Below, one piece after another: positions 1-64,000 of a stretch of DNA of 64,000 nucleotides (its first letter is position 1; each line of letters starts with the position of its first letter). The stretch lies in the NCBI GenBank assembly GCA_002269645.1, contig NIVC01000639.1, positions 71,659-135,658 of the forward strand. The letters run 5' to 3'. The DNA is from Macrostomum lignano. Lineage: Eukaryota. Under the pieces are notes generated by a model that ran no database searches, had not been told where the DNA came from, and saw only the letters and a list, made by a program, of their open reading frames with translations. A program made the position numbers and the translations under genes.

Positions 1-1282
1 AAGACTTCTAACAGATTAGAGAGGTATGATTAGGAAAACCAAAATATTTGATTCCAGAGACAAATGCATCAGCACCTTCACCGACATGGGCACTCGGCTC
101 CATGACAGCCGCATCCATGCCCGATCCGATGGAGTGCTGGTAGCTGGCGTCCACTTTCTCAACGGCATGACCTACTCCTCGTCCTGGAGGAGCACTAATG
201 CTCTCACAGTCGACTCCGTTGAGCGAACGATCACGTTTGGATAAATTTCGAAGGAAATTCCTTCAGTGCTCAGGCGTATTTGAACGGCACTGTGCTAAGC
301 AGAGCTGGAAGCGGTGGTGACAGCAACATCACTAAGAAAGAGCTTCTGAACATCCACGACTACCTGCTGCTCGGGCGCTGCACGGATGACTTCATAAACC
401 GTGAATGGCTGGCTGAGGTGCTGGGGCTTCGTCACTGGCAACTTGGGCATCAGCCAGTTTGACCAGCTGAGCAGTCTCTGCAGAGCTTGAACTCGATCAA
501 CTCAATGAAAGCTCAGCGACCGACACCGAGAAAAGGAAGGAGAAAGACAGGAACTGCCCTCCCAAACCTTTTATGGACACGTGCTGACAGTCTTTTCGAT
601 AATTATTGACAACTAGAAATTGACAACAAATTCCTAGAAATTTCAGAAATATACAGAAATCAGAGTTGGCACAACTACTTTTAGGTTCTTCATATGCATT
701 CAAATTGCACTTTTAGAGAAACGAAGTGCTGCGTTCTTGCACAGGAGACTTCTTTCAATCTTCAAATGAAATCTCAGCTGGGCTGATCTTTTCAAGAGTG
801 TGAGTTGTCGGGGAAGCGAAGGAACACTCTCAGCGAAGTGCTCTTTGGTTTGATTGATGCAGTCAGTCTTGGTGCCCTAGGCCTCACAATGCTGTGCGTG
901 AAGATGAGGCGCAGGGGGAAGGCAGGTTATGAGCTGTGCGAGTGGTCAAAAGTGTCAGGCACATGTGAGCTACTGGCTCCCAATAGTTTTCGAAAGTGCA
1001 CAACAAATAAAACTGCGAAATGAATTTCACTAGAAGCGAAATTCGCTTTAGGTAGTTTGTATTTTATCACACTTTAAAATTGAAAGTGAAAATCATTTTT
1101 TCCTGTCAATGATCAAACCAATGGCTAAAAACCTTTTGCTGCAATACAATTGCTGGTAGCCGATTTAAGTGCAAAAAAGTAAATTTGGTAAGCGAAATCG
1201 CACAATGGCTCTGAAAATCTGCTTAAATCATTTGATAATGGTATGATCGCCTGAAGTACTGGTATTGTTAATCAATCATATT

Positions 1283-2266
1283 TTATGCATGCTTGGATAA
1301 ATATATTTGGCTGCTGAGTTCAAGTTTAGCCTCATAAATCAATTCAATGAGTTTCTCAACGGAAAAGAAGCTGTGGAGAAGCAGCTCAACTTTCTCGGGG
1401 CTCCGATGAACCGAAGCTTTCCTTGGCGCGCTCGCTGTGGAGCCCTCGCTCACAGCCTCTGAATTGGCCTCACTCTTATTGAGCTTTACTTCAGCCAAAA
1501 TCGGTGCGTGTGAGGTGTATTCAGCTTGTTTTCTCCAGCATAATCTGCGTCCGTCCGAAGCTGACCTTCTGATTTCCCTGCTTCCTCTGCAGCAGTGCGA
1601 AGTTGTCGATTGTTCTGCCTCCCGTTGAGGTGCCGCCAGTACATCGCTGGAGAGTGCCAGCTTAAACTCCAGATTCTCCTTTCCTTTTGCAGGCGTGTTA
1701 TCGAACTTTTCAAGTATTTCATTCGGCTTCATGTTCCAGTCTCCGCCGATCATGACGGAGTCGACATCTTGACCATAACTCACTATCGCTTCGTGTAAAA
1801 TCCCATAGGCTTTCTCCCTATTACTCTTGTGTGGCAGATGAACAGAAAAGTACATCAGGGTCATCCCAGTTTCTTTATGCTTTAGCTTGACAGCCAAATA
1901 GCGACCTTCTGCTGAGATGAAATAGTCCCAGATTCCTTGTCTTGCCACTTTCCTCAATCTCTTTCACAGCGAGCTGTTCCCAAACTTTTGGGTCAAACGC
2001 AGTCAGGATATTTCTTGCCCCTTGATGTTATCAACTTCGCAACTCCAATTTAATTTGGTCACAAATTCCCGACCAGCATTGATGCTGCTCAACTCAGAGA
2101 CAGTCAGGATGCTCAGCTGCTGTTCTGTTTCTTCCTGGACATCCTTCACCAGCTGCTCGAGACCTCTGGCAAGCTTGTCTCCCTGAAGTTTCTCCATGCG
2201 ATTGGTCGCATCAGCATTGATGGCCAAAGCGAAGAAGCTCGCCGAGTCTTTGCTGGCAGCCATTTC
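1283..2266 (-). pseudogene. Degenerate endonuclease/exonuclease/phosphatase (EEP, APE-like) coding sequence, frameshifted; host gene or TE-derived
   Basis: EEP motifs in the correct order across several frames: LAINAD (Asn), ILTVSE (Glu), YFSVHLP, VMIGGDWN, TIDNFAL (other frame), TSHAPILAEV (SDH-P-like). A GT-AG intron-like segment lies upstream (donor AAG|GTTAGT near 2390, acceptor CTCTCTGCAG near 2266). No RT domain follows. Confidence 0.6.
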
Positions 2267-3751
2267 TGCAGAGAGAGACAGTGCTCACGCTAATACAACA
2301 CATAGCCCTTAAATGTTTCACATGGCAATGAGCAATGCTTGCACTCAATAAGAATATGGAAAGCGAAAATAGCAAAAAATGAAACTAACCTTAAGATGCA
2401 GCTTTAACTTCACTTTGGCTTCTGCGAATTCTGCTTCAACTCGGATATTTTGGTGCAATGAAATAATAAGTTTTCTCTCAAGTGCGCAGCAGCTGCAACC
2501 CCTGCCATAGCTTATAAAAGTTGTTCTGCGTACATTCTTTAATTCTTTTAGATTCGAATCGCTTCAGGTTAGCAACTGGTGAGTGCTTTTCCTTCTGCAC
2601 TCGCTACTGCGAAGATTTGAGTACAGCAGCTTGGTCGACAGTGCGAGCTATTCGTACACGATTACAGGTAGCAAGCCCGCGAGTACTTTGCTCTCCTAGA
2701 CTCTGGCCTGCCACAAAAAACATAAGTTCCCCACAGAACCCGAGTTCGCACGCAATTGTTATTTTTCCAATGACTGCAATAAACTCCAACTGTGACCCTT
2801 CAGCAGTGTACACGGACGGCGAAAGCAGAAAGCAAAATAAATGTCTACTGATGTCTACTGACATCAATCTGATGCCTGATGTCAAAATAAATAGCTTGTG
2901 TAACTGAAGGCTTTCTTAGCCGTCTGGTTCGGCAGTTCAAACACGCTGACGATTTCAATGCTTTGCGTCAGTCAAATCTGGTGTTGTTTTCCAACACCCC
3001 GCATGGATGCTGACGGTCACTGCTGGATTTGTGAGGCAGATGCCAATAGTTCAAGTGGGGATGAGTGGCAGAAGGATTTACTAACGGGATATGAGTGGCT
3101 GACATATCGCACTCTATAGTCAGTCGATCTTGTCTTTACTGTTTGCTATTCCGGGACGTCCAAGGCTTGTTTGAAACAGCCGGTTGCCAAGGGCGCGGTT
3201 TGGTTGAAACACCTGCTGTGAGCTTATTCGCTGCAGTTCCAAGATTTCTTTGTCTAACATTTCATTTTGCAGCCAATACTTTGCCATAGGAGTAAAAACT
3301 GAGTTTAGATTGATTGACACGCGAGGCTGGCCCTACAAAGTGCTTGAGACCGAACTGGTAGCAACCCCATCAATCGGCTAGCGAAGGAACTTTTGCTCTG
3401 AACTTGACAATTTCGCACCTTGACTGCATTCTATATTTATTCAAACTGGCCATGCGTTCCATTGGCTTTAAATTTCGAAGTTTAAACGCTAATTTTACTT
3501 CAAGCTGCCCGGATGATCAGCAGCGGAAGCCTGACCCTGCCTGGCATGTAGCCAACGCAACGATTTGTGAAATTGTTATTTTGTTAATTTTGAACGCAAA
3601 TAGGCACAAAACTGATTAAAGTCTTTAAAGATGGCTCCGTTGTTTGCTGAATTTTATAAGTAAAACTGCAACGCCGATGACCTCATCTGAATGAACTGTG
3701 CAGTATACACCCATCCGATCTGTGTACACACAAATACATTCAGGTGGTCAA

Positions 3752-6700
3752 TAGCCTAACTGTGTCTGTAGCCTAAGTGTGTTTGCACCTGACTTAGCGT
3801 GCACCAGTGTCTGTAGCCTAACTGTGTTTGCACCTGACTTAGCGTGCACCAGTGTCTGTAGCCTAAGTGTGTTTGCACCTGACTTAGCGTGCACCAGTGT
3901 CTGTAGCCTAAGTGTGTTTGCACCTGACTTAGCGTGCACCAGTGTCTGTAGCCTAAGTGTGTTTGCACCTGACTTAGCGTGCACCAGTGTCTGTAGCCTA
4001 AGTGTGTTTGCACCTGACTTAGCGTGCACCAGTGTCTGTAGCCTAAGTGTGTTTGCACCTGACTTAGCGTGCACCAGTGTCTGTAGCCTAAGTGTGTTTG
4101 CACCTGACTTGCGTGCACCAGTGTCTGTAGCCTAAGTGTGTTTGCACCTGACTTAGCGTGCACCAGTGTCTGTAGCCTAAGTGTGTTTGCACCTGACTTA
4201 GCGTGCACCAGTGTCTGTAGCCTAAGTGTGTTTGCACCTGACTTAGCGTGCACCAGTGTCTGTAGCCTAAGTGTGTTTGCACCTGACTTAGCGTGCACCA
4301 GTGTCTGTAGCCTAAGTGTGTTTGCACCTGACTTGCGTGCACCAGTGTCTGTAGCCTAAGTGTGTTTGCACCTGACTTAGCGTGCACCAGTGTCTGTAGC
4401 CTAAGTGTGTTTGCACCTGACTTAGCGTGCACCAGTGTCTGTAGCCTAAGTGTGTTTGCACCTGACTTGCGTGCACCAGTGTCTGTAGCCTAAGTGTGTT
4501 TGCACCTGACTTGCGTGCACCAGTGTCTGTAGCCTAAGTGTGTTTGCACCTGACTTAGCGTGCACCAGTGTCTGTAGCCTAAGTGTGTTTGCACCTGACT
4601 TAGCGTGCACCAGTGTCTGTAGCCTAAGTGTGTTTGCACCTGACTTAGCGTGCACCAGTGTCTGTAGCCTAAGTGTGTTTGCACCTGACTTAGCGTGCAC
4701 CAGTGTCTGTAGCCTAAGTGTGTTTGCACCTGACTTAGCGTGCACCAGTGTCTGTAGCCTAAGTGTGTTTGCACCTGACTTAGCGTGCACCAGTGTCTGT
4801 AGCCTAAGTGTGTTTGCACCTGACTTAGCGTGCACCAGTGTCTGTAGCCTAAGTGTGTTTGCACCTGACTTGCGTGCACCAGTGTCTGTAGCCTAAGTGT
4901 GTTTGCACCTGACTTAGCGTGCACCAGTGTCTGTAGCCTAAGTGTGTTTGCACCTGACTTAGCGTGCACCAGTGTCTGTAGCCTAAGTGTGTTTGCACCT
5001 GACTTAGCGTGCACCAGTGTCTGTAGCCTAAGTGTGTTTGCACCTGACTTAGCGTGCACCAGTGTCTGTAGCCTAAGTGTGTTTGCACCTGACTTAGCGT
5101 GCACCAGTGTCTGTAGCCTAAGTGTGTTTGCACCTGACTTAGCGTGCACCAGTGTCTGTAGCCTAAGTGTGTTTGCACCTGACTTAGCGTGCACCAGTGT
5201 CTGTAGCCTAAGTGTGTTTGCACCTGACTTAGCGTGCACCAGTGTCTGTAGCCTAAGTGTGTTTGCACCTGACTTAGCGTGCACCAGTGTCTGTAGCCTA
5301 AGTGTGTTTGCACCTGACTTAGCGTGCACCAGTGTCTGTAGCCTAAGTGTGTTTGCACCTGACTTAGCGTGCACCAGTGTCTGTAGCCTAAGTGTGTTTG
5401 CACCTGACTTAGCGTGCACCAGTGTCTGTAGCCTAAGTGTGTTTGCACCTGACTTAGCGTGCACCAGTGTCTGTAGCCTAAGTGTGTTTGCACCTGACTT
5501 AGCGTGCACCAGTGTCTGTAGCCTAAGTGTGTTTGCACCTGACTTAGCGTGCACCAGTGTCTGTAGCCTAAGTGTGTTTGCACCTGACTTAGCGTGCACC
5601 AGTGTCTGTAGCCTAAGTGTGTTTGCACCTGACTTAGCGTGCACCAGTGTCTGTAGCCTAAGTGTGTTTGCACCTGACTTAGCGTGCACCAGTGTCTGTA
5701 GCCTAAGTGTGTTTGCACCTGACTTAGCGTGCACCAGTGTCTGTAGCCTAAGTGTGTTTGCACCTGACTTAGCGTGCACCAGTGTCTGTAGCCTAAGTGT
5801 GTTTGCACCTGACTTAGCGTGCACCAGTGTCTGTAGCCTAAGTGTGTTTGCACCTGACTTAGCGTGCACCAGTGTCTGTAGCCTAAGTGTGTTTGCACCT
5901 GACTTAGCGTGCACCAGTGTCTGTAGCCTAAGTGTGTTTGCACCTGACTTAGCGTGCACCAGTGTCTGTAGCCTAAGTGTGTTTGCACCTGACTTAGCGT
6001 GCACCAGTGTCTGTAGCCTAAGTGTGTTTGCACCTGACTTAGCGTGCACCAGTGTCTGTAGCCTAAGTGTGTTTGCACCTGACTTAGCGTGCACCAGTGT
6101 CTGTAGCCTAAGTGTGTTTGCACCTGACTTAGCGTGCACCAGTGTCTGTAGCCTAAGTGTGTTTGCACCTGACTTAGCGTGCACCAGTGTCTGTAGCCTA
6201 AGTGTGTTTGCACCTGACTTAGCGTGCACCAGTGTCTGTAGCCTAAGTGTGTTTGCACCTGACTTAGCGTGCACCAGTGTCTGTAGCCTAAGTGTGTTTG
6301 CACCTGACTTAGCGTGCACCAGTGTCTGTAGCCTAAGTGTGTTTGCACCTGACTTAGCGTGCACCAGTGTCTGTAGCCTAAGTGTGTTTGCACCTGACTT
6401 AGCGTGCACCAGTGTCTGTAGCCTAAGTGTGTTTGCACCTGACTTAGCGTGCACCAGTGTCTGTAGCCTAAGTGTGTTTGCACCTGACTTAGCGTGCACC
6501 AGTGTCTGTAGCCTAAGTGTGTTTGCACCTGACTTAGCGTGCACCAGTGTCTGTAGCCTAAGTGTGTTTGCACCTGACTTAGCGTGCACCAGTGTCTGTA
6601 GCCTAAGTGTGTTTGCACCTGACTTAGCGTGCACCAGTGTCTGTAGCCTAAGTGTGTTTGCACCTGACTTAGCGTGCACCAGTGTCTGTAGCCTAAGTGT

Positions 6701-9700
6701 GTTTGCACCTGACTTAGCGTGCACCAGTGTCTGTAGCCTAAGTGTGTTTGCACCTGACTTAGCGTGCACCAGTGTCTGTAGCCTAAGTGTGTTTGCACCT
6801 GACTTAGCGTGCACCAGTGTCTGTAGCCTAAGTGTGTTTGCACCTGACTTAGCGTGCACCAGTGTCTGTAGCCTAAGTGTGTTTGCACCTGACTTAGCGT
6901 GCACCAGTGTCTGTAGCCTAAGTGTGTTTGCACCTGACTTAGCGTGCACCAGTGTCTGTAGCCTAAGTGTGTTTGCACCTGACTTAGCGTGCACCAGTGT
7001 CTGTAGCCTAAGTGTGTTTGCACCTGACTTAGCGTGCACCAGTGTCTGTAGCCTAAGTGTGTTTGCACCTGACTTAGCGTGCACCAGTGTCTGTAGCCTA
7101 AGTGTGTTTGCACCTGACTTAGCGTGCACCAGTGTCTGTAGCCTAAGTGTGTTTGCACCTGACTTAGCGTGCACCAGTGTCTGTAGCCTAAGTGTGTTTG
7201 CACCTGACTTAGCGTGCACCAGTGTCTGTAGCCTAAGTGTGTTTGCACCTGACTTAGCGTGCACCAGTGTCTGTAGCCTAAGTGTGTTTGCACCTGACTT
7301 AGCGTGCACCAGTGTCTGTAGCCTAAGTGTGTTTGCACCTGACTTAGCGTGCACCAGTGTCTGTAGCCTAAGTGTGTTTGCACCTGACTTAGCGTGCACC
7401 AGTGTCTGTAGCCTAAGTGTGTTTGCACCTGACTTAGCGTGCACCAGTGTCTGTAGCCTAAGTGTGTTTGCACCTGACTTAGCGTGCACCAGTGTCTGTA
7501 GCCTAAGTGTGTTTGCACCTGACTTAGCGTGCACCAGTGTCTGTAGCCTAAGTGTGTTTGCACCTGACTTAGCGTGCACCAGTGTCTGTAGCCTAAGTGT
7601 GTTTGCACCTGACTTAGCGTGCACCAGTGTCTGTAGCCTAAGTGTGTTTGCACCTGACTTAGCGTGCACCAGTGTCTGTAGCCTAAGTGTGTTTGCACCT
7701 GACTTAGCGTGCACCAGTGTCTGTAGCCTAAGTGTGTTTGCACCTGACTTAGCGTGCACCAGTGTCTGTAGCCTAAGTGTGTTTGCACCTGACTTAGCGT
7801 GCACCAGTGTCTGTAGCCTAAGTGTGTTTGCACCTGACTTAGCGTGCACCAGTGTCTGTAGCCTAAGTGTGTTTGCACCTGACTTAGCGTGCACCAGTGT
7901 CTGTAGCCTAAGTGTGTTTGCACCTGACTTAGCGTGCACCAGTGTCTGTAGCCTAAGTGTGTTTGCACCTGACTTAGCGTGCACCAGTGTCTGTAGCCTA
8001 AGTGTGTTTGCACCTGACTTAGCGTGCACCAGTGTCTGTAGCCTAAGTGTGTTTGCACCTGACTTAGCGTGCACCAGTGTCTGTAGCCTAAGTGTGTTTG
8101 CACCTGACTTAGCGTGCACCAGTGTCTGTAGCCTAAGTGTGTTTGCACCTGACTTAGCGTGCACCAGTGTCTGTAGCCTAAGTGTGTTTGCACCTGACTT
8201 AGCGTGCACCAGTGTCTGTAGCCTAAGTGTGTTTGCACCTGACTTAGCGTGCACCAGTGTCTGTAGCCTAAGTGTGTTTGCACCTGACTTAGCGTGCACC
8301 AGTGTCTGTAGCCTAAGTGTGTTTGCACCTGACTTAGCGTGCACCAGTGTCTGTAGCCTAAGTGTGTTTGCACCTGACTTAGCGTGCACCAGTGTCTGTA
8401 GCCTAAGTGTGTTTGCACCTGACTTAGCGTGCACCAGTGTCTGTAGCCTAAGTGTGTTTGCACCTGACTTAGCGTGCACCAGTGTCTGTAGCCTAAGTGT
8501 GTTTGCACCTGACTTAGCGTGCACCAGTGTCTGTAGCCTAAGTGTGTTTGCACCTGACTTAGCGTGCACCAGTGTCTGTAGCCTAAGTGTGTTTGCACCT
8601 GACTTAGCGTGCACCAGTGTCTGTAGCCTAAGTGTGTTTGCACCTGACTTAGCGTGCACCAGTGTCTGTAGCCTAAGTGTGTTTGCACCTGACTTAGCGT
8701 GCACCAGTGTCTGTAGCCTAAGTGTGTTTGCACCTGACTTAGCGTGCACCAGTGTCTGTAGCCTAAGTGTGTTTGCACCTGACTTAGCGTGCACCAGTGT
8801 CTGTAGCCTAAGTGTGTTTGCACCTGACTTAGCGTGCACCAGTGTCTGTAGCCTAAGTGTGTTTGCACCTGACTTAGCGTGCACCAGTGTCTGTAGCCTA
8901 AGTGTGTTTGCACCTGACTTAGCGTGCACCAGTGTCTGTAGCCTAAGTGTGTTTGCACCTGACTTAGCGTGCACCAGTGTCTGTAGCCTAAGTGTGTTTG
9001 CACCTGACTTAGCGTGCACCAGTGTCTGTAGCCTAAGTGTGTTTGCACCTGACTTAGCGTGCACCAGTGTCTGTAGCCTAAGTGTGTTTGCACCTGACTT
9101 AGCGTGCACCAGTGTCTGTAGCCTAAGTGTGTTTGCACCTGACTTAGCGTGCACCAGTGTCTGTAGCCTAAGTGTGTTTGCACCTGACTTAGCGTGCACC
9201 AGTGTCTGTAGCCTAAGTGTGTTTGCACCTGACTTAGCGTGCACCAGTGTCTGTAGCCTAAGTGTGTTTGCACCTGACTTAGCGTGCACCAGTGTCTGTA
9301 GCCTAAGTGTGTTTGCACCTGACTTAGCGTGCACCAGTGTCTGTAGCCTAAGTGTGTTTGCACCTGACTTAGCGTGCACCAGTGTCTGTAGCCTAAGTGT
9401 GTTTGCACCTGACTTAGCGTGCACCAGTGTCTGTAGCCTAAGTGTGTTTGCACCTGACTTAGCGTGCACCAGTGTCTGTAGCCTAAGTGTGTTTGCACCT
9501 GACTTAGCGTGCACCAGTGTCTGTAGCCTAAGTGTGTTTGCACCTGACTTAGCGTGCACCAGTGTCTGTAGCCTAAGTGTGTTTGCACCTGACTTAGCGT
9601 GCACCAGTGTCTGTAGCCTAAGTGTGTTTGCACCTGACTTAGCGTGCACCAGTGTCTGTAGCCTAAGTGTGTTTGCACCTGACTTAGCGTGCACCAGTGT

Positions 9701-12700
9701 CTGTAGCCTAAGTGTGTTTGCACCTGACTTAGCGTGCACCAGTGTCTGTAGCCTAAGTGTGTTTGCACCTGACTTAGCGTGCACCAGTGTCTGTAGCCTA
9801 AGTGTGTTTGCACCTGACTTAGCGTGCACCAGTGTCTGTAGCCTAAGTGTGTTTGCACCTGACTTAGCGTGCACCAGTGTCTGTAGCCTAAGTGTGTTTG
9901 CACCTGACTTAGCGTGCACCAGTGTCTGTAGCCTAAGTGTGTTTGCACCTGACTTAGCGTGCACCAGTGTCTGTAGCCTAAGTGTGTTTGCACCTGACTT
10001 AGCGTGCACCAGTGTCTGTAGCCTAAGTGTGTTTGCACCTGACTTAGCGTGCACCAGTGTCTGTAGCCTAAGTGTGTTTGCACCTGACTTAGCGTGCACC
10101 AGTGTCTGTAGCCTAAGTGTGTTTGCACCTGACTTAGCGTGCACCAGTGTCTGTAGCCTAAGTGTGTTTGCACCTGACTTAGCGTGCACCAGTGTCTGTA
10201 GCCTAAGTGTGTTTGCACCTGACTTAGCGTGCACCAGTGTCTGTAGCCTAAGTGTGTTTGCACCTGACTTAGCGTGCACCAGTGTCTGTAGCCTAAGTGT
10301 GTTTGCACCTGACTTAGCGTGCACCAGTGTCTGTAGCCTAAGTGTGTTTGCACCTGACTTAGCGTGCACCAGTGTCTGTAGCCTAAGTGTGTTTGCACCT
10401 GACTTAGCGTGCACCAGTGTCTGTAGCCTAAGTGTGTTTGCACCTGACTTAGCGTGCACCAGTGTCTGTAGCCTAAGTGTGTTTGCACCTGACTTAGCGT
10501 GCACCAGTGTCTGTAGCCTAAGTGTGTTTGCACCTGACTTAGCGTGCACCAGTGTCTGTAGCCTAAGTGTGTTTGCACCTGACTTAGCGTGCACCAGTGT
10601 CTGTAGCCTAAGTGTGTTTGCACCTGACTTAGCGTGCACCAGTGTCTGTAGCCTAAGTGTGTTTGCACCTGACTTAGCGTGCACCAGTGTCTGTAGCCTA
10701 AGTGTGTTTGCACCTGACTTAGCGTGCACCAGTGTCTGTAGCCTAAGTGTGTTTGCACCTGACTTAGCGTGCACCAGTGTCTGTAGCCTAAGTGTGTTTG
10801 CACCTGACTTAGCGTGCACCAGTGTCTGTAGCCTAAGTGTGTTTGCACCTGACTTAGCGTGCACCAGTGTCTGTAGCCTAAGTGTGTTTGCACCTGACTT
10901 AGCGTGCACCAGTGTCTGTAGCCTAAGTGTGTTTGCACCTGACTTAGCGTGCACCAGTGTCTGTAGCCTAAGTGTGTTTGCACCTGACTTAGCGTGCACC
11001 AGTGTCTGTAGCCTAAGTGTGTTTGCACCTGACTTAGCGTGCACCAGTGTCTGTAGCCTAAGTGTGTTTGCACCTGACTTAGCGTGCACCAGTGTCTGTA
11101 GCCTAAGTGTGTTTGCACCTGACTTAGCGTGCACCAGTGTCTGTAGCCTAAGTGTGTTTGCACCTGACTTAGCGTGCACCAGTGTCTGTAGCCTAAGTGT
11201 GTTTGCACCTGACTTAGCGTGCACCAGTGTCTGTAGCCTAAGTGTGTTTGCACCTGACTTAGCGTGCACCAGTGTCTGTAGCCTAAGTGTGTTTGCACCT
11301 GACTTAGCGTGCACCAGTGTCTGTAGCCTAAGTGTGTTTGCACCTGACTTAGCGTGCACCAGTGTCTGTAGCCTAAGTGTGTTTGCACCTGACTTAGCGT
11401 GCACCAGTGTCTGTAGCCTAAGTGTGTTTGCACCTGACTTAGCGTGCACCAGTGTCTGTAGCCTAAGTGTGTTTGCACCTGACTTAGCGTGCACCAGTGT
11501 CTGTAGCCTAAGTGTGTTTGCACCTGACTTAGCGTGCACCAGTGTCTGTAGCCTAAGTGTGTTTGCACCTGACTTAGCGTGCACCAGTGTCTGTAGCCTA
11601 AGTGTGTTTGCACCTGACTTAGCGTGCACCAGTGTCTGTAGCCTAAGTGTGTTTGCACCTGACTTAGCGTGCACCAGTGTCTGTAGCCTAAGTGTGTTTG
11701 CACCTGACTTAGCGTGCACCAGTGTCTGTAGCCTAAGTGTGTTTGCACCTGACTTAGCGTGCACCAGTGTCTGTAGCCTAAGTGTGTTTGCACCTGACTT
11801 AGCGTGCACCAGTGTCTGTAGCCTAAGTGTGTTTGCACCTGACTTAGCGTGCACCAGTGTCTGTAGCCTAAGTGTGTTTGCACCTGACTTAGCGTGCACC
11901 AGTGTCTGTAGCCTAAGTGTGTTTGCACCTGACTTAGCGTGCACCAGTGTCTGTAGCCTAAGTGTGTTTGCACCTGACTTAGCGTGCACCAGTGTCTGTA
12001 GCCTAAGTGTGTTTGCACCTGACTTAGCGTGCACCAGTGTCTGTAGCCTAAGTGTGTTTGCACCTGACTTAGCGTGCACCAGTGTCTGTAGCCTAAGTGT
12101 GTTTGCACCTGACTTAGCGTGCACCAGTGTCTGTAGCCTAAGTGTGTTTGCACCTGACTTAGCGTGCACCAGTGTCTGTAGCCTAAGTGTGTTTGCACCT
12201 GACTTAGCGTGCACCAGTGTCTGTAGCCTAAGTGTGTTTGCACCTGACTTAGCGTGCACCAGTGTCTGTAGCCTAAGTGTGTTTGCACCTGACTTAGCGT
12301 GCACCAGTGTCTGTAGCCTAAGTGTGTTTGCACCTGACTTAGCGTGCACCAGTGTCTGTAGCCTAAGTGTGTTTGCACCTGACTTAGCGTGCACCAGTGT
12401 CTGTAGCCTAAGTGTGTTTGCACCTGACTTAGCGTGCACCAGTGTCTGTAGCCTAAGTGTGTTTGCACCTGACTTAGCGTGCACCAGTGTCTGTAGCCTA
12501 AGTGTGTTTGCACCTGACTTAGCGTGCACCAGTGTCTGTAGCCTAAGTGTGTTTGCACCTGACTTAGCGTGCACCAGTGTCTGTAGCCTAAGTGTGTTTG
12601 CACCTGACTTAGCGTGCACCAGTGTCTGTAGCCTAAGTGTGTTTGCACCTGACTTAGCGTGCACCAGTGTCTGTAGCCTAAGTGTGTTTGCACCTGACTT

Positions 12701-15700
12701 AGCGTGCACCAGTGTCTGTAGCCTAAGTGTGTTTGCACCTGACTTAGCGTGCACCAGTGTCTGTAGCCTAAGTGTGTTTGCACCTGACTTAGCGTGCACC
12801 AGTGTCTGTAGCCTAAGTGTGTTTGCACCTGACTTAGCGTGCACCAGTGTCTGTAGCCTAAGTGTGTTTGCACCTGACTTAGCGTGCACCAGTGTCTGTA
12901 GCCTAAGTGTGTTTGCACCTGACTTAGCGTGCACCAGTGTCTGTAGCCTAAGTGTGTTTGCACCTGACTTAGCGTGCACCAGTGTCTGTAGCCTAAGTGT
13001 GTTTGCACCTGACTTAGCGTGCACCAGTGTCTGTAGCCTAAGTGTGTTTGCACCTGACTTAGCGTGCACCAGTGTCTGTAGCCTAAGTGTGTTTGCACCT
13101 GACTTAGCGTGCACCAGTGTCTGTAGCCTAAGTGTGTTTGCACCTGACTTAGCGTGCACCAGTGTCTGTAGCCTAAGTGTGTTTGCACCTGACTTAGCGT
13201 GCACCAGTGTCTGTAGCCTAAGTGTGTTTGCACCTGACTTAGCGTGCACCAGTGTCTGTAGCCTAAGTGTGTTTGCACCTGACTTAGCGTGCACCAGTGT
13301 CTGTAGCCTAAGTGTGTTTGCACCTGACTTAGCGTGCACCAGTGTCTGTAGCCTAAGTGTGTTTGCACCTGACTTAGCGTGCACCAGTGTCTGTAGCCTA
13401 AGTGTGTTTGCACCTGACTTAGCGTGCACCAGTGTCTGTAGCCTAAGTGTGTTTGCACCTGACTTAGCGTGCACCAGTGTCTGTAGCCTAAGTGTGTTTG
13501 CACCTGACTTAGCGTGCACCAGTGTCTGTAGCCTAAGTGTGTTTGCACCTGACTTAGCGTGCACCAGTGTCTGTAGCCTAAGTGTGTTTGCACCTGACTT
13601 AGCGTGCACCAGTGTCTGTAGCCTAAGTGTGTTTGCACCTGACTTAGCGTGCACCAGTGTCTGTAGCCTAAGTGTGTTTGCACCTGACTTAGCGTGCACC
13701 AGTGTCTGTAGCCTAAGTGTGTTTGCACCTGACTTAGCGTGCACCAGTGTCTGTAGCCTAAGTGTGTTTGCACCTGACTTAGCGTGCACCAGTGTCTGTA
13801 GCCTAAGTGTGTTTGCACCTGACTTAGCGTGCACCAGTGTCTGTAGCCTAAGTGTGTTTGCACCTGACTTAGCGTGCACCAGTGTCTGTAGCCTAAGTGT
13901 GTTTGCACCTGACTTAGCGTGCACCAGTGTCTGTAGCCTAAGTGTGTTTGCACCTGACTTAGCGTGCACCAGTGTCTGTAGCCTAAGTGTGTTTGCACCT
14001 GACTTAGCGTGCACCAGTGTCTGTAGCCTAAGTGTGTTTGCACCTGACTTAGCGTGCACCAGTGTCTGTAGCCTAAGTGTGTTTGCACCTGACTTAGCGT
14101 GCACCAGTGTCTGTAGCCTAAGTGTGTTTGCACCTGACTTAGCGTGCACCAGTGTCTGTAGCCTAAGTGTGTTTGCACCTGACTTAGCGTGCACCAGTGT
14201 CTGTAGCCTAAGTGTGTTTGCACCTGACTTAGCGTGCACCAGTGTCTGTAGCCTAAGTGTGTTTGCACCTGACTTAGCGTGCACCAGTGTCTGTAGCCTA
14301 AGTGTGTTTGCACCTGACTTAGCGTGCACCAGTGTCTGTAGCCTAAGTGTGTTTGCACCTGACTTAGCGTGCACCAGTGTCTGTAGCCTAAGTGTGTTTG
14401 CACCTGACTTAGCGTGCACCAGTGTCTGTAGCCTAAGTGTGTTTGCACCTGACTTAGCGTGCACCAGTGTCTGTAGCCTAAGTGTGTTTGCACCTGACTT
14501 AGCGTGCACCAGTGTCTGTAGCCTAAGTGTGTTTGCACCTGACTTAGCGTGCACCAGTGTCTGTAGCCTAAGTGTGTTTGCACCTGACTTAGCGTGCACC
14601 AGTGTCTGTAGCCTAAGTGTGTTTGCACCTGACTTAGCGTGCACCAGTGTCTGTAGCCTAAGTGTGTTTGCACCTGACTTAGCGTGCACCAGTGTCTGTA
14701 GCCTAAGTGTGTTTGCACCTGACTTAGCGTGCACCAGTGTCTGTAGCCTAAGTGTGTTTGCACCTGACTTAGCGTGCACCAGTGTCTGTAGCCTAAGTGT
14801 GTTTGCACCTGACTTAGCGTGCACCAGTGTCTGTAGCCTAAGTGTGTTTGCACCTGACTTAGCGTGCACCAGTGTCTGTAGCCTAAGTGTGTTTGCACCT
14901 GACTTAGCGTGCACCAGTGTCTGTAGCCTAAGTGTGTTTGCACCTGACTTAGCGTGCACCAGTGTCTGTAGCCTAAGTGTGTTTGCACCTGACTTAGCGT
15001 GCACCAGTGTCTGTAGCCTAAGTGTGTTTGCACCTGACTTAGCGTGCACCAGTGTCTGTAGCCTAAGTGTGTTTGCACCTGACTTAGCGTGCACCAGTGT
15101 CTGTAGCCTAAGTGTGTTTGCACCTGACTTAGCGTGCACCAGTGTCTGTAGCCTAAGTGTGTTTGCACCTGACTTAGCGTGCACCAGTGTCTGTAGCCTA
15201 AGTGTGTTTGCACCTGACTTAGCGTGCACCAGTGTCTGTAGCCTAAGTGTGTTTGCACCTGACTTAGCGTGCACCAGTGTCTGTAGCCTAAGTGTGTTTG
15301 CACCTGACTTAGCGTGCACCAGTGTCTGTAGCCTAAGTGTGTTTGCACCTGACTTAGCGTGCACCAGTGTCTGTAGCCTAAGTGTGTTTGCACCTGACTT
15401 AGCGTGCACCAGTGTCTGTAGCCTAAGTGTGTTTGCACCTGACTTAGCGTGCACCAGTGTCTGTAGCCTAAGTGTGTTTGCACCTGACTTAGCGTGCACC
15501 AGTGTCTGTAGCCTAAGTGTGTTTGCACCTGACTTAGCGTGCACCAGTGTCTGTAGCCTAAGTGTGTTTGCACCTGACTTAGCGTGCACCAGTGTCTGTA
15601 GCCTAAGTGTGTTTGCACCTGACTTAGCGTGCACCAGTGTCTGTAGCCTAAGTGTGTTTGCACCTGACTTAGCGTGCACCAGTGTCTGTAGCCTAAGTGT

Positions 15701-18700
15701 GTTTGCACCTGACTTAGCGTGCACCAGTGTCTGTAGCCTAAGTGTGTTTGCACCTGACTTAGCGTGCACCAGTGTCTGTAGCCTAAGTGTGTTTGCACCT
15801 GACTTAGCGTGCACCAGTGTCTGTAGCCTAAGTGTGTTTGCACCTGACTTAGCGTGCACCAGTGTCTGTAGCCTAAGTGTGTTTGCACCTGACTTAGCGT
15901 GCACCAGTGTCTGTAGCCTAAGTGTGTTTGCACCTGACTTAGCGTGCACCAGTGTCTGTAGCCTAAGTGTGTTTGCACCTGACTTAGCGTGCACCAGTGT
16001 CTGTAGCCTAAGTGTGTTTGCACCTGACTTAGCGTGCACCAGTGTCTGTAGCCTAAGTGTGTTTGCACCTGACTTAGCGTGCACCAGTGTCTGTAGCCTA
16101 AGTGTGTTTGCACCTGACTTAGCGTGCACCAGTGTCTGTAGCCTAAGTGTGTTTGCACCTGACTTAGCGTGCACCAGTGTCTGTAGCCTAAGTGTGTTTG
16201 CACCTGACTTAGCGTGCACCAGTGTCTGTAGCCTAAGTGTGTTTGCACCTGACTTAGCGTGCACCAGTGTCTGTAGCCTAAGTGTGTTTGCACCTGACTT
16301 AGCGTGCACCAGTGTCTGTAGCCTAAGTGTGTTTGCACCTGACTTAGCGTGCACCAGTGTCTGTAGCCTAAGTGTGTTTGCACCTGACTTAGCGTGCACC
16401 AGTGTCTGTAGCCTAAGTGTGTTTGCACCTGACTTAGCGTGCACCAGTGTCTGTAGCCTAAGTGTGTTTGCACCTGACTTAGCGTGCACCAGTGTCTGTA
16501 GCCTAAGTGTGTTTGCACCTGACTTAGCGTGCACCAGTGTCTGTAGCCTAAGTGTGTTTGCACCTGACTTAGCGTGCACCAGTGTCTGTAGCCTAAGTGT
16601 GTTTGCACCTGACTTAGCGTGCACCAGTGTCTGTAGCCTAAGTGTGTTTGCACCTGACTTAGCGTGCACCAGTGTCTGTAGCCTAAGTGTGTTTGCACCT
16701 GACTTAGCGTGCACCAGTGTCTGTAGCCTAAGTGTGTTTGCACCTGACTTAGCGTGCACCAGTGTCTGTAGCCTAAGTGTGTTTGCACCTGACTTAGCGT
16801 GCACCAGTGTCTGTAGCCTAAGTGTGTTTGCACCTGACTTAGCGTGCACCAGTGTCTGTAGCCTAAGTGTGTTTGCACCTGACTTAGCGTGCACCAGTGT
16901 CTGTAGCCTAAGTGTGTTTGCACCTGACTTAGCGTGCACCAGTGTCTGTAGCCTAAGTGTGTTTGCACCTGACTTAGCGTGCACCAGTGTCTGTAGCCTA
17001 AGTGTGTTTGCACCTGACTTAGCGTGCACCAGTGTCTGTAGCCTAAGTGTGTTTGCACCTGACTTAGCGTGCACCAGTGTCTGTAGCCTAAGTGTGTTTG
17101 CACCTGACTTAGCGTGCACCAGTGTCTGTAGCCTAAGTGTGTTTGCACCTGACTTAGCGTGCACCAGTGTCTGTAGCCTAAGTGTGTTTGCACCTGACTT
17201 AGCGTGCACCAGTGTCTGTAGCCTAAGTGTGTTTGCACCTGACTTAGCGTGCACCAGTGTCTGTAGCCTAAGTGTGTTTGCACCTGACTTAGCGTGCACC
17301 AGTGTCTGTAGCCTAAGTGTGTTTGCACCTGACTTAGCGTGCACCAGTGTCTGTAGCCTAAGTGTGTTTGCACCTGACTTAGCGTGCACCAGTGTCTGTA
17401 GCCTAAGTGTGTTTGCACCTGACTTAGCGTGCACCAGTGTCTGTAGCCTAAGTGTGTTTGCACCTGACTTAGCGTGCACCAGTGTCTGTAGCCTAAGTGT
17501 GTTTGCACCTGACTTAGCGTGCACCAGTGTCTGTAGCCTAAGTGTGTTTGCACCTGACTTAGCGTGCACCAGTGTCTGTAGCCTAAGTGTGTTTGCACCT
17601 GACTTAGCGTGCACCAGTGTCTGTAGCCTAAGTGTGTTTGCACCTGACTTAGCGTGCACCAGTGTCTGTAGCCTAAGTGTGTTTGCACCTGACTTAGCGT
17701 GCACCAGTGTCTGTAGCCTAAGTGTGTTTGCACCTGACTTAGCGTGCACCAGTGTCTGTAGCCTAAGTGTGTTTGCACCTGACTTAGCGTGCACCAGTGT
17801 CTGTAGCCTAAGTGTGTTTGCACCTGACTTAGCGTGCACCAGTGTCTGTAGCCTAAGTGTGTTTGCACCTGACTTAGCGTGCACCAGTGTCTGTAGCCTA
17901 AGTGTGTTTGCACCTGACTTAGCGTGCACCAGTGTCTGTAGCCTAAGTGTGTTTGCACCTGACTTAGCGTGCACCAGTGTCTGTAGCCTAAGTGTGTTTG
18001 CACCTGACTTAGCGTGCAACCAGTGTCTGTAGCCTAAGTGTGTTTGCACCTGACTTAGCGTGCACCAGTGTCTGTAGCCTAAGTGTGTTTGCACCTGACT
18101 TAGCGTGCACCAGTGTCTGTAGCCTAAGTGTGTTTGCACCTGACTTAGCGTGCAACCAGTGTCTGTAGCCTAAGTGTGTTTGCACCTGACTTAGCGTGCA
18201 CCAGTGTCTGTAGCCTAAGTGTGTTTGCACCTGACTTAGCGTGCACCAGTGTCTGTAGCCTAAGTGTGTTTGCACCTGACTTAGCGTGCAACCAGTGTCT
18301 GTAGCCTAAGTGTGTTTGCACCTGACTTAGCGTGAACCAACCAGTGTCTGTAGCCTAAGTGTGTTTGCACCTGACTTAGCGTGCACCAGTGTCTGTAGCC
18401 TAAGTGTGTTTGCACCTGACTTAGCGTGAACCAACCAGTGTCTGTAGCCTAAGTGTGTTTGCACCTGACTTAGCGTGCAACCAGTGTCTGTAGCCTAAGT
18501 GTGTTTGCACCTGACTTAGCGTGCACCAGTGTCTGTAGCCTAAGTGTGTTTGCACCTGACTTAGCGTGCACCAGTGTCTGTAGCCTAAGTGTGTTTGCAC
18601 CTGACTTAGCGTGCACCAGTGTCTGTAGCCTAAGTGTGTTTGCACCTGACTTAGCGTGCACCAGTGTCTGTAGCCTAAGTGTGTTTGCACCTGACTTAGC

Positions 18701-21700
18701 GTGCACCAGTGTCTGTAGCCTAAGTGTGTTTGCACCTGACTTAGCGTGCACCAGTGTCTGTAGCCTAAGTGTGTTTGCACCTGACTTAGCGTGCACCAGT
18801 GTCTGTAGCCTAAGTGTGTTTGCACCTGACTTAGCGTGCACCAGTGTCTGTAGCCTAAGTGTGTTTGCACCTGACTTAGCGTGCACCAGTGTCTGTAGCC
18901 TAAGTGTGTTTGCACCTGACTTAGCGTGCACCAGTGTCTGTAGCCTAAGTGTGTTTGCACCTGACTTAGCGTGCACCAGTGTCTGTAGCCTAAGTGTGTT
19001 TGCACCTGACTTAGCGTGCAACCAGTGTCTGTAGCCTAAGTGTGTTTGCACCTGACTTAGCGTGCACCAGTGTCTGTAGCCTAAGTGTGTTTGCACCTGA
19101 CTTAGCGTGCACCAGTGTCTGTAGCCTAAGTGTGTTTGCACCTGACTTAGCGTGCACCAGTGTCTGTAGCCTAAGTGTGTTTGCACCTGACTTAGCGTGC
19201 ACCAGTGTCTGTAGCCTAAGTGTGTTTGCACCTGACTTAGCGTGCACCAGTGTCTGTAGCCTAAGTGTGTTTGCACCTGACTTAGCGTGCACCAGTGTCT
19301 GTAGCCTAAGTGTGTTTGCACCTGACTTAGCGTGCACCAGTGTCTGTAGCCTAAGTGTGTTTGCACCTGACTTAGCGTGCACCAGTGTCTGTAGCCTAAG
19401 TGTGTTTGCACCTGACTTAGCGTGCACCAGTGTCTGTAGCCTAAGTGTGTTTGCACCTGACTTAGCGTGCACCAGTGTCTGTAGCCTAAGTGTGTTTGCA
19501 CCTGACTTAGCGTGCACCAGTGTCTGTAGCCTAAGTGTGTTTGCACCTGACTTAGCGTGCACCAGTGTCTGTAGCCTAAGTGTGTTTGCACCTGACTTAG
19601 CGTGCACCAGTGTCTGTAGCCTAAGTGTGTTTGCACCTGACTTAGCGTGCACCAGTGTCTGTAGCCTAAGTGTGTTTGCACCTGACTTAGCGTGCACCAG
19701 TGTCTGTAGCCTAAGTGTGTTTGCACCTGACTTAGCGTGCACCAGTGTCTGTAGCCTAAGTGTGTTTGCACCTGACTTAGCGTGCACCAGTGTCTGTAGC
19801 CTAAGTGTGTTTGCACCTGACTTAGCGTGCACCAGTGTCTGTAGCCTAAGTGTGTTTGCACCTGACTTAGCGTGCACCAGTGTCTGTAGCCTAAGTGTGT
19901 TTGCACCTGACTTAGCGTGCACCAGTGTCTGTAGCCTAAGTGTGTTTGCACCTGACTTAGCGTGCACCAGTGTCTGTAGCCTAAGTGTGTTTGCACCTGA
20001 CTTAGCGTGCAACCAGTGTCTGTAGCCTAAGTGTGTTTGCACCTGACTTAGCGTGCACCAGTGTCTGTAGCCTAAGTGTGTTTGCACCTGACTTAGCGTG
20101 AACCAACCAGTGTCTGTAGCCTAAGTGTGTTTGCACCTGACTTAGCGTGCAACCAGTGTCTGTAGCCTAAGTGTGTTTGCACCTGACTTAGCGTGAACCA
20201 ACCAGTGTCTGTAGCCTAAGTGTGTTTGCACCTGACTTAGCGTGAACCAGTGTCTGTAGCCTAAGTGTGTTTGCACCTGACTTAGCGTGCACCAGTGTCT
20301 GTAGCCTAAGTGTGTTTGCACCTGACTTAGCGTGCACCAACCAGTGTCTGTAGCCTAAGTGTGTTTGCACCTGACTTAGCGTGCACCAGTGTCTGTAGCC
20401 TAAGTGTGTTTGCACCTGACTTAGCGTGAACCAACCAGTGTCTGTAGCCTAAGTGTGTTTGCACCTGACTTAGCGTGCACCAGTGTCTGTAGCCTAAGTG
20501 TGTTTGCACCTGACTTAGCGTGAACCAACCAGTGTCTGTAGCCTAAGTGTGTTTGCACCTGACTTAGCGTGCACCAACCAGTGTCTGTAGCCTAAATGTG
20601 TTTGCACCTGACTTAGCGTGAACCAACCAGTGTCTGTAGCCTAAGTGTGTTTGCACCTGACTTAGCGTGCACCAGTGTCTGTAGCCTAAGTGTGTTTGCA
20701 CCTGACTTAGCGTGCACCAGTGTCTGTAGCCTAAGTGTGTTTGCACCTGACTTAGCGTGCACCAACCAGTGTCTGTAGCCTAAGTGTGTTTGCACCTGAC
20801 TTAGCGTGCACCAGTGTCTGTAGCCTAAGTGTGTTTGCACCTGACTTAGCGTGCACCAGTGTCTGTAGCCTAAGTGTGTTTGCACCTGACTTAGCGTGCA
20901 CCAGTGTCTGTAGCCTAAGTGTGTTTGCACCTGACTTAGCGTGCAACCAGTGTCTGTAGCCTAAGTGTGTTTGCACCTGACTTAGCGTGAACCAACCAGT
21001 GTCTGTAGCCTAAGTGTGTTTGCACCTGACTTAGCGTGCACCAGTGTCTGTAGCCTAAGTGTGTTTGCACCTGACTTAGCGTGCACCAGTGTCTGTAGCC
21101 TAAGTGTGTTTGCACCTGACTTAGCGTGCACCAACCAGTGTCTGTAGCCTAAGTGTGTTTGCACCTGACTTAGCGTGCACCAGTGTCTGTAGCCTAAGTG
21201 TGTTTGCACCTGACTTAGCGTGCACCAGTGTCTGTAGCCTAAGTGTGTTTGCACCTGACTTAGCGTGCACCAGTGTCTGTAGCCTAAGTGTGTTTGCACC
21301 TGACTTAGCGTGCACCAACCAGTGTCTGTAGCCTAAGTGTGTTTGCACCTGACTTAGCGTGCACCAGTGTCTGTAGCCTAAGTGTGTTTGCACCTGACTT
21401 AGCGTGCAACCAGTGTCTGTAGCCTAAGTGTGTTTGCACCTGACTTAGCGTGCACCAGTGTCTGTAGCCTAAATGTGTTTGCACCTGACTTAGCGTGAAC
21501 CAACCAGTGTCTGTAGCCTAAGTGTGTTTGCACCTGACTTAGCGTGAACCAACCAGTGTCTGTAGCCTAAATGTGTTTGCACCTGACTTAGCGTGAACCA
21601 ACCAGTGTCTGTAGCCTAACTGTGTTTGCACCTGACTTAGCGTGCACCAGTGTCTGTAGCCTAAATGTGTTTGCACCTGACTTAGCGTGAACCAACCAGT

Positions 21701-22290
21701 GTCTGTAGCCTAAGTGTGTTTGCACCTGACTTAGCGTGAACCAACCAGTGTCTGTAGCCTAAGTGTGTTTGCACCTGACTTAGCGTGAACCAACCAGTGT
21801 CTGTAGCCTAAGTGTGTTTGCACCTGACTTAGCGTGAACCAACCATTGTCTGTAGCCTAAATGTGTTTGCGCCTGACTTAGCGTGCACCAACCAGTGTCT
21901 GTAGCCTAAATGTGTTTGCACCTGACTTAGCGTGCACCAACCATTGTCTGTAGCCTAAATATGTTTGCACCTGACTTAGCGTGCACCAACCAGTGTCTGT
22001 AGCCTAAATGTGTTTGTACCTGACTTAGCGTGCACCAACCATTGTCTGTAGCCTAAATATGTTTGTACCTGACTTAGCGTGCACCAACCAGTGTCTGTAG
22101 CCTAAATGTGTTTGTACCTGACTTAGCGTGCACCAACCAGTGTCTGTAGCCTAAATGTGTTTGCGCCTGACTTAGCGTGCACCAACCATTGTCTGTAGCC
22201 TAAATGTGTTTGCGCCTGACTTAGCGTGCACCAACCATTGTCTGTAGCCTAAATATGTTTTTACCTGACTTAGCGTGCGCCAGTGTCTAT
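3752..22290. repeat. Satellite array, 45-bp monomer GTGTCTGTAGCCTAAGTGTGTTTGCACCTGACTTAGCGTGCACCA, about 410 copies
   Basis: Read directly. Apparently identical monomers from about 4900 to 18000; 44-bp variants at the left edge; 46- and 49-bp variants plus substitutions at the right edge. Confidence 0.99.
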
Positions 22291-23237
22291 CCTCAGTGTA
22301 CATGTATCTGCCAGTGTATTTGCAACATCATTACTTGTCCGGTTGGCTGCAGGGCGGCTACAGATGTTTGCCTTGCAGAAACTGGGAAGAAAAATACAAT
22401 GGATGCAGTTAGAGACAGTGAGGGCTGCCTGGGAGAAACTTGCACTTCAACAACGCATTTTAGATGGCAATTTTTCTACGCAAAAGGAAAGTCTGTCACG
22501 CTCATGTTGCATGCAGCTTGAGACAATTAAAATCCGTGGCGCCGACCTGTAGACATTCACTCAAAGCTGGCAAACTCTGAGTTGTTGCTAAATTTATGTC
22601 CAGCAATTGTTAGCCAGACAGAATTGCAGACTCCGGCAGATGAAGCTAGTTTCACGCATAGTCTCATTATCGGCAAGTTGCCAGGGGCTGTCCGCTTTGT
22701 CTTAAGCAGCAGGAGCCGTTGACAGGGCTCCAACCATCAAGGCATTAAATATTTGCTGAGCTTGGGTTTTTTCGCGTTCTTAAACTCAAAAAGCATTCAA
22801 AGCGGAATTTGCAATTTGCCACGGGTTGGCGGGTCGTGGAGTCTTTGGCCTGAGTATCTGGAGAATACTCATCATTTCGATCCCTGTTAGCAAAGTGCAG
22901 CGGGAACTTTAATTGGCAGGGAAGCTATGGTGCTGGTGCAAACCTTGAGACTACTTGAAATCAGGAATTTCGAAATCAGATTATTCTGTCCTTGAGTTTC
23001 TCTTGGCAGCTTGTAGTGCGGCTTCAATGCACGAATATTCAATTCGATCAGCTTCCAACTCTCTGGTCCAAGCCTGTGATTGGCTCTCATTTTCTGAGTC
23101 TGAATCTTTGTCAAACTGGAGCACTTCTCCAATCCAGGAGCAAGATAGAGAACGCCATGCACGCCATCCCTAGCAACCATCTCTATTAAAGCAGCTGCAG
23201 ATGAAGGAATCGTATGCGCATTGCGCAGGAGGGAAAG

Positions 23238-24647
23238 ATGGCGAAGCAATTGACAGTCCGTTATGTCTTCTATCTGATGCTTCTCGTTTGCTGCGGCACT
23301 GAAGCTGCCTGCGAACAGTGCTCTGCTGTGTTTGAGCTGCGGACACGCGACTGCCCGACCGCCCCTTTTGCGACTGCTCCTGTTGCGGCTCAAAGTGAGT
23401 CGGAGTGCGTGCTGCGCTGCACTCTCAGCCCCGAGTGCCGGCTGTCCGTGTACCTGACCGACAGTGCTACATGCTACAGCCTGCCGGCAGCGGCTCTGAC
23501 AGCCGATGGACAATCGACTGCCTTGACGACGCAATCCATGGAACCACCGACGACGGCTACTACTACAACACCGAGTATTACGACTACCACACCGACTACG
23601 ACAACTAACACACCGAGTACGACGACTACCACACCGACTACTACTACCACACCGACTACTACAACGACACCGACTACTACGACTACCACACCTACAACTA
23701 CGACGACTACACCGACTACAACGACTACCACACCGACTACAACGACTACCACACCGACTACAACGACTACCACACCGACTACAACGACTACCACACCGAC
23801 TACTACAACGACTACCACACCGACTACTACGACTACCACACCGACTACTACAACGACTACCACACCGACTACTACGACGACGACTACACCGACTACAACG
23901 ACTACCACACCTACAACTACGACGACTACACCGACTACAACGACTACCACACCGACTACAACGACTACCACACCAACTACTACAACGACGACTACACCGA
24001 CTACGACGACTACCACACCGACTACTACAACGACGACTACACGGACTACGACGACGACTACACCTACAACTACGACTACCACACCAACTACTACAACGAC
24101 GACTACACCGACTACGACGACTACCACACCGACTACAACGACTACCACACCAACTACTACAACGACTACCACACCGACTACTACGACTACCACACCGACT
24201 ACTACAACGACTACCACACCGACTACTACGACGACGACTACACCGACTACGACGACTACCACACCGACTACAACGACTACCACACCTACAACTACGACGA
24301 CTACACCGACTACAACGACGACTACACCGACTTCGACGACTACCACACCGACTACTACAACGACACCGACTACAACGACTACCACACCTACAACTACGAC
24401 GACTACACCGACTACAACGACTACAACACCTACAACTACGACTACCACACCGACTACAACGACTACCACACCTACAACTACCACACCTACAACTGCTCTG
24501 TCTCTGGCAGTTTGCATTGGGGGCAGAGTAGCTCAAACCCGGGTTCGAATCCCACCGCCCGTCGGCTGTTTGCATTGGGGGCAGAGTAGCTCAAACCCGG
24601 GTTCGAATCCCACCGCCCGTCGGCAGTTTGCATTGGGGGCAGAGTAG
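23238..24647 (+). CDS. Secreted PAN/apple-domain protein with a long Thr/Pro mucin-like region
   Basis: Signal-peptide-like MAKQLTVRYVFYLMLLVCCGTEA; Cys pattern ECVLRCTLSPECRLSVYLTDSATCYSL typical of PAN/apple domains; then about 310 aa of PTTTTTT repeats. The true 3' end is uncertain because the ORF runs into 58-bp repeats. Confidence 0.75.
   Translation: MAKQLTVRYVFYLMLLVCCGTEAACEQCSAVFELRTRDCPTAPFATAPVAAQSESECVLRCTLSPECRLSVYLTDSATCYSLPAAALTADGQSTALTTQSMEPPTTATTTTPSITTTTPTTTTNTPSTTTTTPTTTTTPTTTTTPTTTTTTPTTTTTTPTTTTTTPTTTTTTPTTTTTTPTTTTTTPTTTTTTTPTTTTTTPTTTTTTTPTTTTTTTPTTTTTTPTTTTTTPTTTTTTPTTTTTTPTTTTTTTPTTTTTTPTTTTTTTRTTTTTTPTTTTTTPTTTTTTTPTTTTTTPTTTTTTPTTTTTTTPTTTTTTPTTTTTTTPTTTTTTTPTTTTTTPTTTTTTPTTTTTTPTTTTTTPTSTTTTPTTTTTPTTTTTTPTTTTTTPTTTTTTPTTTTTTPTTTTTTPTTTTPTTALSLAVCIGGRVAQTRVRIPPPVGCLHWGQSSSNPGSNPTARRQFALGAE
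23550..24495 (+). repeat. Coding ACN-rich tandem repeat (PTTTTT(T) units, 18-24 bp)
   Basis: acaccgactacaacgactacc-type units with synonymous variation, all in frame. Confidence 0.95.
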
Positions 24648-24770
24648 CTCAAACCCGGGTTCGAATCCCACCGCCCGCCGGCAGTTTGCATTGGGGGCAG
24701 AGTAGCTCAAACCCGGGTTCGAATCCTACCGCCCGCCGGCAGTTTGCATTGGGGGCAGAGTAGTTCAAAC
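24506..24770 (+). repeat. 58-bp tandem repeat (about 4.6 copies) with tRNA-like elements
   Basis: Unit GTTTGCATTGGGGGCAGAGTAGCTCAAACCCGGGTTCGAATCCCACCGCCCGTCGGCA contains a B-box/T-arm GGTTCGAATCCC and an A-box-like TAGCTCAA. Confidence 0.85.
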
Positions 24771-25282
24771 ATTAAAATTTAAACATTTATATTCAGTTAA
24801 TCAGTAACGTCCTACTAAGTAGTTGGGTAGTTGGTTGGGCTTGAGTAGTAAGTAGCTACTATGTAGAAATTTCTGTAATTTTGCGTACTCTTTACCTGTA
24901 ATTGTAAATACGAGCAGACTGACTCGCAAAGCAAACTTAAAAGAAACGAATAATGAGCAGGCATTCTGAAGCGAATGTCTTTAATCGTCTTTATTCGCCT
25001 TTATTCTCTGACTGCTTTCACTGTGTTACAGAAGCGAATATTCTCTGCTAGGCTCGGTTCTGAAACCAGATATGCAGTATCAGTATTTGGTGCATCAATA
25101 GCAGCAAAATGTAGGGATAAAATCTGTTTGAGTCATAGAAAGGCTTAGGGAAGCGCTGTTCGAGTACATTCAGAATGGCGGTCCAGCTTTTTGTTTCTGT
25201 AGCAAAAATAAATTTTCTACTGATAAATTTCAAACTGCATTTTCGAAGAACTGGTTCGGGTTTTCTTGGGACTGACCAAAAA

Positions 25283-25735
25283 CATTCCACCTATGATTGA
25301 TGACCAACAAGCATTCCACCTACGACTGATGACCAACAAGCATTCCACATATGACTGATGACCAACAAGCATTCCACCTAATGACTGATGACCAACAAGC
25401 ATTCCACCCATGACCGATGAACTGATGACCAACAAGCATTCCACCTATGACCGATGAACTGATGACCAACAAGCATTCCATCTATGACTGATGACCAACA
25501 AGCATTCCACATATGACTGATGACCAACAAGCATTCCACATATGACTGATGACCAACAAGCATTCCACCTAATGACTGATGACCAACAAGCATTCCACTA
25601 TGACTGATGACCAACAAGCATTCCACTATGACTGATGACCAACAAGCATTCCACCTATGACTGATGACCAACAAGCATTCCACCTATGACCGATGAACTG
25701 ATGACCAATAAGCATTCCAGCTATGACCAACAAGC
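25283..25735. repeat. Minisatellite, about 29-bp unit TGATGACCAACAAGCATTCCACCTATGAC
   Basis: About 14 copies with length variants. Confidence 0.95.
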
Positions 25736-25944
25736 ACCCTACGCTCGATGACCAATAACATTGTCACCAGGGTTCGCAGATGCATGCATTGCTCCTATAA
25801 GGGTGCCAGGCAGGTTAGATGTGTACAGGAAAGGTCGAAGTGTGGCAAGACGTCTCTCCCAATAATCCCATGAAGTTAGGACCTTGCCTGGTTGCCCAGG
25901 CTGTGCTTAAGAGTACACAGCATACAGTACAATACAGCTCGTCT

Positions 25945-27582
25945 TCAGATCGGCGGTTCGAGTCTGCACAGCAATCTTAAACCGTCTGCGGCTGACGAAT
26001 TGACGGACTCAGTTGCTGCGACCGTCGGCTCGGCCAGCGTTTCATCGGCGGCGGGGGGAGGGCGACCGGCGGTCTGGTAGATTGGGCAGAAGGCGCCTTC
26101 GGGGCAGGCGCACAGCACAGTGCCACGCACCGCCCGGCCGGCCGGGCCCGCAGGCTCGAAGTAGCAGGGCGAACCCTGCTGGCAGACCGGCTGCGGGATG
26201 GTGGCTTTCTGGAGATCCATGCTCTGGACTAACCACCTCACCACCCAGCATGCTCTGGACTAACCACCTCACCACCCAGCATGCTCTGGACTAACCACCT
26301 CACCACCCAGCATGCTCTCAGTAAACGGCACCCAGCACGTCAACCATCAAGCTTCATGAGCGACGTTTTGTCAGCACTTAGAGCACTCCAATCTTGTCTT
26401 CATACGCAGCACACAACCAACCCACCTTGTCCTCGCACACAGCTCACTACCAACCCACCTTGTGTTCGCACACAGCTCACTACCAACCCACCTTGTCCTC
26501 GCACACAGCTCACTACCAACCCACCTTGTGTTCGCATACAGCTAACTACCAACCTACCTTGTCCTCGTACACAGCTCACTACCAACCCACCTTGTGTTCG
26601 CACACAGCTCACTACCAACCCACCTTGTCCTCGTACACAGCTCACTACCAACCCACCTTGTCCTCGTACACAGCTCACTACCAACCCACCTTGTGTTCGC
26701 ACACGAACTCCACAATCCGGCTGGCGGTGGCGACGCCCCGAGAGTCCGCCAGCTGCCTCTCATAGACAAAGCTGTGAACTGAGTTGCTGGGAGCTTCGGT
26801 TCCATTTCGCGGCGGACAGCGGCAAAGCACCGCCTGAAGGTCCAGCCACCAGCCGATCTGCCTCAGCTGGAAGGTCACCTGGTCCCGGCTGCAGGTTGGC
26901 AGCCCGACCGGGTAGACGGGGCTGCAGAATTGCAGCTGCATCTCGCTGTCTCGAACGCCTGAGCAGTGATGTGTGGGGGAAGCTTCTCAACCTTTCCTCC
27001 CCATCGAAACCTACCATGCTGCTTTCGATGCTTACTTGCCTCTTCTGTTAGTTTCAAATCATCTCAGACTCCTCTTGGACTCCATGATGACCACACAGTG
27101 CCCTTCAAGAGCGAAACCCTATGATTGACAGTGCCCTCCGAGAACATTACCCCATGACCAACAGTGCCCTCTGAAAACATTTCTCCGTGACCAACAGTGC
27201 CCTTCATGATCAGCAAAGCTCTCCATGAAAAACTCCTGGAGCCGCGCTCACCGCTAGCGCCGATCCACCTGACCGTGAGCGACGTGTCCGAGTGGCGCCA
27301 ACTTCTCTCGCAGTTGTTGCCAGGGGGACACCGGCAGCGGGACTCGGCGAAGATTCCGTCCCTGACGCCCAAGGCCGCGGCCACTTTGCCGCTCCAGAAA
27401 CCGCCACGCTCCAGGTGGGCACAGGGGCAGACGGCGCCGTTGCCCCGCGCCGCCGACGCGAGCAGCCGCTGTGGAGACTCGGGACTGTCGGCACCTCCTG
27501 CCTGCCGCAGCAGCGAAGCCACAAGCAGCAGCAGCAGCAGCTGACCGAGCGCCGGCTCTCCTCCGGAGGCTGCAAGCCGCAT
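25945..27582 (-). CDS. argos: Argos/giant-lens-like secreted protein, 3 exons, 287 aa, 16 Cys
   Basis: Exons 27582-27252, 26958-26690 and 26208-25945 join in frame through GT-AG sites (G|GTGAGC..CTCAG|GC, phase 1; AAG|GTGGGT..CTCCAG|AAA, phase 0); total 864 nt. Signal peptide, then three Cys modules: SRCRCPPGNNC..QFCSP (6 Cys), LPTCSRDQVTFQL..LCRCPPRN..EFVC (4 Cys), PVCQQGSPC..LCACPEGAFCP..LLC (6 Cys). These match the recalled Drosophila Argos motifs KMCQPVHKLPVC, HCRCPRN and RCQRKQPC..LCQCPKGHRCP. Confidence 0.75.
26218..26318. repeat. 31-bp unit x3 at the acceptor end of argos-like intron 2
   Basis: CATGCTCTGGACTAACCACCTCACCACCCAG repeated; the minus strand contains GTCCAG|AGC. Confidence 0.9.
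26409..26704. repeat. 33-bp minisatellite x9 built from the exon 2/intron 2 donor junction of the argos-like gene
   Basis: Minus-strand unit GTGTGCGAACACAAG|GTGGGTTGGTAGTGAGCT; the first copy is the real junction. Confidence 0.9.
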
Positions 27583-28169
27583 CACCCCCTGCTTTCTGGC
27601 CGCATCGAAGCCGGCAGAATCTCCGCTCAGAAAGTGCGCGAGGCGAAGCGGCGAGTTTTAAAATTAGAACTTCGAAACCGCCGGCAACCGAACCGCGACG
27701 CCAAGTCCCTTCCATCTTTATTTGCAGCTGCTGCACTTACGGCCGCAGCAGTTCTGGGGCAGGCGGCGGGGACAGACAGGAGCTGAAGGGTGCGGCGCGG
27801 ATGGAGGCCTAATCAGGATTCCGAGAAACGGCCTTAGGGGGTTGCCGGAACCTCCGCCGTCCTGCAGTCCTGCCCCGACCCCTCCCTCGGCGTCCTGAAG
27901 TAGCCATGCAGGCTGGAGAGGGACAGAGGGCGAAGGGGCTGAGGAGTGAAGGGCGCTATTGAGGGAGGAGGAATCTTCAGCCTTCCCCACACGCCAAAGC
28001 TGCCTGCCGCAGCGGCAATCTGCTGCTTGGAGTCTTCTGCTTCTACTATTTCTCTCGCCTGCGCCTTCTGTGCCGCCGAATCTGCCGCTGCTGCCTTCCG
28101 GCTCTGATCTCGGATTATGGATTAACTTCGGGCTTATCTCGTTAGCTGTCTTTTCCGGACCGCCCCCTG

Positions 28170-28920
28170 TCCATCTCTGACCGCCTGTCCCCCTTGTTTG
28201 GCCCTGCTTCACCTCCATCTCTGACCGCCTGTCCCCCTTGTTTGTCCTTGCTTCACCTCCATCTCTGACCGCCTGTCCCCCTTGTTTGTCCTTGCTTCAC
28301 CTCCATCTCTGACCGCCTGTCCCCCTTGTTTGTCCCTGCTTCAACTCCATCTCTGACCGTCTGTCCCCCTTGTTTGTCCCTGCTTCACCTCCATCTCTGA
28401 CCGCCTGTCCCCCTTGTTTGTCCTTGCTTCACCTCCATCTCTGACCGCCTGTCCCCCTTGTTTGTCCTTGCTTCACCTCCATCTCTGACCGCCTGTCCCC
28501 CTTGTTTGGCCCTGCTTCACCTCCATCTCTGACCGCCTGTCCCCCTTGTTTGTCCTTGCTTCACCTCCATCTCTGACCGCCTGTCCCCCTTGTTTGTCCT
28601 TGCTTCACCTCCATCTCTGACCGCCTGTCCCCCTTGTTTGTCCCTGCTTCAACTCCATCTCTGACCGTCTGTCCCCCTTGTTTGTCCCTGCTTCACCTCC
28701 ATCTCTGACCGCCTGTCCCCCTTGTTTGTCCCTGCTTTACCTCCATCTCTGACCGCCTGTCCCCCTTGTTTGTCCCTGCTTCAACTCCATCTCTGACCGC
28801 CTGTCCCCCTTGTTTGTCCCTGCTTCAACTCCATCTCTGACCACCTGTCCCCCTTGTTTGTCCCTGCTTCACCTCCATTTCTGACCGCCTGTCCCCCTTG
28901 TTTGTCCCTGCTTCACCTCC
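28170..28920. repeat. 44-bp pyrimidine-rich minisatellite, about 17 copies
   Basis: Unit CCATCTCTGACCGCCTGTCCCCCTTGTTTGTCCTTGCTTCACCT. Confidence 0.95.
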
Positions 28921-28937
28921 AGCTATGAACGGCTGAG

Positions 28938-28949
28938 CGTCTGTCTGTA

Positions 28950-29030
<81 letters not shown>

Positions 29031-29058
29031 GCCTGTCTGCCTGTCTCTCTGTCTGATC
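28938..29058. repeat. (GTCT)n microsatellite
   Basis: Read directly. Confidence 0.97.
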
Positions 29059-29854
29059 CGTGTATTCTATTTTTAATTTTCAGCCTTCCTCTCCCGTCAG
29101 GAGAGCCCTTAGTCAGTCCAGGCATCCCCAAGCAGTCCTGACGCCGAGGAAGGCCCGAGCTCTCTGCCGCTTAGCCTCGAAATGCCTGCCTTGTTTGGCC
29201 AGGAAAATCCTCTTAACGGATTATCGCGTCTTCCTCGCCCAAAAGAGGATTTTTATCCCTCCGAGCCACAGGGGCGGCTCCGGCGGAAAGAAATTGAAGA
29301 CGCATTAGCGCAGCTTCTGCACATCTCAGCCAGTCGGACTTTCGTCTCCCATCTTATAAAAGAATTTCTCCTGAATGAAGCTACTTTTTGGTGTATTAGG
29401 GAGGGAGCAATGATTGGGAGGCTGATTGAAGCTCAACATCAAATGGGAGCAGGCGGGAATCTCAAGAAGACAGCGGAGACTCAGCCGTAGGGGCAATTTT
29501 CTGCTCTTAGGCATGAGCATGCATGGCCGGGTTTGAGTTCGATTGCTCTGATTTAGAGATAGAGATAGAGGATGGAGATAGGGGGATACAGATAGGGAAT
29601 AATGATAGGGGATAGAGATAGAGAGATAGAGATAGGGAGGGGGCAGAAATAGGGGGTAGAAATAGGGAGTAGAAATAGGGGGTGGAGATACCTACATCTC
29701 TATGCAAGGACAAAGATGATGTCAGTGGGGAACCATTGAGAGATAGGAAATCAGGTAAATAAATAGAGGCCGCAGCGAACGAACACCCGGCCAGATCAGG
29801 TCGGCATTTCCTATTGTAAGGGCAAGAGGAACGAACCAGCTTTTCATGTGCGGC

Positions 29855-29985
29855 CTGGCTTTGATCTGGCCATGGGACTGCACTGGGATTCGGTTGCCTG
29901 GCTTTGATCTGGCCATGGGACTGCACTGGGATTCGGCGGCCTGGCTTTGATCTGGCCATGGGACTGCACTGGGATTCGGCGGCCG
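29855..29985. repeat. 43-bp unit x3
   Basis: CCTGGCTTTGATCTGGCCATGGGACTGCACTGGGATTCGG(T/C)(T/G)G repeated. Confidence 0.9.
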
Positions 29986-29989
29986 AATC

Positions 29990-31106
29990 CAATGAGTCTA
30001 TTAACTCTCCAATGAGTCTACTCACTCTCCAATGAGTCTACTCACTCTCCAATGAGTCTATTCACTCTCCATTGAGTCTATTCACTCTCCAATGAGTCTA
30101 TTCACTCTCCATTGAGTCTATTCACTCTCAAATACGTCTGTTCACTCTCCATTGAGTCTATTCACTCTCCGGTGAGTTTATTCACTCTCCAATGAGTCTA
30201 TTCACTCTCAAATACGTCTGTTCACTCTCCTATGAGTATATTCACTCTCCATTGAGTCTATTCACTCTCCAATAAGTGTATTCACTCTCCATTGAGTCTA
30301 TTCACTCTCCAATAAGTGTATTCACTCTCCATTGAGTCTATTCACTCTCCATTGAGTCTATTCACTCTCAAATACGTCTGTTCACTCTCCTATGATTCTA
30401 TTCACTCTCCATTGAGTCTATTCACTCTCCATTGAGTCTATTCACTCTCCAATAAGTGTATTCACTCTCCATTGAGTCTATTCACTCTCCAATGAGTCTA
30501 TTCACTCTCCAATGAGCCTATTCACTCTCCAATGAGTCTATTCACTCTCCGATGAGTCTATTCACTCTCCAATGAGTCTTTTCACTCTCCAATGAGTCTT
30601 TTCACTCTCCAATGAGTCTATTCACTCTCCAATGAGTCTTTTCACTCTCCGATGAGTCTATTCACTCTCCAATGAGTCTTTTCACTCTCCAATGAGTCTA
30701 TTCACTCTCCGATGAGTCTATTCACTCTCCAATGAGTCTTTTCACTCTCCAATGAGTCTTTTCACTCTCCAATGAGTCTATTCACTCTCCAATGAGTCTT
30801 TTCACTCTCCAATGAGTATTTTCACTCTCCGATGAGTCTATTCACTCTCCGATGAGTCTATTCACTCTCCGATGAGTCTATTCACTCTCCAATGAGTCTT
30901 TTCACTCTCCAATGAGTCTTTTCATTCTCCAATGAGTCTATTCACTCTCCAATGAGTCTTTTCACTCTCCGATGAGTCTATTCACTCTCCGATGAGTCTA
31001 TTCACTCTCCGATGAGTCTATTCACTCTCCGATGAGTCTATTCACTCTCCGATGAGTCTATTCACTCTCCGATGAGTCTATTCACTCTCCAATGAGTCTA
31101 TTCACT
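29990..31106. repeat. 20-bp minisatellite TTCACTCTCCAATGAGTCTA, about 55 copies
   Basis: Exact 20-bp phase with point variants. Confidence 0.97.
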
Positions 31107-31484
31107 CAATCGATGCACGTACCCTCTGAACAATATTTTTACTTTCCAAACCAGCCTTTTTGCTTTTAACACCATTCATTCAGTATAAAATGATTTTATG
31201 CACTCGCAAGCAGTCCCTTCACTGCCGGAGTCGCTCCATTCACTGCATCAATCGATTCCAGCTCTCCAACCAGAGCCGCTGCATCCATTAGCAAATGCTG
31301 GCAAAGTCTCCCCAAGCCAGAATTCATAGAGGCGGGCCATTTGAGAAGTGCTCAGCCTCCACCGCCTTCATCCTGGCAGGAGATCGAGGCCGCCTCGCGA
31401 TTGGACCGCTCTCCATCAACCTCATACTTTGGCCTGATAGCTTGAGCCCCGAGTCTTGGGTCCCGGGGTTCGAGTCTCTGCACG

Positions 31485-31487
<3 letters not shown>

Positions 31488-31534
<47 letters not shown>
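31488..31534. repeat. (TC)n microsatellite in a GC-rich island
   Basis: Read directly. Confidence 0.95.
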
Positions 31535-31539
<5 letters not shown>

Positions 31540-32149
31540 TTCCGCTTGGAAGCCGCACAGACCGGAGCTGCTGCGGAGCCGGCGGCCGCTTCCAGTTGAT
31601 CGCCAACGGGCCGTTCTGGACCGCCGCAGGAGCCGCCCGCGAAGTGAGCGGCCTAATTGCATTAGCCAGGCGGGAGCAGCGATGGAGAGGGGGGGAGCGG
31701 GCATTCGAATCCCCGAGTCAGCCCCCCCCCCCACCTTGGCTGCTATGCTCCAACAGGGAAAGTCCGCAGGGAAAGCGCATGCAGGAGATTTTGCTCTGCC
31801 GATCAGAGTTCAAAGTTTTCGTGCGTTATTTTTTGTTTAAATAAGGCCCGAGTCGTGTGCAATTTACTTTGGCAGATCTCGCTGAGTCCGGCTTGGAGCC
31901 GGCGCAGCGCTCTGCACTTTTAATTCCTTCCAGCTCATTGGGATTAAGCACGCACGAAGTGCTTGAGCAACTTCACAGGACTGCCCGGTGTGATAGGAAT
32001 TAATGCGTGGATTTTATCAAACATTCAGGGAATTCGGTCTGCATTCGATAACCCACTGGTGTTCGGGTTGTTAATCTTATTAACATGTAAGTGATCGGAT
32101 CCACTTGGGTGATTAAATATATAGTGAAGTGATTCGATCCACTAACTGG

Positions 32150-33165
32150 AGTTGTGAGATTTATTAGATGATGAGTGATTAGATCTACTGGAGTGATTAG
32201 ATCTACTGGGGGTTGATTAAATCCACTGGGTTGATTAGATCTACTGGGTTGATTAGATCTACTGGGTTGATTAGATCTACTGGGTGATTGGATCTACTGA
32301 GTATTGATTAGATCTACTGGGTTGATTATATCTACTGGGTTAAGATCTACTGGGTGATTGGATCTACGGAGTATTGATTAGATCTACTGGGGGTTGATTA
32401 GATCTACTGGGGTGATTAGATCTACTGGGTTTAGATCCACTGGCTGATTAGATGTACCGGGGGTTGATTAGATCTACTGGGCTTAGATCTACTGGGTGAT
32501 TAGATATACTGGGGGTTGATTAGATCTACTGGGCTTAGATCTACTGGGTCGATTAGATCGACTGGGGGTTGATTAGATCTACTGGGCTTAAATCTACAGG
32601 GTGATTGAATCTACTGGGTTGATTAGATCGACTGGGGGTTGATTAGATCTACTGGGCTTAAATCTACAGGGTGATTAGATCTACTGGGTTGATTAGATCT
32701 ACTGGATGATTAGATCTACTGGGTGATTAGATCTACTGGATGATTAGATCTACTGGGGGTTGATTAGATCTACTGGGTGATTAGATCTACTGGGTGATTA
32801 GATCGACTGGGGGCTGATTAGATCTACTGGGCTTAGATCTACTGGGTGATTAGATCTACTGGGGGTTGATTAGATCTACTGGGTTGATTAGATCGACTGG
32901 GGTGATTAGATCTACTGGGTGATTAGATCTACTGGGTGATTAGATCTACTGGGTGATTAGATCTACTGGGGTGATTAGATCTACTGGGTTGATTAGATCG
33001 ACTGGGGTGATTAGATCTACTGGGCTTATAACTACTGGGTGATTAGATCTACTGGGTGATTAGATCTACTGGGTGATTAGATCTACTGGATGATTAGATA
33101 TACTGGGGGTTGATTAGATCTACTGGGGGTTGATTAGATCTACTGGGGTTGATTAGACCGACTGT
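32150..33165. repeat. Variable 15-21-bp minisatellite around GATTAGATCTACTGGG
   Basis: Core AGATCT palindrome with a variable G-run. Confidence 0.93.
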
Positions 33166-33542
33166 AATTACCTTTGTGGTGGCTGGTTTAATTTAGCAAA
33201 ATTTACCCGGTTCCAGTTCATTTTATTGGGCATTTAATTAATCAACGACAGCAGTTAATGGAGGTGCGAACAGTTTCTGTCTCAGCGCAGCCTTGTGCCC
33301 TGGTTTCTGACTGTCTCAGCTCTCAGTCTAGTTTATAGCTCAGAGCAAGCGGTTTATGCGGGCTAATTTACAGGCAGAGCGATCGAGCGAGACTTTTGCA
33401 AATTTAAGCAATAGAAAAAATAATGAGTGCCAGTGTATGCTTATTCCATGCCTTAAACATTCAGTGCAAAGCAGTTAAACTCGAAAGCGCTGAAGCTTGT
33501 GGCGCTTCGGCTCCAAACTTCCAGTCAGAAAATTCACCCAGC

Positions 33543-33972
33543 TCAAACACAGCCGTCGTCGAGATTTGCCGCTGCTTGATGAAGCTGATCAGCTGCTCCG
33601 GCGGCGGCTGCTGTGGAAGTCGCTGAAGCTGCCGTCGTTGCCGCAGCCTCGGCTTCAGGCGGCTCTTCCATGGTGGCCAGCTCGGCCTGCAGAATGGCGC
33701 GGGCCCGCTTGAAGCTGCCGGCCTGGCGGAGCAGGCTGGCGCCCTCCGCCGCCTCCTCCGGCGGCTCCTCGGCGGCGTCCTTCGGCAGCAGCGAGCGCGG
33801 CAGCTCTGCGTCGGTCTCCAGCGGCACGGAGGTCTGGCTGAGCACCACCCGGTTGGCGGCCGAGTCCGTGGAGATGAGCTCAGCCGAGTTGCAGAATGAC
33901 ACTTTGCGGCGGCAGTGCGAGGCCGCCTGCTGCTGCTCTTGCCGCTCCTGCCGGCTACCGCTTCTCATGCTC

Positions 33973-34018
<46 letters not shown>

Positions 34019-34080
34019 GGTTTCTCCTCTGCAGCGATTTTGCTCTGTCGAGTAGAATTGCTTTGGGCCGCGCCTGTCTC
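33543..34080 (-). CDS. Probable coding exon of unknown function (poly-Ser, RKVSF motif, Ala/Glu-rich)
   Basis: Open frame from about 34080 to a TGA at 33543, with GC-rich codon usage like the neighbouring genes and a possible acceptor upstream. No family recognised. Confidence 0.4.
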
Positions 34081-35806
34081 TGCTAATATCGACCAGCTCA
34101 GCCCGTGTGCCCAGCATTTCGGCCGTGCACGGCTCATGTACGGAAGCCTCACCGGTTCATTATTGGTTCGAGCGAAGGCTGACCAATGTCGATTGGAGCA
34201 CTTTGGATTTTTCTTACCTTATGCTTATAGTATTTGCTGGCTATTCCAGGGCATAATCTATATGCTATAGAGCCGGCTGCAGTTGGGTGTGACCGTGCAG
34301 GAAACCGATTGAGCTGAATCCTCTAGATCTGCGAATGAACTTGGATTAATTTTACTCACTGTCGTCAGTGCACCATCGTCGACTCGATCGGAGAGGAAGT
34401 GAGAGTGATCGAGTGTAGTGTATGCGGCTCATTGTGTGAAATCCGGATTGGCCGCGTGCCGTGGTCAGCTCTAATACATATGTATATCTTAATGTTCGTA
34501 CATGCACACTGCATAATTCTTTATTACATTGATAGAATTCCACTTCTCCATATACATAAACATCAAGAATCCGACTATACATGGCTTCCATGCGATGACG
34601 TTGCGAGGGTACAATACCAGATGCATGCAGTACCATGCATTAACTTATCTTCAGAAGTTCAGAACCGACGATCTTAACCGACGTAGAGGCGACAAACTAC
34701 ACTTAGCATGTGAATGGTCGTGCGGTTTCATAGGCCAGTTATGCCCACAATATTGACAACTAGGACATCGATTTCAACTTCAATATAAACTTTTTTCCTG
34801 AAACAGCATGAATGTATGTATTGACATTAGAGCTTGAATACGCGTAGTATCAAAGCATGAAAGGCTATTCAGAATTTTAATGGACATTATATTGACCCAA
34901 GAAGGCAAATAATTATGTTTATGTACATGTATAGCACGACGTACGAACATATCACATTTGCAGGTTTTATTTATAATATAATATCATGCTTCGTAGATCA
35001 AACTTGTCTAAATCTTGTTATTAATATATATTTCCTGCAATAAAAAATAAAAGTGTATAAAGTACCTCACGAAATCTTACTAAAATTTAAAGAAAATTAA
35101 ATCATATTATATTTTTTAATTTAAAAAATCAATTATTATTATCAGAAAAATATCTGAATTGAAAACATTAGGCAATAAGAGATCATTTTTTGTTTATTTT
35201 TTGAATAGCATCAAAAATTTCAATTCTGTTAAAATAAGATTTTTAAAAGTAGAAACAAAAAGTAGGACGACCGACGCTCCTCCTTCTCATACATCAAAGG
35301 CACGCTAGCACAATTAGAAGAATCGGGCGATATCTTTAAAATACTACTAAATAAAGTGCTTTTTTTCAATAATTAAACATGTCATCTCTACTGCATCTTC
35401 AAACGACAGGCCCACTTTTGTAAGTGTACCCTTTTTAGCATGATAGGCCTAGTTGGGCTGGGCCTACCCTGCCATTGACAATTGTCATTAGTATTACATC
35501 TTACATGTTATTAAACTTTTTTGGAAGATCAAGCAAATATTTTGTAAAACCTGAATAGGTTTTGATTGCTTCTCTTTTATAGCTTTGCATTTTTATATGT
35601 ATTTTATAAGTCTATTTTTGCAAGTTAAGCTAGCCTATTGTCAATTGCAGTTTTTATTAATCTTTTTATCTTTTACCAACTTTTACCATAAATAATTTCT
35701 ATGCCCATAATATGTATTTGTAGCTTTTTAATTCTTTATTTATTCATATAAATAAAAAATGCACTTTTTAATATTTTACCTACACCATACTCAGGAAGGT
35801 TACATA

Positions 35807-36330
35807 TAAGCCGGAATTTTCCGGCGTACCATTGAAAAGTTTGGCTATTTTGGCGTACCACTTTGGCGTACCACTTTGAGCTCAAGAAATTTTTGGCATA
35901 CCAATTTTGGTAAATAAATTCATGCTGTGTATAAAAATTGTCATGTAAATTAACCCTTTTTAGTTTTCACGTAAAATGAAGGAAAATTTGTATACCGTAT
36001 AGTCTAGAAAGTACGTGATAAATTTTTGCTTTTTAAAAATTAACAATGAATAAAACTTGCATAAATTATTGCTAAGAATGTAAATTTTGCATTCTTTTTT
36101 CTATAGGTTTAATTTAAGTTTGTTTAAATTGACAAATTTCCAAAAGCCTTTCTTAGAAAACTCTACTCGTGAAAACTGAATGACCTTTTTAGGAGGAATT
36201 TTTGGTGTACATTTTAGGGATTTTTTTTGTTTTTGGCGTACACTGGCATACATTTAGCTGAGATAGGATTCTTGCTCCGGCGTACACTATTACATGATCC
36301 GAACCGTGGTACCCACAATACCTAAATTAA
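35807..36330 (-). mobile_element. Dispersed non-autonomous element with terminal hairpin GCCGGAAAATTCCGGC, copy 1
   Basis: Segments match 48350-48935 in inverted orientation (e.g. AAAACTCTACTCGTGAAAACTGAATGACCTTTTT versus its reverse complement near 48760-48800); repeated GGCGTACC motifs. Confidence 0.55.
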
Positions 36331-37722
36331 AATAGTTAAAACCTTTTGCTTTGGGGCTTTGCAGCAATGCCTAAAGAGTTGGTCTTATGGCTTAAATGCA
36401 TGGGGTCCACAAAAACTTTTTTGCATTTTTACCAATACTTTTTATAGTGACTTGACATTTTGTTGGCATGCACTAAAATGTAAAAGTGAATATAGAAGTC
36501 AATGCAAAATGTTTGCTTAAATACAGAAGATCCCATTGGAGCAAATAAGGATTTTTGCAGATAGTGTCTGGCGCACTTATGAAAAATTGCCTACACAGCT
36601 ACTAGAAAGAAATTATGTCTGTAACATTAGTGTATAGATATATAATAAGTAGTACACCCTTGTGCCCCTGCACTAGCATCTTTTGTCTTATATGCTTTAT
36701 AAATTTATGTTTTATAATACATTTACATGTATAATTTGCCACCTGATTAGAATGATTGCATGTTTGCACTCTTTTTCTTAAAACCAATAGTATATCTCCA
36801 CCCCTAGCAAGAATGTCCATAACTTTTTAAAATTCATTCCAATAAGCCCCCTAAGAGGAAGAATATTTTCCTAAATTATACTTATATTATAGAAGCAAAT
36901 GCAGATATTAATAATCTAAATTGTGCAAATGGCTATCAGACAAGCTCACAAGCAATGATTTATGACCCTAAAAATAGCAAATCATATAGCTCACTAGAGT
37001 GAATTTGGAGAGAATCACTGGAGTGAGTGAGCAGTGAGTTTTATGTTGGGATGAGTGCTGTTCAAAATGTCTAAGAATCGGCTATAGTCAGTCCCTTCGT
37101 TGAAAACCAAAAGAGTGTTATCAACATATCTCTTATAGAATTTAGGGGCCACATCATTCTTCATCCATTCCTCTTCCTAATGAGCCAGACAAAGATTGGC
37201 CAAGGTGGGGGCTAAAGGGCTCCCCATGGCACAGCCGTCAATCTGCCGGTAAAGCTTATTCTGAAACATGAAGATTCTGTTAGTGGCAAAGATGAGGAGT
37301 CTGCAGAAAGTTTCTTTGTCCAAATCTGGTTTCGAATATTGGAACACAGTATCAGTGGCAAGGTTAATAGCAAACTCCAGCGGAATGTTAGTAAATAAAG
37401 AAACAATGTCAAAACTATAGAGCACTTCATTTTGATTAAATTTGGTAGTTCTTAAAGATTGCAGTAACTGTCTATTAGAATTAACTTGATGATCCTACAG
37501 AATATGTGGCTTGATAAGCTTGTCAAGGTATTTAGCAATTTCATATTCAGTAGTATTGATCATAGAAACAATTGGTCTAAGGGGCTTCTCTGGTTTGTGG
37601 ACCTTACAAGTTCCATACAACTGCCCAGGTTGACTCCCACAAGGATTTAAGGCTTATAGGTGCAGCTGTCCACAAACTTTTTGACCTTCTCACAAAAAAA
37701 TTTTTGAATTTTATGTTCATTC

Positions 37723-37808
37723 CACAGAACTTACACAGAATGCTCAATCAGCAATTTAATGAAATTAAACTGCGTAGAAACAGATATGCATTGTGTGTAA
37801 GTTCTGTG
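37723..37808. mobile_element. 86-bp MITE with 15-bp TIR and 8-bp TSD (hAT-like), inserted in the Penelope RT
   Basis: TIR CACAGAACTTACACA / TGTGTAAGTTCTGTG; TSD GTTCATTC at 37715-37722 and 37809-37816. Confidence 0.85.
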
Positions 37809-38090
37809 GTTCATTCTTTAAAACTGGATGGTTGGTATTGATTTCGGAGAACTCTCCAAGACACTGGAATTTAGTTTAATCATCAACAATGTCCTTCAGT
37901 TTTTCTTCATAATCTTTGGCATTAAGAATTGCTGTACCATAGCCTTTGTCATATCCAACTATCTTAAGATTCTTATTGGTTTTTAGAGACTTCAAAGTGC
38001 CATGAAGCAACCTATTTTCTTTTTTCTTAATCAGATTTTCAGATTTTCAGCAGAGTTGAAGAATTTTTCCGTTTCAGAAGCAATAGTGGT

Positions 38091-38832
38091 CAGTGGTGTG
38101 ATTGAGGCGCGAAAAAGGCACAAGTACGCGATTTCTGAGGGCAGGCGCAAATTTTCGTCAAGCAGAGGCGCGATTTTTCAATTTTCAAATTTTCATTTTT
38201 TACTGATGAACTGATCACATTTAGTCTATTCACACACGCTTTATTCAAATTTAAACTTTATGTTATGGTGTACAATACATGCAAATTGGATCTGGAGCAG
38301 CAGCTGAAAATGAAAGAAGACGAGATCCAGTCAAAACGGAAGCAGACTGAAGAGAGCTCCAACGACTGCTGCTGGAGCTGACTCGTAACAAGGAGAAGGA
38401 TCAAGAGTTGGAATAGCTTTGACAGGAGAAATGCAAGCTCCAGCAGAAGAAATTGAAGGAAGCTGAAAGAATTGCTGAGCAAGTGCTGAAATGGAAGGCT
38501 GTTGAGCAGGAAGTTAGGAATAGCCATTGCCTGCCCCAGAGTGTCCTTCAAAAAAGTTTAGAAATCAAATACCATGAAGTTTTAACACCCATTTTTGTCC
38601 AAGGACATTTGCTGCTTGCTTTTTAGTTGTGCAGGCCAAACTTTTATGAGTGGTAAAGTACTGCCACAGCAAGGATTGATCCTTAGTGCTGGAAAAAAGA
38701 AGCAAAAACCATAAAAATATGGGTTTTCTACATGTATATATATGTAGTTAGCATGTTATTTAAACTAGTAAACAATGGCGCAAATTTTTTTGTGAGGCGC
38801 AAAAAAATGGCCCTTTGCCAATCACACCACTG
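38091..38832. mobile_element. 742-bp non-autonomous hAT-type element inserted in the Penelope ORF
   Basis: Perfect 14-bp TIR CAGTGGTGTGATTG / CAATCACACCACTG; TSD ATAGTGGT at 38083-38090 and 38833-38840. Confidence 0.92.
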
Positions 38833-39775
38833 ATAGTGGTCCTAAAGTTAGGTTGCAACCTGGTGCCAGCACCACCCTCTGAGCAATTCCAGGCTGCACA
38901 TTTACTCACCATTTCCTCAATGGAAGCTTGGATGTCAAGGTGAGAGAGGCGAGGAGGAAGAATCGGACTCTTTAATCCATGTTGAAGGGTGTTAAGCTCC
39001 GGAAGCATCAGCTGGTGATCCAAGAGATTAGTAACCAACTTTGGATTGTCTCTTGTTTTTTCCAGCCAGTAACCAAGTAGCTTAGCTTCATGCCTTTCAA
39101 GGTTCTTCTCAGCAATCCCTCTGGTGTGGCTAGTGATGAGGTGCATCAGGGTGATGTAGGTGATGATGCCCACAGCACCTTTTAGCACAGATTGCTGCAT
39201 TTTCATTGTTTTGAAGAGCTTTCTTTCTTTCTTGTCTATTGCGATTTGTTGGTTGATGAGGTGTTCATTGATGATGCTCAAATCTTTAAAAACTTCACTC
39301 TTTGGTGCTTAAAACCGCACAAACTTAGGTGCCAGTCTCAGTTCCAAACACTTGTGCAGAAATTCTTGATCAAGACAACTTTTATATAGAGAAACAGTGG
39401 TCTTTTCTAATCTCCTAAGATTCTGGATGGTCACGTCCTTATTGCACTGGCTCACTTGAAAATAGTACTGTGGTAAAGTTGTGCGTCTGAGAAAAAGCAG
39501 AATTAAGAAGGTGAGCGCTATCATTTTTTATGCAATATGTTTAATAATAAGCAACTTGCCAATCATGGTGCCAGTGCCCTCCTTAGAGTATTCTAGGTGT
39601 ACACTTGTGCTCATCTCACACACACTCTCTCTCTCCCTCTCTCCCCTCATTGTATCTCTGTGAGTGCTTCATTGGACTGTACAATCTACTGTTAATTTAT
39701 ATACATTTCTGACTTTTATTGACCCATTCTTAGTCTTAATTGTTAAATATTAATGAACAAATAAATCGTTACTAA

Positions 39776-39825
39776 TTTTAAGAGCCTGACAATGCCTGAC
39801 ATGAGGCAAAACATGTCGCATAAAA
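39776..39825 (+). ncRNA. Degenerate minimal hammerhead ribozyme motif in the Penelope pLTR
   Basis: CTGACAA-TGCCT-GACATG-AGGC-AAAAC-ATGTC versus the consensus CUGANGA-stem II-GAAAC-palindromic stem III-GUC. Two core positions are mutated. It lies just before the ORF start, as expected for Penelope-like elements. Confidence 0.55.
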
Positions 39826-41144
39826 AATGATAGTGCTCACCTTCTTAATTCTAATTTTAAGAAAATTCTCATTGTTTTTTATCAGGTTAGCTTCGTTGCT
39901 CCCCAGTTAGGAAACAACTTTAAATATGCTAAATCATGTTTACTAAATTAAGAATGAATTAAAGGCATAGGCTATATTAAAAATGGCAAAAAAGTTTTTA
40001 TATAGTCTTCTTGTGTATTTTTTCTAAAAACAAACTTTAAAAATCTTTGTTGATTTTTTGGGGTATTTTGGCTATATTGTATTTATTTTTATCAATGAGT
40101 AAAAGATAAAAATGCTAAGAATAATGCATTGGATATAGAAATCAGTTTATGAGTTTTATAAATAAAAAAAAGTTTTTTTGACAAAATGGTCATAGTGCTT
40201 AATAAGCAAATCCATTGCAAAAATGTTGCAAATAATACAACCTATTAAAAAAGTACAAAGGTCAACAATTTTTTTTCATAAGGTACAGGTTTTAGCTGAT
40301 TCATAGTAATTTTGATATGCTAAATTCAAATATAACCTTGTGTAGTTTAGCAAAAGACAGACAATATTTTTTAAACAGTCAGCTAATGAGGGAGTGTCTA
40401 GAGCCTTGCAGAGTATGTCATCCATGAGCCATTGGTCAATTGCAATAAGATATTGTTCCCACCACTGCATATCAAACTGGGCCTTATCAAGCAATCCACA
40501 AAGGTGCTCAACAAGCAGGGATAGTGCTTTGAGTATGTTGTGTATTTCTATTACTCATTGAGAAGAAACTGAAGGCCAGCATATTTTGGTGGCTCCCAAG
40601 TCCAGCAACTAATGAGAGATGCTGATGACTAATCTAGAAAGAGCTGCATGAGAGCTGAGAACTATCAGGGATTGGTAAACAATCTGATGGTTGCTTCTGA
40701 CTGGTCAACATGATTTCAATTTGACATCAAGCTGACCAGTAAATGTAAAATAATTTCACTAAAAATCTAATTTGTGTAAAAACTTGACCTGGTGATTTAA
40801 TCTTTTTTGCTGTAGACCTGTGGTATGAAAAGTGAGAATTTTGTAAAAATTTCAAGCATATTTAATACAAAAGATAATTTAACAAAATCGAAGAGAGCAG
40901 CTTTGCATTTTATAATGACTTTTAATGCTAGAATTGACCATCATTTATCAATTTTAAAAATACAGTAGGCACCTATTTTTGTCACAGTTTCAAGTTCTTT
41001 CTCTAAAAAAGATTATTTTTGGAATATAATCGTGGAAAATAAAAGTTGTGAATGCATATGTATATATTTGCGACGCTTACTTACCTGATGTAAATTAATT
41101 GTGTGATGCTAATTCCTTGAACTAATTACCCATGCTTCTCACAG

Positions 41145-44100
41145 AGCCCAGGATCGCGGTCTGGCCACGCTGAAAGACATTTCCATCCGTTTGAAGTCGG
41201 TGAAGAACATTCAGAAGATCACAAAGTCCATGAAGCTCATCTCCGCCACCAAGTTCAACAGGGCTGAGAAGGTATTTTTACTAATACTATTACTATTTAT
41301 CCGATCTTGTGATGTCTACTCTACTCACAGTAGCACCTGATGATTTTTATACGCTTTTTTTAATTTTCAAGGAGCTCCGAGCGGCCCGCGCCTACGGCCT
41401 TGGCACGAAGGAATTTTTCGACAAAGCGGACATCCCCAAGCCGGAGCAGCCGAAGGGCCACCTCCTGCTCGGCATCACCTCCGACCGCGGCCTGTGCGGC
41501 GCCGCCAACAGCAGCATCTCCAAGGCCATCAAGGTCTATCTGGAAGGCGAGGGCAAAGGCAAGGAAGTGAAGGTTGTTGCCATTGGCGACAAGGCGCGCG
41601 CCCAGCTGAAGCGCCTGTACGGGAGCTACATCCTCATGCACTTCAAGGACATCGGCAAGAAGCCGCCTAGCTTCGCCGATGCCAGCTACATCGCCCAGGA
41701 GATCGCGAACAGCGGCTTCCAGTTCGACACCGCCGACATTTTCTACAACTCGTTTAAGAGCGTCGTGTCTTACAAGACCTCCGTGCAGCCGCTCTACTCG
41801 CAGGATCTCGTCAGCCAGGTGCGGCAAACCTGCTGGCCACCGAGCCTATCTGAAGCCCGACAATCCCGGCTTTCATTGGCCTTTCACCCTGGTAGAATCG
41901 CCTCCTCCCTGGTAGAATCGCCTCCTCCCTGGTAGAATCGCCTTTTCCCTGGTAGAATCGCCTCCTCCCTGGTAGAATCGCCTTTTCCCTGGTAGAATCG
42001 CCTTTTCCCTGGTAGAATCGCCTTATCCCTGGTAGAATCGCCTTCTCCCCGGTAGAATTGCCTTTTCCCTGGTAGAATCGCCTTCTCCATGGTAGAATCG
42101 CCTCCTCCCTGGTAGAATCGCCTTATCCCTGGTAGAATCGCCTTCTCCCCGGTAGAATTGCCTTTTCCCTGGTAGAATCGCCTTCTCCCTGGTAGAATCG
42201 CCTCCTCCCTGGTAGAATCGCCTTTTCCCTGGTAAAATCGCCTTTTCCCTGGTAGAATCGCCTTCTCCCTGGTAGAATCGCCTTTTCCCTGGTAGAATCG
42301 CCTTCTCCCTGGTAGAATCGCCTTTTCCCTGGTAGAATCGCCTTTTCCCTGGTAGAATCTCCTTTTCCCTGGTAGAATCGCCTTTTCCCTGGTAGAATCG
42401 CCTTTTACCTGGTAGAATCGCCTTCTCCCTGGTAGAATCGCCTTCTCCCTGGTAGAATCGCCTCCTCCCTGGTAGAATCGCCTCCTCCCTGGTAGAATCG
42501 CCTCCTCCCTGGTAGAATCGCCTTTTCCCTGGTAGAATCGCCTCCTCCCTGGTAGAATCGCCTTTTCCCTGGTAGAATCGCCTCCTCCCTGGTAGAATCG
42601 CCTTTTCCCTGGTAGAATCGCCTCCTCCCTGGTAGAATCGCCTCCTCCCTGGTAGAATCGCCTTTTCCCTGGTAGAATCGCCTCCTCCCTGGTAGAATCG
42701 CCTTTTCCCTGGTAGAATCGCCTTATCCCTGGTAGAATCGCCTTCTCCCCGGTAGAATTGCCTTTTCCCTGGTAGAATCGCCTTCTCCCTGGTAGAATCG
42801 CCTCCTCCCTGGTAGAATCGCCTTTTCCCTGGTAAAATCGCCTCCTCCCTGGTAGAATCGCCTTCTCCCTGGTAGAATCGCCTTTTCCCTGGTAGAATCG
42901 CCTTCTCCCTGGTAGAATCGCCTTTTCCCTGGTAGAATCGCCTTCTCCCTGGTAGAATCGCCTTTTCCCTGGTAGAATCGCCTTTTCCCTGGTAGAATCG
43001 CCTTTTACCTGGTAGAATCGCCTTCTCCCTGGTAGAATCGCCTTCTCCCTGGTAGAATCGCTTTCCACTCTTGTAAAATCACCTTCTCCCTAGTAGAATC
43101 GCCTTCTCCCTGATAGAATTGCCTTCTCCCTGTTAGAATAGCCTTTCAGTCTTGTAGAATCGCTTTCTCCCTTGTAGAATCGCATCCAACCTTGTATGTA
43201 ATCATCCTGAATCGTGTTAATCACCCTCCATCCCGTAGAATCACCCTCTATCCAGTAGAATCGCCCTCCATTCCGTAGAATCGCCCTCCATCCTGTAAAA
43301 TCTCCCTCTATCCCGTAGAATCTCCCTCTATCCCGTAGAATCGCTCCCATCCCGTAGAATCGCCCTCCATCCATTAAAATCTCCCTCTATCCCGTAGAAT
43401 CTCCCTCTATCCCGTAGAATCGCTCCCATCCCGTAGAATCGCCCTCCATCCTGTAAAATCTCCCTCTATCCCGTAGAATCTCCCTCTATCCCGTAGAATC
43501 GCCCTCCATCCCGTAAAATCTCCCTCTATCCCGTAGAATCGCCCTCCATCCTGTAAAATCTCCCTCTATCCCGTAGAATCTCCCTCTATCCCGTAGAATC
43601 GCTCCCATCCCGTAGAATCGCCCTCCATCCTGTAAAATCTCCCTCTATCCCGTAGAATCTCCCTCTATCCCGTAGAATCGCCCTCCATCCTGTAAAATCT
43701 CCCTCTATCCCGTAGAATCTCCCTCTATCCCGTAGAATCGCTCCCATCCCGTAGAATCGCCCTCCATCCTGTAAAATCTCCCTCTATCCCGTAGAATCTC
43801 CCTCTATCCCGTAGAATCGCTCCCATCCCGTAGAATCGCTCCCATCCCGTAGAATCGCCCTCCATCCCGTAGAATCGCCCTCCTCCCGTAGAATCGCCCT
43901 CCATCCCGTAGCTGTAGCCTTCAACACTGCAGAGCTATCATTAATCTCATTACAATTGCCTGCCCGCCATCCGAACTGCAGGCCTCGAAGCTCAGCCTGT
44001 ACGACAGCGTTGATCCGGACACCCTGACGGCCTACAACGAGTTCGCCTTGGCTTCGCTGATCTTCTTCTGTCTGAAGGAGGGCGCCGCCAGCGAGCAGTC

Positions 44101-44242
44101 AGCCCGCATGACCGCCATGGACTCCGCCAGCAAGAACGCCGGCGAGATGATCAACAAGCTGACGCTGACGTACAACCGGACGCGACAGGCCGTCATCACC
44201 AGGGAGCTGATAGAGATCATCTCCGGTGCCGCCGCTGTCTGA
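41145..44242 (+). CDS. ATP5F1C: Mitochondrial ATP synthase F1 gamma subunit (exons 41145-41271, 41372-41818, 43982-44242; first exon not located)
   Basis: [94 protein letters not shown]. Intron phases are consistent. Confidence 0.97.
41885..43910. repeat. Intronic minisatellite: 20-bp CCCTGGTAGAATCGCCTT(T/C)T grading into a related CCCGTAGAATCGCCCTCCAT unit
   Basis: Fills about 2 kb of the last ATP5F1C intron. Confidence 0.96.
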
Positions 44243-46035
44243 GCATTGGAGTTAGGATGGGGCCTTCTATTGAGAAATACTGAAACTATTACCAATAACA
44301 CCATCTGTTTAGCTATTTTACAATTACTTATAGTAATTGAGTAGTTATTACGGTAGTATGCTACTGTCAGTAGACATAAACTTAGCGAGAGAGTTTCTTT
44401 CTGTCTCCAAATGCCCAGCCCATTCTGCTCTCTCTACCCTTTCTAAATCCATTTTATTATTGCGTCTCGTTGGATTTAAATAAGAATTAGTTGGCTAAAC
44501 TAATTTAGCTAATATTACACATTTTGAAAAGGCAGGTAGTGTTCAAAACATGAGCGGGAAATATAGTCTATTAAAAGATATTTGTCTTGGGGTTGAACTG
44601 TTTATTTACTTATTAATATTAAGACCTATAAATAAATGTCCTGAACGCCCATGAAGCTGTGCTTGCTTGTTTCCAACCAGATTTGGGAAGTAATACAACA
44701 AAAAAAAAAGCTTGTTTTTCGTTTTAATTTAATGTACAAATATCTACATGTACGAGTAGAAATTACCTTCCTTGTTAGCTGGTGTTGCGCAAACAATATT
44801 ATTATTCCCAAAGACTCCACTAGTAACAGAATTTAAAGGCAAAGCCTTAAGCATCTTTTTATATATACATTGTGTACAATGTGGGCTGCACACATGCTCA
44901 GACTTCGTCACTGTAAGAGTACATTGGTTCCAATCAATGTGCATCCGACTCGTCACCAGGAAAATAGATTCTATTTTACAGCTAAATTTAATATGGCTGG
45001 GGTGCCGCAAATGCTATATGGATGATGCCGTACTCGTAAAATGTCAGCCAGTAACAGTAACTGCTTCTACCATCACAGCAGCTGTACCGGAGACGATAAA
45101 AATAGGTTGGGTTGACCAGTGTGTAGTGTAGTGTAATTTGGCTCAGGCAAGCAGCCTGTTTAGCCAGTATGGGCTTTGTATTAATTTAATTTTTAGTTGC
45201 TAGAAATAATTGTTAAATTAGTCGAGGTAAATTACGAAGTATTGTTTTGATTACGAGATAAGATACGAATGAAGTCAGATCGAAAAAAAGTATGAGAACA
45301 AGTTTTTAAATTACCGCGAGAGGGCGCAATGAAAGGTAACGAGGTTGTTAATAAAAATTGGTTGTTCATAAGGACATTAACCACTATAATAATAAAAATA
45401 AACAAATATCGATATTTAATACTTAGTATGTCTCGAATTTTAGAAATGGTGTCAAAAAACAATTAACAAAAATAACGCATTAGGTACACTTTTTAGGTAA
45501 GCATTTGTCTAGACAGAATCGATGCCGTATGTGCCTACGTTGTGCTACCGCATCGGGAGAGCGCATTGAGATGTCTATTGAAAGGCATAAAGCTGGAGAT
45601 GAAAAGCGGAAATAATATTACACTGCTGATGTATCTGTTTCAGTTTGCATAACTGTTTTAGCTATTCATGACTTCATACATTTTAGCTACCCCAGTAGCT
45701 ATTTTCAGACTCTTTCATTTGTAGCATAATCCTATTTTGTGTATTTTGTTGTCATCTAAGAGAGGTATTGACAGAAGTATTTTTTCCTGATCTCTTGAGT
45801 TTGTGGACATTCGGTCAAGTAGTGTAGGATATCGGAACCATTTCTCGCTCCACACAGTCTACATGCTTCTAGAGAAAATATGTTGTGTGCAATCTCATTT
45901 CAGTTTTAGGAGCCCACGGTACTGTTAGGAATTCGATCAGAACAAGTTTATTTTAAAAGGAAGCAGACCACGTCTAATACTTTACGTAGATGGTTTAGCA
46001 TGTTAAAAATTATAATTTTTTTGTGTTAACTAAAG

Positions 46036-46300
46036 TGAGTTAGAACTATAAATACTAAAATAGGACAATTGAACTTGCCACAAACATTATTTTTTGTTTT
46101 TTTAGGTACAAGTTGCAAGGCAAATTCAAATCTTATACGCAATATCTTGAAAATTTTTAGTAATAATATGAGTTAGAACTATAAATACTAAAATAGGACA
46201 ATTGAACTTGCCACAAACATTATTTTTTGTTTTTTTTAGGTACAAGTTGCAAGGCAAATTCAAATCTTATACGCAATATCTTGAAAATTTTTAGTAATAA
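46036..46300. repeat. 133-bp tandem duplication
   Basis: TGAGTTAGAACTATAAATAC... starts at 46036 and again at 46169. Confidence 0.9.
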
Positions 46301-46508
46301 TAATACTGTGTATATTAAATTTAGAAATTGGTTGGCACCATCATTATCTATATAGAATGCACTGACCAGCTCTTACCAAGCAAGCCCTTGCTTGGTTCTA
46401 TCAACCCCCTGATTTACACTGGCCATGCGACCTACTTTTTGACCAAAAATGCGACTTACCTGTCAAAGAAAACCGCAAAGCAAAATAACTTTGGGTAAAC
46501 GGCAAGAG

Positions 46509-46914
46509 GGCTATCCTGTAGTTTCGCACGTTAAATTATTTTTTTGGAAAATAATAACTTTTAAGTCACTTTAAGCTTAGTAAGTGACAGAGTAGATAAT
46601 AGGGAACAAATGTAACATATTATCGAGTTACGTCAGAGGCCGCCAGAGGTACTCCTGTAAGTGTGACTCAAACAGTCCATCGGATGTACCGTGCATCTGG
46701 CGGAATTTGGCCTTCACGTGAGCCCATGTGCCCTCGATGGTGTTAGTGTGGACAGTTTATATAACATCGTTTATATGCGTTTAAACAAAAGTAGCACTCG
46801 ATAATATGTTATATTTGTTCCCTATTATCTACTCTGTCACTTACTAAGCTTAGTGACTTAAAAGTTAATTATTTTCCAAAAAAATAATTTAACATGCGAA
46901 ACTACAGGATAGCT
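46509..46914. mobile_element. 406-bp MITE with about 118-bp TIRs and 8-bp TSD GGCAAGAG
   Basis: 46509-46628 is the reverse complement of 46796-46914; TSD at 46501-46508 and 46915-46922. Inserted into a relative of the 48422 MITE. Confidence 0.9.
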
Positions 46915-48349
46915 GGCAAGAGTAACTATAACTGTCTTATTAAGGCTAAATGCCTCATCAGCTAATTAATTAGTCTATTCTTTGGGGTCGGTATTTTGCG
47001 ACTTGCCTTTGGTCCACCACAATTTACAGTGGCCAGATTGGTCAGGTCGGCCAGCAGTTGCGCATGTATATTTAGCATTATTAACATTGTCATTATCCTA
47101 GTATATATGACATAGTAGAAAGAAAAATTGTGTCAGTGACACTTTTTAAGTTCTGCATACCAACAGAGTCTTGTAGTTTTTTGGCATTAGACCTAGCATA
47201 CACTAAAATAACTAAATAAACATAATCCTATGTCCCCAGTAAGCTCTTGTCTGACTCTTTTTCATTTGTAGCATTATTTTGTGATCTGGTTGTCATCTTG
47301 TATATAAGATATAAGATAAAAATAATCCTATATGTTTATTTAGTTATTTTAGTATATGCTAGGTCTATATATAGGCCTATATATCAATATTATTTGTTTT
47401 GTTTTTTTGTGACTACTAGGGGGCTATTTATAGGAGCATATGTTGAAGTATCAATGTTTTAGGCAATTTAGCAACATTTGAATTTGTTGCAAAAATTAGT
47501 AGAGTAATGTAATAATGGTAATATTGCTATATGAGATAGGCCTTATTTAGCATTGCTCCTTTTTCTTAGAAAGTATTGTATTTGAAACTAGGCTATTTTT
47601 GTTTATATGAGTTATGAGTATAATATCAGTAATATTATAAATATTATAAATATTATAAAATTTTATTTGTTTAAAACTGAACGAAGAAAAAGGTATAAAT
47701 ACACAAGCAGAACCAGAAAGAAACCAACTTGTCTGCTGCTTGTTTCAAGCTTGAAATTGTTCTAGTATCTTAAAATTGAAGCATTGTTCAATACTTACTG
47801 ACTTAGTTATTTAGGTAAAAGGATTAAGAAGCCCCAAAATTGGGAGAGTTCAGACCATTCTCAGAAGAATGAGAAATCTAGATTAGAATCTAAGAAACCA
47901 CTTTTAAAAGGCAGGAATTCTACCACGGGGTAGAGAAGTCCAGACTCAGAGTCTAAGAAACCCACCTTAGGGCAGAATACCCAGCAAGAAAGCTGTGACC
48001 CTCTGATCCCGGGAACGCCTAGGACTAAGAGAATAATATCTTTAGAAGGGTATAAGAATAGGATAGACAATGCCTAAAGATTGCTCAGGCCAAAAAGTAC
48101 AATATAAGTACATACGCTACCAATAGAAGAACATGTGCTACCACTCCCTACTAGAAATAACCAGTAAGACCCCTGTTATAACTTTGGTGACAGGATATTC
48201 AATAATAGGAAATAGAAGAATATCCCTGTGACAACTTTGGTAGCATTAGTAGGATTTCTAAAGAGAGCTAAAAGGCCTATAACAACTTTGGTGATTCAGC
48301 GGTGAGATTCCATATCGTACAAGAACACCGCAGTTATATATTACTTGGC

Positions 48350-48935
48350 ATTATAGGCTAGGTTGTGGATTGTGTATAGTGTACACCAGAACAAGAATTG
48401 TAGCTCATCTAAATGTATGCCCATACATGCGCAACAGTCGGCCGAGTCGGCCGATCCGGCCGACCGATTTGGCAGCCAATCAAGGAAGTCGCAAAAATGC
48501 CCACCCAAAAAACCTAAGTAGTCTTACTAAGTAGCTGACGAGGCATTTTGCCCTAATAAGACAGTCATAGCTACTCCTGCCGTTTACCCAAAGTTGCGTT
48601 AATTTTGTTTTACAGTTTTTATTACATGTAAGTCGCATTTTTGGCCAAAAACTACGTCGCATTTTTGTTAAAACTAAGTCGCATGGCCGACCGAATTTTG
48701 GAGGTTGCGCATGTATGTGTATGCCAGTAATTTTCCTTAAAATGTACACTAAAAATTCCTCTTAAAAAGGTCATTCAGTTTGTATGAGTAGAGTTTTCTA
48801 TCTAAGAAAGGCTTTTGTACAAAAAGTTATGTTACTTGTGTATATTGATAGTGTATGCCAACAAAGTGTACCAAGAGTTGTGTATACCAAGGACTTAGGG
48901 TTGCCATTTTGTATGCCAGAAAGGTTCTGGCATAT
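48350..48935 (+). mobile_element. Second, inverted copy of the hairpin-ended dispersed element at 35807-36330
   Basis: Ends GTATGCCAGAAAGGTTCTGGCATATATG (a decayed version of the hairpin); interrupted by the 48422 MITE. Confidence 0.5.
48422..48717. mobile_element. 296-bp hAT-like MITE with 14-bp TIR CATACATGCGCAAC and TSD TGTATGCC
   Basis: TIRs at 48422-48435 and 48704-48717; TSD at 48414-48421 and 48718-48725. A related inverted copy lies at about 46410-47070. Confidence 0.9.
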
Positions 48936-49080
48936 ATGCATACCATCTACAACTTGGATTATAGGTAAAAAGCATATATATCCTATAAAAGCATTAGTGT
49001 ACAATAGGGATCGACAACCTTTTTCTACTTGAAGGCCAGATAAGATTTTCAGTTCAAGACCATAGGCCACAGTAGGTTGC

Positions 49081-49175
49081 CCCCCCCTCAATTACTCCAC
49101 CCCCCTCAATTACTCCACCCCCCTCAATTACTCCACCCCCCTCAATTACTCCACCCCCCTCAATTACTCCATCTC
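49081..49175. repeat. 18-bp unit CCCCCTCAATTACTCCAC x5
   Basis: Read directly. Confidence 0.9.
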
Positions 49176-49999
49176 CCTCATTGGGTCTTTACCCTCTAGA
49201 ATCTGCCCCCTGGGTCTTTAATACATTACCATATGTGTACCCCCCTATTGTTGGCCTGTCACCATCTCACTTTCCTTTGCCACCAGTTCCCCTATTTCCA
49301 TTCTATTCAAAAGTTTGAACTGATGTGTTATCTAGTCTAGACTCTGTAAACAGCCCACTTACATTCTGTTTGTGTCTCAATACTAATTTGTTATTAAAGT
49401 TGGCAATTGAGGAAAGAAATTCCACATTTTTAGTACATTTTTAGTATTTTTTGTGAAAGAAACAATGCAGTTACAATAAAGGTGCAGGCTAGATTATAAT
49501 AATGAAGATAAAAAAAGCTCGCAGGCTGCATAATAAGTCTTTGTGGGCCAGGTTGCTGACCCCTAGTATATAAGTAGCAATAAGTTGAAAGATAAGGTAT
49601 ATTTGAATAAGATCAAGATTGATTCTAGACAGATTAGCAAATTCTGTTTTATATAGTCTGACTTTTAGTTTAAAACTAAGCAATTAATCCTAGTTATAAC
49701 CATGCTTAGGTGCAACCTAGAGATTCACCAATCACCAAGCCATTTCTATTAATAATATACATATATATATATGTATATATACTAATAGAATATCCAAGTT
49801 GTATCCAAGTTATATCCAAGTTGCTATTGGATAGAATAGTAGTCATAGGAATGCTCTTAGCCAATAGAAACTTACATATATTGACATACGCTCATGCAAT
49901 AGTCTATGGCTGCTGCGCCTAAATGCCACCTCTCTCATCCCTTCCTAATATATAAGTGTCCTAGCTTCATAATCTTGTTACAAGCCCCACTATCATTAA

Positions 50000-52055
50000 C
50001 AGTAGGAATACCAAGCCATTTTTCCGCCCGTTGAACTACCAAGAGGAGGGGAAAAATTCCCCCCCCCCCTGACAATTTTTTTTGCTGCGCCGGAATGGAG
50101 CAACGCAGACACACGAAATTCAAGAACATGTGCTAACTTTTTGTTGCGCACCTTCTCAAACAAGAATCAAGTCGCCAGCCCTCCGGACCGTCGAGATATT
50201 CGACGATTCTGCCAGAAGGTCGGATTTTTCCCATAAGCGCTAGTGTATTCAGTACACCCCTGTGCGCCAATCAGCACTGCGTCTCAGTGCAGCCTTGCCA
50301 AGCCTCCAAATTTCATCAGCACGTCGACCACATGTGTCTGCATCAGCTCTGACTTCGTTGGTCACTAGCCTTCACCCAGGCGGAGCTTCTGGACCTTCAA
50401 CAGGTGGCACCAAGTAACTATGGACACTCTGATACGAATTTCTAGAGTTTCGCTGATCAAGCCTCGACAGTGGGCATACCTCAACTGCTAGGTATCCTCA
50501 GCTAGTCTCTCGAGCCTTCCATCATCACCCCGACGCCGTCGGCACCTTCAACGGATTACACCAGGTGACTATGAACACCCTGATGCAAATTTCTATGGAC
50601 AGCCTGATAATAATTTCTCTAATTTCGCTGATCAAGCCTCGATAGTGGGCAAAAATCAACTGCTGGACATCCTCAGCTAGTCAGTCAAGCATTCCGTCAT
50701 CACCCCGACGCCGTCGGCACCTTCAACAGGTGGCACCAGGGGAGTAATGACACGTGAGCGTGATTTTTCATCATGCTCTTAACATTTCTGAATCATTAAA
50801 AAATGAAAAAACCGACTGAATTTACTGGCTTTTTAAAAGCATAACCCTTGCTGCATTGGGTTCAATATTATAGCTGAATAAACTAAACAGCTTTTCGAAT
50901 AAAATATGTATGTAGCTCGTATGCATAAAAGTATGTGTAATAATAATATAAATATACAGCAACATAAGTTCAAGCATAACTATAGCAATTTCCGTGCTTG
51001 AAAAATTTTGAGAGCTTCAGAAATGTTAAGAGCATGATTAAAAATCACGCTCAGGTGTCATTACTCCCTGGTGCCACCGGTTGAAGGTGCCGACGGCGTC
51101 GGGGTGCTGGCTGAATGCTTGACTGACTAGCTGAGGATGTCCAGCAGTTGAGGTTTGCCCAATATTGAAGCTTGATCAGAAAAACCTGACATATTTGCAA
51201 TAGGATGTTCATAGTCACCTGTTGTAATCTGTTGAAGGAGCCGACGGCGTCGGGATGATGACGGAATGCTTGAGAGACTAGCTGAGGGTGTCCGGCAGTT
51301 GAGGCTTGCTCACTGTCGAGGCTTGATCAGCGAAACTAGAGAAATTTGCATCAGGGTGTTCATAGTCGCCTGGTGTCATCTGTTGAAGGTGCCGACGGCG
51401 TCGGGGTGATGACTGAATGCTTGAGAGACTAGCTGAAGATGTTCCGCGGTTGAGGCTTGCCCATTGGCAAGGCTTGATCAGCGAAACTAGAGAAATTTGC
51501 ATCAGGGTGTTCATAGTCACCTGGTGTAATCCGTTGAAGGTGCCGACGGCGTCGGGGTGATGATGGAAGGCTCGAGAGACTAGCTGAGGATACCTAGCAG
51601 TTGAGGTATGCCCACTGTCGAGGCTTGATCAGCGAAACTCGAGAAATTCGTATCAGAGTGTCCATAGTCACTTGGTGCCACCTGTTGAAGGTCCAGAAGC
51701 TCCGCCTGGGTGAAGGCTAGTGACCAACGAAGTCAGAGCTGATGCAGACACATGTGGTCGACGTGCTGATGAAATTTGGAGGCATTGCAAGGCTGCGCTG
51801 AGGCGCAGTGCTGATTGGCGCACAGGGGTGTACTGAATACACTAGCGCTTATGGGAAAAATTCGACCTTCTGGCAGAATCGTCGAATATCTCGACGGTCC
51901 GGAGGGCTGGCGACTTGATTCTTGTTTGAGAAGGTGCGCAACAAAAAGTTAGCCCGTGTTCTTGAATTTTGTGTGTCTGCGTTGCTCTGTTCCGGCGCAG
52001 CAAAAAAATTGTCAGGGGGGGGGAATTTCCCCCCCCCCTCTTGGTAGTTCTACTG
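50000..52055. mobile_element. Foldback-type non-autonomous DNA element (2056 bp) with about 0.8/1.0-kb inverted arms and internal 150-bp repeats
   Basis: Termini CAGTAG...CTACTG flanked by TTAA (49996-49999, 52056-52059). The left arm (50000 to about 50793) is the reverse complement of the right arm (about 51017-52055). Subrepeats carry CCGACGGCGTCGG. Confidence 0.88.
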
Positions 52056-52384
52056 TTAATGTGGTCCTAAAGCCAAATAAACAAGCAAAGCAAGATACGA
52101 GCTTCGTTATTCATCAAGCAGTAGAGTTGCCATCTGAGCATCATATATATGTTGCCAATAGAAATGGCTAGGTGATTCCTAGGGTTGCACATGTATAGTT
52201 ATAATATAGATTAAGTGAAACTTTATTATACCATCTATAGTATTATAGACCAATTCTTAAAAGACAGTTATTGCAAAATATACTAATACTAAAGCTATTG
52301 TTAAAGTTTATCTTTTTTTTATTAAATGTTTAGTTAAATACTTTATTTGCTCAATGAAAATAAGTATGGCATAAGTAGATTGCA

Positions 52385-52590
52385 TATGAAAAAATAGTCT
52401 AATGGTTAAAATGTTAAAAGTATGACCAAAAGGTCAAGGGTTCAATTTTTAACCTGCTTAGTATAACTTATGTCCTTAAGCAAGACACCTAAGTCTACAT
52501 TGCTTTAGTCCACCTAGCTATAAAATGGGTATTAGCATTAGCTAGGGAAATTTTGGGTATGTGTGGCAAACCTTTGTCCTTAGATTACAC
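52385..52590 (+). mobile_element. Old tRNA-derived SINE with a Deu/Nin-like central domain
   Basis: A-box-like TAGTCTAATGGTTAA, decayed B-box GGTTCAATT, then TGTCCTTAAGCAAGACACCTAAG..TTGCTTTAGTCCACCTAGCTATAAAATGGGTA, resembling the recalled core consensus. Confidence 0.45.
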
Positions 52591-53147
52591 TACACTCAAA
52601 TCTATTACATGGTATACCTGAAAAAAGTGACTCCCTACACCATATTTTCAAGTTTATTCTAGGAAAACAAATTTACTTGTGATATATGCCAGACATTATC
52701 AGAAAAGCATTGGAACAATGAAGACCTCTTTTTTTGTGACAATAAAAGTCTTTATTGTATGGCAACAGGGCCAATAATAAAAGACCCTTTCTTGTACTAC
52801 AAAATTTCAGTCTTCTGTATGCCAACAGCTACGTCATACACTGAGTCTGTGGCGCAATTTTCTGGTAGATCATTCTGTATGACAAATAATAGGTATATTT
52901 AAAAAGATCATTAGAGCCATTGTTTTTTGGGTGAGTGAAGCAGTAGAAGTGAATGATAGTTGCTAATTTTAAAGTTTTTGTAAAAGAAACTCTTGAGGGT
53001 TATGCACTCAAGCAATTGAGAGTTTTGATGCAATGTGCATGTAGTGTAGCTGGGATGGTAGTGATTTAAGTTCAGATTAATGTTTCTACTAGAAAAATGA
53101 AAAGGGGAACAAGCACATTGTGCCAAATTACAGAGCCACCCCCTGAG

Positions 53148-53759
53148 GTCTTTGCCTTCTAGAATCTTTCCCCTTTAACAATTTGTTGGCACACAATTTG
53201 CCTTTACTATTTAGCTTCAGAATTTTCGTTTATTAAAGTTAATATTATGTCACCTTAATGGTTACTAAAGCAGACCATATTTTATATTCCATATTTTGCA
53301 TAATAGCTTGCACAGGTGGCATCTGAACTGAAATAGAAGCTTTTTATATAAAAAGCAAATCGGAATTTTTTACTAAAGTCTAGGAAAGTGCAATGATGAT
53401 GACTCAGCAGTTGTGCAATTTAAATCCCTTTCAGCTTCCCTGTCTTCCCTGTCTTTGCCTTCTAGAATCTTTCCCCCTTTAACAAATTTGTTTAACAATT
53501 TGTTGGCACACAATTTGCCTTTACTATTTAGCTTCAGAATTTTCGTTTATTAAAGTTAATATTATGTCACCTTAATGGTTACTAAAGCAGACCATATTTT
53601 ATATTCCATATTTTGCATAATAGCTTGCACAGGTGGCATCTGAACTGAAATAGAAGCTTTTTATATAAAAAGCAAATCGGAATTTTTTACTAAAGTCTAG
53701 GAAAGTGCAATGATGATGACTCAGCAGTTGTGCAATTTAAATCCCTTTATGCTTCCCTG
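53148..53759. repeat. About 303-bp tandem duplication immediately upstream of and overlapping the EDEM1 start
   Basis: GTCTTTGCCTTCTAGAATC... starts at 53148 and again at 53451; the copies are near-identical. Confidence 0.92.
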
Positions 53760-56700
53760 GCGCCAGTGGGCGCCTGCGGCAGCATCAATGCTGCGCCTGG
53801 CAGCGCCGCCTTCAGGCCATGCATTTTTCTTCCGGCTTCAATTGCTGCTCCTTCTGCTTCTGCTAGCCGTCTGGGCCAGTTTTCCCCGGCCGTCTGGCAG
53901 CGTCTACGAGCAACTGCTGCGGGACAGCCTCGGCCGGACGGTCTATCCGGACAGTGGCGGCCGCTACCGGGCCTGGATGCCCGCCTCCGAGCGGCTGCGC
54001 TACCGCCGCCTCGTCCGGGACATGTTCGCCTTCGGCTACGACGGCTACATGCGCCACGCCTTCCCGGCCGACGAGCTGAACCCCATCCTGTGCCGCGGCC
54101 GGGGCCCCGACCGCGCCAACCCGGACAACATCAACATCAACGACGTGCTTGGCGACTACTCGCTGGGCCTGGTAGACAGCCTCACCACCTTGGCTGTGGT
54201 TGGCAATGTCAGCGAGTTCAGGCGGGCAGTCAGCCTGCTAGCTGACAGACTGAGCTTTGATACTAACAGTACTGTGCAGACATTCGAGGCTGGGATTCGA
54301 GTGCTCGGCGGACTGCTCAGCGCCCACCTGCTGGCCACGGACAGGTGAAGTTTGTTTTTTTAAAATGGGTCTTTCAACCATTGACAAATTTTAGTGACCC
54401 AAATATCACTGACCCAGCTGACCCAAATATCACTGACCCAAAAAGCTTACTGACCCAGCTGACCCAAAGCCCATTGACCCAAGCTTACTGATGACCCAAG
54501 CTTACTGACCCAGCTGACCTAAGCTTACTGACCCAGTTGACCCAAGCTTACTGACCCAGCTGACCCAAGCTTACTGACTTGGCTGACCCAATCGACCCAA
54601 GCATACTGACCCAGATGACTTAAGCTTACTGACCCAGATGACTCAAGCTTACTGACCCAGATGACTTAAGCTTACTGACCCAGATGACTCAAGCTTACTG
54701 ACCCAGCTGACTCAAGCTTACTGACCCAGCTGACCAAGCTTACTGACCCAGTTGACTCAAGCTTACTGACCCAGTTGACCCAAGCATACTGACCCAGATG
54801 ACTCAAGCTTACTGACCCAGCTGACTCAAGCTTACTGACCCAGCTGACCAAGCTTACTGACCCAGTTGACTCAAGCTTACTGACCCAGTTGACCCAAGCA
54901 TACTGACCCCGTTGACCCAACCTTACTAACCTGGCTGACCTCAGATCCCATCCCGATGCACTGCAGCCGGCTGCCGGAGCTCCGCATCCCAGGCTACGGC
55001 GATCAGCTTCTGCTGCTCGCCCGCGACCTCGCCAACCGCCTGCTGGTCGCCTTCGACCGCTCGCCCACCGGCATCCCGCATCCCAGGGTGCACCTGCAGC
55101 GCGGAGTCCCGAGGGCGGCCGGCTGGACACGAACCTGGCCGGCGCCGGCTCCCTGCTGCTGGAGTTCGCCACCGTCGGCCGGCTGGTCGGCGACCCCACC
55201 TTCGAGGGCGCGGCCAGGCGCGCCGTCTCCGCTCTGTGGGACCTCCGGTCTCGCGTCACCGGCCTGCTGGGCAGCTCGTTGAACCTCACCGATGGCCGTT
55301 GGCTGCACGAAGGCCTCTCGGGCCTCGGCGCCGGGTCGGACAGCTTCTACGAGATCCTGTTGAAGTCGGCCGTCTATCTGGACGACCCGCAGCTTGGCGC
55401 CCTGTTCTCCCAGTCCATGGACAGCGTGGCCTGGCACCAGCGGGCTGGCCGGACTGACTGCCTGAACGGCCTCGGCCAGCACCCGATCTGGCTCAATACG
55501 GAGGTGCGCACCGGGCACCTGGCAAACAGCTGGTGCGATGCGCTGCAGGTGCGCTGGGCGGCTTTTAAGCTATATTTCATTAGTTTGTTCCCATCTAAAC
55601 ACCCCCAATCTCCATATAAAATCACCCTCCAATTCCCCATCTAGAATCGCCAAAGGCCCCATCTAGAATTAATCCAATCCCCATCAAGAATCACCCCAAT
55701 CCCCATCAAGAATTACTCCAATCCCCATCAAGAATCACCCCAATCCCCATCAAGAATTACTCCAATCCCCATCAAGAATTACTCCAATCCCCATCAAGAA
55801 TAGCTCCAATCCCCATCAAGAATTACTCCAAACCCCATCAAGAATTACTCCAATCCCCATCAAGAATCGCCCCAAACCCCATCAAGAATTACTCCAATCC
55901 CCATCAAGAATCGCCCCAATCCCCATCAAGAATCGCCCCAATCCCCATCAAGAATAGCTCCAATCCCCATCAAGAATCGCCCCAATTTCCAATAAGAATT
56001 GCCCCAATCCCCATCAAGAATAGCTCCAATCCCCATTAAGAATCTCCCCAATCCTCATCAAGAATAGCTCCAATCCCCATCAAGAATAGCTCCAATCCCC
56101 ATCAAGAATAGCTCCAATCCCCATCAAGAATCGCCCCAATCCCCGTCTAGAATCGCCCCACCGCCCGCAGGCCAGCTGGGGGGCGGTTCTGCTGCTGGCG
56201 GGCCGCCTGGACGAGGCCATCTGTCTGCACGCGTACTTCGCCAACCTGATGCACCGCTACAAGCTGCTGCCGGAGCGGTTCAACTGGCGCCACCGGCAGC
56301 CGGAGGTTCTGTTCAGCCCTCTGCGGCCGGAGCTGGCCGAGACCAACTACTTCCTGTACCGAGCCACCGGCAATCATTTCTTCCTGCACGTGGGCGCCGC
56401 CATGGTGGACAATCTCAATAAGTTAGTGGCGGCTCGTTCATTCAGTGTTCGTAAAATCTGAGAGAGCAGTGACTAGACGTGTGAGTGAGCAGTGAATAGG
56501 TGCGTGAGAAAACAGTGAATAGGTGAGTAAGCAGTTAATAGGTGCGTGAGAAAACAGTGAATAAGGTGAGTGAGTGAAAAGTGAATAGGTGAGTGATTGA
56601 GAAGTGAATAGGTGAGTGATTGAGAAGTGAATAGGTGAGTGAGTGAGCAGTGAATAAGCGAGTGATTGAGAAGTGAATAGGTGAGTGATTGAGAAGTGAA

Positions 56701-57320
56701 TAGGTGAGTGATTGAGAAGTGAATAGGTGAGTGATTGAGAAGTGAATAGGTGAGTGATTGAGAAGTGAATAGGTGAGTGATTGAGAAGTGAATAGGTGAG
56801 TGATTGAGAAGTGAATAGGTGAGTGAGTGTGAAGTGAATAGGTGAGTGAGTGAGCAGTGAATAGGTGAGTGAGTGTGAAGTGAATATGAGTTGGTGTCAA
56901 TCGCTAACGCTACTAACAGTAGTTTACAATACCCGCCGCATCTGCAGATACGCCAAATCCACCTGCGGCTACGCCACCCTGCACAATGTGCACAACCTCA
57001 CCGACCTGGAGGACAGGCAGGAGTCCTTCTTCTTAGCCGAGACCGTCAAGTATCTGTACCTGCTGTTTGACGAGACCAACTGGGCCAACCGCATGGAGAC
57101 CGACCTCATCTTTACCACCGAGGGCCACCCGCTGTCCATCGCCAGGTTTCGCAGTCTGGCGAGGCCGGCCGGCTTTGACTTCAACGTAACGCCTCCGGCT
57201 GCTGGCTGGTCTGGTGGCGCGTGCCACAATTTCAACTTGGACAGGCGGCTCAGACATCTGCTGCCGCTGAGCACTGCTCAGTGGGTTGAACTGGACAGGG
57301 CAACTGGGTTATCGGACTGA
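53749..57320 (+). CDS. EDEM1: ER degradation-enhancing alpha-mannosidase-like protein 1 (GH47); exons 53749(or 53788)-54344, 54967-55548, 56171-56421, 56948-57320; one 1-nt frameshift near 55110
   Basis: [114 protein letters not shown]; hydrophobic N-terminal anchor. About 600 aa if the frameshift is repaired. Confidence 0.93.
54395..54940. repeat. Intronic minisatellite (ACTGACCCAGCTGACCCAAGCTT-type), EDEM1 intron 1
   Basis: Read directly. Confidence 0.93.
55640..56160. repeat. 22-bp intronic minisatellite CCCCATCAAGAATTACTCCAAT, EDEM1 intron 2
   Basis: Read directly. Confidence 0.93.
56480..56885. repeat. 23-bp intronic minisatellite GTGAATAGGTGAGTGATTGAGAA, EDEM1 intron 3
   Basis: Read directly; most units contain AG|GTGAGT. 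Confidence 0.93.
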
Positions 57321-57344
57321 GTCGCTGCCTTGGATCGCTGAGTG

Positions 57345-58345
57345 ACGAGGCCACCTGACCGAGTGACTAGGCTACCTGACGAGTGACTGGGCTACCTGAC
57401 CGAGTGACTAGGCTACCTGACCGAGTGACTGGGCTGCCTGACAGAGTGACTGGGCTACCTGACCGAGTGACTGGGCTAACTGACAGAGTGACTAGGCTAC
57501 CTGACAGAGTGACTAGGCTACCTGACCAAGTGACTAGGCTACCTGACAGAGTGACTGGGCTACCTGACAGAGTGACTAGGCTACCTGACAGAGTGACTGG
57601 GATATCTGACAGAGTGACTAGGCTACCTGACAGAGTGACTGGGATACCTGACGAGTGACTAGGCTACCTGACCGAGTGACTAGGCTACCTGGCAGAGTGA
57701 CTAGGCTACCTGACAGAGTGACTGGGATATCTGACAGAGTGACTAGGCTACCTGACAGAGTGACTAGGCTACCTGACAGAGTGACTGGGATATCTGACAG
57801 AGTGACTAGGCTACCTGACAGAGTGACTGGGATATCTGACAGAGAGACTAGGCTATCTGACAGAGTGACTGGGATACCTGACAGAGTGACTAGGCTACCT
57901 GACAGAGTGACTAGGCTACCTGACAGAGTGACTAGGCTACCTGACAGAGTGACTGGGCTATCTGACAGAGTGACTGGGATACCTGACAGAGTGACTAGGC
58001 TACCTGACAGAGTGACTAGGCTACCTGACAGAGTGACTAGGCTACCTGACAGAGTGACTGGGCTATCTGACAGAGTGACTAGGCTACCTGACAGTGACTA
58101 GGCTACCTGACAGTGACTAGGCTACCTGACAGTGACTGGGCTACCTGACAGAGTGACTGGGATATCTGACAGAGTGACTAGGCTACCTGACAGAGTGACT
58201 GGGCTACCTGACAGAGTGACTGGGCTACCTGACAGAGTGCCTAGGCTACCTGACAGTGACTAGGCTATCTGACAGAGTGACTAGGCTACCTGACAGAGTG
58301 ACTGGGCTACCTGACAGAGTGACTGGGCTACCTGACAGAGTGACA
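57345..58345. repeat. 21-bp minisatellite GACAGAGTGACTAGGCTACCT downstream of the EDEM1 stop
   Basis: About 47 copies. Confidence 0.96.
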
Positions 58346-58904
58346 ATTTATTATTTAACAGACAAAGTGGCAGGTGCCTGATCGCCCAGCAACTGAGACG
58401 TGCCTGTTTACTTACAAAGCAAAATACGCTTGCCACTCATTGTGCGCTCCTCCCCGCTATATCGTGTGCCAAATCAGCCAATATCTGATCACTGCTGTGC
58501 TTACTCGCGCCTAAATAAGCTCTAATGCTCAAGTGTGATCGATTTTGCGCTGCAGATTCTGTCCGCCTGTCCATCCACCTGATCTCCCTGCCTTGGTGTT
58601 TCTTTTCCGTGTTGGATTTTGTTCCTAAAACTGTTCCACGTGCCAAGCAAGTTTGCCAGCCGGCCAAGTATTCTCCATGCTGACCGCTGAGTCTTCCCGG
58701 CCCCGGTCAGCATCTGCTGATACAATGACTGTTCAATCTGATGCTAGCCAACTATTTGATTTCAATCTATTCTTGTTATTATAATGCCTATGAAGAAGAG
58801 TTTGCACTATTATAGTCTATGCGAATTGCCTTGCTGAGTTGTTATTGATCATAAGACTTTGTTTGTCTTTGAGTCACCTCTCAATTTCTGCATGATTATT
58901 CGTA

Positions 58905-60040
58905 GCAGTCTCATATTGGTCATAGATTAGTCATATCAGTCTCAAATTGGTCATGGATTAGTCATAGCAGTCTCAAATTGGTCATAGATTAGTCATATCA
59001 GTCTCAAATTGGTCATGTATTAGTCATAGCAGTCTCAAATTGGTCATGGATTAGTCATAGCAGTCTCATATTGGTCATAGATTAGTCATAGCAGTCTCAT
59101 ATTGGTCATAGATTAGTCATAGCAGTCTCAAATTGGTCATAGATTAGCCATAGCAGTCTGATATTAGTCATAGATTAGCCATAGCAGTTTGATATTAGTC
59201 ATAGATTAGCCATAGCAGTCTCAAATTGGTCATAGATTAGTCATAGCAGTCTCATATTGGTCATAGATTAGTCATAGCAGTCTCAAATTGGTCATAGATT
59301 AGCCATAGCAGTCTCATATTGGTCATAGATTAGCCATAGCAGTCTCATATTAGTCATAGATTAGTCATAGCAGTCTCAAATTGGTCATAGATTAGCCATA
59401 GCAGTCTCATATTAGTCATAGATTAGTCATAGCAGTCTCAAATTGGTCATAGATTAGCCATAGCATATCATATTAGTCATAGATTAGTCATAGCAGTCTC
59501 AAATTGGTCATGGATTAGTCATAGCAGTTTCATATTGGTCAAAGAATAGTCATAGCAGTCTCATATTGGTCATAGATTAGTCATAGTCTCATATTGGTCA
59601 TAAATTAGTCATAGCAGTCTCAAATTGGTCATAAATTAGCCATAGCAGTCTCAAATTGGTCATAGATTAGCCATAGCATATCATATTAGTCATAGATTAG
59701 TCATAGCAGTCTCAAATTGGTCATGGATTAGTCATAGCAGTTTCATATTGGTCAAAGAATAGTCATAGCAGTCTCATATTGGTCATAGATTAGTCATAGT
59801 CTCATATTGGTCATAAATTAGTCATAGCAGTCTCAAATTGGTCATAAATTAGCCATAGCAGTCTCAAATTGGTCATAGATTAGTCATAGCAGTCTCAAAT
59901 TGGTCATAGATTAGTCATATCAGTCTCAAATTGGTCATAGATTAGTCATAGCAGTCTCAAATTGGTCATAGATTAGCCATAGCATATCATATTGGTCATA
60001 TAATAGTCAGCACTTAAAATTTCGGTCATAAATCAGTCAT
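58905..60040. repeat. 31-bp minisatellite GCAGTCTCAAATTGGTCATAGATTAGTCATA upstream of RPL37
   Basis: About 36 copies, ending about 45 bp before the RPL37 ATG. Confidence 0.96.
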
Positions 60041-60083
60041 GACAGCAGTAAGACCGGTCATACTCCAACCCGCAGCTCCGGCC

Positions 60084-60368
60084 ATGACCAAGGGCACAAC
60101 CTCATTTGGAAAGCGGCACAACAAGTCGCACACGCAGTGCCGCCGCTGCGGCCGCAAGTCCTACCACGTGCAGAAGAAGACCTGCTCCTCCTGCGCCTAC
60201 CCGGCCGCCAGGATCCGGCACTTCAACTGGGCCAAGAAGGCGCAGCGCAGGCGCACCACCGGCACCGGGCGGATGCGCCACCTCAAGGTTGTGCAGCGCC
60301 GGTTCAACTACGGCTTCCGCACAGGGCAGGCCAAGCCGTGCGCGCCAAAGGCTGGCGCCAGCGCCTGA
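60084..60368 (+). CDS. RPL37: 60S ribosomal protein L37 (eL37), uninterrupted CDS
   Basis: [68 protein letters not shown]; acceptor-like CCCGCAG ending at 60075, 8 nt before the ATG. Confidence 0.98.
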
Positions 60369-60669
60369 GGCCTCGGGCGGGGGCGGGGGCGGAGTTGCCG
60401 AGGAGACTCCGGCGGTGACGAGATGGACTAGCGATGAGGGAGAATTGCTCGGTGTTTGCCAGCCTCCTTTGGTGCAGAGAAATACACTGATTGAATTTGG
60501 CCTGCTGCGCCACCTGGAGTAGCTTTGGAATATTTTTCTTGTCTTGCTATTTTTAACCTTGTAGTGTTGTGAGTGTGGCGGTTGTTATGGCTATCGGTGT
60601 TGTTAGGAGTGGTTGCCATGTGTACACTGCTGTGGATATCAGTCTGTTTATCAATGTGTTCAGGTGCCG

Positions 60670-61295
60670 GCAGTGTGGATATCAGTGTGGGCAGGCGTGG
60701 ATATCAGTGTGGGCAGGTGTGGATATCAGTGTTGGTAGGCGTGGATATCAGTGTGAGCAGGCGTGGATATCAGTGTTGGCAGGCGTGGATATCAGTGTGG
60801 GCAGGCGTGGATATCAGTGTGAGCAGGCGTGGATATCAGTGCAGGCAGGTGTGGATATCAGTGCAGGCAGGCGTGGATATCAGTGCAGGCAGGTGTGGAT
60901 ATCAGTGTGAGCAGGTGTGGATATCAGTGTGGGCAGGCGTGGATATCAGTGTGGGCAGGCGTGGATATCAGTGCAGGCAGGTGTGGATATCAGTGTGGGC
61001 AGGCGTGGATATCAGTGCAGGCAGGTGTGGATATCAGTGCAGGCAGGTGTGGATATCAGTGTGGGCAGGTGTGGATATCAGTGTGGGCAGGCGTGGATAT
61101 CAGTGCAGGCAGGTGTGGATATCAGTGTGGGCAGGTGTGGATATCAGTGTGGGCAGGTGTGGATATCAGTGCAGGCAGGTGTGGATATCAGTGTGGGCAG
61201 GCGTGGATATCAGTGCAGGCAGGTGTGGATATCAGTGTGGGCAGGTGTGGATATCAGTGCAGGCAGGTGTGCTTATCAGTGTGGACAGGTGCTAA
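60670..61295. repeat. 22-bp minisatellite GTGGATATCAGTG(TGG/CAG)GCAGG(C/T)
   Basis: About 28 copies; contains GATATC and CAG|GTGTGG. Confidence 0.96.
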
Positions 61296-61403
61296 TGCCT
61301 GTAGCTATAAATTCTAACAAACTGCAGCTCCTGATCCGCGGCCGCCACCCCATTCCAGCCAGCTACCCCCCAGATTTCCCCGCATGCCGTCTGAGCCCTG
61401 ACG

Positions 61404-62336
61404 ATGCAGCCGCCCCAGCTGCTCAATGGCGGAGGCGGCCACGCCAAGAAGTTTCGCAAGCGCCGAGATTTGAACGCCCTGCTTCCGCCAGAGAAACAGC
61501 AGCCGCAACTGCCTCTGCAGCTCCAGCAGAGCGGCAGCCGGCGCAGCCTCCTGGCCAGGAGCTCCGCCTCGGCGCTGTCCTCCACTTCTTCCCTTGACGA
61601 AGCGGCGGCCGCAGCCGCGGCAGCGTCGGCAAACGATGCCGACTGGGACGGCGGCGAACGCGGCGAGCTGCTGCTCACCGACAGCGCCAGCTCCGACGAG
61701 GTCGGCGCCGACTGCCGCAAGCTGCTGCGGCCCCACAACCTACTTGATCGCCGCCGGCGCCAACAGTGTGGGCGCCAGCAGCGCGCCTCGGCGCCAGGCT
61801 CGTTGACCCGTCACTGGCGCGGCGGCGGCGGGGGCGGCGGTGGCAGCGGAGGCGGTGGCACGTCGGGCTGCGGCTGGTGGCCGGTGCAGGTGCTGGTCAG
61901 CGCCGTCTGCCTGTCCCTGTGCGCCCTGCTGCTGTGGCTGACCCTCGGCCTCAAGTCCGGCTCCGCCGACCTCGCCTACCGCCTGCAGTCGCTGGGCCGC
62001 GAGTCCCGCCGCCTTCAGGACGAGCTGCAGGCGCTGCGCGACTCGCGCCTGGCCGCCACCGGCAACCTGACCAGCCTGGCCGAGCGAGCCGCCAGCGCCG
62101 AGGCGCGCTCAGCCCAGCTGGCCGGCGCGTTGTCCCACCTGAGCGCCCGCGTGGCCAAGCTGGTGCAGGACAGCGCCGACCGCGCAGCCAGCCTTTCCCG
62201 TCTCCGCCAGGATGTTGCCCGCATGCAGGCGCAATCGGCAAAACAGCCGCCTGGACCGACGGCAATGTCGACGGCGTCATCGGCAACAACCGGTGCCCCT
62301 CTTGCCGGCAATGCCAGCGCCGCGGCCGGAGCTTGA
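61404..62336 (+). CDS. EFCAB14: EFCAB14-like type II membrane coiled-coil protein with no visible EF-hand
   Basis: KKFRKRRDLNALLP resembles the recalled EFCAB14 N-terminus MKKRKELNALIG; LLLTDSASSDE resembles LLRTEPPDSDSE; single TM (VLVSAVCLSLCALLLWLTLGL), then heptad repeats with an NLT sequon. Confidence 0.62.
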   Translation: MQPPQLLNGGGGHAKKFRKRRDLNALLPPEKQQPQLPLQLQQSGSRRSLLARSSASALSSTSSLDEAAAAAAAASANDADWDGGERGELLLTDSASSDEVGADCRKLLRPHNLLDRRRRQQCGRQQRASAPGSLTRHWRGGGGGGGGSGGGGTSGCGWWPVQVLVSAVCLSLCALLLWLTLGLKSGSADLAYRLQSLGRESRRLQDELQALRDSRLAATGNLTSLAERAASAEARSAQLAGALSHLSARVAKLVQDSADRAASLSRLRQDVARMQAQSAKQPPGPTAMSTASSATTGAPLAGNASAAAGA

Positions 62337-63345
62337 ATTCCTCGCCACCTGTTGTACATTGATGTCGCCCGCGATGCTGCTGACTTTGAAATCAAAAGTA
62401 AAACTTTGAAATATCAAAAGGGCAACTTCGAAATTGAAAGTACAACTTAGAAGTATTAAAAGTGCAACTTCGAAATTGAAAGTACAACTTCGAAATATCA
62501 AAAGTGCAACTTTTAAATCAAGAGTACAGAATTTTAGGATAAAAAAGTGCATTAAAAACTCGGAGCGTAAACTTCGCAATTACGAGCTAAAAATAACATT
62601 TTCAAAATCAAAAGTGTGCACAACAGCAACAAATGTACTGACCTGAAAAGCTGAAGTACATACTTCACATCTGATGTTCACACTGCACAATCGCATATTT
62701 CTGAACACAGGCTCTCCGCACCCAGTGCGTGCCAGCCGTCGACAAGCGGACAGATTTAAAAATCTGCTATTTTTTTACTCTCGTGTCACACTCTGGTCAA
62801 TTGTTACACTGTTAGATGATCCAACAGGCTTTCCGTTGTTTTTTGGTATTTTTTTAGTAGTCAGTTTGGGTTTTATTGCCATTTTTTGCACCAGCGTGTT
62901 GGTAACTTCAGCTCTCCTAGCCAAACAATACAGCAATTTTATTTAACCGAGAAGCACAGAGCCTACTTACAGTAGAAGCAATGCGCATTTTGTTATTGTG
63001 ATGATTACAAATTTCAGTTTTCTCATCCGGATTTTGCAATGTCAAACAATAGGAAGGATTCCGCAGCTCAGTGAGCAAACAGATTTACTTGGCATTCTGT
63101 GAGTTGAGCAGCCAGCGCTAGTCACTGCAATGCTGTGTTAGTATTCGCTTCTGCTTATATATTCATATTTTTATAACAAATTAATACTACCGCTTCGCAC
63201 TGCTACTTAGTTGGAGCTAGATGAGTAGTATCGCGGCATATGTGCACCGTGTTTTGTTGTTTCCTCTCTCGTATTGCCGCATCTTATCTGCTTGACTGGC
63301 TTTAGAAATTTTTTTCTTGCTCGCTTTAATCTGCTGCTTTTTGCA

Positions 63346-63598
63346 GAGCTGGCGGACTATTTTTGTGTCTGTTGGACAGCGGATAAACTTATCCGGAGCT
63401 GGCGGACTATTTTTGTGTCTGTTGGACAGCAGATAAACTTATCCGGAGCTGGCGGACTATTTTTGAGTCTGTTGGACAGCAGATAAACTTATCCGGAGCT
63501 GGCGGACTATTTTTGTGTCTGTTGGACAGCGGATAAACTTATCCGGAGCTGGCGGACTATTTTTGTGTCTGTTGGACAGCGGATAAACTTATCCGGAG
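63346..63598. repeat. 50-bp unit x5 containing hairpin CGGATAA-AC-TTATCCG
   Basis: GAGCTGGCGGACTATTTTTGTGTCTGTTGGACAGCGGATAAACTTATCCG repeated with period 50. Confidence 0.95.
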
Positions 63599-64000
63599 TC
63601 GCGTGTTCCTACAGTCTTATTTCTGCACATTTATCTGCTTTTATGTTTTCTATTTCCTCGGATTGATTTTGATTTTTTAAGCTTCGCATCCCCGTTGAGC
63701 TGTGCTGTCGAATTCCCCTGCAGTCTGTTTTTATCCCGCTGTACTTTTCTGTCTTTTTGATTGACGCCACATTTTGGAGGAAGCTGCTACCAGCACAAGC
63801 AGGAGGCAATAGAGGTGTTCCCAGCTTTTCTAATTATAGCCCAACAACTGCTGTTTGATTTGCTTCTTTCGCATATGCGCGTGTTTGAGCTCCAGGTGTA
63901 GAGGATGCTTAGTGATTTAGAGCGGGACTTCCCCCTTCTGCCTCACTAATTGAGTTATTCGCCAGTGCAGCATTCAATTAGTTGATTGCTGAGCGGTTGG

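What the first reader, a model, noticed from the sequence alone, without database searches (positions are those of the whole stretch)
25945..27582. Intact Argos-like EGF-ligand trap in an apparently non-insect genome
Seen: three exons splice in frame into a 287-aa secreted protein with 6+4+6 cysteines, and the introns fall near module boundaries. Known: Drosophila Argos has three such disulfide-bonded modules that clamp and sequester the EGFR ligand Spitz; it is characterised mainly in insects. Inference: if this is a flatworm, it may have a secreted EGFR feedback antagonist relevant to EGFR-dependent regeneration and patterning. No single ORF in the track contains the whole gene, so it is easy to miss. 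Module 1 differs from Argos in the spacing of its first two Cys.
Basis: partly seen in the sequence, partly recalled or inferred. Interest (0 to 1): 0.78.

Follow-up and report, generated by a model that had tools for sequence, protein, structure and literature searches.

The report
Flatworm Argos-like secreted cysteine-rich protein gene
This is a real, intact three-exon gene of the flatworm Macrostomum lignano for a secreted 16-cysteine protein that is a distant relative of the fly EGF-ligand trap Argos; the family is filed in databases only as "unknown function" (DUF5731), and whether it traps EGF ligands has not been tested.

Summary
On the minus strand, three exons (27582-27252, 26958-26690, 26208/26190-25945) join in frame through GT-AG introns to give a secreted protein with 16 cysteines. 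The window is Macrostomum lignano, since the product is 99% identical to UniProt A0A1I8H2S3, a truncated 202-aa model that lacks the third module.

The protein belongs to Pfam DUF5731 (66.7 bits). I found this family only in flatworms: Macrostomum, flukes, tapeworms and a monogenean. It does not reach Pfam's Argos threshold, but several independent lines link it to Argos:
- Argos is the only PDB sequence hit.
- Profile-profile score is 62.6 (E 2e-8), against at most 21.8 for reversed and shuffled controls.
- An arthropod-Argos HMM scores it 26.2 bits, against at most 13.3 for 2000 shuffles.
- Twelve consecutive cysteines co-align (16 versus 16 overall).
- An AlphaFold model built from flatworm sequences alone matches only Argos structures in the PDB (E 4e-6).
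- The Schistosoma gene has the 4-exon, phase 0,1,0 layout reported for mollusc Argos-like genes.

A 2025 paper already described Argos-like "two-finger" proteins across protostomes, without naming flatworms among its hits. This is therefore a new member of a known kind. EGF-ligand trapping is inferred, not shown.

The parts
27252..27582 (-). Exon 1: start codon, signal peptide (hydrophobic run LLLLLLVASLL) and most of module 1 (CPC...CRCPPGNNC). Ends at donor G|GTGAGC, phase 1.
   Evidence: Hit by tblastn with cestode and trematode DUF5731 proteins. The intron position and phase match Schistosoma rodhaini (GTD|D, phase 1) and the M. lignano paralogue.
26959..27251 (-). Intron 1 (293 nt, GT...AG). 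Carries a 33-bp minisatellite at 27087-27203.
26690..26958 (-). Exon 2: last Cys of module 1 (QFC) and all of module 2 (LPTC...CRCP...FVC). It is the core of the Pfam DUF5731 match. Donor AAG|GTGGGT, phase 0.
   Evidence: The same exon limits appear in Schistosoma exon 3 (DMRDYEF...MTCATK) and in the single-exon fragments P0030-P0032.
26191..26689 (-). Intron 2, with limits given for the favoured acceptor. Contains a 33-bp minisatellite (26393-26704) that starts inside the exon 2 donor region and repeats the donor motif, and a 31-bp repeat (26218-26318) that repeats the AG at 26224.
   Evidence: Read-through past the first donor meets a stop (VGW*), so only the first donor keeps the frame.
25945..26190 (-). 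Exon 3: module 3 (PVC-x5-C...LCACPEGAFCP...LLC) and stop TGA at 25947-25945.
   Evidence: The 26190 acceptor is supported by the Schistosoma K|PQC junction, by the paralogue's annotated cccgcag|CCCCCCTGC junction and by the 6-column gap in the family alignment.

Best explanation
The locus is an intact gene of Macrostomum lignano. It encodes a secreted protein of about 281-287 aa with eight predicted disulfides. The protein is built from three small beta-sheet 'two-finger' modules and belongs to the flatworm-wide family Pfam DUF5731.

That family is a divergent branch of the protostome Argos-like three-domain two-finger (2FTX) proteins, and so a distant homologue of Drosophila Argos. I put the homology at about 0.9.

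By analogy with Argos, the most likely mechanism is as follows. The protein is secreted and acts outside the cell as a soluble binder. It clamps a small disulfide-rich ligand, most plausibly an EGF- or neuregulin-type ligand of the worm's expanded EGFR system, between modules 2 and 3, keeping the ligand off its receptor. I put this at about 0.4.

Shown here: the gene structure, the family membership, and the Argos relationship by sequence, fold and gene structure. Inferred: secretion (from the N-terminal hydrophobic segment), ligand binding, the identity of the ligand, and any feedback regulation.
For: Gene and family:
- In-frame GT-AG model.
- DUF5731 match of 66.7 bits against a cut-off of 27.1.
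- 99% identical to M. lignano A0A1I8H2S3.
- Family members in Macrostomum, cestodes, trematodes and a monogenean.

Link to Argos:
- Argos (3c9a) is the only PDB sequence hit, E 0.008.
- hhalign of the flatworm profile against an arthropod Argos profile gives 95.4% probability, E 2e-8, over 149 columns. The score is 62.6, against at most 21.8 for reversed and 30 column-shuffled controls.
- A HMM of 22 arthropod Argos sequences scores this protein 26.2 bits, against at most 13.3 for 2000 shuffles. This protein is the most Argos-like member of its family.
- Twelve consecutive Cys fall in the same columns as Argos C50-C186. The motifs CRCPxGxxC, CxPV, LPxC, RD, CRCP, NS, PC and LCxCPxGxxCP are shared. 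Both proteins have 16 Cys.
- An AlphaFold2 model from a flatworm-only alignment (pTM 0.56, modules 1-2 at pLDDT 70-90) has only two significant PDB matches, both Argos (E 4e-6 and 5e-5). The next hit is at E 0.48.

Gene structure:
- The Schistosoma orthologue has 4 exons with phases 0,1,0: signal peptide / D1 / end of D1 plus D2 / D3. This is the layout PMC12514838 reports for mollusc endogenous Argos-like genes.
- The D2/D3 intron is phase 0 in the same inter-Cys linker in beetle and horseshoe-crab argos.

Constraint and context:
- Core identity is 71-83% among trematodes and 51-58% between cestodes and trematodes, which argues for a conserved partner.
- M. lignano has 8 EGFRs (PMC4914847).
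Against: - The Pfam Argos model does not hit this protein.
- The flatworm profile finds nothing in the PDB by hmmsearch.
- A phmmer search of 1.84 billion representatives returned eleven flatworm-family proteins (three of them from unnamed samples) plus one weak hit to an unnamed 1908-aa protein, and no Argos.
- TM-scores to Argos are low (0.28-0.39) and module 3 of the model has low confidence (pLDDT 40-64).
- Identity to Argos is about 20-30% and lies mostly in scaffold residues (Cys, Pro). I could not check conservation of the ligand-contact surface.
- Argos is the only member of the wider family with a known ligand. The C. elegans relative has no knockout phenotype (PMC12514838).
- There are no expression or binding data for any DUF5731 protein, and no paper mentions the family.
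Confidence: 0.4

Rival explanations
1. Same fold and ancestry, different job. The protein is a secreted three-module two-finger protein that binds something other than an EGF-family ligand, such as another growth factor, a receptor ectodomain or an ion channel, as three-finger/Ly6-type proteins often do. It has no role in EGFR signalling.
For: - The protostome 2FTX group splits into 12 sequence clusters, and only Argos has a known ligand. Related conotoxins are judged unlikely to bind growth factors (PMC12514838).
- The flatworm family falls below the Pfam Argos threshold.
- The residues shared with Argos are mostly structural.
Against: - Argos is the best and only structural and sequence match.
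- All three modules are kept, including D3, which Argos needs for ligand binding.
- Strong conservation across flatworms fits a conserved developmental partner.
- None of these points excludes a non-EGF ligand.
Confidence: 0.4
2. The resemblance to Argos is convergent. DUF5731 would be an unrelated cysteine-rich family, for example of the Dickkopf/colipase, CART or EGF-like kind, that happens to share cysteine spacing.
For: - The Pfam Argos HMM is not matched.
- There is a weak CART hit at E 0.59.
- Cysteine-rich proteins are prone to spurious profile matches.
Against: - Reversed and shuffled controls reach only a third of the real hhalign score.
- 2000 composition-matched shuffles reach 13.3 bits at most, against 26.2 for the real sequence.
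- Non-Cys motifs are shared as well.
- Foldseek finds only Argos, and no Dickkopf, colipase or CART structure, at E<0.4.
- The gene structure matches mollusc Argos-like genes.
Confidence: 0.07
3. The window copy is a non-functional duplicate. M. lignano carries many duplicated genes, and this copy would be an unexpressed or decaying paralogue or homeologue.
For: - At least one other near-identical copy exists. P0001 and P0002 differ at a few residues, and the P0002 model reads exon 1 in another frame.
- The introns are invaded by minisatellites, one of which overlaps the exon 2 donor.
- No RNA evidence was obtainable.
Against: - All three exons are open, with canonical splice sites.
- All 16 Cys and the family motifs are intact.
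- The minisatellite leaves the first donor and the reading frame untouched.
Confidence: 0.08

Closest known systems
Drosophila Argos (giant-lens; PDB 3C9A/3CGU; Pfam PF11581) and its arthropod orthologues
   Same: - Secreted protein with three small disulfide-bonded two-finger modules.
- 16 Cys in the same order, 12 of them co-aligned in one local alignment.
- Shared motifs CRCPxGxxC, LPxC, RD, CRCP, NS and LCxCPxGxxCP.
- Only significant PDB fold match.
- Phase-0 intron in the same linker between modules 2 and 3.
   Different: - Below the Pfam Argos threshold, with about 20-30% identity.
- The first two Cys are C-x-C rather than C-x5-C.
- No long flexible inserts of the Drosophila kind.
- The intron inside module 1 is phase 1 and lies about 10 residues upstream, whereas it is phase 2 after the next Cys in a beetle.
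- Ligand binding is untested.
Protostome three-domain 'two-finger toxin fold' (2FTX) Argos-like proteins (Protein Sci 2025, PMC12514838), e.g. mollusc endogenous Argos-like protein, C. elegans M6.4, Capitella R7U7Q8
   Same: - Signal peptide plus three 2FTX modules without flexible inserts.
- Conserved cysteine framework.
- Unknown function.
- The Schistosoma DUF5731 gene has the same 4-exon, phase 0,1,0 layout, with the same exon-to-domain mapping, as the mollusc genes.
   Different: - The paper names molluscs, nematodes, tardigrades, arthropods and one annelid among its hits. Flatworms appear only as animals that have EGFR pathways.
- I could not place DUF5731 among its 12 clusters, because its sequence sets were not available.
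- The Macrostomum genes have lost the first intron.
Pfam DUF5731 (PF19002), flatworm proteins annotated as hypothetical
   Same: - Full member at 66.7 bits, with conserved motifs CAWLERGG, TFK.IGTDD, AFELRQ.GTWL, CRC, MTC and C.CP...CP.Y.
- Same intron positions.
   Different: - The Macrostomum proteins keep one extra cysteine pair (C52 and C83, 16 Cys in total) that the parasitic members lack (14 Cys) but Argos has.
- They are only 31-36% identical to the parasite proteins.
- The Pfam model covers only module 2 and the start of module 3.

Membership tests
Argos proper (Pfam PF11581, arthropod giant-lens orthologues) | Match to the curated Pfam Argos HMM above its gathering score (25 bits) | tested here: not met
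   No hit for the 287-aa model at E<=10. The truncated public model P0001 scores 12.9 bits, E 0.12. Only 2 of 22 flatworm family members hit at all, best E 3.4e-4. All 22 arthropod sequences hit strongly.
Argos proper (Pfam PF11581, arthropod giant-lens orthologues) | Sixteen-cysteine framework in three modules (6+4+6) | tested here: met
   The Argos crystal construct P0033 has 16 Cys and the window protein has 16. Twelve consecutive Cys occupy the same HMM columns. The two N-terminal Cys and the C-terminal Cys correspond by order only, and the spacing of the first pair differs.
Argos proper (Pfam PF11581, arthropod giant-lens orthologues) | Three-dimensional fold of three two-finger beta domains superposable on 3C9A/3CGU | tested here: inconclusive
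   An AF2 model from a flatworm-only alignment finds only Argos in the PDB (E 4.2e-6 and 5.4e-5, probability 1.00). However, TM-scores are 0.28-0.39, rmsd 9-10 A, and module 3 has pLDDT 40-64.
Argos proper (Pfam PF11581, arthropod giant-lens orthologues) | Binds and sequesters an EGF-domain ligand (Spitz) between D2 and D3 | not testable with these tools
   No co-folding or binding assay was available. The paper that defines the interface (Klein 2008) was not held.
Argos proper (Pfam PF11581, arthropod giant-lens orthologues) | Transcription induced by EGFR signalling (negative feedback) | not testable with these tools
   No expression data were accessible.
Protostome three-domain 2FTX / Argos-like proteins (PMC12514838) | Statistically supported remote homology to Argos-family profiles | tested here: met
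   hhalign gives 95.4% probability, E 2e-8, score 62.6, against controls of at most 21.8. The Argos HMM gives 26.2 bits, against at most 13.3 for 2000 shuffles.
Protostome three-domain 2FTX / Argos-like proteins (PMC12514838) | N-terminal signal sequence (secretory protein) | tested here: met
   By inspection only: an N-terminal hydrophobic run at residues 14-25, predicted as a helix at 11-28. Homologues also start with hydrophobic segments. No dedicated signal-peptide predictor was run.
Protostome three-domain 2FTX / Argos-like proteins (PMC12514838) | Gene layout of endogenous lophotrochozoan members: 4 exons, phases 0,1,0; signal = exon 1, D1 = exon 2 plus the start of exon 3, D2 = exon 3, D3 = exon 4 | tested here: met
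   The Schistosoma rodhaini DUF5731 gene has phases 0,1,0 with this exact mapping (against the paper's description). The window gene and its paralogue keep the last two introns (phases 1 and 0) and lack the first.
Pfam DUF5731 (PF19002) | HMM match above the gathering score (27.1 bits) | tested here: met
   66.7 bits, E 2.9e-18, residues 112-229. All 22 aligned relatives match.
Other small cysteine-rich folds (Dickkopf/colipase, CART, EGF) | HMM or fold match better than the match to Argos | tested here: not met
   The only other Pfam hit is CART at E 0.59. No such structures appear among the Foldseek hits, and everything after Argos has E>=0.48.

The most novel reading that the evidence does not exclude
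DUF5731 is the flatworm counterpart of Argos. It would be a secreted EGF/neuregulin-ligand trap conserved from free-living Macrostomum to flukes and tapeworms. That would make it the first extracellular EGFR antagonist outside arthropods. It would act on the EGFR signalling that regulates cell proliferation and differentiation in flatworm regeneration and tapeworm germinative-cell proliferation. In the parasites it might also bind host EGF.
Probability: 0.25. Interest if true: 0.75.

Novelty: new member of a known kind. Interest (0 to 1): 0.5.

Why it matters
EGFR signalling regulates cell proliferation and differentiation during regeneration in planarians, and germinative-cell proliferation in the tapeworm Echinococcus (PMC4914847, PMC5344531). 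No secreted antagonist of the pathway came up for flatworms in my literature searches. The 2016 survey of the pathway never mentions Argos, and no searchable paper mentions DUF5731.

Linking this flatworm-wide 'unknown function' family to Argos gives a concrete, testable candidate. It can be tested in a genetically tractable regenerating flatworm and in medically important parasites.

It also extends the recently proposed protostome Argos-like group to Platyhelminthes and adds gene-structure evidence for its common origin. Finally, it shows that the public M. lignano model is truncated and lacks the module that Argos needs for ligand binding.

If the protein does not bind EGF ligands, the finding is still a useful annotation, but an ordinary one.

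Tried and rejected
- Single-sequence AlphaFold2 gave an unusable model (pLDDT 37), so I redid it with a 22-sequence flatworm alignment.
- hmmsearch of the flatworm profile against PDB sequences gave no hit at E<=10. The parasite-dominated profile is further from Argos than the Macrostomum sequence itself.
- The word-indexed protein search with the single protein found only two M. lignano entries. The exhaustive phmmer search returned eleven flatworm-family proteins plus one weak hit to an unnamed 1908-aa protein, and no Argos.
- I tried to look up the spliced 287-aa protein in assemblies, hoping for an intron-less transcript contig. The junctions therefore have no RNA support.
- The Klein 2008 structure paper and the supplements of the 2025 paper were not held. 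I could not score conservation of Spitz-contact residues or place the family among the 12 published clusters.
- I considered the alternative exon-1 donor CAG|GTGGAT (phase 2) and rejected it. It does not fit the in-frame acceptor, and the phase-1 position is conserved in Schistosoma and in the paralogue.
- I rejected downstream copies of the exon-2 donor inside the 33-bp minisatellite, because read-through hits a stop at once.
- No second copy of the gene lies in the window, and ARAGORN finds no tRNA genes in the window.
Full report
**1. What is in the sequence.**

The feature lies on the minus strand.
- An ATG at 27582 opens an ORF that encodes a hydrophobic N-terminal segment followed by a cysteine-rich stretch.
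- The frame closes soon after a strong donor (AGCG|GTGAGC; last exon base 27252, phase 1).
- An acceptor (ctgctcAG|GC) at 26958 restores the frame.
- Exon 2 runs to AAG|GTGGGT (last base 26690, phase 0).
- Exon 3 ends at TGA 25947-25945.

No single ORF contains the gene. The coordinates, the in-frame splicing and the cysteine count are therefore all confirmed.

**2. Organism and public annotation.**

The product is 99% identical over 200 aa to UniProt A0A1I8H2S3 of Macrostomum lignano, and 95% identical over exon 2 to A0A1I8FGZ7. Both are named only 'DUF5731 domain-containing protein'. The window is therefore M. lignano, a free-living macrostomorph flatworm. The window's repeat content is extreme: 39 tandem-repeat rows, including an 18.5-kb satellite.

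The public 202-aa model stops two residues into intron 2 (…CEHKVG) and so lacks the whole third module. The other public model reads exon 1 in a wrong frame.

**3. Family.**

Pfam places residues 112-229 in DUF5731 (PF19002) at 66.7 bits, against a cut-off of 27.1. The Pfam Argos model (PF11581) gives no hit.

An exhaustive phmmer search of 1.84 billion representatives returned twelve proteins. A profile search of the 5.8-billion-protein set returned seventeen. All named relatives are flatworm proteins:
- M. lignano (two genes);
- cestodes (Mesocestoides, Hymenolepis, Rodentolepis, Sparganum);
- trematodes (Opisthorchis, Clonorchis, Paragonimus, Fasciola, Calicophoron, Schistosoma, Trichobilharzia, Heterobilharzia);
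- a monogenean (Cichlidogyrus).

None has a functional name, and no searchable paper contains 'DUF5731'.

The family alignment shows conserved motifs: CAWLERGG, TFK-IGTDD, FC-P-Y, AFELRQ-GTWL, CRC, MTC, C-x5-CY-E, C-x-CP-x4-CP-Y and a C-terminal Cys. Core identity is 71-83% among trematodes and 51-58% between cestodes and trematodes. That is strong purifying selection, unlike fast-evolving toxins.

The parasite proteins have 14 Cys. The two Macrostomum genes have 16, with an extra pair at C52 and C83.

**4. Support for the gene model from relatives.**

Cestode and trematode proteins hit exactly the three exon intervals by tblastn and nothing else in the window.

The Schistosoma rodhaini gene has four exons with intron phases 0, 1, 0.
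- Its second intron splits the codon after …IGTD in phase 1. This is the same codon and phase as window intron 1 (…IGAS-G|VRD).
- Its third intron is …MTCATK|PQC in phase 0. This is the same place as the window donor …FVCEHK|.

The second M. lignano gene (NCBI PAA91273.1, locus L005) has the same layout. Its annotated junction is CGRM|PPC, with an acceptor context of cccgcag|CC.

The window has three in-frame AGs for exon 3: 26223, 26208 and 26190. Only 26190 (cccgcag|CCGGTCTGC, giving EHK|PVC) reproduces three things: the family-wide C-x5-C spacing, the Schistosoma junction, and the paralogue junction. It also removes the 6-column gap in the alignment. I therefore favour a 281-aa product, but only RNA can decide.

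**5. Is it related to Argos?**

The flatworm profile also finds nothing among PDB sequences. Six other lines agree with a relationship.

(a) The only PDB sequence hit of the single protein is Argos 3C9A (E 0.008), with cysteines aligned across all three modules.

(b) Profile-profile comparison of 17 flatworm sequences with 22 arthropod Argos sequences gives 95.4% probability, E 2e-8, over 149 columns. The score is 62.6. A reversed Argos or flatworm profile reaches at most 21.8, and 30 column shuffles reach at most 21.4.

(c) A HMM of the full-length arthropod Argos alignment scores the window protein 26.2 bits. The best of 2000 composition-matched shuffles scores 13.3. The window protein scores higher than any other flatworm member.

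(d) In that alignment twelve consecutive cysteines (C83…C235 in the 281-aa numbering) fall in the columns of Argos C50…C186. Non-cysteine matches are CRCPxGxxC, CxPV, LPxC, RD, CRCP, NS, PC and LCxCPxGxxCP. Both proteins have 16 Cys.

(e) An AlphaFold2 model was made from flatworm sequences only, so that Argos could not leak in through the alignment. It has pTM 0.56, with modules 1-2 at pLDDT 70-90. Its only significant PDB matches are unliganded Argos (E 4.2e-6) and Spitz-bound Argos (E 5.4e-5), and the next hit is at E 0.48.
- Caveats: TM-scores are low (0.28-0.39), module 3 is poorly modelled (pLDDT 40-64), and Argos was probably in AlphaFold's training data.

(f) Gene structure. The 2025 paper reports that endogenous mollusc Argos-like genes have four exons with phases 0,1,0. 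In them the signal peptide is on exon 1, D1 is on exon 2 plus the start of exon 3, D2 is on exon 3, and D3 is on exon 4 (PMC12514838). That is exactly the Schistosoma DUF5731 layout. In arthropod argos (beetle and horseshoe crab) the D2/D3 intron is also phase 0 in the same inter-cysteine linker. The beetle's D1 intron is phase 2 at a different spot.

I conclude, at about 0.9, that DUF5731 is a divergent flatworm branch of the Argos-like three-domain two-finger family. It is not a member of Argos proper as Pfam defines it.

**6. What is already known.**

Argos orthologues are not confined to insects. The search returned mites, collembolans, crustaceans and a horseshoe crab.

A 2025 paper (Protein Sci 34:e70333, PMC12514838) named the fold '2FTX'. 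It found about 1800 Argos-like secreted proteins in molluscs, nematodes, tardigrades and arthropods, plus an annelid example. It speculated that some modulate EGFR signalling, and it found none in deuterostomes.
- Flatworms are mentioned only as animals with EGFR pathways, not among the hits.

The main survey of the EGFR pathway in flatworms lists 8 EGFRs for M. lignano but never mentions Argos or any antagonist (PMC4914847).

The new element is therefore modest but real. It consists of the flatworm clade, its equation with DUF5731, and the gene-structure evidence.

**7. Mechanism.**

*Shown:*
- an intact gene;
- a cysteine framework and predicted fold of the Argos type;
- all three modules retained;
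- strong conservation across flatworms.

*Inferred:*
- The protein is secreted. This rests on the N-terminal hydrophobic segment alone, read by eye.
- Like Argos, it acts as a soluble clamp that sequesters a small disulfide-rich ligand, most plausibly an EGF/NRG ligand.

I give EGF-ligand trapping about 0.4. I give a different extracellular partner about the same. Convergence and a dead copy together get about 0.15.

The main reasons for caution are these:
- the residues shared with Argos are scaffold residues;
- the ligand-contact surface could not be examined;
- Argos is the only member of the wider family with a known ligand;
- the C. elegans relative has no reported knockout phenotype.

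**8. Verdict.**

Novelty is 'new member of a known kind'. Interest is moderate at 0.5. The finding gives flatworm biology a specific candidate for a secreted EGFR-pathway antagonist and corrects a truncated public model, but the general idea was published in 2025 and no function is shown.

Noticed in passing
window 3762-22288: An 18.5-kb satellite of a 45-bp unit (about 409 copies, 99% matches). It creates artificial ORFs of more than 4000 aa in several frames.
   Followed up: no
window 26393-26704 (minus-strand intron 2 and the end of exon 2): A 33-bp minisatellite (9.5 copies) begins inside the last 15 nt of exon 2, so it repeats the donor motif CAAG|GTGGGT about nine times. Its unit is a multiple of three, but read-through meets a stop at once. 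A 31-bp repeat at 26218-26318 likewise repeats the AG at 26224. The repeats appear to have been seeded from the exon-intron boundaries.
   Followed up: partly
window 23562-25728, 28170-33164, 41883-43911, 54395-61291 and others: More than twenty separate minisatellite arrays (units of 17-58 bp, up to 65 copies) fill much of the intergenic and intronic sequence. GC content swings between 33% and 61% over 2-kb windows.
   Followed up: no
window 24506-24770: A 58-bp tandem repeat (4.6 copies) whose unit contains a tRNA-like T-arm/B-box motif (GGTTCGAATCC). ARAGORN finds no tRNA in the window, so this may be a fragment of a tRNA-derived SINE.
   Followed up: partly
window 53710-54348 (+): An ORF with a clear match to the start of glycosyl hydrolase family 47 (alpha-mannosidase; E 3.9e-25). 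It is probably an exon of a neighbouring gene.
   Followed up: partly
window 41309-41935 (+): An ORF matching the Pfam family PF00231 'ATP synthase' (E 1.9e-24). It is probably an exon of a neighbouring gene, and it abuts a 20-bp minisatellite at 41883-43183.
   Followed up: partly
L005 5402-7212 (M. lignano NIVC01000092.1): A second M. lignano DUF5731/Argos-like gene with the same three-exon layout and the 16-Cys type of module 1. Its NCBI model (PAA91273.1, 99 aa) starts inside exon 2, and its UniProt model (A0A1I8FV53) is a frame-shifted chimera named 'H(+)-exporting diphosphatase'. Its intron 1 begins with a (GACA)n microsatellite.
   Followed up: partly
protein family alignment (A2), no window coordinates: Parasitic flatworm members have 14 Cys and lack the equivalents of C52 and C83. 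Macrostomum and Argos both keep these two, which suggests one module-1 disulfide was lost in the parasite lineage. No planarian (triclad) member appeared in either database search. Whether this reflects absence or poor sampling is unknown.
   Followed up: partly
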